From: Takakia lepidozioides
Lineage: Eukaryota; Plantae; Bryophyta
Reading direction: 5' to 3'
Assembly: GCA_030704615.1 (NCBI GenBank)
Contig: CM060733.1
Coordinates: 32,116,001 to 32,180,000 of the forward strand
DNA length: 64,000 nucleotides
Shown here: piece by piece, positions 1 through 64,000 of the stretch
Layout of the letters: every line of letters starts with the position of its first letter
Position numbering within the stretch: position 1 is the first letter of the stretch
Notes under the pieces: generated by a model
What the model was told of the DNA's origin: nothing
Database searches by the model: none
What the model saw: the letters and a program-made list of their open reading frames with translations, nothing else
Translations under genes and position numbers: made by a program

Positions 1-1072
1 AGGAAGCTACCTGTGGGGGCAGAGGGCTTGGGTAGGGGGGGGGGCCTTTCCAGTGCAAGATACAAGGTGCTTATTCTGGGTTATGTGTATAAGATGGTTT
101 GAAAATGTTATGTTTGAGGAAGATGGTTTGTCAAATTCCAAATGGAGTGTTTGCAAAGATTACAGAGGATTTTTTGGCACAAGCACACCAGTTCACAGAT
201 GAAAAGTCTGTGGGGAAATGACCTCCCTAATGTAAGCTCTTAGGGCTACATGCCTCCTCCAAATGTGGGTGTAGATGTACATTGTTGGCTTGGCCTGTCC
301 ACAAGAAATGGTTGGCTGGCACCATCATAACGGACACTTCTGATGCTAACATATTCCAGGGTCGACGCAGGTGTGCAGGGTTCTCCATGTCAGTGGCTGT
401 TTCAGTCTTACCCTCTTCAGTGTACAACATGCCTGGATTGTGTTGCAAAATCTCCTAGCTTTCATTTGTCCCAGGTTCTATTGCAGATATCATCCTTGTT
501 ACTACTCTCTTTCGAGAAGACACCAGTTTAAACTCAGTTACTCGTGTCAGACTTTCCATACTCATTTTTGAGGCACTGACCAGCAGGCCAGGGTTTGCAT
601 TGAGTTCTACAGGGGATAGGTACTTGCAATACATTGTTTTCCCGGATAATTTTTAATCTAAGATATTTGGTTTTCCAAGATCTCTAAACCATTGAAATGT
701 CACGTCTCACAATGAGACTCTTGTTGAAAGTGCTTGAAGACTTGCAACATACATCATGCTCAATTGCAAGCCAGCGTCCTGCAAAGAGACAGGAAGAATC
801 CACACTGGGAAGACTACCGTTTAGCCTTCAAGAAAGATTGGCAGAGAAAACAAGAACTTGGGATTTGAGAAGGCTAGTCTTCTACCTGTGTATCCGACAT
901 TGTGCTACAAAAGTTATTTCTGTCGATACCCCACCCAAATCCCTGCGGCAGAACTACGAGCTCGTACCTTCTCACTGTTTTATGAGTGAGATCCACTCGA
1001 GGGGGCAAATCAGGTTGTGTTTGATTGCATTGTTGCACCGAAATATGGATGAGTCATCATTCACCATGTGTA

Positions 1073-2290
1073 CGGATTTCGGAGCCGAAATCCGGATGAC
1101 AGTAACCCTGAATGGACAGTAGTGATGAATTTCGGCGCCGAAATTCATCATTCGCATGAAAAAAATAGTATTGGAGAGAGGACGGTGGATGAATTTCGGC
1201 GCCGAAATTCATTCTTCTTCTACTTTTTCGAAAGTCTTTTGTTGTCCTGCCAATGAATTTATGCGCCAAAATTCATCCGAAGTCCTCCCTCCATTATTTT
1301 TTTTCCATGCGAACGATTAATTTCGGCGCCGAAAATTCATCCAAAGTCCTCCTTCCAATAATTTTTTTTCTTTGCGAGCGATGAATTTTGGCGCCGAAAT
1401 TCATCCGAAGTCCTCCCTCCATTTTATTTTTCCTTGCGAGCAATGAATTTCGGCGCCGAAATTCATCCGAACCCGACACTTACTTCTTGCTTCTGGATGA
1501 TGTAAGGTTCCGAAATTCGGATGAAATAACCCATTCAGATAGAGAAAACACGAATATTCTGCATTAAATGGAGAAATCGACATATTTAACCCTTTGTCTT
1601 CCAAAAGGCTGTTATCCAATGACGTAAGGGGATATTTTCTCAAGTTAGGGGAAAATTAGTTGCATTTTAGCCGTTGTTTTCATTTGAAACCGATCGTATC
1701 CATTAAGTGGCGTTTTTCGTACATGAGGTTGCCGCAAATAAAATATAATTTCGGCGCCGAAATTATACTTAACAGTCCAGACATGGCAAGTCCAACAGGC
1801 ATGGACAGCAACCGTGAGGGGCACTGATGGCAGGAAAACGTGGCATGGTGCCGGTTTACTGTTCAGGCTGGATGTATTTCGGCGCCGAAATATGGATGAT
1901 TTCACCTCGTTTAAGCGCGGACGGAGATATTCTTAATGAATTTCGGCGCCGAAATATGGATGAAATGTGCCCAAGTGCTACGTTCTGCATTGTTCCGGAT
2001 CCGATATCCGACTGACAGGTGTGCTCATGACGGATGAGGACTGGGGAAGTGATGAATTTCGGCGCCGAAATTCAAATGTTTGTGTATGAATGCACTTGCA
2101 TAGGATGAATTTTGGCGCCAAAATTCATCCGTCCGCTGATGAAACGTGCCGACCTGACTGTTGAATGTCGATTGGCGGTTTGATTTCATGGCGGTTGGGT
2201 TTCATGATCTGCGGATAATGCATTCAATGCCGGCTGCTGTGGGAACAGCATCCGGTGAATGGAACGGTATTTCGGCGCCGCAATTCGGAT
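1073..2290. repeat. Array of palindromic repeats, core (A)TTTCGGCGCCGAAA(T), often extended to GATGAATTTCGGCGCCGAAATTCATC
   Basis: Copies at about 1073, 1125, 1188, 1253, 1318, 1380, 1443, 1744, 1875, 1937, 2050, 2103 and 2268. The six copies between 1125 and 1470 are about 63 bp apart. Three more copies lie at about 3811, 5077 and 5143. Confidence 0.95.
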
Positions 2291-2827
2291 AAAGCGTCTT
2301 CTACTGCTGGTTTGAACAGGCACGCGTCGCGTTCCAGACGACTTCATCCGTCCGAACTTGTCAGGGGTCGCAATCTCTTCATCACCCACGGTGGCAACGC
2401 TTGGGGAGACGTGGTTGCTTGTGCATCTGTTCGTGCACAGTCGTTGCATGTTCCACCGCTTCGCTCTCTCGCTCTTTGCCCTTATGCGGTGACATTCTTA
2501 TGCGTTTCTTCTCCTTATGCAGCATAGTATTAGCTTAGAGTTTGTGGAAGGTCAGGCAACTCCGGCGCAGAGAAGGAGGACGCAAGATTTTGGGAAGTCG
2601 CTGACGACACGACTGAAGCTCCGTCTCATGTAAGAAATGCAGACCTCGTTATCCGGAGACTCGGATCGCCCACCAGTGAGAGATTCGTGCTTCGCGGATC
2701 TGAAGCCCTCCATACGCACTATTCCTTTTACACCCTTTTTTATTTGCATGCAGTGTGCCATGTTTTCCTGTTTGTTTGACATGAGAGCTGGGGAGGGATC
2801 GCAGGGGGCGACCCAACATAGTCAACT

Positions 2828-5800
2828 TTGGATAATCCTGCCTGGGTGTTGCGCTCGCAAGCTGGAAGTGCATCGAGGCAGGCGATTCCTCACAGAACAC
2901 CTCAGAAATCGCCTCAGAAAAACCCACTTAGAGTCCGGAAGCCGAGGAAGCAAAATAAGCCCATGGCTTCGCCTGTAAAACCACTTGGGAGACTGGAAGT
3001 CGAGATATTGGGTTTGCAGGCAGTTTCACAAAACATGGATACGGTGGAGGCCGCTGCAGATGTCGGAATCGGATCTGCAGAAGGGCGGCCCATTGAGCTG
3101 ACAGAAGCTGAGGACGACAACGTGGTGCGACTTGACGACTTCCCAGGAGATCAGAACCTGGTGGAGCTTGTGAAGAAGCAAAACCTCCAGGACAGCAGAC
3201 AGGCTGGTGAGAGAGGTGAGAGAAGTCAAAAACTGGTGGCGGGTATGCTCATGAGTGCACGAGACATGAACATAGCAGCAAACAGGTTGCTGGCAGAGAC
3301 TTGTAGCAACATAGGCCACGTTTTGGGCTCCATGGTATATCCCGAGAATCTGAAAGTTCCTTTGTGTCGCATGGTTAGCCTTCCAGTAGTAAGACAAACA
3401 CTGCAAGGGGACATCGACCGACTGAAGCACAACTTCAGAGAGGGGTACAGACAGGGATCGACAGCATTCTACGTCTCCATTGAGAATGACCAGGGTGTCA
3501 CAAGGGGCCCCACTGCAGAGGAGCTTCAGAATTGGAGCCCCCACTGGCACATTGTAAATCCCGAGTTTGAAGCCTCTCTGAAGACTAATACTACATTCAC
3601 ACACATGACATGAAAGATGTTCTTCGTCTGTACGGGAACCACATGATGTTTGCCTGGACATAGTACATAGCTGAAATGCATCCGCAAAATATCGATTGGC
3701 ATTACATGGTGGACTGCATTGTCATGAAGGTGGACGTGAGGGACAGATGACTGCTGAAGGGTGCCATGGCGGATATGAATCTGTAAGTACAGTACTATAT
3801 CCTTCTGTAGTGCCTATTGCGGCGCCGAAATAGGCAATGTTCTTGACTGTCACCCACTGTATGAACTGAAAATTGGATTGTTGTACTGAAATCTGGTTAT
3901 TTTGATATCATAGTTTCATGTTGTTTTTTTTTTTTTTCTCCATGGCAGGGTAACAGAGAGGGCCTTCGTGGAAACTCACCTGGCACATACGCTCTACAGA
4001 GTGCAAGAAGTGGGCACGGCACCGCTGACGGACTTCCAAAAATCCCTCGATCCCGAGTTGTACAGGAAGTCCCTTGTAAAAGCAGATTGCACCTGGTACC
4101 GACCAACACTGGACGCCATGGTGGAGATCCTCTATTCGGTGAGGTTCATCTCAAATTTCCCGATTTAATGCTATTTGTTGCAGGGATTAGTGGCCTGATT
4201 GTATCCGCTGGGTATGGGAATGTAGACGAATATTAGGGATGACTTGGCCTATGCCAAAAGACAGTTCTTTTGAGAGTGATGCCCCCAACAAGGCGGACGC
4301 GTCGATAGAGAGTCACATTGTGCAGGCAGGGAGGCAATAACGGACCAAGTATAGGTCCAAACTTGTGAAGCAAGTTGCAATCGCTAACCCTGGCCTTGGT
4401 ACCGAGTTCCTGGCGGAGATAAGACTGCATTACTTTAGACCCATGAAACTGGAAATGTCCATGGAGAAGCTTCATCATATCGCAGCGTCCTGTGTTGAGC
4501 CGGCGGAGAAGGTTAGTATGTGTTTGTTCTTGTTTTGTGTCTTCTTGCGATTCTCATGATGAGGTTCTTTTATCTAACCGATGTTAGGCCATGCAGACGA
4601 GGTGGCTGCGAATCTGGAACGGCCATACAAACACGAAGCTGCTGTACCACTTTCCCATCGAGCCAACTGACGACAAAATGAACGACTGGCTAAATGTGAT
4701 GACTTGGTGACCTCAGATATAATGTCCTCTTCTTCTGTGTGTTGGACATCATCGCAATTTCAAATTCATGAATGTTTTGGAGACCTGCAATGCTGCAGGT
4801 ACTGACCCACGCCCAGGAGCAATTGGATTGCAACACCACCTCTTTCAAATTACAGATCGATTGGACGAAACCGGAGACAATGGAGAACTACGTGCAGTCC
4901 TGGCGAGGGCGCTTCGCAAACATTTTTTTCAGATAAATTGCAAAGGCAAGACGCAGCATATACATCGAAGAGCAGGAGGGTGCCGACAAAGCGGCTATGC
5001 GAGTCATGTTCAGGTAATCTGCTGCCACTGCATCCCCCTATTTGCAGTTTTGAGAATTTAGCCAAGCAGCGGTGGGTATTGCGGCGCCGAAATATCCCTT
5101 TACAAGATGTGAATGCTGGGTAATTGGGGCACGCTCCATTGCGTATTTCGGTGCTGAAATACCTTCTGCATTCAGAACTTCCTCTTGCATGATGCATCAG
5201 TAGCATGATTTTTGTTGAAGTGGCTCGTGATTGCAGGTACATAAATTTTGCTCTCATTCCGTCCGGAACCATTCAAAGGGTTCCACCATTCTTCCTGGCG
5301 TGGAGGACATCTGGAGGTCGTGGTACGATGTACACAAAAGTAATGGCAAATGAGTGGCATGCCGAGCATTTGGTAGACTGTCCCTGGTATGTGGATCTCC
5401 TCTGGTTGGGGATCCAAATGCGCCTTCATAGCCCGGACATTCGCTTCCTTCTTCAAGTTAACCTCCGAGGGATCAACGGTCCCACTTGAAAGCAGAGGAG
5501 GCAACAAAGCAGAAAGCACTGAGAAAGTCAGCCAAGGCGGCAGCGTTGGTGAAGGACAGATAGAGAAGTAGAGCAGCCCAAAGACAGAACGCGCAAACAG
5601 GGGCAAGAGACGAAGAGCCCCACACCCAAGAAGAAGAAGCTGCAACATAGTCAGCCAGATGACGAGGATTCCGACGACAATTTCTAGCATGATAACACCC
5701 AGGGGGCCACATCTCGTCCGAAAATTCACAAGGGCCAGCGCTCCGGGGGTTCAGCTGCGAAGAGATCACTATACGAGGATGCATTTGGCAAACCCTACCA

Positions 5801-6187
5801 TGCGGTGCACATTGCGGGCAGGGAAGTCCTCAAAACACCCACAATTGTGGAGTGTGTAATGAAAATTTCCTAACTGCTCTGACCAAAAGGCTGGTGAAAA
5901 CGAGATTGAGGAAAGCGATTGAGGCCCACCAGGGGAAGATGAAGAGGAAGACCACTGCCAACGATATCGAGGACACTCCCGGCTACACAAAGATGATGGA
6001 GTATTTTGTGGCGATGAGCCAAGGCAAAAAGAGCATAGTCTGGGGCAGGGCGATGAAAGCCTCCATCGACATGATTCTTGTGAATATCCCGGATGGACAG
6101 AGGACTGGGGTCACTACCGTGGTGGAACAAGTACGACGAAAGATACTAGAGCCAGACATTCGGGTTCGCAGCCAACATGTTGGATGA
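2828..6187 (+). pseudogene. Spliced, disrupted gene with a ParB/sulfiredoxin-like N-terminal domain; probably transposon-borne
   Basis: ORF 2828-3613 continues past a stop and a 1-nt deletion as KMFFVC(D)GNHMMFAW*YIAEMHPQNIDWHYMVDCIV (3614-3782). GT-AG exons follow at about 3949-4138, to 4511, 4597-4706, 4799-5013 and from 5237. The last segment (5852-6187) contains SIDMILVNIPDG. Several stops and frameshifts are present. Confidence 0.65.
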
Positions 6188-6318
6188 CGACGATTGTATT
6201 GTTGTGCTAACACCCAATGGAGAAGTCACTGAGAATGATATCAAATAAGCTGGACAGTTTAGTTGAGGGACATGATTGTTCACCCTTGTACAATTTTGTT
6301 TTGCCTTGTTTTGAGCGG

Positions 6319-9300
6319 ATGGCACTGTTACCATCTTCTATGTCATTCCTCTCTACCTCTACGCTTCTCTCAATTTCGCCTCCTTGCACCCACACCATTC
6401 ATATCAGTTGCAATGTTCGAAATCCTTCGAGAAGCTGTGAAATTTTCGGAAATCCGCGTGTCATCCAGCGGTCATTCAAAGGTGCTGCGGGGCGGTCTTT
6501 TCGACTGATTGACCCCACAAAGCATTTACAGGTACAAGCATTCTTGGGTCCGAACTCTGTGGGACATTCTTGCTATGACGTCTCAGTGATTTCTAGGTTT
6601 AACGACACCTCGTTTACATTGAAATGATTGCTTCTCGAGCAAAATGACAATACGCTCTATGTGTGTGGACAATATCCTCATTTTTGTCCCTCCTAATCCA
6701 CAGACTATAAATGAACTGATGGAGAGATAAGATAGAGTCACGCACATTGAATTCTTCTGAGTGGACAGATCGTATTTAACAGGCACAGGAGCAAACATAG
6801 GCCTTTGCAGGATCTCCTGCCATGAATGATGGGTCGACTCAGTTTGTGGTTTGCATCATGGCACAGTCGGTTATTGATGACACATGTGAGATCCTTGATC
6901 GATCAAGCTAGTCTGACTCTTTCACCTAATACTGCCGGTTGTAGGAGGATGCAAGGACCAATCACTATCGTATGTGCAGGGCTGCACTGTCATCGACCGG
7001 AGCATCTAGTCAACGACATGTTATCATCACAGGCGGCAATACTGGTGAGGTATCAACTATTGTTGGTGGTTCCAGATCTCTCTTTTATTTGAAAATGGGG
7101 GGACTCTCTGGCCACGAGGTGATGGGAAGCAAAGGTTTGTTGATATTCCTCCTCCCTCCCACATTTCTTCTTCAAAGACAACTGAACTGGATATAACTCC
7201 TGCTGCCTCAAATTCGCAATCCTCCCTGACCTCTACCCCCAACTCTCTCCCCAGGCCTTTCTTCTTCAAGAGAATTGGCTCTGAAAGAACTCCTCTTATC
7301 TCTGCAAAATCAAAGGAGAGGTGGGGCCGGATGTGGTTGAAGCTTGCAAGTTTGCCTCAAAATACAGCTTTAAGCAAATGTGGACCATGGGGTGTTTTGA
7401 TTTGGCAGGTATAGGGAAAGCAACAGCCACAGAACTGGCAAGGCAGGGCATGTCTATCACTCTTGGTGAGCCGTTGATGTTATTAAGCAGTGTATTCACA
7501 ATAGCATTTTGTAGTCCCTACATGGTATAGACTGTACTCATAAGAGGTTGTTTGCCGTAGCCTTGTGGCCATTGACCTACATGGTATAGAGTTATATCAG
7601 AAGTTGGCTTTCACTGTATGCTGAATGTGCATGAAGTGGAGATTTACTTGTGAGGTCAGAGGACTAGACTGGTATCTTAACATCTGATGGAAATGGACCA
7701 AACAAATTCTCAAGGGTGAGAATGCATTGTTAGTAACAGACAGTGTAATTGCAAATTGTGCATCATATAGATTTGTCAGTGATGTGGAACTTGGAGAACT
7801 AGGAAGCTTTCACATTTGAACGGATGGTGGGTTGGCTCAAGGAAGCATGCAGGAATAGGGAGAAGGGGGAGGCAGCTGTAGCAGATATTGTCCGCATCAC
7901 CAACAACCCTTCTGTCAGGTGGGTACATCTTGGTTTCTTTGAGTTTTAGACTCAGCTGGGTTACCAGAGTACTGAGAACTACTGGAAAGGGAATGGTTCT
8001 CTGCTATCGAATTTTTCTTGGTTGGACGATCCCAGAGGGATATGAAGCTTATCAACAATTTAAAAGTTCAAATTATCATCAAGGTCAACGCCTACGGTGT
8101 TAAACATCCTACTGTGCACTCGTTCGTTATAATCTCGGTGTTGGGTAAACAAGTCTGTATATGTCTCAGTTTGGTCTTTCAACAAATGTATGACCTTACT
8201 TTGTCATCTCCTACCTATGTTGCTAACCTCACAGAACTGGCTTGGCTATGTGGGAAGGTCCATGTGCTGTGATCTGGCATCATTAGGCTCTGTGCGCCAA
8301 TTTGTTGAGGAGTATTTGGACCAGGGCTTTCCATTACATGTGCTGGTAAGTACTGCATGGGTGTTTGTTCAACTATCCCTACTCTCTTGCTCTGTCTGGC
8401 CACAAGGCTATGGCAAACAACGTCTTATGAGTACATTCTCTTGCTCCCTCTTTCTGCCCAAACTGGCGTGGGGCCTATGGCCACAAGGCTTCGGCAAACA
8501 AAGTCTAATGAGTACATTCTGTTGCTCTCTCTCTGTCTCTCTAACTTAGACTAGGCTAAGTCTCTAGAATCCATTCAAGTGGGGGTGCTTAAGGAGTGTA
8601 TGTCAGCATGCTCCAAAACAGCCAATGTGGCTGTTCGGGGTGAGTTTGGCATTCCATCCTTAAGCTCCCGACGAGATGAATTCAAGGTCAGATGGTGGGG
8701 TCAGCTGCAACTGCCCAACACTAGATATCCTAAGTTAATCGACTCTATATCTTGGAAACAGGACCGCCCTGTCAAACAGGCTAAGTCCTGGCAGAAGAGA
8801 GTAGAAGAGATTCTCAAGGACCTGGACCTGGATCCGCAAGTCTTGACCCTGCTGGATAAATCTGACTTCGAGGCTGTAGTGTCCAAAGCCATGTCTGTTG
8901 CCATGAGATTGTCTGATGAAAATGAAGTTAGGCAGAAAACTTCCCTGAACTTGTTTCCAGTCAGTGACATGGGGGAGGACATCTTGGATGACCTCAAGGG
9001 TCTACCCACTCTCGGCACTAGACTGAAATTTAAACTCGCAGGAAGCCTACCTTTGAACAGCAAACAGAAGCAGAGAGGAAAGGGAGAGTGCAATTGCCCG
9101 TTGTGTGGGCAATCTGAAGACAGTATTCATTTTCTGATACACTGTCCGGGGTTCTCTCACCAAAGAGACGCTCTCTTCAACTCTATCAAGGGAATTGTGC
9201 CTGTACCCCTGTTTACCAACTTTGAAAGTCTCGAGGCTGAGCCAAAAGCCCAGGCCCTCCTGAGGCCTAGTTTTTGGGCAAATCACACACAGCAGATTGA

Positions 9301-12300
9301 TGCTTGTGTGAAGGGATTTCTAGAGGATATCTGGAAAACCCGGATTAATTCTTTATATGAAGGTAAGTCTTACTACCAACGTCAGCCCCTGACAGAGGTA
9401 GGTTCTGTCCCTTTTGTTCCCGCTCAAACTGGGCGCGGGGTCAATGGCCACAAGGCTATGGCAAACAACGTCTTATGAGTACAATCTCTAACTTAGACTA
9501 CACTTCTGCCGTGTGGGTTGGCAACTCCAACCATGCCAAAACCTTAGATTTCATTCAGTTTTGGGTGCTAAAAGAGAGCATATTAGTGTAGCATAGCTAA
9601 CATGGCTGTTCGGGGCGAGTTTAGCATACCACATTTGAGCTCTTGAGGGGGCAGTTGATTCACATGCCTAATACTAGATACCCTAAGACGATCGACTCTA
9701 TTTCTTGGTGTTAAACAAAGTCCTGGCAGAAAAAGGTACATGGGATTTTAATTGCCTGAATACTAGGCATGAAGAACTGACCCTGCTGATGAAGTCATGG
9801 GAGAGGACTTAAGGATCATCTGAAGGCCTACCTACCCTCAGAACTAGACTGAAATTTAAACCCAGTCCAGGGATTCTACCTTTGAACAATAAATAGATGC
9901 AGAGAGGAAAGGGACATTGTCAATTTCGAATGTGCGGGCGGCCTGAAGACAATATCCATTGTCTGATAGAATTTCCGGGGTATTCTCATCAGAGAGTGAA
10001 CATAGTCCCTGCACCTCTGTTCACCAACTTCCAAAATCTCGAGTCTGAGCCTAAAGCCCTGGCCCTGTTGGGGTCTTATTGCTGGGCAGCTCACACACAG
10101 CAGATCGATGCTTGTGTGAAGGGCCTTCTAGAGAAAATCTGGAAAGCCCGAACCAATTGCTTATACCAAGGTACCCAGTGGTAATGGGCACATACCACGT
10201 TGGATATGGTTGTGGGTTCAAACCACGGTCTGGTGTGTCATGAAGGTGTCCACCTTTCAGCTGGAAGGCAGTAGCCCTTCGGGATGAAGAGACACCATAA
10301 GTTACGCTCCCTTTGGGAGGCGTCATACTTTTCTTACCAAGGTTAGTCCCACTACTGGAGTGAGTCCCTCACAAATGTAGTGTCCGTTTCCTCTTGTTCC
10401 GCCCTAACTAGGCACAGGGTCTATAGCCACAAGGCTACAGCAAACGTCTCATGAGTACATTCTCTACCTTGTTGGCGTGGCTCTGTCTGTTTCATAGACC
10501 CAACTCCCTCCCTTGGATCTAGAATTATGGTATTCCATGACCAAGTCTTACACTAGGTTGTTTCTTAGCAGAGCCTTCTATGCTGAACCGAGCAATTTCA
10601 AGTCCAGCTGGGAATTCCATTACTTCTGATCATAACACCCACTTCATGTTTGCACGGTCATTCATAATTGGTGTATCTTGTGCAGGTGAATAATGCTGGG
10701 CTCATGGCATGCCCACAGGCATACACAGATGATGGTTTCGAATACCAACTCGGGGTTAGACATTTCTGTCTCAAGTCAAAATAGTTTCTTTCAGGAACTC
10801 AATCCAGGCCAGTTTTGAAGAAATTGCAAAGACAGTAAACCATTTGACAGAGACTGTGTAGGTTAAATTATTTTGTGTTGAAGATGAAGCAAGCTTTGTT
10901 TAACATAGTTGGAATATATGTGGGTAATGTCTCTGGCTCAATGCAGGTGAATCATCTAGGCCATTTTCTGCTTACAGCATTGCTACTAAACAAGCTCAAA
11001 GCATGTGCTGCCACTGGGTACTTGCATACCTTTCTTAGAGTCATCACTAGAAAGTTCTAGTTCAGGAAAAGAAAGTTTAGAGTCCTGTTGGCCACCTTCA
11101 TGTGTTTTCTACTGGTGTAGACTGTCAGTGAGAGCAAACATCGTTAGACCTTCCCTGAGTCTCTATCTCCTTTGAAGGCTGGTTTAGTTTGCTAGCCCCA
11201 ATGGTACTGCCACTAGCACTTTGGCAGATATTTAGCTCCATCTGGTGTCACCTCTTATGTCTCTAGTTTTGTGATTTATTTTTGGCACAGCTTTCAGGTA
11301 GAGCCTTACAAATTTGTTGGGAGATTTTGAATTGAGAGCAGGCCAAAGTCGAGAGTGGTGGTGCTGGCGTCAGCTGCTGAGCAGATTGGAGACATTGACT
11401 TCAGTGACCTCAACTACCAAGGATCTAGAGGTAGCTGGTCTTCTCCTTCACTTTGGACAGGAACCTTTTGGGGATTGGTAAGGAACTGTGGAAGGACATC
11501 TATGTGTGGGACATCTGGTTAAATTGGATGACCTTACTCATGCTGGAGTCAACCAATGGAAGAGAGGGATGTAGGGGTTAAAGAGAATGATGAACTATTT
11601 AAGACTGATGTTCTTGCTGTAACCTTGTGGCCAAAGCACAAGGGGAGAGGTGAAAATGGGGAGATTAAGAAGCTGTACTTAGATGTTGGGTTCAGGGTAG
11701 AGATAGGACAGCCGTTGTCCATTTTGTCTTTTCATGCCACACTGCAAAGTAATAGCACATGTGGTTTGACCTAAAAAGTTCTGGTTGGCACAGCCTATAA
11801 CCCATGGTTTGCATATGGGCAATCGAAGCTGGCCAACTGCCTCTTCTCTCATGATCTGTCTCGGCGTTGCAAATCATTGGGCATTCCGATCACATCAAAC
11901 TGTATGCACCCAGGAATTGTAAATACAGAGGTACATCTACCACTCTCTCTCACTTGTCTTGGGTCTCCTCGATGTCGAGTTTGGTCCAGTGATTTTTGCA
12001 GTTTTGGTCTGAAGTGAATGCGAAATTACTAATTAATGTTGCGATGTGACATTATGCAGTTGCAAAGATATGTGTTCCCACAAGCTGTGTCGGCCACTCC
12101 CCCGTCAGGCCTACTAGCTTTCGTTCAAAAGCTAGTGGGACTTCGTGTAAGTCATTCTTTTGTATCTGTTCTATATGTCTTGTGAACACCATATATTTTC
12201 TTTATTTATTTATTTCTCTCTCCTATAGTATCGTGCAATGGCAAACAACGTCATGTGAGTACATTTTCTCTCCCATGCAAGTCTTTAATCAGGGTTTTGT

Positions 12301-12634
12301 ACAACAGTAATGCCAAGCACCTGATTGGATATGAAGTGTTTAAGATTTTTGGTCCGATCACTTTGGTTGACAGATCTAGTGATGTTGTGGGGAGGGGGTG
12401 ATGCAGACACCAGAGGAAGGAGCATCCACGACCGTGTTCTTGGCATCAGCAGTGCAAATGGAGGGTGTCACAGGGGGTTACTATGAAGATAGCCGAGAAA
12501 GAAAACCCAGTGCCAAGGCAGTCAATAGCAAGTTAGCTCACTTGTTGTGGGCTGTCAGTGAAGACTTGACAGGAGCGACTCCTGCTCTAGAACCTCTAGG
12601 CCTCAGTGTGCAACCTGCAAAATTCCTCACGTAA
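6319..12634 (+). CDS. Short-chain dehydrogenase/reductase (retinol dehydrogenase/Tic32-like), putative plastid transit peptide; 11 exons
   Basis: Phase-compatible GT-AG exons start at about 6319, 6945, 7409, 7846, 8258, 10686, 10947, 11342, 11793, 12060 and 12407. They give the motifs IITGGNTGIGKATA, CDLASL, VNNAG, VNHLGHF, YGQSK (YxxxK), HPGIVNT and TPEEGA. Exon 1 is Ser-rich. Confidence 0.92.
7532..7575 (-). mobile_element. 44-bp 3'-terminal fragment of LINE family A with 15-bp TSD
   Basis: Matches the 3' end of the LINE at 8554-9484. CCTACATGGTATAGA is duplicated at 7517-7531 and 7576-7590. Confidence 0.85.
8397..8520 (+). mobile_element. Two tandem short 3' tails of LINE family A
   Basis: GGCCACAAGGCT..GGCAAACA..GTCT.ATGAGTACATTCT occurs twice. 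Confidence 0.8.
8554..9484 (+). mobile_element. 5'-truncated non-LTR retrotransposon (family A, RTE/CR1-like), C-terminal region with CCHC zinc knuckle
   Basis: ORF 8579-9478 with CPLC..H...C is near-identical to the 3' end of the 20.1-23.7 kb copy. A 16-bp TSD TCTCTAACTTAGACTA sits at 8538-8553 and 9485-9500. Confidence 0.92.
9501..10465 (+). mobile_element. Older, degenerate LINE family A fragment
   Basis: Diverged homology to the same C-terminal region (CRMCGRPEDNIHCLI, QQIDACVKG). It ends with ATGAGTACATTCT at about 10451-10463. Confidence 0.8.
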
Positions 12635-13139
12635 TACTTTCGTCTCTCCTTCGATTGCTTTCTGTCCTTGGGGTTGACATCTGGAGATGGGAGAAGTGCA
12701 AGCTCTGTCTTGCTATATGTTGTTCTACTTTCTTTGGGTCCCCAGAGATTCCTGCGGACGTACTATACAATTCTTCCTTCTGCTCCCCATTCTTCATACT
12801 GTTTACAGGGTTATTTGTACAACGGGATACTCTTTCTGTGTAGCACTCTGGGTGGATAGACAATACCCACAACTGCAATCTGCAGGGTTCCTTCCCTTAT
12901 GGTCTAAAGGCAGAGCTGACTATTCTAGAGATCAGTAAGTGCATTATTTGTTCAGCTGCAGTTATAAAATAGGGTTTGTTGTGTAAAGGGTGTATGATGG
13001 GCATCTCTCTCTTATAGCAGCCGTAGCATTTCAAAGTTTGATCGGGCTCGTTACAACAAAATATACAAATCCTTTTCACAGCAGGGGAGCAAGCAGTCAA
13101 GATAAGTCGAAAGCCAAGTTACCTTATGACGACAGAATT

Positions 13140-13775
13140 GGTGTGTGGGGACACAGCTGGAAAAACTGTTCCTATGATTCAAGACAGCCCTGATGAACTG
13201 GAGTATACTTCAAAGGCTTACAACGTTCCCATTAGTTCTTCTGAGATTGTGGAAGCAATTGAGCATAAAACTGATATAAAGCTGGTGGACCTGATGGCAC
13301 AGTCAACGAGCTTATCAGGCACGGTGGTGATCCCATGATAGAGGCCCTTGTACTTCTCTTTAACCTTATCTGGAGGACTGAAATGATCCCCTTTCGCTGG
13401 CGACAGGGGGTCATTGTCAATCTATACAAGAAGGGTGACAGAGAAGAACCGGGGAACTACCGAGGCATCACGCTCCTCAATGCTGTTGGCAAGATATTTT
13501 GCAGAGTTATAAGTACTCGTCTGGAGGTTGATCTGGAATGTAGAGGTTGTTTCCACGAAGGCCAAGCTGGCTTTCGGTGAAACGGAGGCTGTGTGGATCA
13601 TATCTTCACTCTAAGCCAGATTATGCAGGGAAGGAAAAAAGAAGGGAAGTCCACTTTTGTTTTTCTCTTGAATGTCAAACAGGCTTATGACACAGTGTGG
13701 AGAGATGGTCTATGGCTCCGACTGTGGTCATGTGGGATCAAGGGAAAGATGTGGAGAGTTGTCCATAACTTGTAT
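13140..13775 (+). mobile_element. Internal RT fragment of LINE family A
   Basis: Encodes NYRGITLLNAVGK, QAGFR and KQAYDTVWR with stops and frameshifts. It breaks off at GAAATGAAATGA (13776). Confidence 0.85.
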
Positions 13776-14216
13776 GAAATGAAATGAGAACTCGAAAATT
13801 GTCAATAGAAACTCCTCTAGGCACTCTTTCTGGATCACATCTACGACGTGTGCCAATGCGGGAAGACAATCGATAAGATGCTGTTGGTAGGCGGTAAAGG
13901 TAGTGCAGATGGGCCCATTGAGGAGAGATTGTAGAGAGTTGGAGGCATAGCCGAAAGCTGCAGCAGGACAAGGTATGGGGCAGGCTTCATCAGCATGCTT
14001 CCTGCTAATTTTCAAACTCTGAGCGTCTGAGTCGCTGGCATTTAGTACTTAGTACCCTCAGATCGACACGCATCTTGTGGTTGTCTCACTTGGCTTGGGT
14101 TCCCCATCGTTCGTGGTACATACCATGCAAGAAGGAGCGAGATTCTGTCCTAACCAAACCACAACAACAATTCTGGAACATTTTTAGTTTATCCCGGGGC
14201 GACACTAGTTGGAGCG

Positions 14217-15940
14217 ATGGCGCTCTCTCTTGGTGTGTGGGGCAAAGGACTTCGCACCTGTGGGCCCATAATCAGGTGCGATTTGCTTTCTCTTATCAGA
14301 AAATGATGTATGACCAGTTTTGATGAGTTTGTTGAGCATGTCCTGAGCTGAGTGAGCAATTGTAGGCACGCTCGGGTGGGGAGAAACAGGCGAGCGTATG
14401 GAAATTATGAGGAGTACGATGTCTTTGCTGGCACTCCTGATTCAACTCACAGAGTTCGTATCAACGGGTCCATTTCTTTCCCCTGCCTCAGACTATGGCT
14501 TTGCAAATGCAACCGATACATGTGTGTTCTGGGAAGGATTTCTTGAGTTGTCCTCTGAAAACATGGCTTTGGTAGACAAAACCGAGTAGCTACAGCTTGA
14601 TTTCCTCCAAAGCCCTCATAATTGGGAGATGGTTATCCATACGACAATCGGAAAGCTGACCTCTGGTTGTAAACTTCACGCCACAGAAGACTGCATGGAA
14701 GTGACATCGTCAGTTCAACGGCGTTGTCTATGTCTTACTGGTCTGGATGGTATGACAGGTACGATGAAGCGGGATTTATTGCAAATGGAGTGAACATTGA
14801 AGGAGGGATCATTTGCCTCAGCCGCCTGACACTCGCTTGGAGTCCGAAGACGTTTGCCGAAATTACTCCCGAGAGGTGCTGCTCCCTTCGTTTATTATTG
14901 AGGACCTCGTCTCCTTCACTTTTCTAAGGGTCTATATTTGGCCTCTCTTTTTCTGTGCCATTCTCAACCCTCAGGGGGACGTCAGTCAAGTCACAGCGAA
15001 TGTGTCGTCTGTGTTCAGTATATGCGATTGCAGTAGCATTGTGAGGTTCAAGATCAGACTGCGATAGCATCTGTCATTGCCCGTCCTTATTTCTACCCTC
15101 AATGGCTGTGGCTAGATCCTCATAGCTGTGTGCCAGAGGTCAAGTAGGTCCCAGCTTATATTTACAGCAAACATTCAATGTTTACATCTTTCTCTTCCCT
15201 TTCATGGGGCTGTGTGGCACCCTTTTTCTTTTCTGGTCACATAAAGAGAATGTGGTTCTATCCTTGGATGACTTGACCTCATGTAACCTGTGTGCATCAC
15301 TGTTGGCTTGTGTTTTTCCTATATTGTGTGAGCAGTTTATCTATCTTTCAGCTTTTGCGGCCCGCCCCTGGTAGGTTGTACAACACCACATGACATCTTG
15401 TTTGCTCTTCCAAATCTTAGTGCAGTATATTCCATTGAACAAGAACAGAGAAATTGTTTTATGCAATGAAGAGATGTACAAAGGTAGAGATTTAGCTTGA
15501 AGCAGTATTAAGATATGTCTGTTTCTTAGGGAGCATCCCACCATGAAGGACTGCAAAATAATAGGGCATGATGTTTAAAAAGATATTCGGCGAGTGCTCA
15601 AAATTGTACTGAAGGGATGTTGAATTGGGCAGAGATATTGGTGCTGGGTTGTGGACGGAAGATAGGATTTGTGAGCAAAGAACTTCGCGATTTTCTACGT
15701 TCAAATGGCATCAAATTGGAAGCAATTGACACGGTATCTTTCTATCATTAGCCCTCTACAGCTGGACATAGGTTTCCAGCATCTGGGAACTTTGAGGAAC
15801 TTTCTCATTCCTGAAGGACTTCCTCTGTCTTATCTTGCCTGCAATGTGTGAGCCAGGCAAATGCAGCATCAACATTCAACATTCTGAATGAAGAAGGGCG
15901 ACAAGTAGCAGCTGCGATGTTACCACAGGGATCTACGTAA
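14217..15940 (+). CDS. NDUFAF3: Mth938-domain mitochondrial complex I assembly factor 3-like protein; 6 exons
   Basis: Exons at about 14217-14275, 14366-14467, 14759-14875, 15336-15371, 15633-15733 and 15857-15940 give ...YDEAGFIANGVNIEGGIICL..AWSPKTFAEITPESLSIFQLLRPAPEILVLGCG..GIKLEAIDTANAASTFNILNEEGRQVAAAMLP. Confidence 0.9.
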
Positions 15941-17223
15941 GCCATTAAGTCGCTGTTTTCTTTCTTCAAGCTTCAGATCCAGCAATTACTATACACCACC
16001 ATCAATCCTGCATGTTCTAAGTTGTGTGATGGAAGCACCTGTTCCACAATCTTCTTGTTAGAGGCAGGTCCAGCACGACCCCAATCAGATGAGGGTATAG
16101 AATACTTTGCCCAGACCAGAGATTAGCTTTACACAGTCTGTCTTCAGTACTATGTAAGGGTAGGGTAGCTTGAGCTTTGGAGTATCAGCTTTCTCTCTTC
16201 AAATGAAATGATGAAGTTGCATTGTCACAAAACAGAATCTTGTAACAATAGACAGCAGCTTGGTCCTCTTGGAAAAGAAAGTCGGTAGGAGCTGCTTCTG
16301 CAGTTTTTGCGGCCTTGTTTTGGTTGTGTAACACAAAAGTTTGGGTGCTTCTCCTCTCCTTGTGCACCATATCTTTGTTCTCCATTGCATCAGATGAGCT
16401 AGGGCAATAGACTACAACATCAGAGAAAGTTTGTGCTATGTATCCCTCCACATTCTCAAAACTATGGAAGCTCAAAGCAGAGCATTATTGTGTGGAAGAT
16501 ATCTGCTGTGAACTCCATGTCCTTTGTCTACATTCAGCCCATGAGTTCATTGCTGAAAACTGACTAGTTAAGATGTGACTAGCCATCTGGAGGCAATAGT
16601 TCTTCCTTGTAAAAAATGTCCAGCATACTGCTGTTGAGCTGGATTCAAGAATCCCCAAGTATTTTCATTTTCATTCAGCATCTTGACCAACACACAAGTT
16701 GTGTCCACCACTGCCACATTGTTATGGAGGCTACTACCTGAAGTATTATTACCGAGGTCTTCTGGATTTTGACCCTGGCCCACTACTGTAGTCGTTTAGG
16801 ACGGAGTAAACCAGTGAAGTTGAAAGGCCGGAAGGAAAGAAAGAATGAGACTAGCAGCGGCACCTGGCACATGGAGAGGCTGGGGACCACACACTTACCT
16901 CGTCGAGACTTGAGACCTGTACAGGCTTCATGTACAACCACACATTCTAGCAAGAGACAAAACCTTGGAATACACTAAATTTTTCAATGACGCTGCACCA
17001 GCTTGTCTGTATCGTTGGAAGCTAAACTAGAAGAAGACGAAGGACTTTGGGGGAGAGAGAGAGAGAGTTTCCGGTCGTATTGCAGGCAAGGCTATTGAGC
17101 TTCTTTGACCTTCAGTAACGTAGCAATCAGCATAACGTTGAGGGAGAGAGAAACTTCTTTCCTAGCGGGAAATAAAACCAGAGAGAGAGAGAGAGGGCGA
17201 AGTTACAGTAGTGGATCATAAGT

Positions 17224-20200
17224 ATGGGTTGTCTTTCGAATTTGCCTTCTCCTGGTCCAGTTTCCCAGTGTTGTTCCAGGATTGTTGAAACCTCTGGAGC
17301 GCGAATTGGAAGATGGGTTCTCTCCTTTTCAGGCTCCTCAAGTCTAAGGCCCATGACATTGCGCGGGTGGCGGATTGTAAACAACCCAATTGTGGGACTG
17401 TCCCCTAGTGGTCACCGAAGTCTGTCGAGGAAATTGGATTCGCGTACAATATTTGCGGCGGATGTACCTGATTTTCTACCAGCTATCTGGTACATACAAT
17501 CCCCCCTGCTTTCACAGACAAGGTTTTAGAGATCCTTGGGATGGTTGCTCGAAGGTGCTATGGTTGTCACCAGCCTTTTCCTGCTCTTAATGTCCTACAC
17601 AGAAAATGTACTCGTAAGACGTTGTTTGCAGTGGCCTTGTGGCCATTGACCCCGCGCTCACTTCGAGCGGAACACAAAGGGACAGCAACTACCTTTGTCA
17701 GGGGCTGACGCCGGTAGTATGACTTACCTTGGAACAGACTTTTAATCCAGTTTTCCAGATATCCTCTGGAAATCCCTTCACACAAGCATCAATCTGCTGT
17801 GTGTGGGTTTACCCAATAGCTAGGCCCCAAAAGGGCCTGGGCTTTTGGCTCAGCCTCGAGACTTTCAAAGTTGGTAAACAGAGGTTCAGGCACAATTCCC
17901 TTGATGGATTTGAAGAGGTCGTCTCTCTCGTGAGAGTACCCAGGACAATGAATCAGAAAATGAATGTTGTCTTCAGATTGCCCACACAACTGGCAATTGC
18001 AATCCCTCGTCCCTCTCTGCATCTGTTTGCTGTTCAAAAGTAGGCTTCCCGCCCCCGAGTTTGAATTTCAGTCTAGTGCCGAGGTGGGTAAACCCTTGAG
18101 GTCATCCATGATATCCTCTCCCATGTCAATGTCCTAAGCAGAGAAGAAATTAAGCTATAGTCATGAAATTGCTACCTCCAATGCAAACCAAATGTAATGA
18201 TGCATGTAGTGGAGCCATGGTTGTAGTAAGCTATGTACAATCCCAAAAAACTGAGCCTCTGTCCGGACGGCTTCCCAGCCCTGGTGAGATACAGCACTCG
18301 GTAATTGCACATGAGTAGTCTCACAAATCAAGCAACCCTGAGCTACTTTTTCCTCTTCTTCTGTTGGTATTAAGCACCCCCTAACTTACCTCAAGTTTAT
18401 TATGGAATGCAGGACCAAGAGACCCGAGGACAAGCCAATTGGCCCAAGCTTTGATGTATGCTTCTTCCTCTCTCTCCGAAAACAAACACTTTCCCCCAAC
18501 ACACACACGCACACCCCATTCCTTCTGATTTTCTTTGCATGCCTTTCACCTAAGTAAGTTAGTGAAAGCACATTTTGAAGATCGAAGTTCACGTTACAAT
18601 AACGGAGACTCAGAGAGCGCATGACTTTTTACCTACTGACACACTTGCAGCATCTTTTCAATAAGGAGAATGTTCTAGCACTAATACTTAGCCGTTTAAT
18701 CCAGAGGTATGTGACCCACATATCTGTTGATGGAGTGCTGTGATTGTTGTAGATTTGACACCCCAGCGACGTCCCATTTTGCAAGATCCAGTTTTACCTT
18801 AGCTAAATTTCTCAGTGAGTGGCAAGTCAATGCATCATACACGATACAATCATGCTTTAACACTAACATTGCAGCTGCAGCTCAATTGTTATTAAGGGGA
18901 GAAGCACGCAGTGGCGGTGTACTTTTTGTAGAGTGAGTTTGTGCTGAGTTTGTGAGAAACAAATAGATATACTTACTAAAATATGTGCAAAGGTGAGACA
19001 GAGATCCAGATTCACATTGGGTGTGTGAGCAAAATTTTGATTTGGATGTCAATCTGTGCATCTCCTTCACCACTGGAAGAGAACCAAGGAGAAGGAAATA
19101 GGAGGTAGTGCTCTTCGGGAACATGCTTTATTTCCTGTTGAACACAACTACATCTGGGATAGAACAGGCAAAGTATGGACAGCATTCTGACCAGGGGTTG
19201 GGTGTAGTTGACAGCTGAGGAGGCCACACTTCGGCAGCTTGATGCTCTTCAGGATAATGACACCCCGTATCCAGACCATGGCGTAGAGGTCATGTACAGG
19301 GTATGTTTCACACACGTTTTTGCTTTTGCCTCTTTATTGGCAATTTGCATTATGACGTCCTCATAAAAGTACTCTCTTCAATCAGCCCTTTAAAATGGAG
19401 ATCTGTTTCTATTATCTCAAGTTTTTAACTCTCTCTTTGTGGCTCTCATTCAATACACTCTTTCACTATTCATTGACAGTGTTCCTGTTGAACACTGACT
19501 TTGATGTATTATTTTGGGCAGAGTGCCTATTTAGTGTTTTACCCTCCTTATTCTGGTAAAGAGGCTGTAGCAGGAAAGGATGAACCATCCCCCTCAGAAC
19601 TGTTGTAGCTCACTCACACCTTGACAGAACACCGTGCAAGCCAGAAAAACCAACGTATGCCACCTATCTTCTGCACAGCAGGAGAAATTTGCAAACAAAA
19701 GGAATTGTTATCAAGGGTGCCAGTTTTACTAGAGATTTAATTCTCCATTGGTTTGCGATTGCAGTTTGCAGGATTTGACCCCTTTAAACGCTCAGAGTAC
19801 TTTGGTCCCTTCTTTGATCTTGGCCAGGTGGGAAGTTTGCTCTTTGAGTGCACTGTACCGTGTGTTGGCCTGAATAAAAATGAGAACAATGAATAAATAA
19901 GAGCATTATTCAGTCTTGCAGGGATGCTTGCCATGTATTCTGAAAGATCTTGTTTCTTATATTATTTACAATCACCGTAAGGAACTACCACTCCAAACTA
20001 GGAAGATATATGAGAATAGATGCACCCTTTTGATTTTGCACACCCAGTGCACTGGATTGAACAAAAAAATACAAAAACTAGCATGCTTATCATGGAGAAA
20101 GATTGTACTCATAAGACATTGTTTGCCGTAGCCTTGTGGCCATTGACCCCGCGCCCAGTTTGAGCGGGAACAAAAGGGACAGAACCTACCTCTGTCAGGG

Positions 20201-23200
20201 GTTGACGTTGGTAGTAAGACTTACCTTCATAGATAGAATTAATCCGGGTTTTCCAGATATCCTCTAGAAATCCCTTCACACAAGCATCAATCTGCTGTGT
20301 GTGATTTGCCCAGAAACTAGGCCTCAGGAGGGCCTGGGCTTTTGGCTAGCCTCGAGACTTTCAAAGTTGGTAAACAGGGGTACAGGCACAATTCCCTTGA
20401 TAGATTTGAAGAGAGCGTCTCTTTGGTGAGAGAACCCCGGACAGTGTATCAGAAAATGAATACTGTCTTCAGATTGCCCACACAACGGGCAATTGCACTC
20501 TCCCTTTCCTCTCTGCTTCTGTTTGCTGTTCAAAGGTAGGCTTCCTGCGAGTTTAAATTTCAGTCTAGTGCCGAGAGTGGGTAGACCCTTGAGGTCATCC
20601 AAGATGTCCTCCCCCATGTCACTGACTGGAAACAAGTTCAGGGAAGTTTTCTGCCTAACTTCATTTTCATCAGACAATCTCATGGCAACAGACATGGCTT
20701 TGGACACTACAGCCTCTAAGTCAGATTTATCCAGCAGGGTCAAGACTTGCGGATCCAGGTCCAGGTCCTTGAGAATCTCTTCTACTCTCTTCTGCCAGGA
20801 CTTAGCCTGTTTGACAGGGCGGTCCTGTTTCCAAGATATAGAGTCGATTAACTTAGGATATCTGGTGTTGGGCATATGTTGCAGCTGACCCCACCATCTG
20901 ACCTTGAATTCATCTCGTCGGGAGCTTAAGGACGGAATGCCAAACTCACCCCGAACAGCCACATTGGCTGTTTTGGAGCATGCTGACATACACTCCTTAA
21001 GCACCCCCACTTGAATGGATTCTAGAGACTTAGCCTTGTTGGAGTTATCAACCCATATTGCAGATCCGTACTCCAAGGCAGGTCTAATAACGCGACAAAG
21101 CATGGTTTTCTTAACCTCAGAGTTGACCCCTCTGCAGTGGAAAAATTTAGTGAGCCCCAGAGCTTTGCCCTTGCCAGTTTGAACAACTTTCCGGATATGT
21201 GCATCCCAATTACAATTGGAGGAAAACTCAACGCCCAGGTAAGTGTAGGAAGGGAGGACCGGGATCTCTTGGCTACCCCACTGCCACTTAAGATCACTTC
21301 CTCCCTCTCCTCTGTCGTTGAATGCTACCACTGCACATTTGCTGACATTAGCCTCTAGCCCCCAAAGCTCAAAGTATTTCTTCGCGCAATCAATCAACTC
21401 CTGGAGATTGGTTTGAGTCTCCCCTATGCCTGCGAAGTCATCCGCAAACATAAGGGCTGGTATGGTGGTATCACCCACCCTTAACCCAAATCCCTCACTT
21501 TCCACATCCTCGAGGAGTTGATTGATGAAAACATTGAAGAGCAGAGGGGAGAGAGTACATCCTTGAGCTACACCTTGGTCTATGTCATGTCCGTTAACAG
21601 TGACACAGCTTTTGGTGTGAGCATACAAGTTGTGGACAACTCTCCACATCTTTCCCTTGATCCCACAAGACCAGAGATGGAACCATAGGCCCTCTCTCCA
21701 CACTGTGTCATAAGCCTTTTTGACATCCAGGAAAAAAACATAAGTGGGTTTCCCTTCTTTTTTCCTTCTCTGGATAATCTGGCTTACAGTGAAGATATGA
21801 GCCACACAGCCCCTGTTTCGCCGAAAGCCAGCTTGGCCTTCGTGGAAACAACCTCTAGACTCCAGATCAACCTCGAGACGAGTACTTATAACTCTGCAGA
21901 ATGTCTTGCCAACAGCATTGAGGAGCGTGATGCCACGGTAGTTCCCCGGTTCTTCTCTGTCACCCTTCTTGTATAGATTGACAATGACCCCCTGTCGCCA
22001 GCGAAAGGGGATCATTTCAGTCTTCCAGATATGGTTAAAGAGGAGAACTAGGGCCTCTATCATGGGATCGCCACCGTGCTTGATAAGCTCGTTGACAATA
22101 CCATCAGGTCCACCAGCTTTATATCCATTTAAATGTTCAATTGCTTCCACAAACTCAGAAGAACTAATGGGAGCGTTATAAGCCATTGAAATATACTCCA
22201 GTTCATCAGGGCTGTTTTGAATCATAGGAACAGTTTTTCCAACTGTGTCCCTCCATTCAGCAGAAGACCCCTCACTGTTAGACCTAGAAGTTCTGCCAAG
22301 GATACTGTAGTGAGTTTCAAAGGTTTTGACAATGTCAACCGATGAAGTCACCACTGCACCTTTAGTAGTCTTCAGCGCTTGTACTTGCTGACCGTTTTTC
22401 GGCTTGTACAAACGTTGAAGGGCCAACCAGAATTTCTTGTCATTACCACCATGGTGGTTTGAGTTTATTTCACTGTATAACTTGTCCCAGTATAATTTCT
22501 TCTGAGACCTAACAAGCTGATTGATATCTTTACGGAGCTGGTAGTACCTCGCCCACAATTATCTGTTGGTTTTCAAATTGCAGCACTCTTTATAGAGGGC
22601 TCGTCTCTCAGCTATCTTGAGTTTAATCTCATTGGTCCACCAATTAACAGCTCTACCGCAGACAATTAGTTTCCTCCCAATGATTGTCAGCCACGGAGGA
22701 AACGAAACTCTCCCAAGAGTCCACTGCTCTTTCGACTTCATTTCTTGCGTTGTCAGAGCGAGACTGAAGTTCTTGGAGCGATTGGACAAAATGAGGGAGA
22801 GCCTCTTGCAAGGCCTGGACGTACCCAGCCTTGACCTCCTCATTATGGAATTTTTCTATGCGCCACTTCCGAATCGAACGTTTCACAGATCTCTTGGTGT
22901 TTTTGATCTCAGTCCAAACCAGGAAGTGGTCAGAGGTACCAATATCAGTTCTGTCGATCAACACATTGGCACACTTGGGGAACAAATTTTTGTCCATTAT
23001 GATATAGTCCACAATGGAACGTTCCCCAGTTTGGGATTTCTCACGAGTCCACTGCACTTGGTCACCTCTTGTCCTGTTATTCAAGGTCAAAAGCTGAAGC
23101 TCTTCCAGACAGTTAATTAACCGTCTGCCGTTAGAATTCAGCTCGTCCTCACCAAAAGGCCCAATGATATCGTCCTGATGGAGCCCTTTGCCTCTCGAGA

Positions 23201-24667
23201 TGGTACCATTAGCCATGAAATCCAAGCCTAAGCTAGAGCATGTAGTTTTAAAGGACACATCGTCCATCCTGGGATTCACCCCAAAAACTACACATGAAGC
23301 CCTAGATGACAGGAGCTAAAATTTTGATTGTAGTCGCAGGCTATAAGTTTAAGCACAGGAACCAACCCGAGCCCAAGTGCCGAGTATGCTAGACAGAGCA
23401 TACGACTGCCCAATTTGGGCGGAGGGGCTGCCCCCAAGCGGTAGGGGTCCGCTTGTTACCATTCAGAGATCACACTCCAGGGAGTTGCAGGGAATGGCCC
23501 GTGTAGGCATATTCTAAAGAGGGAAAGGCCCCAAGCTTTCCAACTAAATCCAATGCACTACCTTACCTGGAGCAAAGCGCTTCAGGTCGAAACAAACAAG
23601 GACACGAGGTCACAAGGCCGGCCTTTAGTCACAGAGACATTAATGTACTCCCGTATCAAGTCCACCCAATGGCAATAGGCTTCCTAGAGGACAGGGAGAA
23701 TATCATGGAGAAAGAGATATATATGTGCTCAAGGTTGTCCTAGTTTTCCACCAGTGAAGATTATTGTGTGTGTACACTCAAAAGAATTTGGTTGGGTGAT
23801 TTGGATCTGTGCATGGCAGTTTGAGCGTTTCAGACGAATCTTCCATCACTCCACCTATCGTGTGCTGCTTTGCCATACCGAGCGCCAGATATTAAGCAGT
23901 CTTTATGTCAATGAGGTATTACCATTTCAAGATTTATTAGCAGTGATATTGGCTTAGCATTGCATCTCTTGTGTCCTTGCCTCCTCACCCCTTTCCTCCC
24001 ACCTACACCTTACTGGGGTTCTGGTGGATGGCACTTACCAGCATTGCTTCAAACAGAGGATCTGGGTGTGTGGAGCTCGGCCTGGCGAGGAAGGGATTTT
24101 TGAGTTGACCCTTGTGCAGGTGAATGCTTCTTGCATCACTGAGCCCTTGCACCACTGGCCATGCGGGGATAGGGGTATAATATGTTGAAATTTGTCATCT
24201 ATCTCTGTGTACAAAAAATTTCTCTCCATGGCTTCCTGCCCTGCACTCCTCCGTCTTTTTGGGGGAAAGTGGGAAACATCCGTCTCTCTGTGGACGTTAT
24301 AAAGTTACTTTCTCTCTTTCTTTCTTGTTTCTTTCATTCTCTTATCCCATAAGCTCTTTGAGCTTTCTGCACACGTTATAGAGTACCATTTCAATTTCTC
24401 CTGCCCAAACTGGGCGCAGGGTCTATGGCCACAATAATACAGCAAACAACGTATGAGTACATTCTCTTGGGCTCCTATTTCGTATCATTCCGTTGTTTCT
24501 TGCGCATAATTTTTCTAGGTTTTGCCAGAAGCTAAGGTCCATCATTGCTTGCATGTCTCACAGTTTGTCAGTTGCTGCAGAGAGTTGGTGGCAATTGGGA
24601 TGGATATTGGCTGACAGACAGTCTACGGCCTGATGCGAATGGCATAACAGGAGGTATTGCATATTAA
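17224..24667 (+). CDS. Conserved green-plant protein of unknown function, putative plastid transit peptide; 7 exons
   Basis: Exons 17224-17489, 18413-18455, 19208-19300, 19764-19826, 23820-23915, 24042-24119 and 24581-24667 join in frame: DVPDFLPAIW..QLDALQDNDTPYPDHGVEVMYRFAGFDPFKRSEYFGPFFDLGQFERFRRIFHHSTYRVLL..QRVGGNWDGYWLTDSL. Recognised from memory as resembling a conserved plant family. Confidence 0.85.
17605..18128 (-). mobile_element. 5'-truncated LINE family A in intron 1 of the 17.2-24.7 kb gene
   Basis: Contains the zinc knuckle CQLC..HFLIHC and the family A 3' tail. A degenerate TSD (AATGTCCTA) sits at about 17589 and 18128. Confidence 0.85.
20103..23700 (-). mobile_element. Near-full-length LINE family A (partial APE endonuclease, RT, CCHC), frameshifted and internally deleted
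   Basis: ORFs 22653-23279 (NSNGRRL, DYII, SDHFLV), 22559-22843 and 20324-22558 (QGCTLSP, FADD, YLG). A 15-bp TSD TATCATGGAGAAAGA sits at 20088-20102 and 23701-23715. Confidence 0.95.
24280..24465 (+). mobile_element. Adjacent short 3' tails of LINE family B (CATTT) and family A
   Basis: CCCATAAGCTCTTTGAGCTTT...ACCATTTC is followed by CCCAAACTGGGCGC..GGCCAC..GAGTACATTCT. Confidence 0.7.
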
Positions 24668-25531
24668 TTGCCCCCTGCAATGAGCCTTCCTAAACTGCTT
24701 TCTCAATTTACAAGGATCCCTCCCCCTGTATAGTTTCAGGGATTGTGCCTGAATATTGGGAGGGATACCATCTGTATTGTAGAGCCTGACATCGGCAGTG
24801 TTCTTAGAAAGAAAGTTACATCTATCCTGTATCAATATCTGCCTGTGATTTGTTGTATGAGTAAGTCAAAGAACAATTGTTTTAATCTGAAATCCTTTAC
24901 GAATTTTCTCTGAGAAAAATCAGTGCTGAAAAATGTAGGATGTGTTTCTTACGAAAATTGTATTGAGAAAGCTGCATCTATCACTGTTCTGGACAGGATC
25001 ACAAAGTTTTTTTTTCCTCTTCTTGAGGATCTAGTATAGCTTTGCACTTTGAGGTAACACTCACCTGTAGCTACAGAAAAACGTCTCTTATCGACCCAAG
25101 TTGCTGGTCAAGTTTAAGAGTATACTAAGGACTGCAGAAGGTAGAATGTTCCCACTGATGCTGAGAGCAAACCGCACAAGTTTCACCCTTGAAGCTTTCT
25201 ACCATCATTACATATAAGCACTTCCATGTCTCCAATGACAACGACACCTTGAATCTTCTCCAGACAGACCTGCATGATAGTGTTGCGCGATGTCATCCTG
25301 GTGAAACAGCTTGTGATCAGAATGCTCTTGGAAAAATATATACAGAGTCTGGCCTACTGGCGAAAATGCTTCTCTGCCACACAATGAATACATGTGGATA
25401 ATGATCCTGAGATTACTCACATTTCTGAACTGTCTACTTTTTGAGTCAAATCGTCCATCTTCTCTGAACCCTACTTGCAATTCTCTGTTTGAAATGTTCC
25501 AAAAGTAGCCTTCCCCAGGAAGACGTTGCAA

Positions 25532-26291
25532 GACCCTGCTGGATAAATCTGACTTAGAGGCTGTAGTGTCCAAAGCCATGTCTGTTGCCAGGAAATTGTC
25601 AGATGAAATGAAATGAAATGGTGCTTTATAACGTCCGCGGGAAGCTCATAGAGCTTATGGGACAAAATGGAAGAAAACATGAGAGGAAACAAAATACAGA
25701 GCCAGAGATAAAACTATTGTTTGAGTGATTGTATGATGAAAATGAAGTTAGGCAGAAAACTTCCGCGAACTTGTTTGCAGTCTGTGACATGGGGGAGGAC
25801 ATCATGGATGACCTCAAGGGTTTACCCACCCTCGGCACTAGACTTTAATTTAAACTCAGTGAGGGAAGCCTACCTTTGAACAGCAACCAGATGGAGAGAG
25901 GAAAGAGGGATTGCAATTGCCCTTCGTGTGAGCAACCTGAAGACAATATTCATTTTCTGATTCATTGTCCTGGGTACTCTCACGAGAGAGACACCCTCTC
26001 CAAATCCATCAAGGGAATTGTGCCTGAACCTCTGTTTACCAACTTTGAAAGTCTCGAACCTGAGCCAAAAGCCCAGGCACTTTTGGGGCCTAGCTATTGG
26101 GCAAACCACACACAGCATTGATGCTTGTGTGAAGGGATTTCTAGAGGATATCTGGAAAGCTGGATTAATAGTCTGTTCCTTCCGGCGTCAGCCCCTCAAA
26201 GGTAGTTTCTGTCCCTTTGTGTTCAGCTCAAACTGAGCGCGGGGTCAATGGCCACAAGGCTACGGCAAACAACGTCTTATGAGTACATTCT
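25532..26291 (+). mobile_element. 5'-truncated LINE family A interrupted by a family B tail (about 25604-25725, - strand)
   Basis: Family A sequence is split at ATTGTC.GATGAAA, which is duplicated either side of a (GAAAT)3..AAGCTCATAGAGCTT insert. The element ends in ATGAGTACATTCT. Confidence 0.85.
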
Positions 26292-27255
26292 CTTTCCGAA
26301 GGCAATGCAGGTGTTCAATTACCTATACCAGGCGAGTCGTCACAATAACCCCAGCATCTTCTTCCGTAATCAGACAATCAACATACACCTTTCATTACTT
26401 AGCTCCGCCAATTACATCAACAAGAGCCTGTAAATCGTAGACACGATACGTCGTGAATCCTAAACATTTTCTTGCGGGTATTTAACACTGCACGGCAAAT
26501 GGAACTTGCCTGATAAGCTCACTTCAGAGCAGCCCGTGTGCCGCAAGCTAGCTGATCCGAGGGGTATGATCCCCAAAGAAGCTTTCATAGTGCGGGTTTG
26601 CATTGACAGTGACGGAGAACGGATGAAAGAAGGAATGGAAGCGACCAGGCTTGAATTCCACAAGACATGCTCATTATTTATGGATGATTTGCTATTGTCT
26701 ATCCACAGTCTGTGTTGAGAGTACACACCTGTATGGATCTGTAGAGTGGAATGAAGATGGGGACAAATAGAAACTATTGTTCTCGGAGAATGCGTGCTCA
26801 ATATTAACTGTAATTGATCATTTCCTCATGAAACTGGGATTGCTTGCAAGCACTTGGATCCAGACAACGGTAAAGCGGGGAAGAATGTGTAATTCTTTGC
26901 AACTTTTGCTCGATGTTAGGAGGTGAGAGTCGATTTTGTTCTGTTTGTTACGAAGAAATTGCAGAAGATTCCAAGTTTCGAACGAGAGTTTGAAATTTTG
27001 TTTCTGATTTTTATTCCTCGAGTTGCTTACTCACATATTTCTGATGTATAGCACCAATTGTGCATTCTGAGTTGAAATGGAGGTTAGGAGATGGAGTTGC
27101 AACAGACATTACGTAGGAGATGAACGCTGAGACAACTGGAGTGTTATTAGAATTGTCCTCTCCGTTTGGGACGCATCCTCTGTACAGAACCGACGGCTTC
27201 TGTTTGCCTGCACACATTTGTAAAGTTACATGATTGACAAGGAAAAGCAGTCCAG

Positions 27256-30200
27256 ATGGCCGGTTCATGGAGTCAAAATGAGAAAAAAGATGTTGAAATA
27301 GCCTCCGGTTCATGGAACCAAGATGAGGACAGGGAGCACCGAGCAGGGCCAATCAGAGCTTCCGAAGTGCATTATTTTACAGAAAAGCTGCGTGAATGGC
27401 ATGATCGTCCTAATGCCACCTTCTACTTACCTGGACCGAGTCGAAGAAGGAGATCAAGTTCGGATGCAGAACATCGAGTGTCCAATCCAGGCCTGAACCA
27501 ACTAGTTCCAGGAAGCTCCGAGGGAAGTTTGAGAAAGAGCTGGGATAAGCCTACCAAAGGGATCAATTCAGACTTCACGAGCCATTCTTTTGAGAGAGCT
27601 GTCACTGGTCTCAAACAGAGGTTGCAACCAATGGGGAAGGATGATTTAATGGACGTGATTATGAATTTGGCCAAAAAGCTGGAAGACCTCGGCTATTCTA
27701 TGGAAGATCAAGCATTCCTACAACCAGTAAGCATAGATTCTGTACGAGATAGTGTAACGTGTGATATGTGGAGCCACAACCTACAGAACTCACAAGATGT
27801 TGTGTCTTAAAGAAATGAACCCTTTGCACAGTAGTCTACTTGGGTTATAGGAAGACTCTGTTTGATAGAAGCAGAAGGGCTTTCTGTTCTTCTCCACACA
27901 AATCTCTTTAATGGTGATACGTTCTATCAATAAGTTTCTATGTCTTTGCCAATAGTTGTAAATCAAGTAGGTCAGTCCCTAGACCAGGCGCGCACTGCAT
28001 ATTACTTTGCACAGATATCATTAGTAGCCTGATGCTTGTGCATTTGAAAGCCTCATCAGTGGATTCGTAGGCAGCAAAGGAGTGTTTGATTTCACACTGA
28101 TCCATCCAATTGAGCTGAAGGGCACCCAGCAAGTATCTTCCTCTCAAGGACTGAAGGAGATTGACAAGATTTGCTGACCTTAAATGCATCCTAAGACAGA
28201 TAAGGTTTTGAGGAGTTATGCCTGTGGATCATTTCAAGACAGCACATGACATATCAGTTGGTTCTGTTTCTCTGTAGCTCTAGCCTCATCTTGAAATTGT
28301 AGGTCATCTTTATGGTGGGGGAGTCCCGCCCATATTCCGGAGTCTCAGGTCTTGCTGTTAGGTGCTGATGATGAAGATGCCTTCTAAATCAAGTGGACCC
28401 AAGGCAGCTCCAGCCACAGGCATTGAAAGGCTTCTCAAGGATGGCCTCCTGGCTTTCCTGCTGAAACTCAACAAGCACATTCCTCCCAATTCACCGCAGG
28501 TACTGGCCAAACTGCACAGCTTTCTTGGGCATCTCAAAGCTGTCATATTCAATCAGCTTCGTTTATTGACTCAAACTATTTAATCAAGTTCGTAATGTGA
28601 GGCTCAAATGCCTTGGAGCAGCACCTGAACCTCCTCGTGGAATCTACTGCAGGTAGTCAAATTTAAGGACGTAAGTTTCACTGCTCAAATAGTAGGGGCA
28701 AAACATGGCTACGAGACGGTGGGATCACTATGTCTCAAGTGCTTACTACCCTGCTTTGCAGAAGGAAAAGCCACACAAAAGTTTTCAGTGCTAGAGAACT
28801 GTTCGGGCTATTTAATGCCTGGTTCAATGACCCTTGTGTGTGGTCCTCCTGGATGTGGTGAGGACTGAAACTCATGTATGCCTCTTGCCTTGTGAGATCA
28901 CTTTGCTTGTGTCTGCTCTGCTTATGCATGACTTTGAGATTCATCTGTTGTCTCCTTGCTTGCGTGTGGACCTTTTACACCTCTATTAGGTTGTCTTCGA
29001 AAGGAACTTTCCACGCTTTTAATGCTGCACTTCTGAGCCTCTATTTATGTATTCCAGGAAAGAGCAGTTTGCACAAGGCATTGGCTGGAAGGCTACTGGT
29101 GGGCAAGAACATGCACCTCAGTGGTAAAGTGACTTACAATGGAAAAGGTTTTGAGGATCTCCAAGTGCGGCGTTTGGCATCCTATATTGCACAGACCGAC
29201 AGGCATTTCCCCACACTCACTGTCCGGGAAACTTGCGAGTTTGCATATGCTTGTACCAGTGCTTTTAAGGAGGCAGTCCTTGGAATTGGTGGCGAGGCTG
29301 GTATTGTGAGTTCCTTCAATCTTTCGGGCTTAATATATTCATACTTAAGAGGAGGGCAATGTTCATCTCAAACAGAATCCGTTGCTCTCACTACCCGGCT
29401 TATGAAGTGTTCTGGCTTTCAGTGACCTGTGAGGACAAAAAACACCAGAAACACTGACAAAATGCTGAAAGAGGGTTTGTATTTCTTTGCAGATGGAGAC
29501 CGAACTTGGGGGAGGGAATTTGCCTTTGGAGCTGACACTACATTTGCTTGGATTGCGTGCTGTGGCTGACACAATGGTTGGAAATGCATCAGTACGTGGA
29601 GTAAGTGGAGGGGAGCGACATAGAGTTACGACTGCGGAAATGGTCTCAGGCATGTGTGTGCATCCATCTGTTCAAACTTGTTGTCAAAGGATGTAATGTT
29701 TGGTGGATGCTTCAACACAATCTTAGGCACCAAAATACCTGCTCTAGTGTATCGCCATAGCATCCTAAGAACCTGACCTTAACAGGCTTGATTACAGTAG
29801 GTACATCATTAGACTGTTTCAAATTGCCTGGTTGAAGACAATTGTGCTGACAAGGTATACTACAGAAAGTCTTTCCCTATATGGATTGAAAATTCATCTT
29901 TATGCCTGGCAGGCACATTTCTTGTCTATTTCCTTGACGAAATCAGCACGGGACTTGACAGCTCTGCTACATACGACATTGTTTCTGCATTTCGCACATT
30001 CGCGAGGATAAGACGATACACATGCCTGTTCTCCTTACTTCAGCCTTCTCCTGAAGTATTTGACCTTTTTGATAGGTAACATGTCCTTAGTGGTTTTTGC
30101 TCCCTTTGGATGTGTGTGCCAATAAACAATCGCAAGCATGTTCCAAGCATGTGTGATCCTATTTTTATCATTTTTATCATTGATAGTAGAGCTTTCATTC

Positions 30201-33200
30201 ATCATACAAGAACAGTAGGTATGGGGCACTGCAATGAAGCTCTTCAGCAGCAGTTGCCCTCTGAAAAGCCCTTAGACCTGATATGTTTTAGTGGGATACC
30301 TACTACAAAATGAAAGCACATTGAGCTGCGACGGACGTGGTACCAGGTCAGTCATGTCACTAACATTTTTAGACTGTTCCTAAGTCAGATTTTGGTCTGT
30401 CCTCTCTTATAGGATCATTGTCTTGAATGAAGGGCGCATCATCTATCAGGGACCGCGTGAAGATGTTCTCCCATATTTCGCTGAACTTGGGTAAAACTAA
30501 ACTACTCTGGGAAATCTTGAAGGGTAGGTAGTTTCGTAGGTTCAGTTTGGTTCATTTGCTCTTCTTGTCTGTCCCCTCCTCATCCTCTATAACAGCAATA
30601 ATATGTAAATGATTGCTATAGATTGCTGTCATGGAAACTAAGCCAAGGACTGGGATATGTTCATCTCAGACCTTACTAAGTTTGCTGCAGATTGCAGGTA
30701 TGTGAAACCAAAGCATGTGGATGTGGCAGACTTTCTTCAGGAAGTTACCACAGAAGAGGGCGTGCGATTTTTGCAGCGTGGTTTCAGAGAACTAACAAGC
30801 GATGATTTTGTGATCGCATACACCGACTCCGATATGCACAGAGACGTACTGCGTGTTGTTGATAGCCCAGAGGTATCAAATAGGCCAGAATATCTTCTAA
30901 TGTTTTGCTTCTGGAATAGTCAGTATCACCAATGCACTTAGAGCACTAGTTTTGAGTCACGGAATAGGTTGGTTGATTGGCTTACTTCCATTACATTGGC
31001 ACTGTTGCAAAACCTCAAAGTATGGGAGCACCAGTCTGCCTAGTATCATCTTCCCTCTCAGTGTCGCTCCATGATTGATTGTATGCTACTTGAAAATATT
31101 GTTCTGGTATCTGGTTTCTTTGAAAATTTGACAGACATACTTAAACTGCTGCTTTGGAGACCTCCATTAGTAGTTATGGGTAGTTGGTGTCCTAGGTAGT
31201 AACCCTACCTCTGTTTGCAGAACGTCCATGAGCTTTGGTTGGAAGCAGCAAAACCTCTAGGTTTGAAATTAATGGACAGACCTGCCAAGGCAGGTAAGTC
31301 TGCGCATTGCCATGACACTATGATATGCCTCATCTGTTTCATTGCTTTTCAGAATTCATACGCCATCTTTTTCATGTTTGCTGGTATTTCTTCATTTCGG
31401 GTGAACCCCACTCTGTCACCAGTGTTTGGGGGACCCAGTAGTCCACCAGCAAGGTGCATCCGTGTTTGGGCTTGTATGTAACACCTTATCTGTTTGTTGT
31501 TTGAACAACCGGACGGAATATGATGGTTTGCTGTTTTATGCACCTTCAAGCCTGTAGTACACCCTGTTAGAAAACTAGACCTGTCCTCTCTCAAGAGATT
31601 TGGACAGGGAGCTTCTATTCACAAGCAGTAGTACAAAACCCTTGACAGCTGAATGATACAGGAAGTAGCTAGTACTCACAAGATGAGAAAACTGGAGCCT
31701 GGAAGCTGCCTTGCACCCTACTACAAAAGACTGTAGATGCTGGCATAAATTCTCTGGAACCTTCTGGTAGGAATCATCCTTATCCAAAAAACCCTAGCAG
31801 AGCCCTAGCTAACAGTCCCAATGGTTAACTAAATCTGAGCTGACTTTCAACACACCTAATGGGTTTGAAGAGGAGGCTTCAAATTAAGTGGCTGTGTCAG
31901 AAATACAGTGTCTTTCGAACTTCCTTGTCAGTTTACTCGTCCTCATCCATCGGCATTGCCTTTTGAGCAGGTCAAAAAAGAGGGATAGTAGTTACTGAAG
32001 TTGAAGCCTCAGGAACAGCAGCTGTCCCTGACATTCTACAGACAACACAAGTAAAAGAGGGAGACTGCATAACAGGAATTGTGAACAGCAGTGGCAGACT
32101 TGAATACATAACAGACAGCAATCAAAACGCCGCAGACATAGTGAACAAAGTTCAAGAGGTCCCTGGAAAAGTGCGCTTGCAGCTGGAGCGGCCTCTAGAA
32201 AAGGTAAGCCTGCGTCAACTACCTGCATTACCTCTTACATGTACTTGGGAAATGTTCAATATACTTAAAGGAGAAAAGAACACACTATACATAAATAAGT
32301 GGGGTTCTAGTTGCAACAGTTTGAGACATGCCCAAGAGGAATTTCATGGCGTAGGGACAAGAGACTGTTTTTCCTGTGTTGTGTCTGAGGATGGTTGCAT
32401 TAGATGGCAAATGCAGCCACCTGACTTGAGTGGTTAGTGGTCTGGGTGTCTCTGAAGAGCATTCCAACCCAACAGGCCCATAAAGAAAAGGCTGACTCCT
32501 AGTTACTGACAGCGAGTAAGGTGACAAATGGATTTGACATACAGATCAAGTTGTTTTATATTAGTTGCTGTTGAAGTGGGGGGTGCCTAACAACCTCACA
32601 TGTAAGTTGCTCCTCATTTCTGAATTTAGTAAAATCCAATGAATCTAGCAACACATCTTCAACAACGTTTTGTTTCAACCTTGACATATTTCCTTGGGAT
32701 AGAATTGAAATTTATTCTCCCGTTGTCTCTTTTACTGTCTGTTGGTTGATGTTGTGCCATTGTTCACTATAGGTCTTTTGTTTCTTTTTCAATAGAGAAT
32801 TTGCTGTTACCTTGGGTAGTGTCTTTTTTGCAATTGATAAGCCTGGAGTTCTCCTCCAAGCTTACATAGATACATGTTGCCATGATGCAGGAAGGTGCAT
32901 CAGCTGCAAGGGTTTTTGAACAGGAGTTTGTCCAAGAGTGGTGGCCTTCAACAAAAACTGTGTTCAGACGGCAGGCCACCTTGGCAATTCGTAATAAGAG
33001 CTTTGTCTATGCTCGTATGATGCAGGTGCAGTCATCCTTCAACTTGGAAGGCTGTCAAAGGGTCATTCAGCTAGATGGTTAAACCATTGCTTCTGTTGAT
33101 TGTAAGGAGGAGGTTAGCTTTGGGATCTTTGTCGTTGCCCAATACCTTGGCTACTTAGATACTGTGGGGATCATATAATGGCTTGCTGTGCCATGCTTGC

Positions 33201-36200
33201 GAGGTTAGACTTTGGTTATATAGTGGTCTATGTTCTTGTTTCCGCTTTCTTAAATGTGGCTGATAAATCCGCTTTCGTCCTGATTGTACATTAGAGGTTG
33301 TCGTGGAACCAATGATCTTATGTCGATAAGGTTTACTGCGGAGAATGTGATCTAACAAGTGGATGTGCAGCTTATTATCTTAGGAATATTCACCGGGACT
33401 TTATTCTATCAAGTGAAAAATACTACTGATCGTTCTGATATGGATTTACGCAAGTCTCTTGCTTTCCTTGCAGTCATGACCCTATCATTAAACACTGTCT
33501 CTCAAATACCTGTTCAAATAGACGAGCGTAAGGTGAAGTTCTGGCAAATTTGAAGTAGGCTTGATTAGATAAAGTTTTCAAGTTTGATGATTGTTTGTTG
33601 GTTTGGTTTTTCTCGTTGCATTGTGAGAGGACAGTGCTCTGATGAAGTTGCTATCTTTAAACTTTTTTCTGGTTGTGTGACTGATAGCACTTGACAAATT
33701 GGATCATGATAAGACCTCACTCTATCCCATGGGCTCTTGTGGCCCTCTGTGGATGTTATGAAGTTTCTTTCCGCGGACGTTATAAAGCACCATTTCATTT
33801 CATTTCATTTCTATGCAGTACCATTTCATTTCATTGCTTTTGGGCTGCTTTTTGGCTCTGGTTTTGTCTCCTCTCTCTTGGTTTTTTCCATTTTGTCCCA
33901 TAAGCTCTTTCAGCTTTCCGCAGACGTTATGAAGTACCATTTCGTTTCATTTCATTTCCTTTATTTCTATGACACACATTTCAAATATGATGTTTCCGTG
34001 CTGCATGTTTCCCAGTCAAGCCGTCCTGCAATAACAGAGCATAACTCAGTTCCTTTTTCATGTAGGTATTTGAGAAACAATATGCTGCAAGGTTCTTTCG
34101 ACCCAACGCCTATGTTCTTGCCTGCACCCTCAGCCAACTCCCCTTCACAATGATAGAGGTACAGAACCTTGTTATGCAGTACAATGCGATTAGACACTTA
34201 AGTACTGCGACAAAGCCACATCATAGCTGTAAAAGCATGTAGCAATTCACTGCTTTCTGTCAGTGAATAGACACTACATTGACTTTTTGCGACACTGTTA
34301 TACCTGCAAGTATGGTATAGAAGGATGATGTACGAAGTACCGGGATTTTGTTTGTTGGGATACATTTGTAAGGGACTTGGGAGGAACCTTTCTGCCAGCT
34401 CACTGAGCTGCTCCTTGCAGCCTCATTTTGGCTCGTGAAGGATTTGTAGAGTTGTTTGTCCTGTACATACTTTGACTTGTTCCCATTTTGCTGGCTAGTT
34501 TTTTTAATCTCCATTATGCAAAAGTCAAGAAAAACTCTGGAGGAGAGAAACTTTGGCCTAAGGTTGTTGTGCTTTACTAAATGCTTTAGGTTGAAATGCA
34601 GATGATGATATATACTCCTCTTATATACTGGCTAACAGGGCTAAGCCCTTCCCAGCATGGAGCTCATTATTTTATATATATACTGGTGGTCTTTGTTGAG
34701 GCAATCACTTTTGCAGCATTTGTGCGAGTTAGCACTTCTTTTTCCAGTACGAAGGAAGCAGCAAGTGGCGTAGCTGGTTCGATTCTCAGATCTGAGCCAC
34801 ACATGAACTCAGATTAGTCGTGCTTTATGTGTCTGACCCTCTTCCTGGAGCATCATTCTTACCCCCCACCAACCAATCTTCACTTAGTCGTGCCATCCAT
34901 ATATGACACAGCAGTCAGTTGACAATCCTGTGAAGCTGGCTGAAAATGATTGGAGTAAACCTTGTGTGTGTGCATGTTCTTCTTTTCTGGGGTGGCTTAC
35001 TAGGTTGGGCCATGTGTATTAATTTTGAGTCTGCATATCTAGAGAGAGGAGGGAGAGAAGGAAAGAGTCAGGAGTACATCATGCTCTAGGTGAGGCCCAA
35101 AAGGGGAATAACCATGACACAAAGAAAGGCATCCAATATGAGGTTCTGACGACTTCTTGTACCTCCTGCAGGTCTATTTATTCTCTTCTTTTTGTTATTT
35201 GCTGGTTTTTTGGTTACCAAAAACAAGGTGCCTGATTGGTGGATTTGGGTCTACTATCTCAGCCCCCTGCAATGGGGTGTCACAGCAATAGTTTGCAACG
35301 AGTTTCTCTCTAGTAGATATGATGAAGTAAGTGACCCCAACTGACAATTTGCCGCAGCCCCATTACTACTGACCCTCAGGGAATCACAGACACCTGGAGG
35401 TCAACTGTTTGTTGAGACCTTTTCTGACCAACAGTGCATCTCCCATCAACGACAGGAACCTGAGTTCCCCAGTCTCTCTGCCTTCGCCAGATGTAAATGA
35501 CAACTATATAGTCCTTCATGACTCTTCTTGGCCTGATGTTATCAAGATGAGAAGTGAAAGCAGTATAAGAGAATTCAAGAAGTTGATAGTTGGGAAGCTG
35601 GCTGCGAATTTTTCTGTTTAGGAGCATTGAACCCACATCAAAGAAATCTAACCTTCCATGTATTTTGATTTATAGAGCTTTGGCCTGACGTTTGCTTGCC
35701 TTTTGGTCTTTCTATGACAAATTCTCCTGTGGTATCTATTGTGTAGGCTTGCAGTGATAGCATCAGTTACTGCATAGGTAAAGAACGGATGAGAGTTGGG
35801 CAAGCATATCTGGACCTCTACAACCTGCCCACCACATTCTTCCGAGGTGTATGGGTGCCTATCATTGTCCTTTGCAGCTACTACTGCGCGCTGACCTATT
35901 TATGTTTCTACACTGTTGCCAATATAAGGCATGATGAGGTATGCTGTGCAATTTTATAACTATAGTTATCCTTAGGACATTGATGAGATGTGGCATGCTC
36001 TAATCAATTACCTGCACATATATTTACAGAGAATTTGTGAATGGGAAAGTAGCTTCATGCTGTGTACAGCATCTGTGGCAAGTGTCAACTGATAAAATAC
36101 TTTTTATATTTTGTATCTTTACAGGTCTGTGCCACAAATAGAACTCTCAACTGTCTGGAATTTTTCATGGAGTGTGAGCTAATGTATTACCTGGTTCCTA

Positions 36201-39200
36201 TACCTCACACCCTATCCCCTCTTCCTCCTGTGGGGATTTGCTGGTTTGGTATTGGTTTGTGCCAGGTGAAGCTGCCACCTGCTGGTCGGTTGCAACCTTC
36301 AAAGTCAGTTGGCAAAATTCCTCCAAAGGTTCCAGAGGTGTCTATAAGAGGATCCCTGGCGGCCAAAGAAGTTGGAATGATAGCAGGAGGTCGTGCTGCT
36401 TCTGTTGCAGTGACTGAAATATCTTCAATTAGGTTTGAGCCCATGATTTTATCCTTCCACCAGCTAACCTATGAGGTAATGGTTCTTTCAATAACCATGT
36501 GAGATCTTCATTCTTTATTTAAGATGCCGGTTTTCGTGCAGTAGTTTGCAGTAGCTCAAACTGGGTGAAGTAGACAGTTGATGTGATCATGAATCCACCT
36601 GAAGTTGCACCTAAAGTTCAAAGAAGACCTTGAATCAATAGAGGAGTTAAGGGAAACATGGGATTGTGACCAGCAGGTGCCGCCTTATTGTTTATAGATT
36701 TAAGTAGTTCAACTGTTTCTGCTCTTGATGCCTGGTTCCATGTTAACAAGCAGCTTAAAACACTGTATACACCCAACTCAGATTGGTGTTGTTAGTGACT
36801 ATCACCAGCCTTTCAGTGGGAACCACCAGAATATAATCCAAAGACCGAGCAGCGAGCACAAATATTGAGCATTGAACTTCCAGTAGAGTGTCCACTTGTG
36901 TGCACTAGGCCATGGTGTTGATGCCTGGACACAGACCATAAAAGCTTCTGAGAATGCTGGGTGGGGACTTCAAGCAACTGCTCTTTTTTTTCCATCAAGT
37001 GATTTTGTTCAGACACATGTGTTATTAATGAACCCAGCAAGCTCACCTCATTTCAGATTGATTTCTTGGTTTTGTTGGCTAGGTGGTTATACCTGGGTGT
37101 AAAGATCCACGGAAGTTGCTTTCCAACGTTTCAGGGTTTGCCAAGCCTCACACTATGACTGCCCTCATGGGGAGCAGTGGTGCTGGGAAGACAACCCTAC
37201 TTGATGTTCTGGCTGGCCGCAAAACCATAGGAAGAATGACCGGTGATATTCTTACAAATGGCTACCCTAAAGTACAGGCGAGATTTGCTCGCATTTCTGG
37301 GTGAGTGTGGGGCAGGTGTGGGTAATGGAAAACTATATGTGACGTAAATCCAGTCCACCTCCTATTTGCATTGTGAAAGATCTGCTGGATTAACCGTAGC
37401 TAGTCTGGATGCGGAACACAAGTGGATTTTGATAGAGTAAAATATCACCCCATGTCCCTTGTGCACTATTGAGTCCGTGGTTCATTTGGTGTAAGAAAAG
37501 TGTTGACTTCCTCTTGGGGCCAGATATGTGGAGCAGAACGACATTCATACACCTTTTATTACAGTCAAGGAGTCTCTGGAATTTAGTGGTGCTCTTCGCC
37601 TTCCAACAGGCACCTCTCCTGGTAGCCGGAAAAATTTCATCAAAGAGGTAAAGTCCGTCAATGGGTACACAACCAGTTTAGGCTGTCTTTCAAAGCAGTA
37701 AATTTCCTGAGATAATATCACTTCTGCCAGAGGTCCACATGCTATTATTGTGACTTATAGTGCTTCTCATTCTTAGCTTTTGTATGATCGAGTCATCTAT
37801 ACAAAGATATTGCGACACTGGCCTTAGGTTGGCTTTGAAGTTGTTCATGTCTTGGGATTCAGCTTCATGAAGGACCACTCCTTGCCAGGATACTTAACCT
37901 TCAATTCCAAACAGCTCAGGTGATGGACTTGCTGGAGTTGAGCGACATTCCCAACAAACTGGTAGGCGCCATTGGAGATGGAGGACTCTCAGTGGAGGAA
38001 GCAAAGCGTCTCACCATCGGTGTTGAACTCGTATGTGAATTTTCAACTAAAAGACATGCTTCAGTCCTGGCTACATGAAGTGTTTGTTCAGATTGTCAAA
38101 TGTATCTTTGTCCAACGTACTCTAGTGCGTCTGGTCAATAGTTAGAGTGGTCCCCGTTCTGCTGTCAGCACAGTTCAAAGAGGATGTGCTTGTGGCCACA
38201 AGACTGCAGTCAGCAGTACAGTCTAATGAGTGCATTCCTGCTCCAAAGTTACTAGTTCCTCAAGTCTGCAGTAGTGGGATGGTTCAGGTGGCAAACCCCA
38301 GTATTTTATTTCTCGATGAGCCAACTAGTGGGCTGGACAGCCGAGCCGCACAAATTGTGATGCGCGGTGTTGTTAATATAGTCAGATCAGGGCGTAGCGT
38401 CATCTGCACAATACATCAGCCCAGCCGACGCCTATTCTTGTATTTTGATCAACTGTTGCTTTTGAAACGTGGGGGCGAAACTGTATATTTTGGACCAACT
38501 GGAGAAGAGGCACAAGACCTTTTGGTAAGGCTGACATAGTCAACTTGTTAAAGTATCAGGCTCAACTTCCATGCAATATGTTGCAAAATCTTGTCATCTT
38601 TGAGATCTCTCAAACCTTCTTGCACATCTTCTTTTTAATATGTCAAATCTGCTGGTAAAGTCGCTCCAAGTATTTTCATCTTCTGGCATTATAAGGTACA
38701 GAAAAGGGCTCGAACTAAGACTGGCATGCTTCTTTCAGAAATACTTTCATTCGCTTCCTGGAGTATTGAAGTGTCCAGCACATCAGAACCCAGCATCGTA
38801 CATGCTGGAGATTATTGGAGCTGGGATTGGACATACTTCTCAACGTGATTTTGCACTGGATTATCAAACAAGTGCTCTGGCCCAGAGGAACTGTATGTCC
38901 AGTCCCCAACCTGTCTATTCAGATTTCGAGGTTAACAATCTCGTAGTCCTGTGCCAGTTTCTCATTGCACATGACTAGTTCTGCCATACACGTTTGGGAC
39001 CTGTGGAAACCACCAGTTTCCTCTTTGCACATGGACTAGTTATGCTCTACACATTTAAACCTGTGGCAACTGCTACTGGTGCTCTGAGATTACCCTTGTC
39101 TTTAGAGTCTGTCAAGACCCACAACAATATGATTACTACATAAACCCCAGCATGTGAATGACGCACAGCAAGCTCGTAGAGGGTAGGAGCTCTCAAGAGT

Positions 39201-42200
39201 TCTTCACTCATGTCAATCTTCTGTGCTTGATGCTGAATATCGCATAAGAAAGTGTTTTGGTGCTACATCCTTCGACACTGTTCAAAGTGTTAGTGTGATT
39301 CTACTTCTAACTTGCAGGCTGGCACACATTGAATGGTAGTATCCAATCTCTGGATGTTGACTTCCAGTAGGCACCCTTTTGACCAAGGAGAAGGTCTTGA
39401 AGTGAAGTTAGAGACTCTAGTGGGTACCATGTGCTTATGCCATCGCTGTACACACTGCATGCTTGTGACTCTTTGATGCAGTGGAGCAACTGGATTCCTT
39501 CAAGTTTGGTAGATGGAAGATAGGCAAAGAGCCACTGGCAGAAGGATATGCTGCCTCATGGCTGCTCATGTGTCGAGTTGTTGTTACGCGCCAGTACAAA
39601 ACCTATTGGCGGAACACTTCATACAGGTCAAGCCCTTCTCACAATCTTCTACTATGTGATCTTCCCCCAATTCATATCTTACATCACATCCAACAAGTAG
39701 AATATATTTGACACAGTAATAGTTATTACGATTTGTACCCTTGTGGATAGGAGTCGGACTGACCTTCTGATTCACGTCTGTGAAAGGTTCCGTTTGGCAG
39801 ACACCAGGGTATGGTTCAGAAACTCCAAGCCTTCTGCTCCTGAGTCCTACACCTCAGACATGGAGTCGTGGTGGTTTGCTTCTTGGTGGATGTGGTGTGT
39901 TTCAAATCCGTCACTGAACTTGTTGGCACATTGGGGGTGCAGTTTTGGTCGAATGATTCTGGTCATCATTCTTGGTTTGATCCAAGGGAGCACTTTTTGG
40001 CAGGTGTATATTTTTTCTCTTTGTTATGTAATAAAAGGGAAGAGGAATCTACCATATACATTTTCACTCTTCTGACCCATTAGCCACAATTACTGAACTA
40101 GACAATTCATTAACTTCAGACTGCCTACCAAAGTCGATGAAAGGGTTCTACTCGACTTGTAGCATGAATTTTCCTAAGCTCATTGCCTAGTAGTCAAGTG
40201 AACTGTAAATCATGACGTGATGTAGGCAACCCGCCACAGGCCAACAGTAAAGGTTTAGAAATCCAGGTTCATTGCTTCACTCCTGCCATCTACAACCCCA
40301 TGTTAATGCCCTGTGTGCCTTTATGACAGATAAAGTACAACAATACTCCAGGATTGGTGTCACGAACGGGCCTAGTCTACATATCAGTGGTGATGGTGGC
40401 TATATCAAATGCAAATAACGTCATTCCACAGGTGCCAGCAGTCCTTTAGGATTCAATGCATTTGATTAGTACTAGAACATTTCTGCCCAAGTTGTCTTTT
40501 CACCAGCTGGTGGGACCAGCGTTTGCTGAGTTAGTCCTCATAACAGTGCTATTTTGATTAGCCACTGCCATATTGCTGTCTTGGCCCAGCTGCCAACAAA
40601 ATTTGAGTTCTGCTGGGGTCTCGATGGGCCTTATTCTGTCTGGAATCAGGCACATGATTGTCTCCCCCTGTGGTTTTTCTAGATGGTCCGAGGGTCTGTG
40701 CCACTTTCTTTAGAAGTAGAAATAAATATTATTTTGTGCAGGTCAACGCAGAGCGTGTGGTCTACTATCGTGAACGTGCATCCAACATGTATTCTGTGTT
40801 TTTGTACAACCTCGCCTGGACCCTGGCTGAGGTAATATAACTCTTGAAGAGACGACTGTCTTGATGTAACTAACAAAGTCGCTACTAATTTCAGGTGTGT
40901 CTTGCAACATTTCTTGATAGATGCATTCCTGAGTTTCACCACTAGAAAACAAACTGGAAAGCTTTTTCCTTTCTCTCTTGCGATGATAGAATCTTGAGGC
41001 CAAATTACCTTTCAGCATCCTTATCTCCTTCCCTCCTGAGGGCATTGGGGCGGTTCAGGGTGGGTTCCCACAACCTACGGATAGAGACTGGCAGATGGGA
41101 AACCTGCAACGGGGAGACTGCCTATGTCCAGCTTGCATAGGGCGCAGCCAGGAAATTGAAACTGAAGAACACTTCTTCTTCTACTGCCCTCTATACTACG
41201 AGATCCGTGGGAGATTCCACTGTTTATTCAGTGGAACCCAATCTCTCACTGAAGTCTTCCACTATGAGGATCAAAAATGATTGGCAGCCTACCTGCATGA
41301 GGCCTTCACCCTTAGACAATCACTAGAACATTAGTTCTTATTCTTGGGTTCTGATTTTGTTTCCTCTCTCATGTTTTCTTCCATTTTGTCCCATAAGCTC
41401 TATGAGCTTTCCGCGGACGTTATAAAGCACCATTTCATTTCATTTCATTTCTCTTCTATTGCCCTCTATACTACGAGATCTGCGGGAGATTCCACTGTCT
41501 ATTCCGCGGAACTCACATTGAGGACAACTTTGAATATTTAGCTGTTACTGCGAGAGGATTGGATATTTTGTACGAGAGAATAGTCCAGGGGGGAGAAAGG
41601 TAGTCTCTGTGCTGATTCAAGTTGGTGCAAACACCCCTTTACAAAGGTAGGATATATTGACAAAAAGTGTGGATGGAAGCGTACATATATACATACACAA
41701 AACTCAAAGAACTAGTGAGGGAATGTGAGGGAACAAGACAGAATTTTATGATGACCCAAAAGAAATGAAATGAAATGAAGTGGTACTTTATAACATCCGC
41801 GGAAAGCTCAAAGAGCTTATGGGACAAAATGGAAAAAAAAACATGGAAGAAAGACTACGACGTCCACAGGGACAAAGTAGGACACCAAGAAACAACTTCA
41901 GAAAAAACCTCAACGACTCCCGAAGACAGTCTTCATGCAGATCGACTGCCAGGCACTTTTGCTGCTCAAAGCTAGAGAATTAAAATTATCACGTGTTTGT
42001 GCAATGACAGATCCCATATCTGTGCGTTTCAACTCTTATCTTCTGTTCCATATGCTTCAGTATGGCTGGAGTGGCCACGAGTTCGGCCAAAGCATTTTTC
42101 CAGTTTTGGTTTGTTTTCTTAGAGTACGCTGCAACGATCACATTCTTTGGCATCTTCTTGGCGATGTTGACTCCTAATGCACAGGTGAGTGTTCCTTGAG

Positions 42201-43900
42201 CTTAGCATGTTTTTATGGAAAACAAAGAAAATCCATGGTCAAGCTTAATCCCACTCTATAGCTACCAGAATTTGCGAATTGACAAGGGGATCTTGGAGAA
42301 AGTGCTAAGGGTGGGTTACAGCATTGATTATATGGCCTTAACAGAGCAATCCGTTGCCTTGAGAGATTGCAAAGTCAGATGTCCGAGACCTGGATTACTC
42401 TTGAAGGCCTCCACCTTGGGGAACTGTGCATTTGTAGTTTTGAGCTGCTTGTTGGGAACCCACGTTCGTTTTTTTTATCCTTCGTTCTTTTCTCCCATCG
42501 GCTCTCCGAGCTTTCTATGCAAGTTACACAGTTTCTTTTATTCTTTCTTTCGTTCTTTAATTTTCTAAGCACAGATGAATATTGGATGTACACCCGATTG
42601 GAGTACTAGGTTTCAGAAAATGGAAAGTCACATGCCAGATGTACATGTGTAGTTTAATGAAGGTAACTTCCCATCTGGGGCACATTGCAAAAATATTTGC
42701 ATGTGTGACACTGCATGCCTGATTAATAGTATTGATACACATCTCATCTGTAACATCGCGAGTCCATTGAGCATGGTAGTTTTGGGATCCTTGGCAGGTC
42801 GCAACAATTATCATTCCCATTGTTGTCAACTTCTGGTTAGTACTATCTGCAGCCCTTGAATGTCATGCTCTATTATGTGCTTGGTGAAAAGTTGTATTAT
42901 TCTTTTGGTAATCAGTACATTTGGAAGAAAAGTGTTATGGGTTACTTGCCAGTTTATAACTGTGTGCACCCTGGGCTCCTCCTTATGGGCACGTTTGTAT
43001 TGCACACTCGGAAAGTCCAAAGGATGGGGGGGGCGGGGTAATAGAGGTTTGAGTTGCACCCACGCATTGTTGTATTTAGGCATGGTCATAAGTGCTCCCA
43101 AACTTGTGTCAAAATGATCATGATCATGTGTGAAATGCAATCCAAAGGATGGAAGAGAGACTTTGTAATGAGGTACAGAAATGAGCTAACAGTTATGCAC
43201 TTGAAGTTTCGCAACTAGCCTTGTGAACTTGACATACCTGGCCTCTCATTAGGCCCTTTTTAGGCCATATTTCGTGCAAATTAGTCATTTATTCAGATCC
43301 TTGGTGTTCTACTTGTTACATGGGCCCTGGGGGCACTCTGTGGACGCAATGAAGGTCCTTTCTTTTTTAAGTACCATTTCAATTCTGTCTTGAGGAACAT
43401 GTGAGAGATCTCAATCATACCTGCAGAAGTTTGGCAGCAACCTTCGTTCGAACAACGCCAATTAGAAGACTTCTCATGCAAGATCAATCTGTGACTCTAC
43501 CACTAGATTGTAATACTCTCCTCCTCTTGTTGGTGTGAACAGGAACATGACCTCAGGGTTTATGATCGCAAAGTCGAAAATCCCACAGTTTTGGATATGG
43601 CTATATTGGGTCAACCCCACCCAATATACCATCAACACCCTCGTCTCCATGGCGTTCTACTGTGACACTCACAACCCTCCCTGTAACACATGCACCATGG
43701 ACCCTAGTAGCTGCCCTGGCTGCACGTGTCCACGGGTCCAAGATGAAGGTAACTTATTGGCTTGGACTATTATCAGTACAAGTATGTCCTTGGACTATAA
43801 TGACCGTTTCCAAAATATGGGCTTGTTGTTTGGCTTCATTGTCTTCTTTATGATAGCTGGTGCAGTAGCTCTCAGATTCATGAAGTATGATAAGAGGTGA
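27256..43900 (+). CDS. Full-size ABCG/PDR (pleiotropic drug resistance) transporter, about 30 exons, with an inserted PDZ-like domain
   Basis: NBD1 shows Walker A GPPGCGKS, signature VSGGE and [13 protein letters not shown]1 exons lie at about 32.9-35.9 kb. NBD2 shows [30 protein letters not shown] and CTIHQPS. TMD2 shows YYRER and WLYWVNP, with the stop at 43898-43900. Exon phases are compatible where checked. Confidence 0.93.
33720..33958 (+). mobile_element. Tandem 3' tails of LINE family B ending in (CATTT)n
   Basis: Contains repeated TTCCGC.GACGTTAT.AAG.ACCATTTC units and the CCCATAAGCTC...AGCTTT stem-loop. Confidence 0.8.
41050..41515 (+). mobile_element. 3' fragment of a second LINE family (B): zinc-knuckle remnant, 3' UTR and (CATTT)4 tail, then a short duplicate of its own coding end
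   Basis: Encodes [22 protein letters not shown] at 41095-41280. The tail is at 41430-41450. Sequence 41451-41515 repeats about 41175-41240. Confidence 0.8.
41762..41845 (-). mobile_element. Short LINE family B 3' tail
   Basis: (GAAAT)3..CCGCGGAAAGCTCAAAGAGCTTATGGGACAAAATGG. Confidence 0.8.
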
Positions 43901-45004
43901 GGATGGTTTGAATGCTCCTCTAGCTCCAGTCTGTGTGACAGCCCTTCAGCTCTTCATGGTACTCATCGGCGTTACATTAGATCTTGTCTTTGTCGAACAC
44001 CTAGGCTGGTCCGCTGCAGGCTGTCTGTCTTCCCTGGTATGTTTTTCTTTTCTTTTATTCCCTGGTATGTCCCCCCCCCTCTCTTCCCTGGTATGTTTCT
44101 AGTTTCTACTTACAAAAAAAAAATCTATTTCTGTAATGAATTTTACCATAATAGATTCTGCACATTGTGGCTGTGAATTTAGGGATTTTATCAATCTCTT
44201 CAATTTCATTAATGTTCCAAAAAATTATGATGGAGTCTTCCAACTGGCCAATCCAACATATGCAAGTCTGTCTCCAAACGTTTGTTTAGCTTTCATTCCT
44301 TGTCCACTGAAATCTCATCCTATTGATCTGTTTAGACATGCCCGCCAATGATAACGTTACTTTAGTTGTAGTTCTGTTTTGTAAAGTGTTTGAAAGTGTC
44401 CTCTGTTGGATAAAAGTATCATAAGACTTTTTTGAATATGTTGCTTGGAGTTCTAGACAACATGCACCCCAATCCTTTCAAAAATAAAATAGCCAACCCC
44501 AGCTAAACGTGTAGAGTGTAGAGGCTGTAGAGTGTAGTGGCGCCTGCACGATTGGATGATTAGTCTCGATTCAAAATGCACGAGATCATCCAAATTTTTC
44601 TTATTTGTTGAATAAATAGTAAACACAATTGCCCAGTTTCCAGAAGGGGTTTTAATTTAAGGTCGGAAATGTGTCCTCGGCAGTAGGATTTCAGGTGGGA
44701 ATATAAGGGGGTTTAATTAATGGTCGTACAGGGCAGAATTGGCGGAATGATCCCTACATGGATCGTTCCAGAGTACAGTTATTCAGTGTCGGTGGGGGTA
44801 TGTTGAATGTGTTGAATGATGCGGTGCTATATATTAAGTTCTGAGCATCAACTCAGTTAGCTTACTCTGTTGAATAAATGTGGTGCTAGTAACTTTCCAC
44901 TACCTCAGAAGGATTCTGGATGGAAGTGGTAGTTGTAATTGAAATGTTTTTTGGTGCTATACTGGATGAAATTGTCTTCCTTGATGGAAATGCAGTGCCG
45001 CAAT

Positions 45005-46000
45005 CTTCTTTCTTTTTTCTTTTTTTTTAATCAAAAGGGGAGGGAGGCCCTGCTACTCAAATTAAAGAAGCGAGGAAAAAATAACCTCGACAGGGCCATA
45101 AGGCATTACAATCGTGCGGAGCCTCCCAGAGCAGCCACAATGGGCAGCCCAGAAACACAACTGGTTCGCCAATTAAACAGCCTAGCAAAGAATGAGAGTC
45201 CAAAATGTCCAAGGCCTAAACATGCAGAGTACCGCGAGCATCTACACCTAACAGACCAAGCGCTGCTAAACCCAGCCAAGCACTATTTCTTCCTAGGTAG
45301 GGGCTCAAAATTACGGTCACTGAGCCTTCATTTTAGAATTCTTATTCTTGCGGTGCTTCCAATTAATGTCCTCGTCCCCCCTCGAGAGGGAAGGGCCAGG
45401 AAGGAGGCAAGTCAGCAACAATGGGAGAATGGAGGTTTGAAGATGCATGGATCCCCTGTCCTCCGGCAGTTGATGTCCCTTGAAAGCCCACGAGAAATCG
45501 AAAATGTGAAGAAGCTGGGGTCCTATGAACATCTGCATAGAGCTGAACCCAGAACACCCCTAGCCTTTCTACCTTCTATTAACAAATCAAAGAAAATTTT
45601 ACGCAGAATAAACGAAACAGAAGGGTTATAAGCTGCATCATACCAGTTAGCACACCTACATTCAGACTTCCGTGAAAGCTACGATTTACAGACAAAACAT
45701 TGATGATGAATGTAAAGTTGCCAACATTTTTGGAAGTTTAGATGAGCAATACTAAGGGCCATTTCAGACTACAGCCTGCAAGAAACCTCCGGACCAATAC
45801 GAAGCAAATTGGTTGAGTCCGTAGATGCATATTAAAATATTAATATCCTAGGGACCAAAAGTTGGTGAGGCCTTACACCAAGATAGCTGGATTTGCTTCT
45901 CAAGCCCAAGAAACCTAAAATGAGATGTATCACCTTCCACCAACTTCATCCTTACCACTCTACCTTCAAGAAGGATTCTAGCAATGATCATATTTAAAAG
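45005..46000 (-). mobile_element. Probable degraded poly(A)-tailed retroelement (L1-like) 3' end
   Basis: The T-rich tract at 45005-45028 next to AATCAAAAGGGG reads as CCCCTTTTGATT(A)n on the minus strand. The upstream sequence has no intact ORF, and the family is not established. Confidence 0.35.
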
Positions 46001-46429
46001 AATATTTTATTGTTCCATAGGTCGAGGGTTCAAACATCGGGAGACCGCTAAACTTAACCGCATCGGTTACTTTCTTGGTCCCTAGACCAACAATCTCCCA
46101 CCATAATCAGACATCGCTACCTAGGCACGCCATATCATCCCTATTTATCATCCCTATTTTTTTGCTCTAGGTCTGTAGATAATGTAAAACCAGTCAATAC
46201 TATAGGATCACTATATTCTGAGTTGATCGAGGGTCTTTAGTTCACAGTGCCACAAAATCAAAAGTTACTTATGGATGAATAATGCAGCGCCGCATTTCCC
46301 CTGAAAAACTCATCAATACAACTTATCTATTTGTGAAACTTTGTCATGTGTCAAGTTATTTTACCATTAGTGTGAAACTAGCTAGGAAATAGCTAGCTTT
46401 TACATATTGACATTTGGGATTGGCCCAAG

Positions 46430-48133
46430 TGTCAATCCAGGGGTCAAGGCAGATTTAGGCCCTGGAGTGGTTATCTTCACGGCAAGCGCGGAAGGCTCAT
46501 CTTTCTCGAGTTGAGCCTCACCGCGCCTAGCTATGGCGCCGTAGTGTGGATTCCCCATGGCGTGGGGTGCACTTGGCTTGACTTGTATTTGAGTGATGAG
46601 GTTATATATTCATGAGTTTTCGATCTTCAGCTTTGTGAGCTCGCATGAGCTTGTGTTTGTATTCTTCTTCTTTATCACTCGAGAAAGATGAGCTCGTATC
46701 TGTGAGTGCCAAATACGAGTTAGTTGTAGCACTTGTGGTTTTTGCTTGAGAATGAGAGAAACCAAGTTGTTATGCAAGGAGCACCGTGGAGCTCTTGGTT
46801 GTTAGAAGCGGAGGCGATGTGGGTTACGAGGTGGTAGACCTTGGCATTCGATCTTCAGCTTCAGAGATGAAAGCACCATGCTGCAGGTAATTCCAGAGCA
46901 CCTTGATGGTTTCAGATTGTGTACATGCATGAGCAAGCACGATTGGGAAGAGGACCAGTCAAGAGCAGGTTATGGGCTTTGGTGGCAAAGCTGAGAACTG
47001 GACTTGGGAATGCGAGCTTTCATTGTGTGAAGGATTGCAAGACCAAGCGAAAGGGCTGATTTGGCTTGGGGCAAATCAGTGCACTTTGTGGAGTATGGTG
47101 AGATTGGGTTTCAATCTCGAGCTTCAGCATTGAGAGGGCTCTTGTCATGGCAAGAGCAGGGCTGGAACAAGAGCTAAGAGGTGCGGCAAGGCCATGGAAT
47201 GTGCACCTAGGGTTTCAGAGCTTGGAAGAAGAGCTCTTGCACCACAAGAGAAGTGTCTTGTGGCTGGAAATGTAAGCCTTAGGGTTTCAGGAGCTTGGCA
47301 AAGGCTGTGGAGTGCTTAGTCTTGTCTTAGAGAGCATCAAGGAGCCAAGGAGCCAAGATAGGGGGCTGATATCTCCTTGTGTGAAGAGGTTGCATGTGTG
47401 GAGCATGTATTCAGCTCATTGAAGCTTCCATCTTCAAGCTTGGAAGACAAGCAAGGAAGTGGGAAGGGCTGACTTCCCTTATGCGAGGGCAATGCATGTG
47501 TGGAGCATGCTATCGGCCTGATGAAGGCTTGCACTTTCAGGTTTGTGGGTGTAAGAAATGAAGCAAAGGAGCTGATTCTCTTATGGTGAGAGTGGGGCAT
47601 GTGTGGAGCATGCCTTCAGCCCATTGAGGCTCTTGTTTTCAAGCTTTAGAGAGCTAGAACGGAAGGTCTAGGGCTGGTTTCCACTTGGAGTGAAAGAAAA
47701 GCACTTGTAGGGCCTATGTGAGTTGGGGTTTCAACTTCAAGCTTGAAGGGAGCGCAACTCTTGAAGCAGCAGGTGTAGGTGGCTGGAATAGGCTCTAAGA
47801 CAGATGTTATGGCCAAGGAGAGTGCTTGAATGAGTGCTCACAAGGGCTGGGAACCAGCAGGGCTTGGTTGTTTGCCATTGAGTTCAGTGGCGTATTTGGG
47901 GAGGCTAAGTGAGAAAGAAGGCTTGGTTTGTGGCAACCACCTCATGGCTTAGGGCTACTATGGTGGTGTGTGGGAGCCGAAAGAGCAAGAATACCTTGTT
48001 GATTTCCTCACAGCCGCTATAGCTCGGTGGAAAGAAGCCTAGAGTCCAAGAGACATAAACCCTAGCTTGGCGTGGCTAAACCCCTTGGAGAAATGGCTAA
48101 ACTGCTAGAGCGGCCATGGATGGGGCTGTGACG
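46430..48133. mobile_element. Possible solo LTR or LTR-retrotransposon fragment
   Basis: Begins TGTCA and ends GGGGCTGTGAC(G). It is about 1.7 kb, G-rich on one strand and lacks long ORFs. Internal repeats include GCATGTGTGGAGCATG three times at about 100 bp spacing. No TSD was found. Confidence 0.4.
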
Positions 48134-48309
48134 GGCTGTGAAGTGGGACACCGCCTAGGGATGGGGGAGAAGAGTATTACACACCCGTCAAGTAGCAAGA
48201 TCCCATAATCATTTGGGTTTGGGTGGCACTCAGTACACTTAATCAACTGAGGCACCTGTTGGTACAACAATTACTAGCAAGTTAGGATAGTATTTCTCGT
48301 AATTTGTGC

Positions 48310-48755
48310 CCGGGTCCAAGTTTTTCTTGAAAAATAAATATTCGAAAGGAAAAAGAAAAAAGACTGCGTATGATATATATAGCTACCTATCCTTCTTTTT
48401 CTTTTTCTTTTTCTTTTTTTCCTTCTTTGACTCACAACCAGGTCCAAGTTTTTCTTGGAAAATAGATATCCACAAAGAAAAAAGGAAAAAGAGAAATAAG
48501 AAAGCGTATGATATATATAGCTATCCATTTTTATCTTTTATTCTTTAAAGGGAACAGTGGCACTTTAGAAAATTTATTACTCAAATAAAAAATAAATATC
48601 TAAAAAAGAAGAAGAAAAGAAAGCGTATGATTATTATATATAGCTATCCTTTAAATTTTCTTTTTTTTAAACAGGGGACAGTGGCCCTGATTCGAACTTT
48701 TAAAAAAAAGGAGCACAGCTGTAATCCTTCTTTGACTCAAAACCGGGTCCAAGGT
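48310..48755. repeat. AT-rich tandem repeat, about 3 units of 125-140 bp
   Basis: GCGTATGAT(T)ATATATAGCTA..C occurs at about 48366, 48504 and 48623. GGTCCAAG occurs at about 48312, 48441 and 48746. Confidence 0.75.
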
Positions 48756-49473
48756 TCGGTTTTCCAAAAATGTTTTTTGCTTTAAAATTTTAATTGCGTT
48801 TAAAGTAAATTAACAATAAACAAATATAACGACTATTCTTATTTGGTGAGTCGAACAGACACATGTCACGTTATGCTTGTCCCAAAGTACCTTGGGGATG
48901 GATGCAAAAGGCTGGGACGGATGAGGTGGATGGAAGACGCGGGATGGATGGGGGGGCCGCCAGCAGACGACATGCAGCGGAGGGAGAGGCGGGCAAGAGG
49001 AACACGTTGGTGGGCGCTGCGTGCTTTCCTCTTCGCTGCTTCTGCGATCTCTGACCAGCTTTTCGGTTTGGGGGTGGGCCAGCCTTTGAATGGCCTCAGT
49101 TTAATCGTGACGCTTTGACTTGAAAGCAATCAGCTTTTCTGTTGTCCTAGTCTGGCGGGCGCTTCGTCTCAGGTCTTTGTCTATTTCGAGTGTAGACCTT
49201 GTCTCTCACCAGCTTCCTTTGAGCCGGGGATAAATCTGTCGATCTACAGCATTGTCTTGGCTTTCCGACAGGCAGACTCCCGGCTCTCTCACTCTGTCTC
49301 TCTCTCTCAACAGTCCCGCGGCTCGCTCCTACAACCTGGGTCTTTCTCTCTGAGCTGAGGGGACAACCGGACTCTTTCTCTCTCCTTCCCTTGTCCCATT
49401 AGCTCTTTGAGCTTCGCGTGGACGTTTTAAGGGTTTTTTACTCCTCTCTTTCTCGTTTCTTTAGAGAGGCAGG

Positions 49474-52400
49474 ATGGGGCCTGACCACAGTCCACAAAGG
49501 AAGCTCAGACTGCTGGGGCTTCACGGCTTTCGGACAAGTGGGGCTATTCTGAAGCAGCAGCTCTCGAAGTGGAGCCCTTCTCTGCACGACCTTATCGACG
49601 TGGTGCATACCTGTGCCTTCTTTGGATACACCTATAATAACACTGAAACAGGATTAGCATCAAGTTTCATTTTCTTCACTGGAGATGCAGTTGATATCGC
49701 TTTTCCCATAGTTGTTGGCAATCGTGTCTGAATGGAAGAAGAGCATAGTTGTAAGGAATATATCGGAAGAAAGGGGAACAATGAAGAAAATCCTTGGTCA
49801 GCAATCAGTAGGCGAGATTAATGCCTCCGAGGACATATAAGGGCCTGCAGCGAGGCTTCTCTAGCAGCTGCCAGATTCAAAAGCTCAGCTGTAAATAGTG
49901 CTCCAACGGTATTAATGTTGTTGAGTTGGGTGTAGGCCTAGTTTCCTGGTTGCAAATTTGTGATTGAAGGATTAGATGCCACGAAGTCTTAGGGTGTATT
50001 TGTGTGCAGACGGCGATCGATGCTCCACTTCCTTGTATTGGGAAGTCGGAAGTGGAGGGCATCTTTGACGGGCCTTACTATGAATGGTTCAGGTTCAACA
50101 AGGTCTCTCTATCTCTCCTTGTACATGTTTTTTCTCTTGTTTTCTCTCTGTCTCTCTTACGAGCGCCATTTGCTCAAGACAATATTCAAAGTTTGCATTG
50201 ACGTGTTCTTCATGGCAAGCTCTTTGCTAGCGATAGTCACAGCCATTGCATATTTTCACACCACTTGAGAAAGCTCTACAACCATCCACATGCGGGTCGA
50301 AGTTCCCACTGGAGGTTGTTTAGAAGGTCTGAAAATTGGTAGTAAGCCATGTACATGTTCTGATTTCCTTATCAATGATGGCATATGAATGTAGCTGAAG
50401 CCAGGGTTATGCAGGGTGGGTGAGACAGTTCCCCGAACCCCAACTGTGGGCTAGTGTAAAATCAATCTGGACTGGATCCGTGTGAGTGCATTATTTTTTA
50501 CACTGAGAATATTTTGCAAGCAGGAATTCACAGAATTTCAAGGTGTCGAGGAGACTATCTCTTTCATATCTGACTACATGAAGATGCATGGGCCCTTTGA
50601 TGGCCTTGTTGGTTTCTCTCAGGTAATCACTCCTTCCATCTTTTCTACCTTCTTTACAAAGTCCCTTTGCCATATATTAGATGGCAGGGACTTACCCATG
50701 AGTGTTATGCATTTACCTTTACATGGACGTTGTAACCTTGCAGCCATAGGTCCCAACAGTTGGGAGTCCTCAATGTTGGTTGACAATCTAACTTCAAAAT
50801 ATTTTGAGATGGATGCCCTGCCTGGCAGACTGGTGGTGACTGTTTTATGGGTTGTTGCCAAAAGCTTTGGCAGGTGGTCTTGTAGTTGGCAAGAATGAGG
50901 TGGATAATGAACTTTATCATGAGAGAGTGTACTGATAAGACATTGTTTGCAGTAGCCTTGTGGCCATAGATGCGCACACATTGTGTGTGAGAGAGAGAAG
51001 GAGAGAGAAGAAGGTAGAATGTGCTAGTTGAAAGGAGAAATACAGGTCTAGAGAGGGATCAAGCAGATCTCACTTGTTCCTTCTCTTCAACCACTAGATC
51101 TATCAAGTAGGAGATTACCACAATTAGCCAATGAGGAGGACTTGAAGGGAACCCACACCAGAATACACCCAACCTCTGCCAAAGATGAAACACTTGCAGT
51201 GCCCCACCATTGCCACGAGCTGTTTTGTCTCTATGCAACGTTTGCTGTTTTTTGAATCAAAATTTCATGTCTGGGGGTCCTTGGCCCCCTGTTTTGGGAA
51301 TATCATGCTTCTCACAGTTGCTTGTGTGAAACAAAGTAGATTCACTGTGCTGCAAGTAGGCCACAGATTTGGCTCATTGACTAACCTGCTTTGAGGCATA
51401 CTATGTGGGGAGATACTTACCTGATTTCACTCACAAAATGGGCAGGAGTTAAGTTTGAGAGAGCGTAAGAAATTTGGGAGCTGAAGAATATTAGCACAAA
51501 GTGTCTTTATACAACATACATAAATGTACATTGTTGATGTGTAGCTGTAGAAAAGGATGCAGGAGATAATCAGGTCTATCAGATAATATTTCACTTCTCT
51601 TTATTACCCTTGACTCTGATGAACTCAATCGCCCTGGTCCTAGAGGGGTGCAATGGCCTACCCATGTCAAGTTAAACTCTGTTCCAAGGTCGTCGTGTTA
51701 CTGACAATACGGGTTGTCTATTGATGTGTAGGGGGCAGTCCTGTCCGCAGCTCTTGCAGGCCTTCAAGAGAAGGTATGTTTCTCAATGAGATAAGTTTGT
51801 GTAGGGGCCTCTCCGTATTTGTCATGTCCTCAAATACCTTCATTTGGAATGTCCAAGGGAATCAAGCAGCTGAGTTACCCATATCGCTCTTGATTTTGAT
51901 GTTACCCCAAAACATGGCATGGGTCTAAGACAGTCTGATACTGTTGCAGGGTATGGCCCTCCAAGATGTGCCACGTATCCGTTTCGTCCTTCTGATTAGT
52001 CCAGCGCAGCTCCGTCAGGACACCTACAAAACGATTTATGAGGAGCCTGCAATCGAATGCCCCTCCGTTTTCTTTCTAGGTACATATTCTGAGCCCTCCC
52101 TGGAAGCCCATGTTCTATGAAGTATTGTCTAGCTGGAGGTTGCCCGTAATCCTCATAGTGTACAGGTGCATATTGTGTTTGGGATCCACAAAAGAGGGAC
52201 CTGTTGAGTTGTGATGGACAATGCTGCCTGATTGCTTAGAGAGCGAATATGGTGCAAATAATGTGCTTCTGATGGGTTTATCAGGGGAGAAGGACTGGCT
52301 GAGACCAGCCGGTGAAGTTGTGCTTCCTTCATTTCAAAGTCCGCTCATCATTCGGCACCCATATGGCCACACCGTTCCCAGATTAGGTGCGCATGCTATA

Positions 52401-53392
52401 CTCCTTCATCAAAGCAGACCCCCTTATAATTCCCTTGTTGAACAATGATGATGTTGTTGGGGGAGTTAGTGCAGGTTGTTCATCACAACATGAAATGTGA
52501 CATTTTCTCATTAAACTAGATTCATTGTTACCTTATGTTCACAAAAATTTATGCTCACTTACGATAGAATGTACTCATAAGACGTTATTTGCCGTAGCCT
52601 TGTGGCCATTGACCCTGCGCCCAGTTTGAGCGGAAACCAAAGGGACAGAACCTACCTCTGTCAGGGGCTGACGTTGGTAGTAATAAGACTTACCTTGATA
52701 CATAGAATTGATCCGGGTTTTCCAGATATCCTCTAGAAATCCCTTCACACAGCAAAATCTGCTGTGTGCAATTTGCCCAAAAACTAGGCCTCAGAAGGGC
52801 CTGGGCTTTTGGCTCAGCCTCGAGACTTACAAAGTTGGTAAACAGAGGTACAGGCACAATTCCCTTGATAGATTTGAAGAGAGCGTCTCTTTGGTGAGAG
52901 AACCCCGGACAGTGAATCAGAAAATGAATACTGTCTTCAGGTTGCCCACACATCGGGCAATTGCACTCTCCCTTTCCTCTCTGCTTCTGTTTGCTGTTCA
53001 AAGGTAGGCTTCCTGCCCTGAGTTTAAATTTCAGTATAGTGCCGAGAGTGGGTAGACCTGTGAGGTCATCCAAGATGTCCTCCCCCATGTCACAGACTGG
53101 AAACAAGTTCAGGGAAGTTTTCTGCCTAACTTCTCACTTACGATAGAGCAGATCAGAGAGTTGGACATCTCAGGTGGATTCCTATCCAACAACAAAACTC
53201 CTAGTATGTTTCAAGGTGCATTCATTTTTGGGGTACTGAAATTGCATGTTGACTGGTTTGTTGGAGGGGTCCACAGACACTGATAACACGGCCACCCTCA
53301 CTCAATTTCTGATGTCGAAAATGTTGGACTCGCCGGAAGAGGAGACAACGTATGCAAATGCTTATGCTGAGGAAATTTGTGTTAACGCTTAA
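49474..53392 (+). CDS. FSH1/OVCA2-family serine hydrolase (alpha/beta fold); 7 exons
   Basis: Exons at about 49474-49602, 50010-50102, 50524-50622, 51732-51773, 51950-52079, 52285-52386 and 53277-53392 give LHGFRTSG, GPFDGLVGFSQGA (nucleophile Ser), GEKD (Asp) and GHTVP (His). Confidence 0.92.
50926..50970 (-). mobile_element. Short LINE family A 3' tail
   Basis: AGTGTACTGATAAGACATTGTTTGCAGTAGCCTTGTGGCCAT. Confidence 0.75.
52569..53132 (-). mobile_element. 5'-truncated LINE family A in the last FSH1 intron
   Basis: ORF 52690-53106 contains CPMC..HFLIHC. A 15-bp TSD CTCACTTACGATAGA sits at 52554-52568 and 53133-53147. Confidence 0.92.
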
Positions 53393-53699
53393 TCCACAGT
53401 TTGATCAAGGCTGCTGACAACAGTAGTCAAATCAATGTTTTGGTGGAATCTCGGAAAGCCCATTTGCTTTCATAACAAGATGTATCATGGTTATAATAGT
53501 ATTTATGGTGAGGTCTGGTAAGAACTGTCACATCAACTAGTGCTTGAAAGCCTATTGCTTTCATGACATGGCGATCATAGTTTTCATTCTGTAATGTGCA
53601 TGAAGACCTCACCACTGCCTGAGTGATTTGTAGGCCAGATCTCTGGATCAACTAACTGAGCCTGACACTTGCTATCTCAGATAGATTAATGGCTAGGAA

Positions 53700-53878
53700 T
53701 TTAAGGCGGGTATCCAGGAATTGGCATCAAGACCAAATGTTAGGCTGGTTAAATTTTTTTTAAGGCGGGTATCTAGGAATTGGCATCAAGACCAAAGGTC
53801 AGGCCGGTTATATTTTTTTAAGGCGGGTATCTAGGAATTGGCATCAAGACCAAAGGTTAGGCCGGTTATATTTTTTTG
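53700..53878. repeat. Tandem repeat, 3 x about 59 bp
   Basis: TTAAGGCGGGTATC(C/T)AGGAATTGGCATCAAGACCAAA..TAGGC.GGTTA.ATTTTTT occurs three times. Confidence 0.9.
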
Positions 53879-55381
53879 CTACACTCTGGATGTGAGTAGG
53901 CCAAGAACCTGCTTGTTTTTGGAACCCTACATGGAAATCAAGTGAAGCAAATCCCACAATTTATGGTACCACGTTCATATCATTGCCAGTAGTATTAACT
54001 ATAAACAGGGCATTACATATGGCTCATGTCTCCATATACTGTGCAATGTCCACCTGTACTGAAAACAATTCTTGTATGAGGACTTGACCGTCACTTGCAG
54101 AACCATGAACCGCAATACAGAAGGTTATGGATTATGATTGATAGAGTGGTGGAAATGCATGTCATACCTTCATCTACCTTGAAAATGTGACCAAGCATGA
54201 CAGTGTAAACATTTTTCGTGCTAACCGACCTGTGTCAACAACAATATCAAAGCACAAACCATGTCACCACAATGGAGTATGGCATGCCTTGTTACAGTTG
54301 ACTATAAAGAGCCCTCACTGTGTAGTTGCTCCACATCCCGGGCACTGCCATCAATGAGGAAGCCTACATTCAGCATGAAGACTAAATAGACTGGTAAGAC
54401 TAGAGTCAAGCATCCCCAGTAAAATATCCCCTTTGTGGACCTGTAGCCAGCCCACTGGAAGGATACAATCAGTAAAGAGTAATGCTAATGATTCTGGTAT
54501 GCTTGGCTGCTTGCTATGCTGAGTACAGCATCATCATCAGCCTGGTCATTCTAGCTACAGCCCAGCAAGCTGGTATGGTGACTGTTGTCTCTGCGTTGTC
54601 TCTGCTAACCGCAACACCGGGCACCGTTCTTTCCTGATCTTTCAGATTTCTCGCTTCCCCCCACTAAGAAACGCTGAGCAAGAAAGGATGACAAACAATC
54701 TGTGAACATTATAATACACCATACAGGGAACACTAAGAATATCAATGCAAACCAATTGATACTTGATGAGAAACATAGATTTCAAAGCCCTTTGCATTTT
54801 AAGGTCCAGTACCAAGAACCAAGACCTTCCAAACAAGCTAACCTCCAGACTTGGCTGCTAACTTGATTACAAAATTGCTCTCTGCTCCCAGAAGTTGACT
54901 CCCCATCTTACTTGCAACTGAGTTAAACTTTTAGAGATCATAAAGCACACCTGTAGGGTTGCTGCCTTATTGTGTTGACTACCCTGCTAGTGACATGACA
55001 CGTGCCAGAGTGTCCCTATACCCCTCTTTGGGAGTTTCAAAAGGAAACATACCGATACTAAAGATCACTACTTTGTATCTTTCCAAGCCTATCCTGTATC
55101 TGTCAGGATTGCTGTAAGACTGTTCACTAGTCAAGCTGCTGGACTAGAAGGGGTTTGTATGTCACAAAAGCCACAAAAGTCTCAAGAGTCACAATATTGT
55201 CGATTTGACCCACTTGACAAGAGCAGTTGCTGCACCCTTCTTCCAGTCTCACAAGTCATCACTCAACAAACTTGTGCTGGGCATCAACAATTCTTTCCAG
55301 CCATAATCCTCCTCCCTTACATCCTGTCACTCAAGTTTTCTGTGTTCCTTACTAGAACCAGGGCAAGGAAATTAGGGCTGC

Positions 55382-58300
55382 TCAGCTTGGAGATGAACAT
55401 GCAACCCGCCCCATATAGAAGAAGGCTAATGAAGCTATAATGCCCACAATTGCAGCAGCAATTTCCTTGCCCAAAAAAGGCCTTTGTTTTCCGTGTCTTC
55501 TCAATTCCATCTCCATTGCACTCATTGCCTTCTCCTTGTCACTCAATTCGTCACTCATGACCTTCTTCATAGCATGCAATGCTTCCAAGGCCTCCTTCAC
55601 TGGGGCAAGCTCCTTTTTGCATACATCCAGCTCCTCTGTTCCCCTTGCAACAATGCCTTCCATCTTCTGTAACTCCTCCCTCATCCCAGCATTAGATGCT
55701 TCAAGCAACGACGATTTTGAATCCAGCTCAGACAGACCTTGCTCAGCAACAACCAACAACTTTTGCACTTGCACTTTCTCTTCCTTGACCTCTGTGGCCT
55801 CGTCAGTTAACTTCTTGATGCTCTCTTGCAGTGCTTCAATCTGTGCAAGTGCACCCTCGAGCTCACTCCCTAGTAAATGTCTCTCTGCATTTGTTGATGA
55901 CTCCAGATTCAACATCTTCTCTTGAACTTTTGCCAAATCATTAGATGCCTGCCTGTACTGCGTCTCCAACATATGCTTCTCAGTCTGCAAATTATAGACC
56001 AGTGCCTCCGACTCTGACTCCCTGACCTTGAAGTCCATGTTCTCTTTCTCCAGAAGCTGCAAGTGGCTCTGGGCATCAATCAGTGCCGCATCCAGCCTTA
56101 CATTCTCCAGTTTAGCCTTCTCCATGTCCACCTGCAAAAGCAAGAAACTATGCTGTTTATGTGCAGGCACCATGGCCATGAGGGGTGCCAAGGGTGTTCT
56201 AGAAATCTGGAGGGCTTTGAATGAATCACATTCTGAACAAATGAGGAAAGCAGACTAGACTATGATCAGAAGTGCAAGTTGGCCAGAAGCCAGCAGCACA
56301 GAATTGTTGCACCCCCATAACTCAGACCCTTCCTAAACAACTGATGGGATTACAGCTTCATTTGAGGAAGGTGCTCAGAGGTCATGCCTTTAAGGCTTCA
56401 ATTGTGTCTCTTGCATAAATGCTGTCCTCCACTGAAGCCTTCAAAGTATCAGATAGCCGGTTGAGCTCACCCTCCATGGCTTCCTTCTGAGCCTTGAAGT
56501 CTGTAGCCTTTTCATTATAAGATGACTGCAAACAGATTGAAATGGCATCATTGCGGTGTTTCAGACTTCACAAACCCATTCCATGAAACATACATTGAAG
56601 ATTAGAATTGTGGAAGAGAGAAAGTAGACTGCAATCATTACTATGTGTTGCATTTCATCCTTTTGAAGATAAACTTGGCTGCTATTTTCTATCATACCTT
56701 CTAGGCCCCATGATTGTTAGAGAACAGAACCTAGCCCCTGATTTTGATATGACAGTCACCAGCTATAGTAGGAAAAAGACAACCCAAGTTGAAAATAACA
56801 CATCTGCAAGTCTATGCATGAAAGCGTCGCCATCAACCAGGGGCCACGTGGGTATAGATCCAGAAGGAGAGCTTCCCAACTGTCATGGGCATGAGAGCAT
56901 GTTTTGAACCATACCTGTAAACGTGCATTATTCTCACTTAGACCCTCACTGAAGCTGGAGAGCCTCTCTATCTCACAAGTCAGTGACTGAGCCTCAGCTT
57001 CATGTGTAGCAGCAATTTGTTTGCTTTCCTCAAGCTTTCCCAGCACATCCTCCAGTTCTCGACGCACTTTCGACAGCATGGTCTCCAGCTCATTCTTCTC
57101 ATTCAGTAAAGAAAGCTTCTCCACCAGAAAACCACCTATCTGGTTGTCTAAATCTATCACTTCTTTCTGAAGTGCAGCCTTTTGTTTCTCTGATGCCACT
57201 AACGATTCAATCTCATTGTTCACCGCGCTAAATGCACACTTCAGAGCATCAGTTTCTTTAAGTGATGCCTGTAGTTTCACCTGCAGAACTTCCTGTTCAC
57301 TGCCTAGGGCAATAACTTTTTCCTTATATGCATCTCTCTCTTGCACAGCTGAATCCAGCTTCATTTTCAGAGCTTTCTTATCGTATTCCAGGCATGCAAT
57401 CTCGTCCTTCATATGGTGGTGGATGGGCTTCATACTGTTTAATTCGTCTGCCAAATCTTTCAGTGACTCAAGTTCTCTGGAGATTTCACTGACAGAATCA
57501 TCTGCATTTCGTCTTCGGTAATTCTCTTCGTCCAGATTCTGTTGTCCATTCAATCACATGGGTTTGGGTAAGGGAGAGACTACTTTACCAATGGTTATTG
57601 GCTCTAGTTTTCACAAGAAACATCCACCCCTCAACTGATAACTCCACAAGCCCCTACTACATTCTCCCTTAATGCAGCTTTTCATGAACCTCAAGACCAA
57701 GGGACAGCCATTCACAAAAGGTCATAAGTCTAGTGCATTTAAGTGGGAAGAAAGGTTAATCCCTTGACGCTGCAGAGAGCTAAGGTGACAAAGCCGCACA
57801 GGACAACGACATGATGTTAATTTGGTCTGGCTACCAACAATTCGATGAGAAATTTCGTATACAGCCTCTAATCAACATTCCCCAATTCCCCCGCGTCACC
57901 TGATTGAAAACGAAGCACTAACCGATACCCAACAAGGACTGGCGATGGGGATGCGTCCAGTCTACACCTACACCGCATTGAAAGCCCACATCACTGGGCA
58001 AATAAACTAGAGACTCCTGTACTACTGGGCGCACTGTTCGTCTTTAGACTCGAATCCGTAAATGATTCGGAGGTTCTTAGGTTTCAGGAATTATAATGCC
58101 TATCAGCGCTCACAATTAGTACAACTAACATGGAGAATAGTGACCCTGTTTACCTTTTTTGCGATACGAAGCTCATCCTCCCGTTCTGCAATCCTTGATA
58201 GCAGCTCCTCATTCTCAGACCGCAGAGCTAGCAATTTTTTGACGATTTTGTCGTTCACCTCCATGAGGTTCATCAGCCGGTGGTCGCCGCTTTCTAACAC

Positions 58301-58533
58301 CGTTTGCTGCTTTGAGCTCGCAATGCACGTGGCGTTGCCATTGGTAGCCTCCAGGCAGCCGGCGTCCCCGTTGGCCAAAGGATCTCCATATCCTGTCCCA
58401 TTGCTCACCGCAGACTGTGGAGTACCTGGTGGAGATTCAAGGGGTCCAGTCCGTCAACACTTGCGCGAGGTGGTTCGTCATCAGTGGCGCGGTGGTCCTT
58501 GTGATGCTTTTTGCTCCTGTGCTTCCCTCGCAT
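55382..58533 (-). CDS. Long coiled-coil protein with a C-terminal transmembrane anchor; 4 exons, apparent 1-nt frameshift in exon 1
   Basis: Exons 58533-58154, 57538-56915, 56525-56388 (GC donor) and 56131-55382. The protein is rich in E/K/L heptads and ends IAAAIVGIIASLAFFYMGRVACSSPS*. Confidence 0.8.
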
Positions 58534-60649
58534 TTTTTCTGCTCACAAGAACTGTGCCAGCGGTGAGGGGAGGGGGAGACAGACCTTCAAGAAGTGAGTA
58601 AATATGAGACCTCAATGCATCACAGGACAAAATACATCCTGTGTCCAGAGCTATAAACGATGGTTTTGCATGCAGAAGTGGAGGAACTTGAACAAATAGA
58701 CAAAAAAAAACTTACATGTGTACACCAGGTTAACTCCCTCCCGGACACCGAGGGCAATGCACTACCTACATAAGGACACTCTTGCATTCATGCTTCCATG
58801 CATTTGGACAGAGATAATAAGACTTGGTATGTACACCAAACAAGAAATCGTAAAGCAATATGAAGGTAAAGTCCTAACAACAGAAAGCTCAACTCCTGAG
58901 CTGGTAAAAATCTTGCAGCAGTTCCCCTTCCTCCTCACTTGCACGGAGGAAAGGAAGCACCGGCGCCTAATTGGCCGGAAAGTAACCACTAGATGCTTAA
59001 AAGTTGAAGATAAGACCTCTGATTCCAGAGCTAGTGATGAAACTACACGTACACGCAATCATGCTCCTCGAACTATAGAATGAAACGGGAATAAGTACAT
59101 CGAGAGATAGAGTGAGAAAGGGAGGAAGGTCCAAACGCATCCCAAAAACACTGGAAAGATACATACATACAGAAATCGAAAAAGGAAAGGACGATAAAGC
59201 GCGTATTAAGGATAAGCTACCTTCACAGAGATGTAGGTCCGATTTGAGAGGAAGAAAGTGGTCAGTTAACTCAAGACGCGCGAGCAATGCAACAGTGTGA
59301 GATTCTTCAGAGCTATGGCGAGAGAGAGCGAGAGATGGGAAAAGAGAGACGCACAAAGAACGGAAAATGCTCTGTGCCTGTAATCAATGCTCATATCCGG
59401 TTTCCGGTTGCCTCCGACCGGAATCGGTGAAGACGAATCGGTCTGGCATTGACCGGTCACCGGCCAGTTTCTTGAACTCTGTGCAAAAGGGTAATTGGGT
59501 GGCATTCAAATTCAACACGGCGCATTTACTGTGGCCGCTCACCCGATTAGGGGCGGCAAACAGGTGGCCGCGGCGCCTGAATGCTCGGAGGAAACGACCA
59601 ACGGCACATTGTCTACTTACTTTTGGCGGGAATACATCTTCGTACAGTACTCATCCATTTTTTTGAGACATTCATCTATCGCAAGCTGTTTCCATTGTAT
59701 TCATCCCGCAGTCATTAGTCAGTTTGAGTCTTACATCCATCCACCTGCCCAGGATGATCTGTTTTTTAATGGTTCTCCTACACCTTCCTAACACTGGCCA
59801 CAAGCTAGTTTTGTGCAGCCCTGCGCAACGAGGGTGTAGGTAGTATAGGAAATGTGATGAGCACGGGCAGATTGTTGGTAATCAGTCAAGGACCTACTAT
59901 CCAGCAACTGTAGTTTTCATACCGTCCTCCCCACTGAGTGCTATATTCTTTGGTGTGGGGGTTGGTATAGTGTGAGCACTACTTGCATGAGAGGTGAGCG
60001 TCTGCTGTGTCAATATGAATGTGTTGTGTGTGTGTATATATATATATATATAATTTATAACCATTTAAATATTTACAAATACAATTTACTTGGAATTATT
60101 ACTTAATTATTACTTTAAATTATTAAGTAAATTATTACTTAAAAACCCTCATAGTGCTAGTATGAGGCATAGGGTGCTGCGTCTTCATTAGCAAATAATA
60201 ATGATAATTTAAACTAGGGTTGCGCGTTGCTATGCACTACTAGTGTGAATCTCAATATGTAATTGTACTAGTTGTTAGGGGATAGAGTTTTGCTCTACAA
60301 AAATATATATGGGTAGGGCATTTGAAAGTGACCTATTCATCTTTTCAGATATAATGTGATTTCTTCTCAGGCTGGTTGGTACCAGTGTTGTGTGGGTACC
60401 CGCTTAGGCGGGTTGAAACCGGCGGTTCCGGTTCCGGTTCCTGGGAACCGATAATGGAACCGGAACCGGCGCCAGGAACCAGAACCGGGGAGCAGGACGA
60501 GCCGGTCCCAGAACCGGAACCGACGGGTGCGGGTTTTTCCACAGGAACTGGAACCGGGGGGTCAATGGCGGTTCCGGATCCGGTTCTCGCACTAGGGTTT
60601 TCTTTTTTTTTTTTTTTTTTTTTTCCCCGCGATCTGTCGTCTCTCACGC

Positions 60650-61430
60650 GCGATCTACTGCAGCGCAGGGGAGGGAGCAGCGCATAGCAGCGCGGGAGGA
60701 GGGATCAGCTCAGCGCACCAGCGCAGGGGAGGGAACAACAAAACACTGCGGGAGGAGGGATCAGATCAGCGCACCAGCGCGGGGCGAGGTAGCAGCATTT
60801 TTTTTTAATTTATTTATTTATTATTATTATTATTTTGGTTTGGTTTTCCTGCTTTTGTAGTCTCGCACCTCCACTTGCGGGATGTGCTGCAGCAGCGCGG
60901 GGGAGGGAGTAGCGCCTCAACCCTTGGGGGAGGCCGAAGCAGCACAGGAGGGGGAGGTAGCAGTGTAGGCAGCAGGGTTTTTTTATTTTGTTTTATTTTT
61001 TTCCACGTTGTATCGTCTTTCACCTCCTCTTGCTGCAGCAGCGGGAGCATCAACGCGCGGGAGGGAGCAGCGCGGGAGGAGGGATCAGATCAGCGCACCA
61101 GCGCGTGTGCGAGGTAGCAGCATTTTTTATTTTTTTTTGGTTTGGTTTTCTTGCTTCTATGGTCTCGCACCTCCACCTTCGGGATGTGCTGCAGCAACGC
61201 GAGCATCAGTGTGGGGGAGGGAGCAGCGCCTCAGCCCGTAGGGCAGGCCGAAGCAGCACATGAGGGGGAGGGAGCAGCGTAGGCAGCAGGGTTTTTTTTT
61301 TGTTTTTTTTTCCCACGTTGTACCGTCTCTCACCTCCTGCTGCTACAGCAGCACAAATATCAACGCGGGGGAGGGAGCAGCCGGGTACGAGTATAGGGGA
61401 GGGAGCAGCGCAGTCAGCACAACCTCCGTG
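60650..61430. repeat. GC-rich internal repeats of the hAT element, including two units of about 320 bp
   Basis: GCGGGAGGAGGGATCAG.TCAGCGCACCAGCGC occurs three times. Sequence 60750-61060 is duplicated at about 61072-61380. Confidence 0.8.
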
Positions 61431-62479
61431 AAGGTTAGCCCTCCATCTTTTTATTTTTATGGCAAAATTGTGCAGCCGAGAAGCTTGTGCTAAGGCCTTT
61501 GGTTTTTTTTTTTTTTTTTTTTTCCTTTCATGGCAAATTAATGCAACCAAGCAACTTGTGCTAGGCCCTTTTAGCCCTTCATTTTTTTTTTTTTTCCCTT
61601 GAATGGCAAAGTCATGCAACCAAGTAGTTTGGTTGGTCTACTGTAGCCAGTGCCTTGTGTTAGCATTATGAGATCTGAAAATGGTCAATGTACATGCTCT
61701 CTTGGCTGGTCTATTGTTGCCAATGGCTTATGATAGCATTAGGAAATCTGAAAGAGGTCTACCTGGTGTGCATTTGATTGCCACTCATGACATCTGAAAA
61801 TTGAATTTCCACATTTGAGGATCTGTCATGGTGCCTAAAGGGGCTGAATGACTAAAATGACATATCTTACATTTATATATATGTGTTCTACTTTGAATGT
61901 ATGAGTGCTTGTGCCACCCAAGAGCTTGTATGTATGCCCTTGCTTTAATATTTGGCTCTACTTGTGGGATTGGGTATTTACTATTTACTGTCATAAGACC
62001 AGCCCCCCTATTTAATGTCATAAAACTAGCCCCCCCCCTATGTGCAGTGTTGTGCAGTTTACTAGGCTCTCACATTGGTGTAATTATATTACAAATTTGC
62101 ATTGTATGAATGTTTAAGTTTGAATTGGGTTGGATTGGGACCCGATTGGGATTAATTTGATTCAGGGAGTATATGTAGCCATTTGCAATGTATGGAGCCC
62201 AATATCTTTGAAGAACTGGAGAGAGGTGTTGTTCATGACACCAATGTCAACAATGTGGGAGCTATGGAAGCTTGCCCTATGCTATGTGCATCGTCTTCTT
62301 CATCAATTCCTCTCCCTTCAGCGGTCGGTGGGTCTTCCACAATATCACAGTATTCAAATAGCTCAATGTCCGAGGAAGAGCAGTTTTCCACCCTACGCAA
62401 GTAATGTGAGTTTTGGAAACCTTACAATCGCATTGCTTCATCATGGGCATTTTATGCAGTTGCCAACGCGGGTCCAGTA

Positions 62480-64000
62480 GATGCAATACACCCGCAGTAT
62501 ATGAGGTGTGTGTTTTGTTATTTTGCTCCTGTGTTTGAAAAGATGTCAGGATATATGACTTACAACAAAGACCATGGAAATTCTGTTCTTCACAAGCATG
62601 TGAATAAGAAACATGGGGCTTTGGTTAAGTAAGTGGATTGAAATGGAAAAAGATGGGCCGGATGCTTGTAGACCTGCAAAGAAGAGGCTTGGCCCTACCC
62701 CAGGGAACATATCTTCTTTCTTTGGCAGTCGAACTCCATACAAGAAAGATGATGAATAACAGAAAAGATTCAACGAGGATTTGGTCATGTTCATTGCAAA
62801 AGAGTTGTTGCCATTGTCTTTGGTCGAATCTCCATGGCTACGAAGGGTAGTGGGGAGACAAAATGATCGTCTAGTTTCCCCTCTCGACGCACACTTGTGT
62901 AACTTGTACTGTCAGTTTTGATTTGTGGATGTCAAGAGAATGAACAGATACTTTTGTCATCATAACGTACTTTCTTAATGAGCAATGAGAACCATGTCAT
63001 GTGACATTGGGAATGTTTGAGGCACCTGATATATCCGGGGCAGCCATGACACGACAAGTGAACGACCTTTTGACAAAATATGGTTTGAATTCGCGCATCA
63101 TAGCTTATGTCAAAGATGAAGGAGGTAATTTGGGTACTTTGACTGTAGCTTTGAATGCAGTCGTGTCTTGTGCCCCATTGGGACTGTCTGCACCATTTGT
63201 GGGAAGTTGCTTTGGACATGCAATATCCAAGTGTTGTCAGTATGCCACGACTGATGCAAAGGTGTGCATGAATATGAGGGTTCTGTCTATAAAGGATGCT
63301 CAATCAAAGTTGCAGAAGACCATCACTTGGACCAAGAAGAGTGGAAAGGGAAGGCAAGAATGGAATGTAGCATGTGTTGATAGTGACATTCATCCTCGCA
63401 AGCTGAAGACTCCAGTGAAAACCAGGTTTGCTTCCAAAGTGATCATCTTTAAAAAACTTTGGAATTTCAGCAAGCTATCATTAATTGTTATTCCAGGCAG
63501 GCTTCACTGTCTTTGCAATCTCGCATACCAAGCCCATAAGTGTGGGCAATTGCAAAGTCTATTTCCACGGTTCTCGGACCTGTGGTTCATGAGTGTGTTA
63601 TGAACCAGTCAGACAGATACTGACTATTGTCTGATGCTCTTGCTGCAGCAATTACAACTTATGTACGTGTGCGAGCAGACAATGTTCGAAGCTTGGGTAC
63701 AATGGATTATCGCATTGGGGATTTTGATGCAGAGTTGCAATTGTTAGAATGGCGGATGGCTCAGGAGGTGGCGCATGTATTGGGGACAATTCTCTCATTT
63801 TTGGAAGGAGTTCAACCATTGAAAAGCCCACAATATGTTGGCGCTGATGCTTGATCCGCATTTCAAGGGATTGTCCTTGGTGACACAATATGTGGGCAGA
63901 GAACAGGGACATATCATTGTTCAGCAATATGAACACCTTGGTGTTGGAGCCTCTTTTGGTCGAATGTTTCAAGATCCTTCACCCGGATACTACGACCCAG
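62480..64000 (+). pseudogene. hAT transposase pseudogene (BED finger and DDE domain)
   Basis: MRCVFC...LHKHVNKKH (BED-like), SFDLWM, VKDEGGNL, CFGHAISK, LKTPVKTRF and MLALMLDPHFK are present, with multiple frameshifts and stops. Confidence 0.85.

Follow-up and report, generated by a model that had tools for sequence, protein, structure and literature searches.

The gene described here, a full-size ABCG/PDR-type transporter of Takakia lepidozioides, carries a two-exon cassette in the linker between NBD1 and TMD1, and the 102 residues encoded by this cassette form, according to structure modelling of an orthologue, a PDZ fold in canonical strand order. It is highly probable that the exons are real, that their product has the PDZ fold and that the architecture is old and conserved. 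The gene lies within the window, which is the whole stretch of 64,000 nucleotides that was analyzed. The window is eukaryotic DNA with a G+C content of approximately 44%, and both an Rfam scan and a tRNA scan of it were empty. The gene, the cassette, and the exons that flank the cassette are located as follows.

27256..43897, plus strand: multi-exon gene for a full-size ABCG/PDR-type transporter (stop-free stretches, Pfam on exon stretches, tblastn of liverwort orthologues)
30698..30872, plus strand: last exon before the PDZ cassette, opening with (G) and a 16-residue stretch and closing with VVDSPE (conserved in-frame start at 30698, phase-0 end)
31221..31293, plus strand: PDZ exon 1, 73 nt, encoding beta1 (ELWLEA), the K-P-L-G-L carboxylate-binding loop and beta2 (translation, contig, alignment, model)
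31294..31970, plus strand: phase-1 intron within the PDZ domain, in the beta2-beta3 loop, GT..AG (position kept in the L001 and L002 contigs)
31971..32203, plus strand: PDZ exon 2, 233 nt, encoding beta3 (GIVVTEV), the alphaA region, beta4, beta5, alphaB and beta6 (translation, contig, model)
32891..33025, plus strand: first exon after the PDZ cassette, opening with an 18-residue stretch and closing with a 12-residue stretch (phase-0 start, leading into TMD1)

The ends of the gene are approximate, the start being taken as the ATG of MAGSWSQ and the end as the stop that follows FMKYDKR. Pfam searches of the exon stretches returned ABC_tran followed by ABC2_membrane, and then the same pair again, which is the NBD-TMD-NBD-TMD arrangement that defines a full-size ABCG/PDR transporter, and the complete domain order along the gene is NBD1, PDZ, TMD1, NBD2, TMD2. 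The exon that follows the cassette opens on a complete codon (with a run of 13 residues), and an ABC2_membrane match falls on the next exon, at 33356-33550. The gene is colinear with its orthologues in Riccia, Marchantia and Calypogeia from 28365 to 43897 by tblastn, and in one of the colinear proteins (P0005) ABC_tran and ABC2_membrane each occur twice. The gene resembles Pdr5, AtABCG36 and the oomycete PDRs in its reverse NBD-TMD-NBD-TMD order and its pairing of ABC_tran with ABC2_membrane, and it shares with full-size ABCG/PDR transporters the PDR-type motifs (24 residues in all) and a short basic C-terminus. It differs from them in that its NBD1-TMD1 linker, a stretch of 15-50 residues in the others, contains a PDZ domain.

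The catalytic motifs of the gene were read exon by exon, and lie in the following intervals.

29601..29959, plus strand: NBD1 signature VSGGERHRV (from 29601) and a Walker motif (from 29921) (read exon by exon)
37170..38422, plus strand: NBD2 motifs, all intact (Pfam and exon-by-exon reading)

In NBD1 the Walker A motif, GPPGCG/KSS, is interrupted by an intron at 28857-29056. In NBD2 the Walker motifs are found at 37170 and 38303, the signature LSVEEAKRL at 37986, and the H-loop CTIHQP at 38405. Each NBD has its Walker A, its Walker B and its signature motif, NBD2 has its H-loop, and since all of these catalytic motifs have been kept, the gene reads by motif content as an active pump.

The cassette comprises exons of 73 and 233 nt, or 306 nt in total, and its exon borders are also the borders of the domain. 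Frame arithmetic places the outer introns in phase 0 and the inner intron in phase 1. The first exon translates to 24 residues (31221-31292) and the second to 77 (31973-32203), the latter running from QKRGIVV to a closing segment of 11 residues and finishing on a complete codon, while the internal intron interrupts a Gly codon (G/GT). Within the second exon, beta4 and alphaB are each represented by an 11-residue segment, beta5 by LEYI and beta6 by KVRLQLERP. The acceptors are cag/aac at 31220/31221 and gcag/gtc at 31970/31971, with gtaagt (31294) and gtaagc (32204) as the donors. The introns of the cassette have no repeat copy elsewhere within the window.

Assembled transcripts contain these exons. 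The X1 contig (3268 nt) has the joints 30872 to 31221, 31293 to 31971 and 32203 to 32891, with 0-1 mismatches per exon, and lacks eight consecutive introns, including 30873-31220, 31294-31970 and 32204-32890, all of which are GT..AG. Given the absence of eight introns, spliced RNA is the only possible source of the contig. The joint from 31293 to 31971 recurs in a contig of another study (X2), and contigs of two other species (L001 and L002) have the same two-exon split of the PDZ domain. The sequence-only reading had proposed these exon coordinates, this translation, the splice signals, the length of 306 nt and the phase-0 flanks, all of which were recovered when the sequence was read again. 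Its placement of the insert between NBD1 and TMD1 of a PDR transporter is borne out by the domain order, in which the position is exact and the host is full-size and of ABCG/PDR type.

At least 12 other species have annotated proteins in which the sequence encoded by the cassette is conserved, and because of this conservation the domain is argued to be constitutive. A different possibility, raised in part by the sequence-only reading when it called the module possibly skippable, is that the cassette is an alternative module that yields pumps with and without a PDZ domain. The frame arithmetic behind this idea stands, as 306 nt between phase-0 introns preserves the frame when both exons are skipped, and a short linker is sufficient in the relatives that have no PDZ domain. 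However, the joint from 30872 to 32891 that skipping would produce is seen in none of the contigs of either run, which could miss a rare isoform, and the domain is found in every member of the clade. An alternative module is thus quite improbable, and the constitutive domain remains the preferred reading.

The one irregularity in the transcript evidence lies before the cassette, at the start of the preceding exon.

30689..30697, plus strand: tandem acceptors ctgcAG/attgcAG/g (X1 contig joint and orthologue frame)

The orthologues all read PYFAELG followed by a 16-residue stretch, which requires an exon start at 30698. Use of the downstream AG (30696-30697) provides this start and gives ELG/YVKPKH, the same as in all orthologues. 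In the X1 contig, which is the sole assembled transcript of the locus here, the joint runs from 30489/90 to 30690/91, such that the upstream AG is used and the exon starts at 30691, 7 nt upstream of the conserved position. This start shifts the conserved frame, which then meets a stop at 30800-30802, before the PDZ exons. Every other junction keeps the conserved frame according to frame arithmetic. The inclusion of 30690-30697 in the X1 contig and the stop that follows would be expected if this copy were unproductive or only partly productive, either through unproductive-splicing regulation or as a pseudogene in the making, with paralogues elsewhere carrying out the function. This explanation is unlikely, as the approximately 25 conserved exons all have open frames and match the orthologues colinearly, the catalytic motifs are all intact, and the in-frame AG is present at 30696-30697. 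Contigs retain one variant and drop others, and an in-frame joint at 30698 could therefore exist alongside the assembled one.

The fold of the insert has been probed using profile searches, structure prediction and structure comparison. A profile built from 24 aligned inserts (A2) was searched against the sequences of the PDB, and its top match is the PDZ domain of PDLIM2 (E 4.7e-4), with profile positions 12-106 aligned to residues 7-86 of the 89 in the PDZ domain. The register of this match pairs P-l-G with PWGF, vvveeV with IMVTKV, kaGDkitav with RPGDIIVAI, and vrlqLer with LRLQLDR. Additional PDLIM2 entries and the second PDZ domain of DegP follow the top match. The AF2 model was made for the insert of the Calypogeia orthologue (P0029:522-634) using an alignment of 24 rows (A3), in which the two window exons are separate rows with 76% and 49% identity; searches with the sequence of the window itself were run one exon at a time. 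The resulting model has a pLDDT of 79.1 and a pTM of 0.73, with elements in the order b1-b2-b3-b4-b5-aB-b6, and DSSP assigns no helix to residues 39-59 in the alphaA region. An AF2 run with a 13-row alignment containing four full-length rows gave a pLDDT of 37 and was discarded, and the prediction succeeded once divergent algal, fern and clade B rows had been added.

Among the matches listed, structure comparison of the Calypogeia model gave PDZ domains throughout. All 40 of the Foldseek matches to the PDB that were listed (ranks 1-50) are PDZ domains, with Erbin as the best (E 4.7e-4), TM values up to 0.77, and MUPP1, PSD-95 and DLG1 also among the matches. Likewise, all 50 of the VIA-align rows listed are PDZ domains (Z of at least 11.6), including LNX2 PDZ2 with a Z of 13.1 and an rmsd of 1.8 Å across 90 of 95 residues. 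Shape matches in the ESM Atlas consist of DLG-type and green-lineage PDZ proteins with TM values of 0.68-0.75, and language-model features place the 77-residue exon of the window (0.91) and the Riccia insert (0.83) in PDZ clusters. The Calypogeia model thus has six strands and alphaB in canonical order and is superposable on solved PDZ domains. The statement is extended to the window exons because these are clearly homologous to the modelled orthologue, and it is on this basis that the 102-residue insert is predicted to be a PDZ fold. This prediction, together with the PDB profile match, agrees with the PDZ pattern that the sequence-only reading had recognized in the translation.

The possibility that the likeness to PDZ domains arises by chance or from modelling, and that the insert has some other small beta-rich fold, should be considered. 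With 24 rows the alignment is shallow, AF2 may drift towards common folds, and Pfam is negative: the PDZ families PF00595, PF13180 and PF17820 did not reach their gathering thresholds, with no match at all for the window exons and their neighbors and a best PDZ E-value across 23 members of 0.056, in one member. When the 77-residue exon was searched alone against the PDB by phmmer, the only match was a chance-level one to PDH E1-beta, and the flanking exons searched alone gave nothing useful against the PDB. Four partly independent lines nevertheless lead to PDZ, namely the PDB profile, the shape comparisons (Foldseek, VIA-align and Atlas), the language-model features, and the naming of one short homologous fragment in its source as a CtpA/Prc-type protease. 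Furthermore, the whole domain is matched, and matched in order, making an artefact very improbable.

The predicted PDZ domain resembles canonical, non-permuted PDZ domains of the metazoan type, such as LNX2 PDZ2 (2vwr), Erbin (2h3l) and PDLIM2 (3pdv), which span approximately 95-100 residues in the order beta1-loop-beta2-beta3-beta4-beta5-alphaB-beta6. The insert shares with these the X-Phi-G-Phi loop (P-L-G-L), the GD that opens beta4, and a hydrophobic beta6. In contrast to these domains, the insert has only 12-27% identity with them, falls under the Pfam thresholds, has no predicted helix at alphaA, has longer beta2-beta3 and beta5-alphaB loops, and is housed in a transporter and not in a scaffold protein.

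The distribution of the insert was examined by searching the 77-residue exon against 1.84 billion representative proteins in a full scan. The scan identified a Riccia fluitans ABC transporter of 1500 residues, matched at residues 583-655 with 54% identity, as well as short ORF fragments from unannotated assemblies with up to 67% identity, one of which is the fragment with the protease name. The fragments end in LQLERPL(E/Q)K followed by V, and this terminal V is expected because the ORF reads into the GT donor. Riccia sorocarpa, Marchantia polymorpha (AXG93_3426s1070) and Calypogeia fissa were added by a word search restricted to the region, bringing to four the liverwort proteins that are colinear with the window gene (28.4 to 43.9 kb). 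A word-index search with the same exon gave zero candidates, as expected where eligibility is limited to proteins of 42-135 residues. Additional carriers emerged when the whole Riccia protein was used as the query and the results were examined by local anchoring and HMM scans. The same anchors flank the insert in the zygnematophytes Spirogloea and Closterium (five proteins in the latter), in Chlorokybus, Cymbomonas and the fern Adiantum nelumboides, and in MpABCG27 of Marchantia, its M. paleacea orthologue, one EukProt sequence and one Logan sequence. Between those anchors, just 15-50 residues are present in relatives from oomycetes, brown algae and rice and in those of plant-type PDR-like kind. 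Bacterial proteins matched in multiple stretches (P0002, P0008, P0013-15) were set aside, as these matches involve unrelated repeat domains and look compositional.

The history of the insert has been addressed with a maximum-likelihood tree of 30 proteins, two of them plant-type sequences, in which the insert columns were dropped since they were filled at less than 60%. The 14 carriers make up one side of a branch with an SH-aLRT of 100, and a branch with support of 100 separates them from the two plant-type PDR-like sequences. The grouping of the carriers on the tree indicates that the insert is very old and has a single origin, and it was probably acquired once, before the chlorophyte and streptophyte green algae diverged. 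The old subfamily persists among streptophyte algae and liverworts, in a fern and in Takakia lepidozioides, and its PDZ-less relatives were retrieved without the insert. The sequence-only reading had taken the cassette for an exon-shuffled module. A recent addition, or one special to this gene, is not supported, as the insert marks an old green-lineage clade that includes Cymbomonas and Chlorokybus at one end and liverworts and a fern at the other.

Two clades are recognized among the carriers. Clade A contains the liverwort proteins orthologous to the window gene together with Spirogloea and Closterium, and clade B contains MpABCG27, Adiantum and others. The paralogous clade B proteins (MpABCG27 and those of Marchantia paleacea and Adiantum nelumboides) resemble the window gene in having the same insert in the same place, with one apparent origin. 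They differ in that recognizable signature and Walker B motifs are missing from clade B, whereas the window gene, in clade A, keeps both. In the precomputed Pfam lists, PF08370 (PDR_assoc) is absent for P0005 and P0027-P0030, which belong to the subclade of the window gene, and is listed for P0034, P0035 (Closterium) and P0038; PF14510 (ABC_trans_N) is listed for no carrier. By sequence, the window gene is outside the canonical land-plant PDR clade (ABCG29-43 type).

A constitutive PDZ domain of approximately 100 residues, inserted in the cytosolic NBD1-TMD1 linker of a full-size ABCG, would be placed at the membrane-proximal cytosolic face beside NBD1. There it would most likely dock the C-terminal tail of a partner, an internal motif or an acidic lipid, and docking would set the location or activity of the pump. 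The putative docking is proposed because the Phi-G-Phi loop (P-L-G-L) has been kept, and it draws on the behavior of PDZ domains elsewhere. In the window gene the loop is K-P-L-G-L (31251-31265), that is, an X-Phi-G-Phi loop preceded by a basic residue. The motif is conserved from Chlorokybus to liverworts and takes the form [KRQP]P[LWA]G in 12 of the 14 aligned carriers, the remaining two being the Closterium rows, both of which have PPID. A docking function is plausible, although its probability is put somewhat below even. The fuller proposal, in which an ancient green-lineage ABCG subfamily has a working PDZ domain that docks tails or acidic lipids and thereby sets polar location or gates the ATPase, is put forward more tentatively still.

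The C-terminus of the transporter itself (KYDKR) was considered as a ligand for the PDZ domain and rejected. This tail, in which FMKYDKR immediately follows the last membrane helix, is shared to the same extent by PDRs that have no PDZ domain.

Several features of the family would also fit a domain that acts in cis, being a component of the linker with a structural or allosteric role, and that influences the NBD dimer or membrane coupling without any external peptide ligand. The most conserved motif is beta6 (RLQLERP), such that conservation peaks at beta6 and the exit from the domain (VRLQLERP) and not at the groove. In Closterium the glycine of the loop has been lost and a long Gly/Glu-rich, low-complexity expansion is found between beta5 and alphaB, yet the domain is kept; the loss of this glycine and the tolerance of the expansion weaken the case for a conserved peptide groove. 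Similarly, clade B (MpABCG27, Adiantum) has retained the domain with degenerate ATPase motifs. Retention of the basic residue and the Phi-G-Phi loop from Chlorokybus to liverworts is, however, what would be expected of a working carboxylate-binding loop, and a role exclusively in cis is considered somewhat unlikely.

If docking does occur, the arrangement would have a counterpart in animals. Free PDZ adaptors bind ABC transporters in trans, as in the pairing of PDZK1/NHERF with ABCC-type transporters and of PDZK1 with ABCG2, and the Takakia transporter would in effect contain a built-in form of the role that such adaptors have at animal ABC transporters. The two systems are alike in that a PDZ domain is coupled, on the cytosolic side of the membrane, to an ABC exporter, a coupling that is presumed for the window gene. 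They differ in that the animal transporter supplies a C-terminal ligand to a PDZ domain on a separate protein, whereas here the PDZ domain is within the transporter chain. Docking by this domain would thus be the mirror image of the animal case, where the adaptors bind the tail of the transporter. ABC exporters are usually regulated via disordered linkers or separate adaptor proteins, and a folded PDZ domain inside an ABCG pump, retained in prasinophyte and streptophyte algae, liverworts and a fern, would constitute a new coupling of a transporter to its partners or to membrane identity.

The sequence-only reading knew of no PDR/ABCG transporter with an internal PDZ domain. In agreement, no description of one was found in the full-text literature, the coverage of which is incomplete, and a paper on the Marchantia ABCG proteins does not mention a PDZ architecture; provisionally, this old and conserved domain fusion appears to be undescribed. 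Pfam carries no annotation of it either, as the PDZ domain goes unseen by Pfam, which amounts to a systematic gap in annotation and leaves the architecture invisible in the Pfam-based annotations examined. If the family proves to be missing from seed plants, this could explain why it has gone unnoticed. The carriers represent a full-size ABCG clade distinct from the well-studied plant PDRs, and Marchantia, which has one orthologue in clade A and one in clade B, permits direct testing of the proposed coupling.

Two splice features lie ahead of the PDZ exons in the full-size ABCG/PDR-type transporter gene:

29650-29912, plus strand: intron with GC..AG ends (tctcag/gcatgt ... ctggcag/gcac)
30689-30697, plus strand: tandem acceptors 7 nt apart (ctgcAG/attgcAG/g)

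The GC-AG intron is absent from the spliced contig, confirming its removal, and the reading frame is preserved across the join (VSG/TFLVYFLDE). At the tandem pair, the upstream AG is the acceptor in the assembled transcript, and its use breaks the conserved frame and leads to a stop at 30800-30802. Comparison with orthologues indicates that the downstream acceptor is the one they need. Use of the upstream acceptor may reflect unproductive splicing or a weakened copy of the gene.

Within the intron that splits the PDZ domain, contigs from both RNA runs (X1 and X2, from separate studies) cover 31555-31948, with an X1 depth of 10-15, and one X2 contig leaves out 31731-31749. This segment has no further copy within the window, and the contigs could represent a retained intron or a separate transcript.

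The PDZ insert is retained in the sister clade, clade B (P0038, P0039, P0041, P0042 and P0044; MpABCG27, Adiantum and others), in which these five proteins contain no recognisable signature or Walker B motif. The Closterium orthologues P0031-P0035 carry a long Gly/Glu-rich low-complexity expansion in the interval between β5 and αB of the PDZ domain, and their carboxylate-binding loop reads PPID, in contrast to PLG.

The window also contains the following elements:

33767-33958: short dispersed repeat, intronic
41344-41452, 41758-41838, 25603-25704, 24309-24392: copies of this repeat
~8300-9600, 9880-10180, 20270-20890, 25850-26430, 52580-53140, both strands: recurring ORF fragments
55385-58453, minus strand: long open stretches (e.g. 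55385-56254, 56759-57553) with abundant heptad-like charged repeats

The repeat at 33767-33958 holds an internal 45-bp direct duplication. Contigs from both runs stack on it to a summed depth of up to ~7,700 with many loose ends, which shows that the element is transcribed and present in high copy number. The recurring ORF fragments, whose motifs include WPQGYGKQRLMS and CNCP.CGQPEDSIHFLIHCPG.SH(Q/E)RD, look like decayed copies of a single interspersed element, which may correspond to a retroelement's zinc-knuckle end. Finally, the heptad-like charged repeats in the long open stretches of 55385-58453 suggest a minus-strand gene for a large coiled-coil protein.
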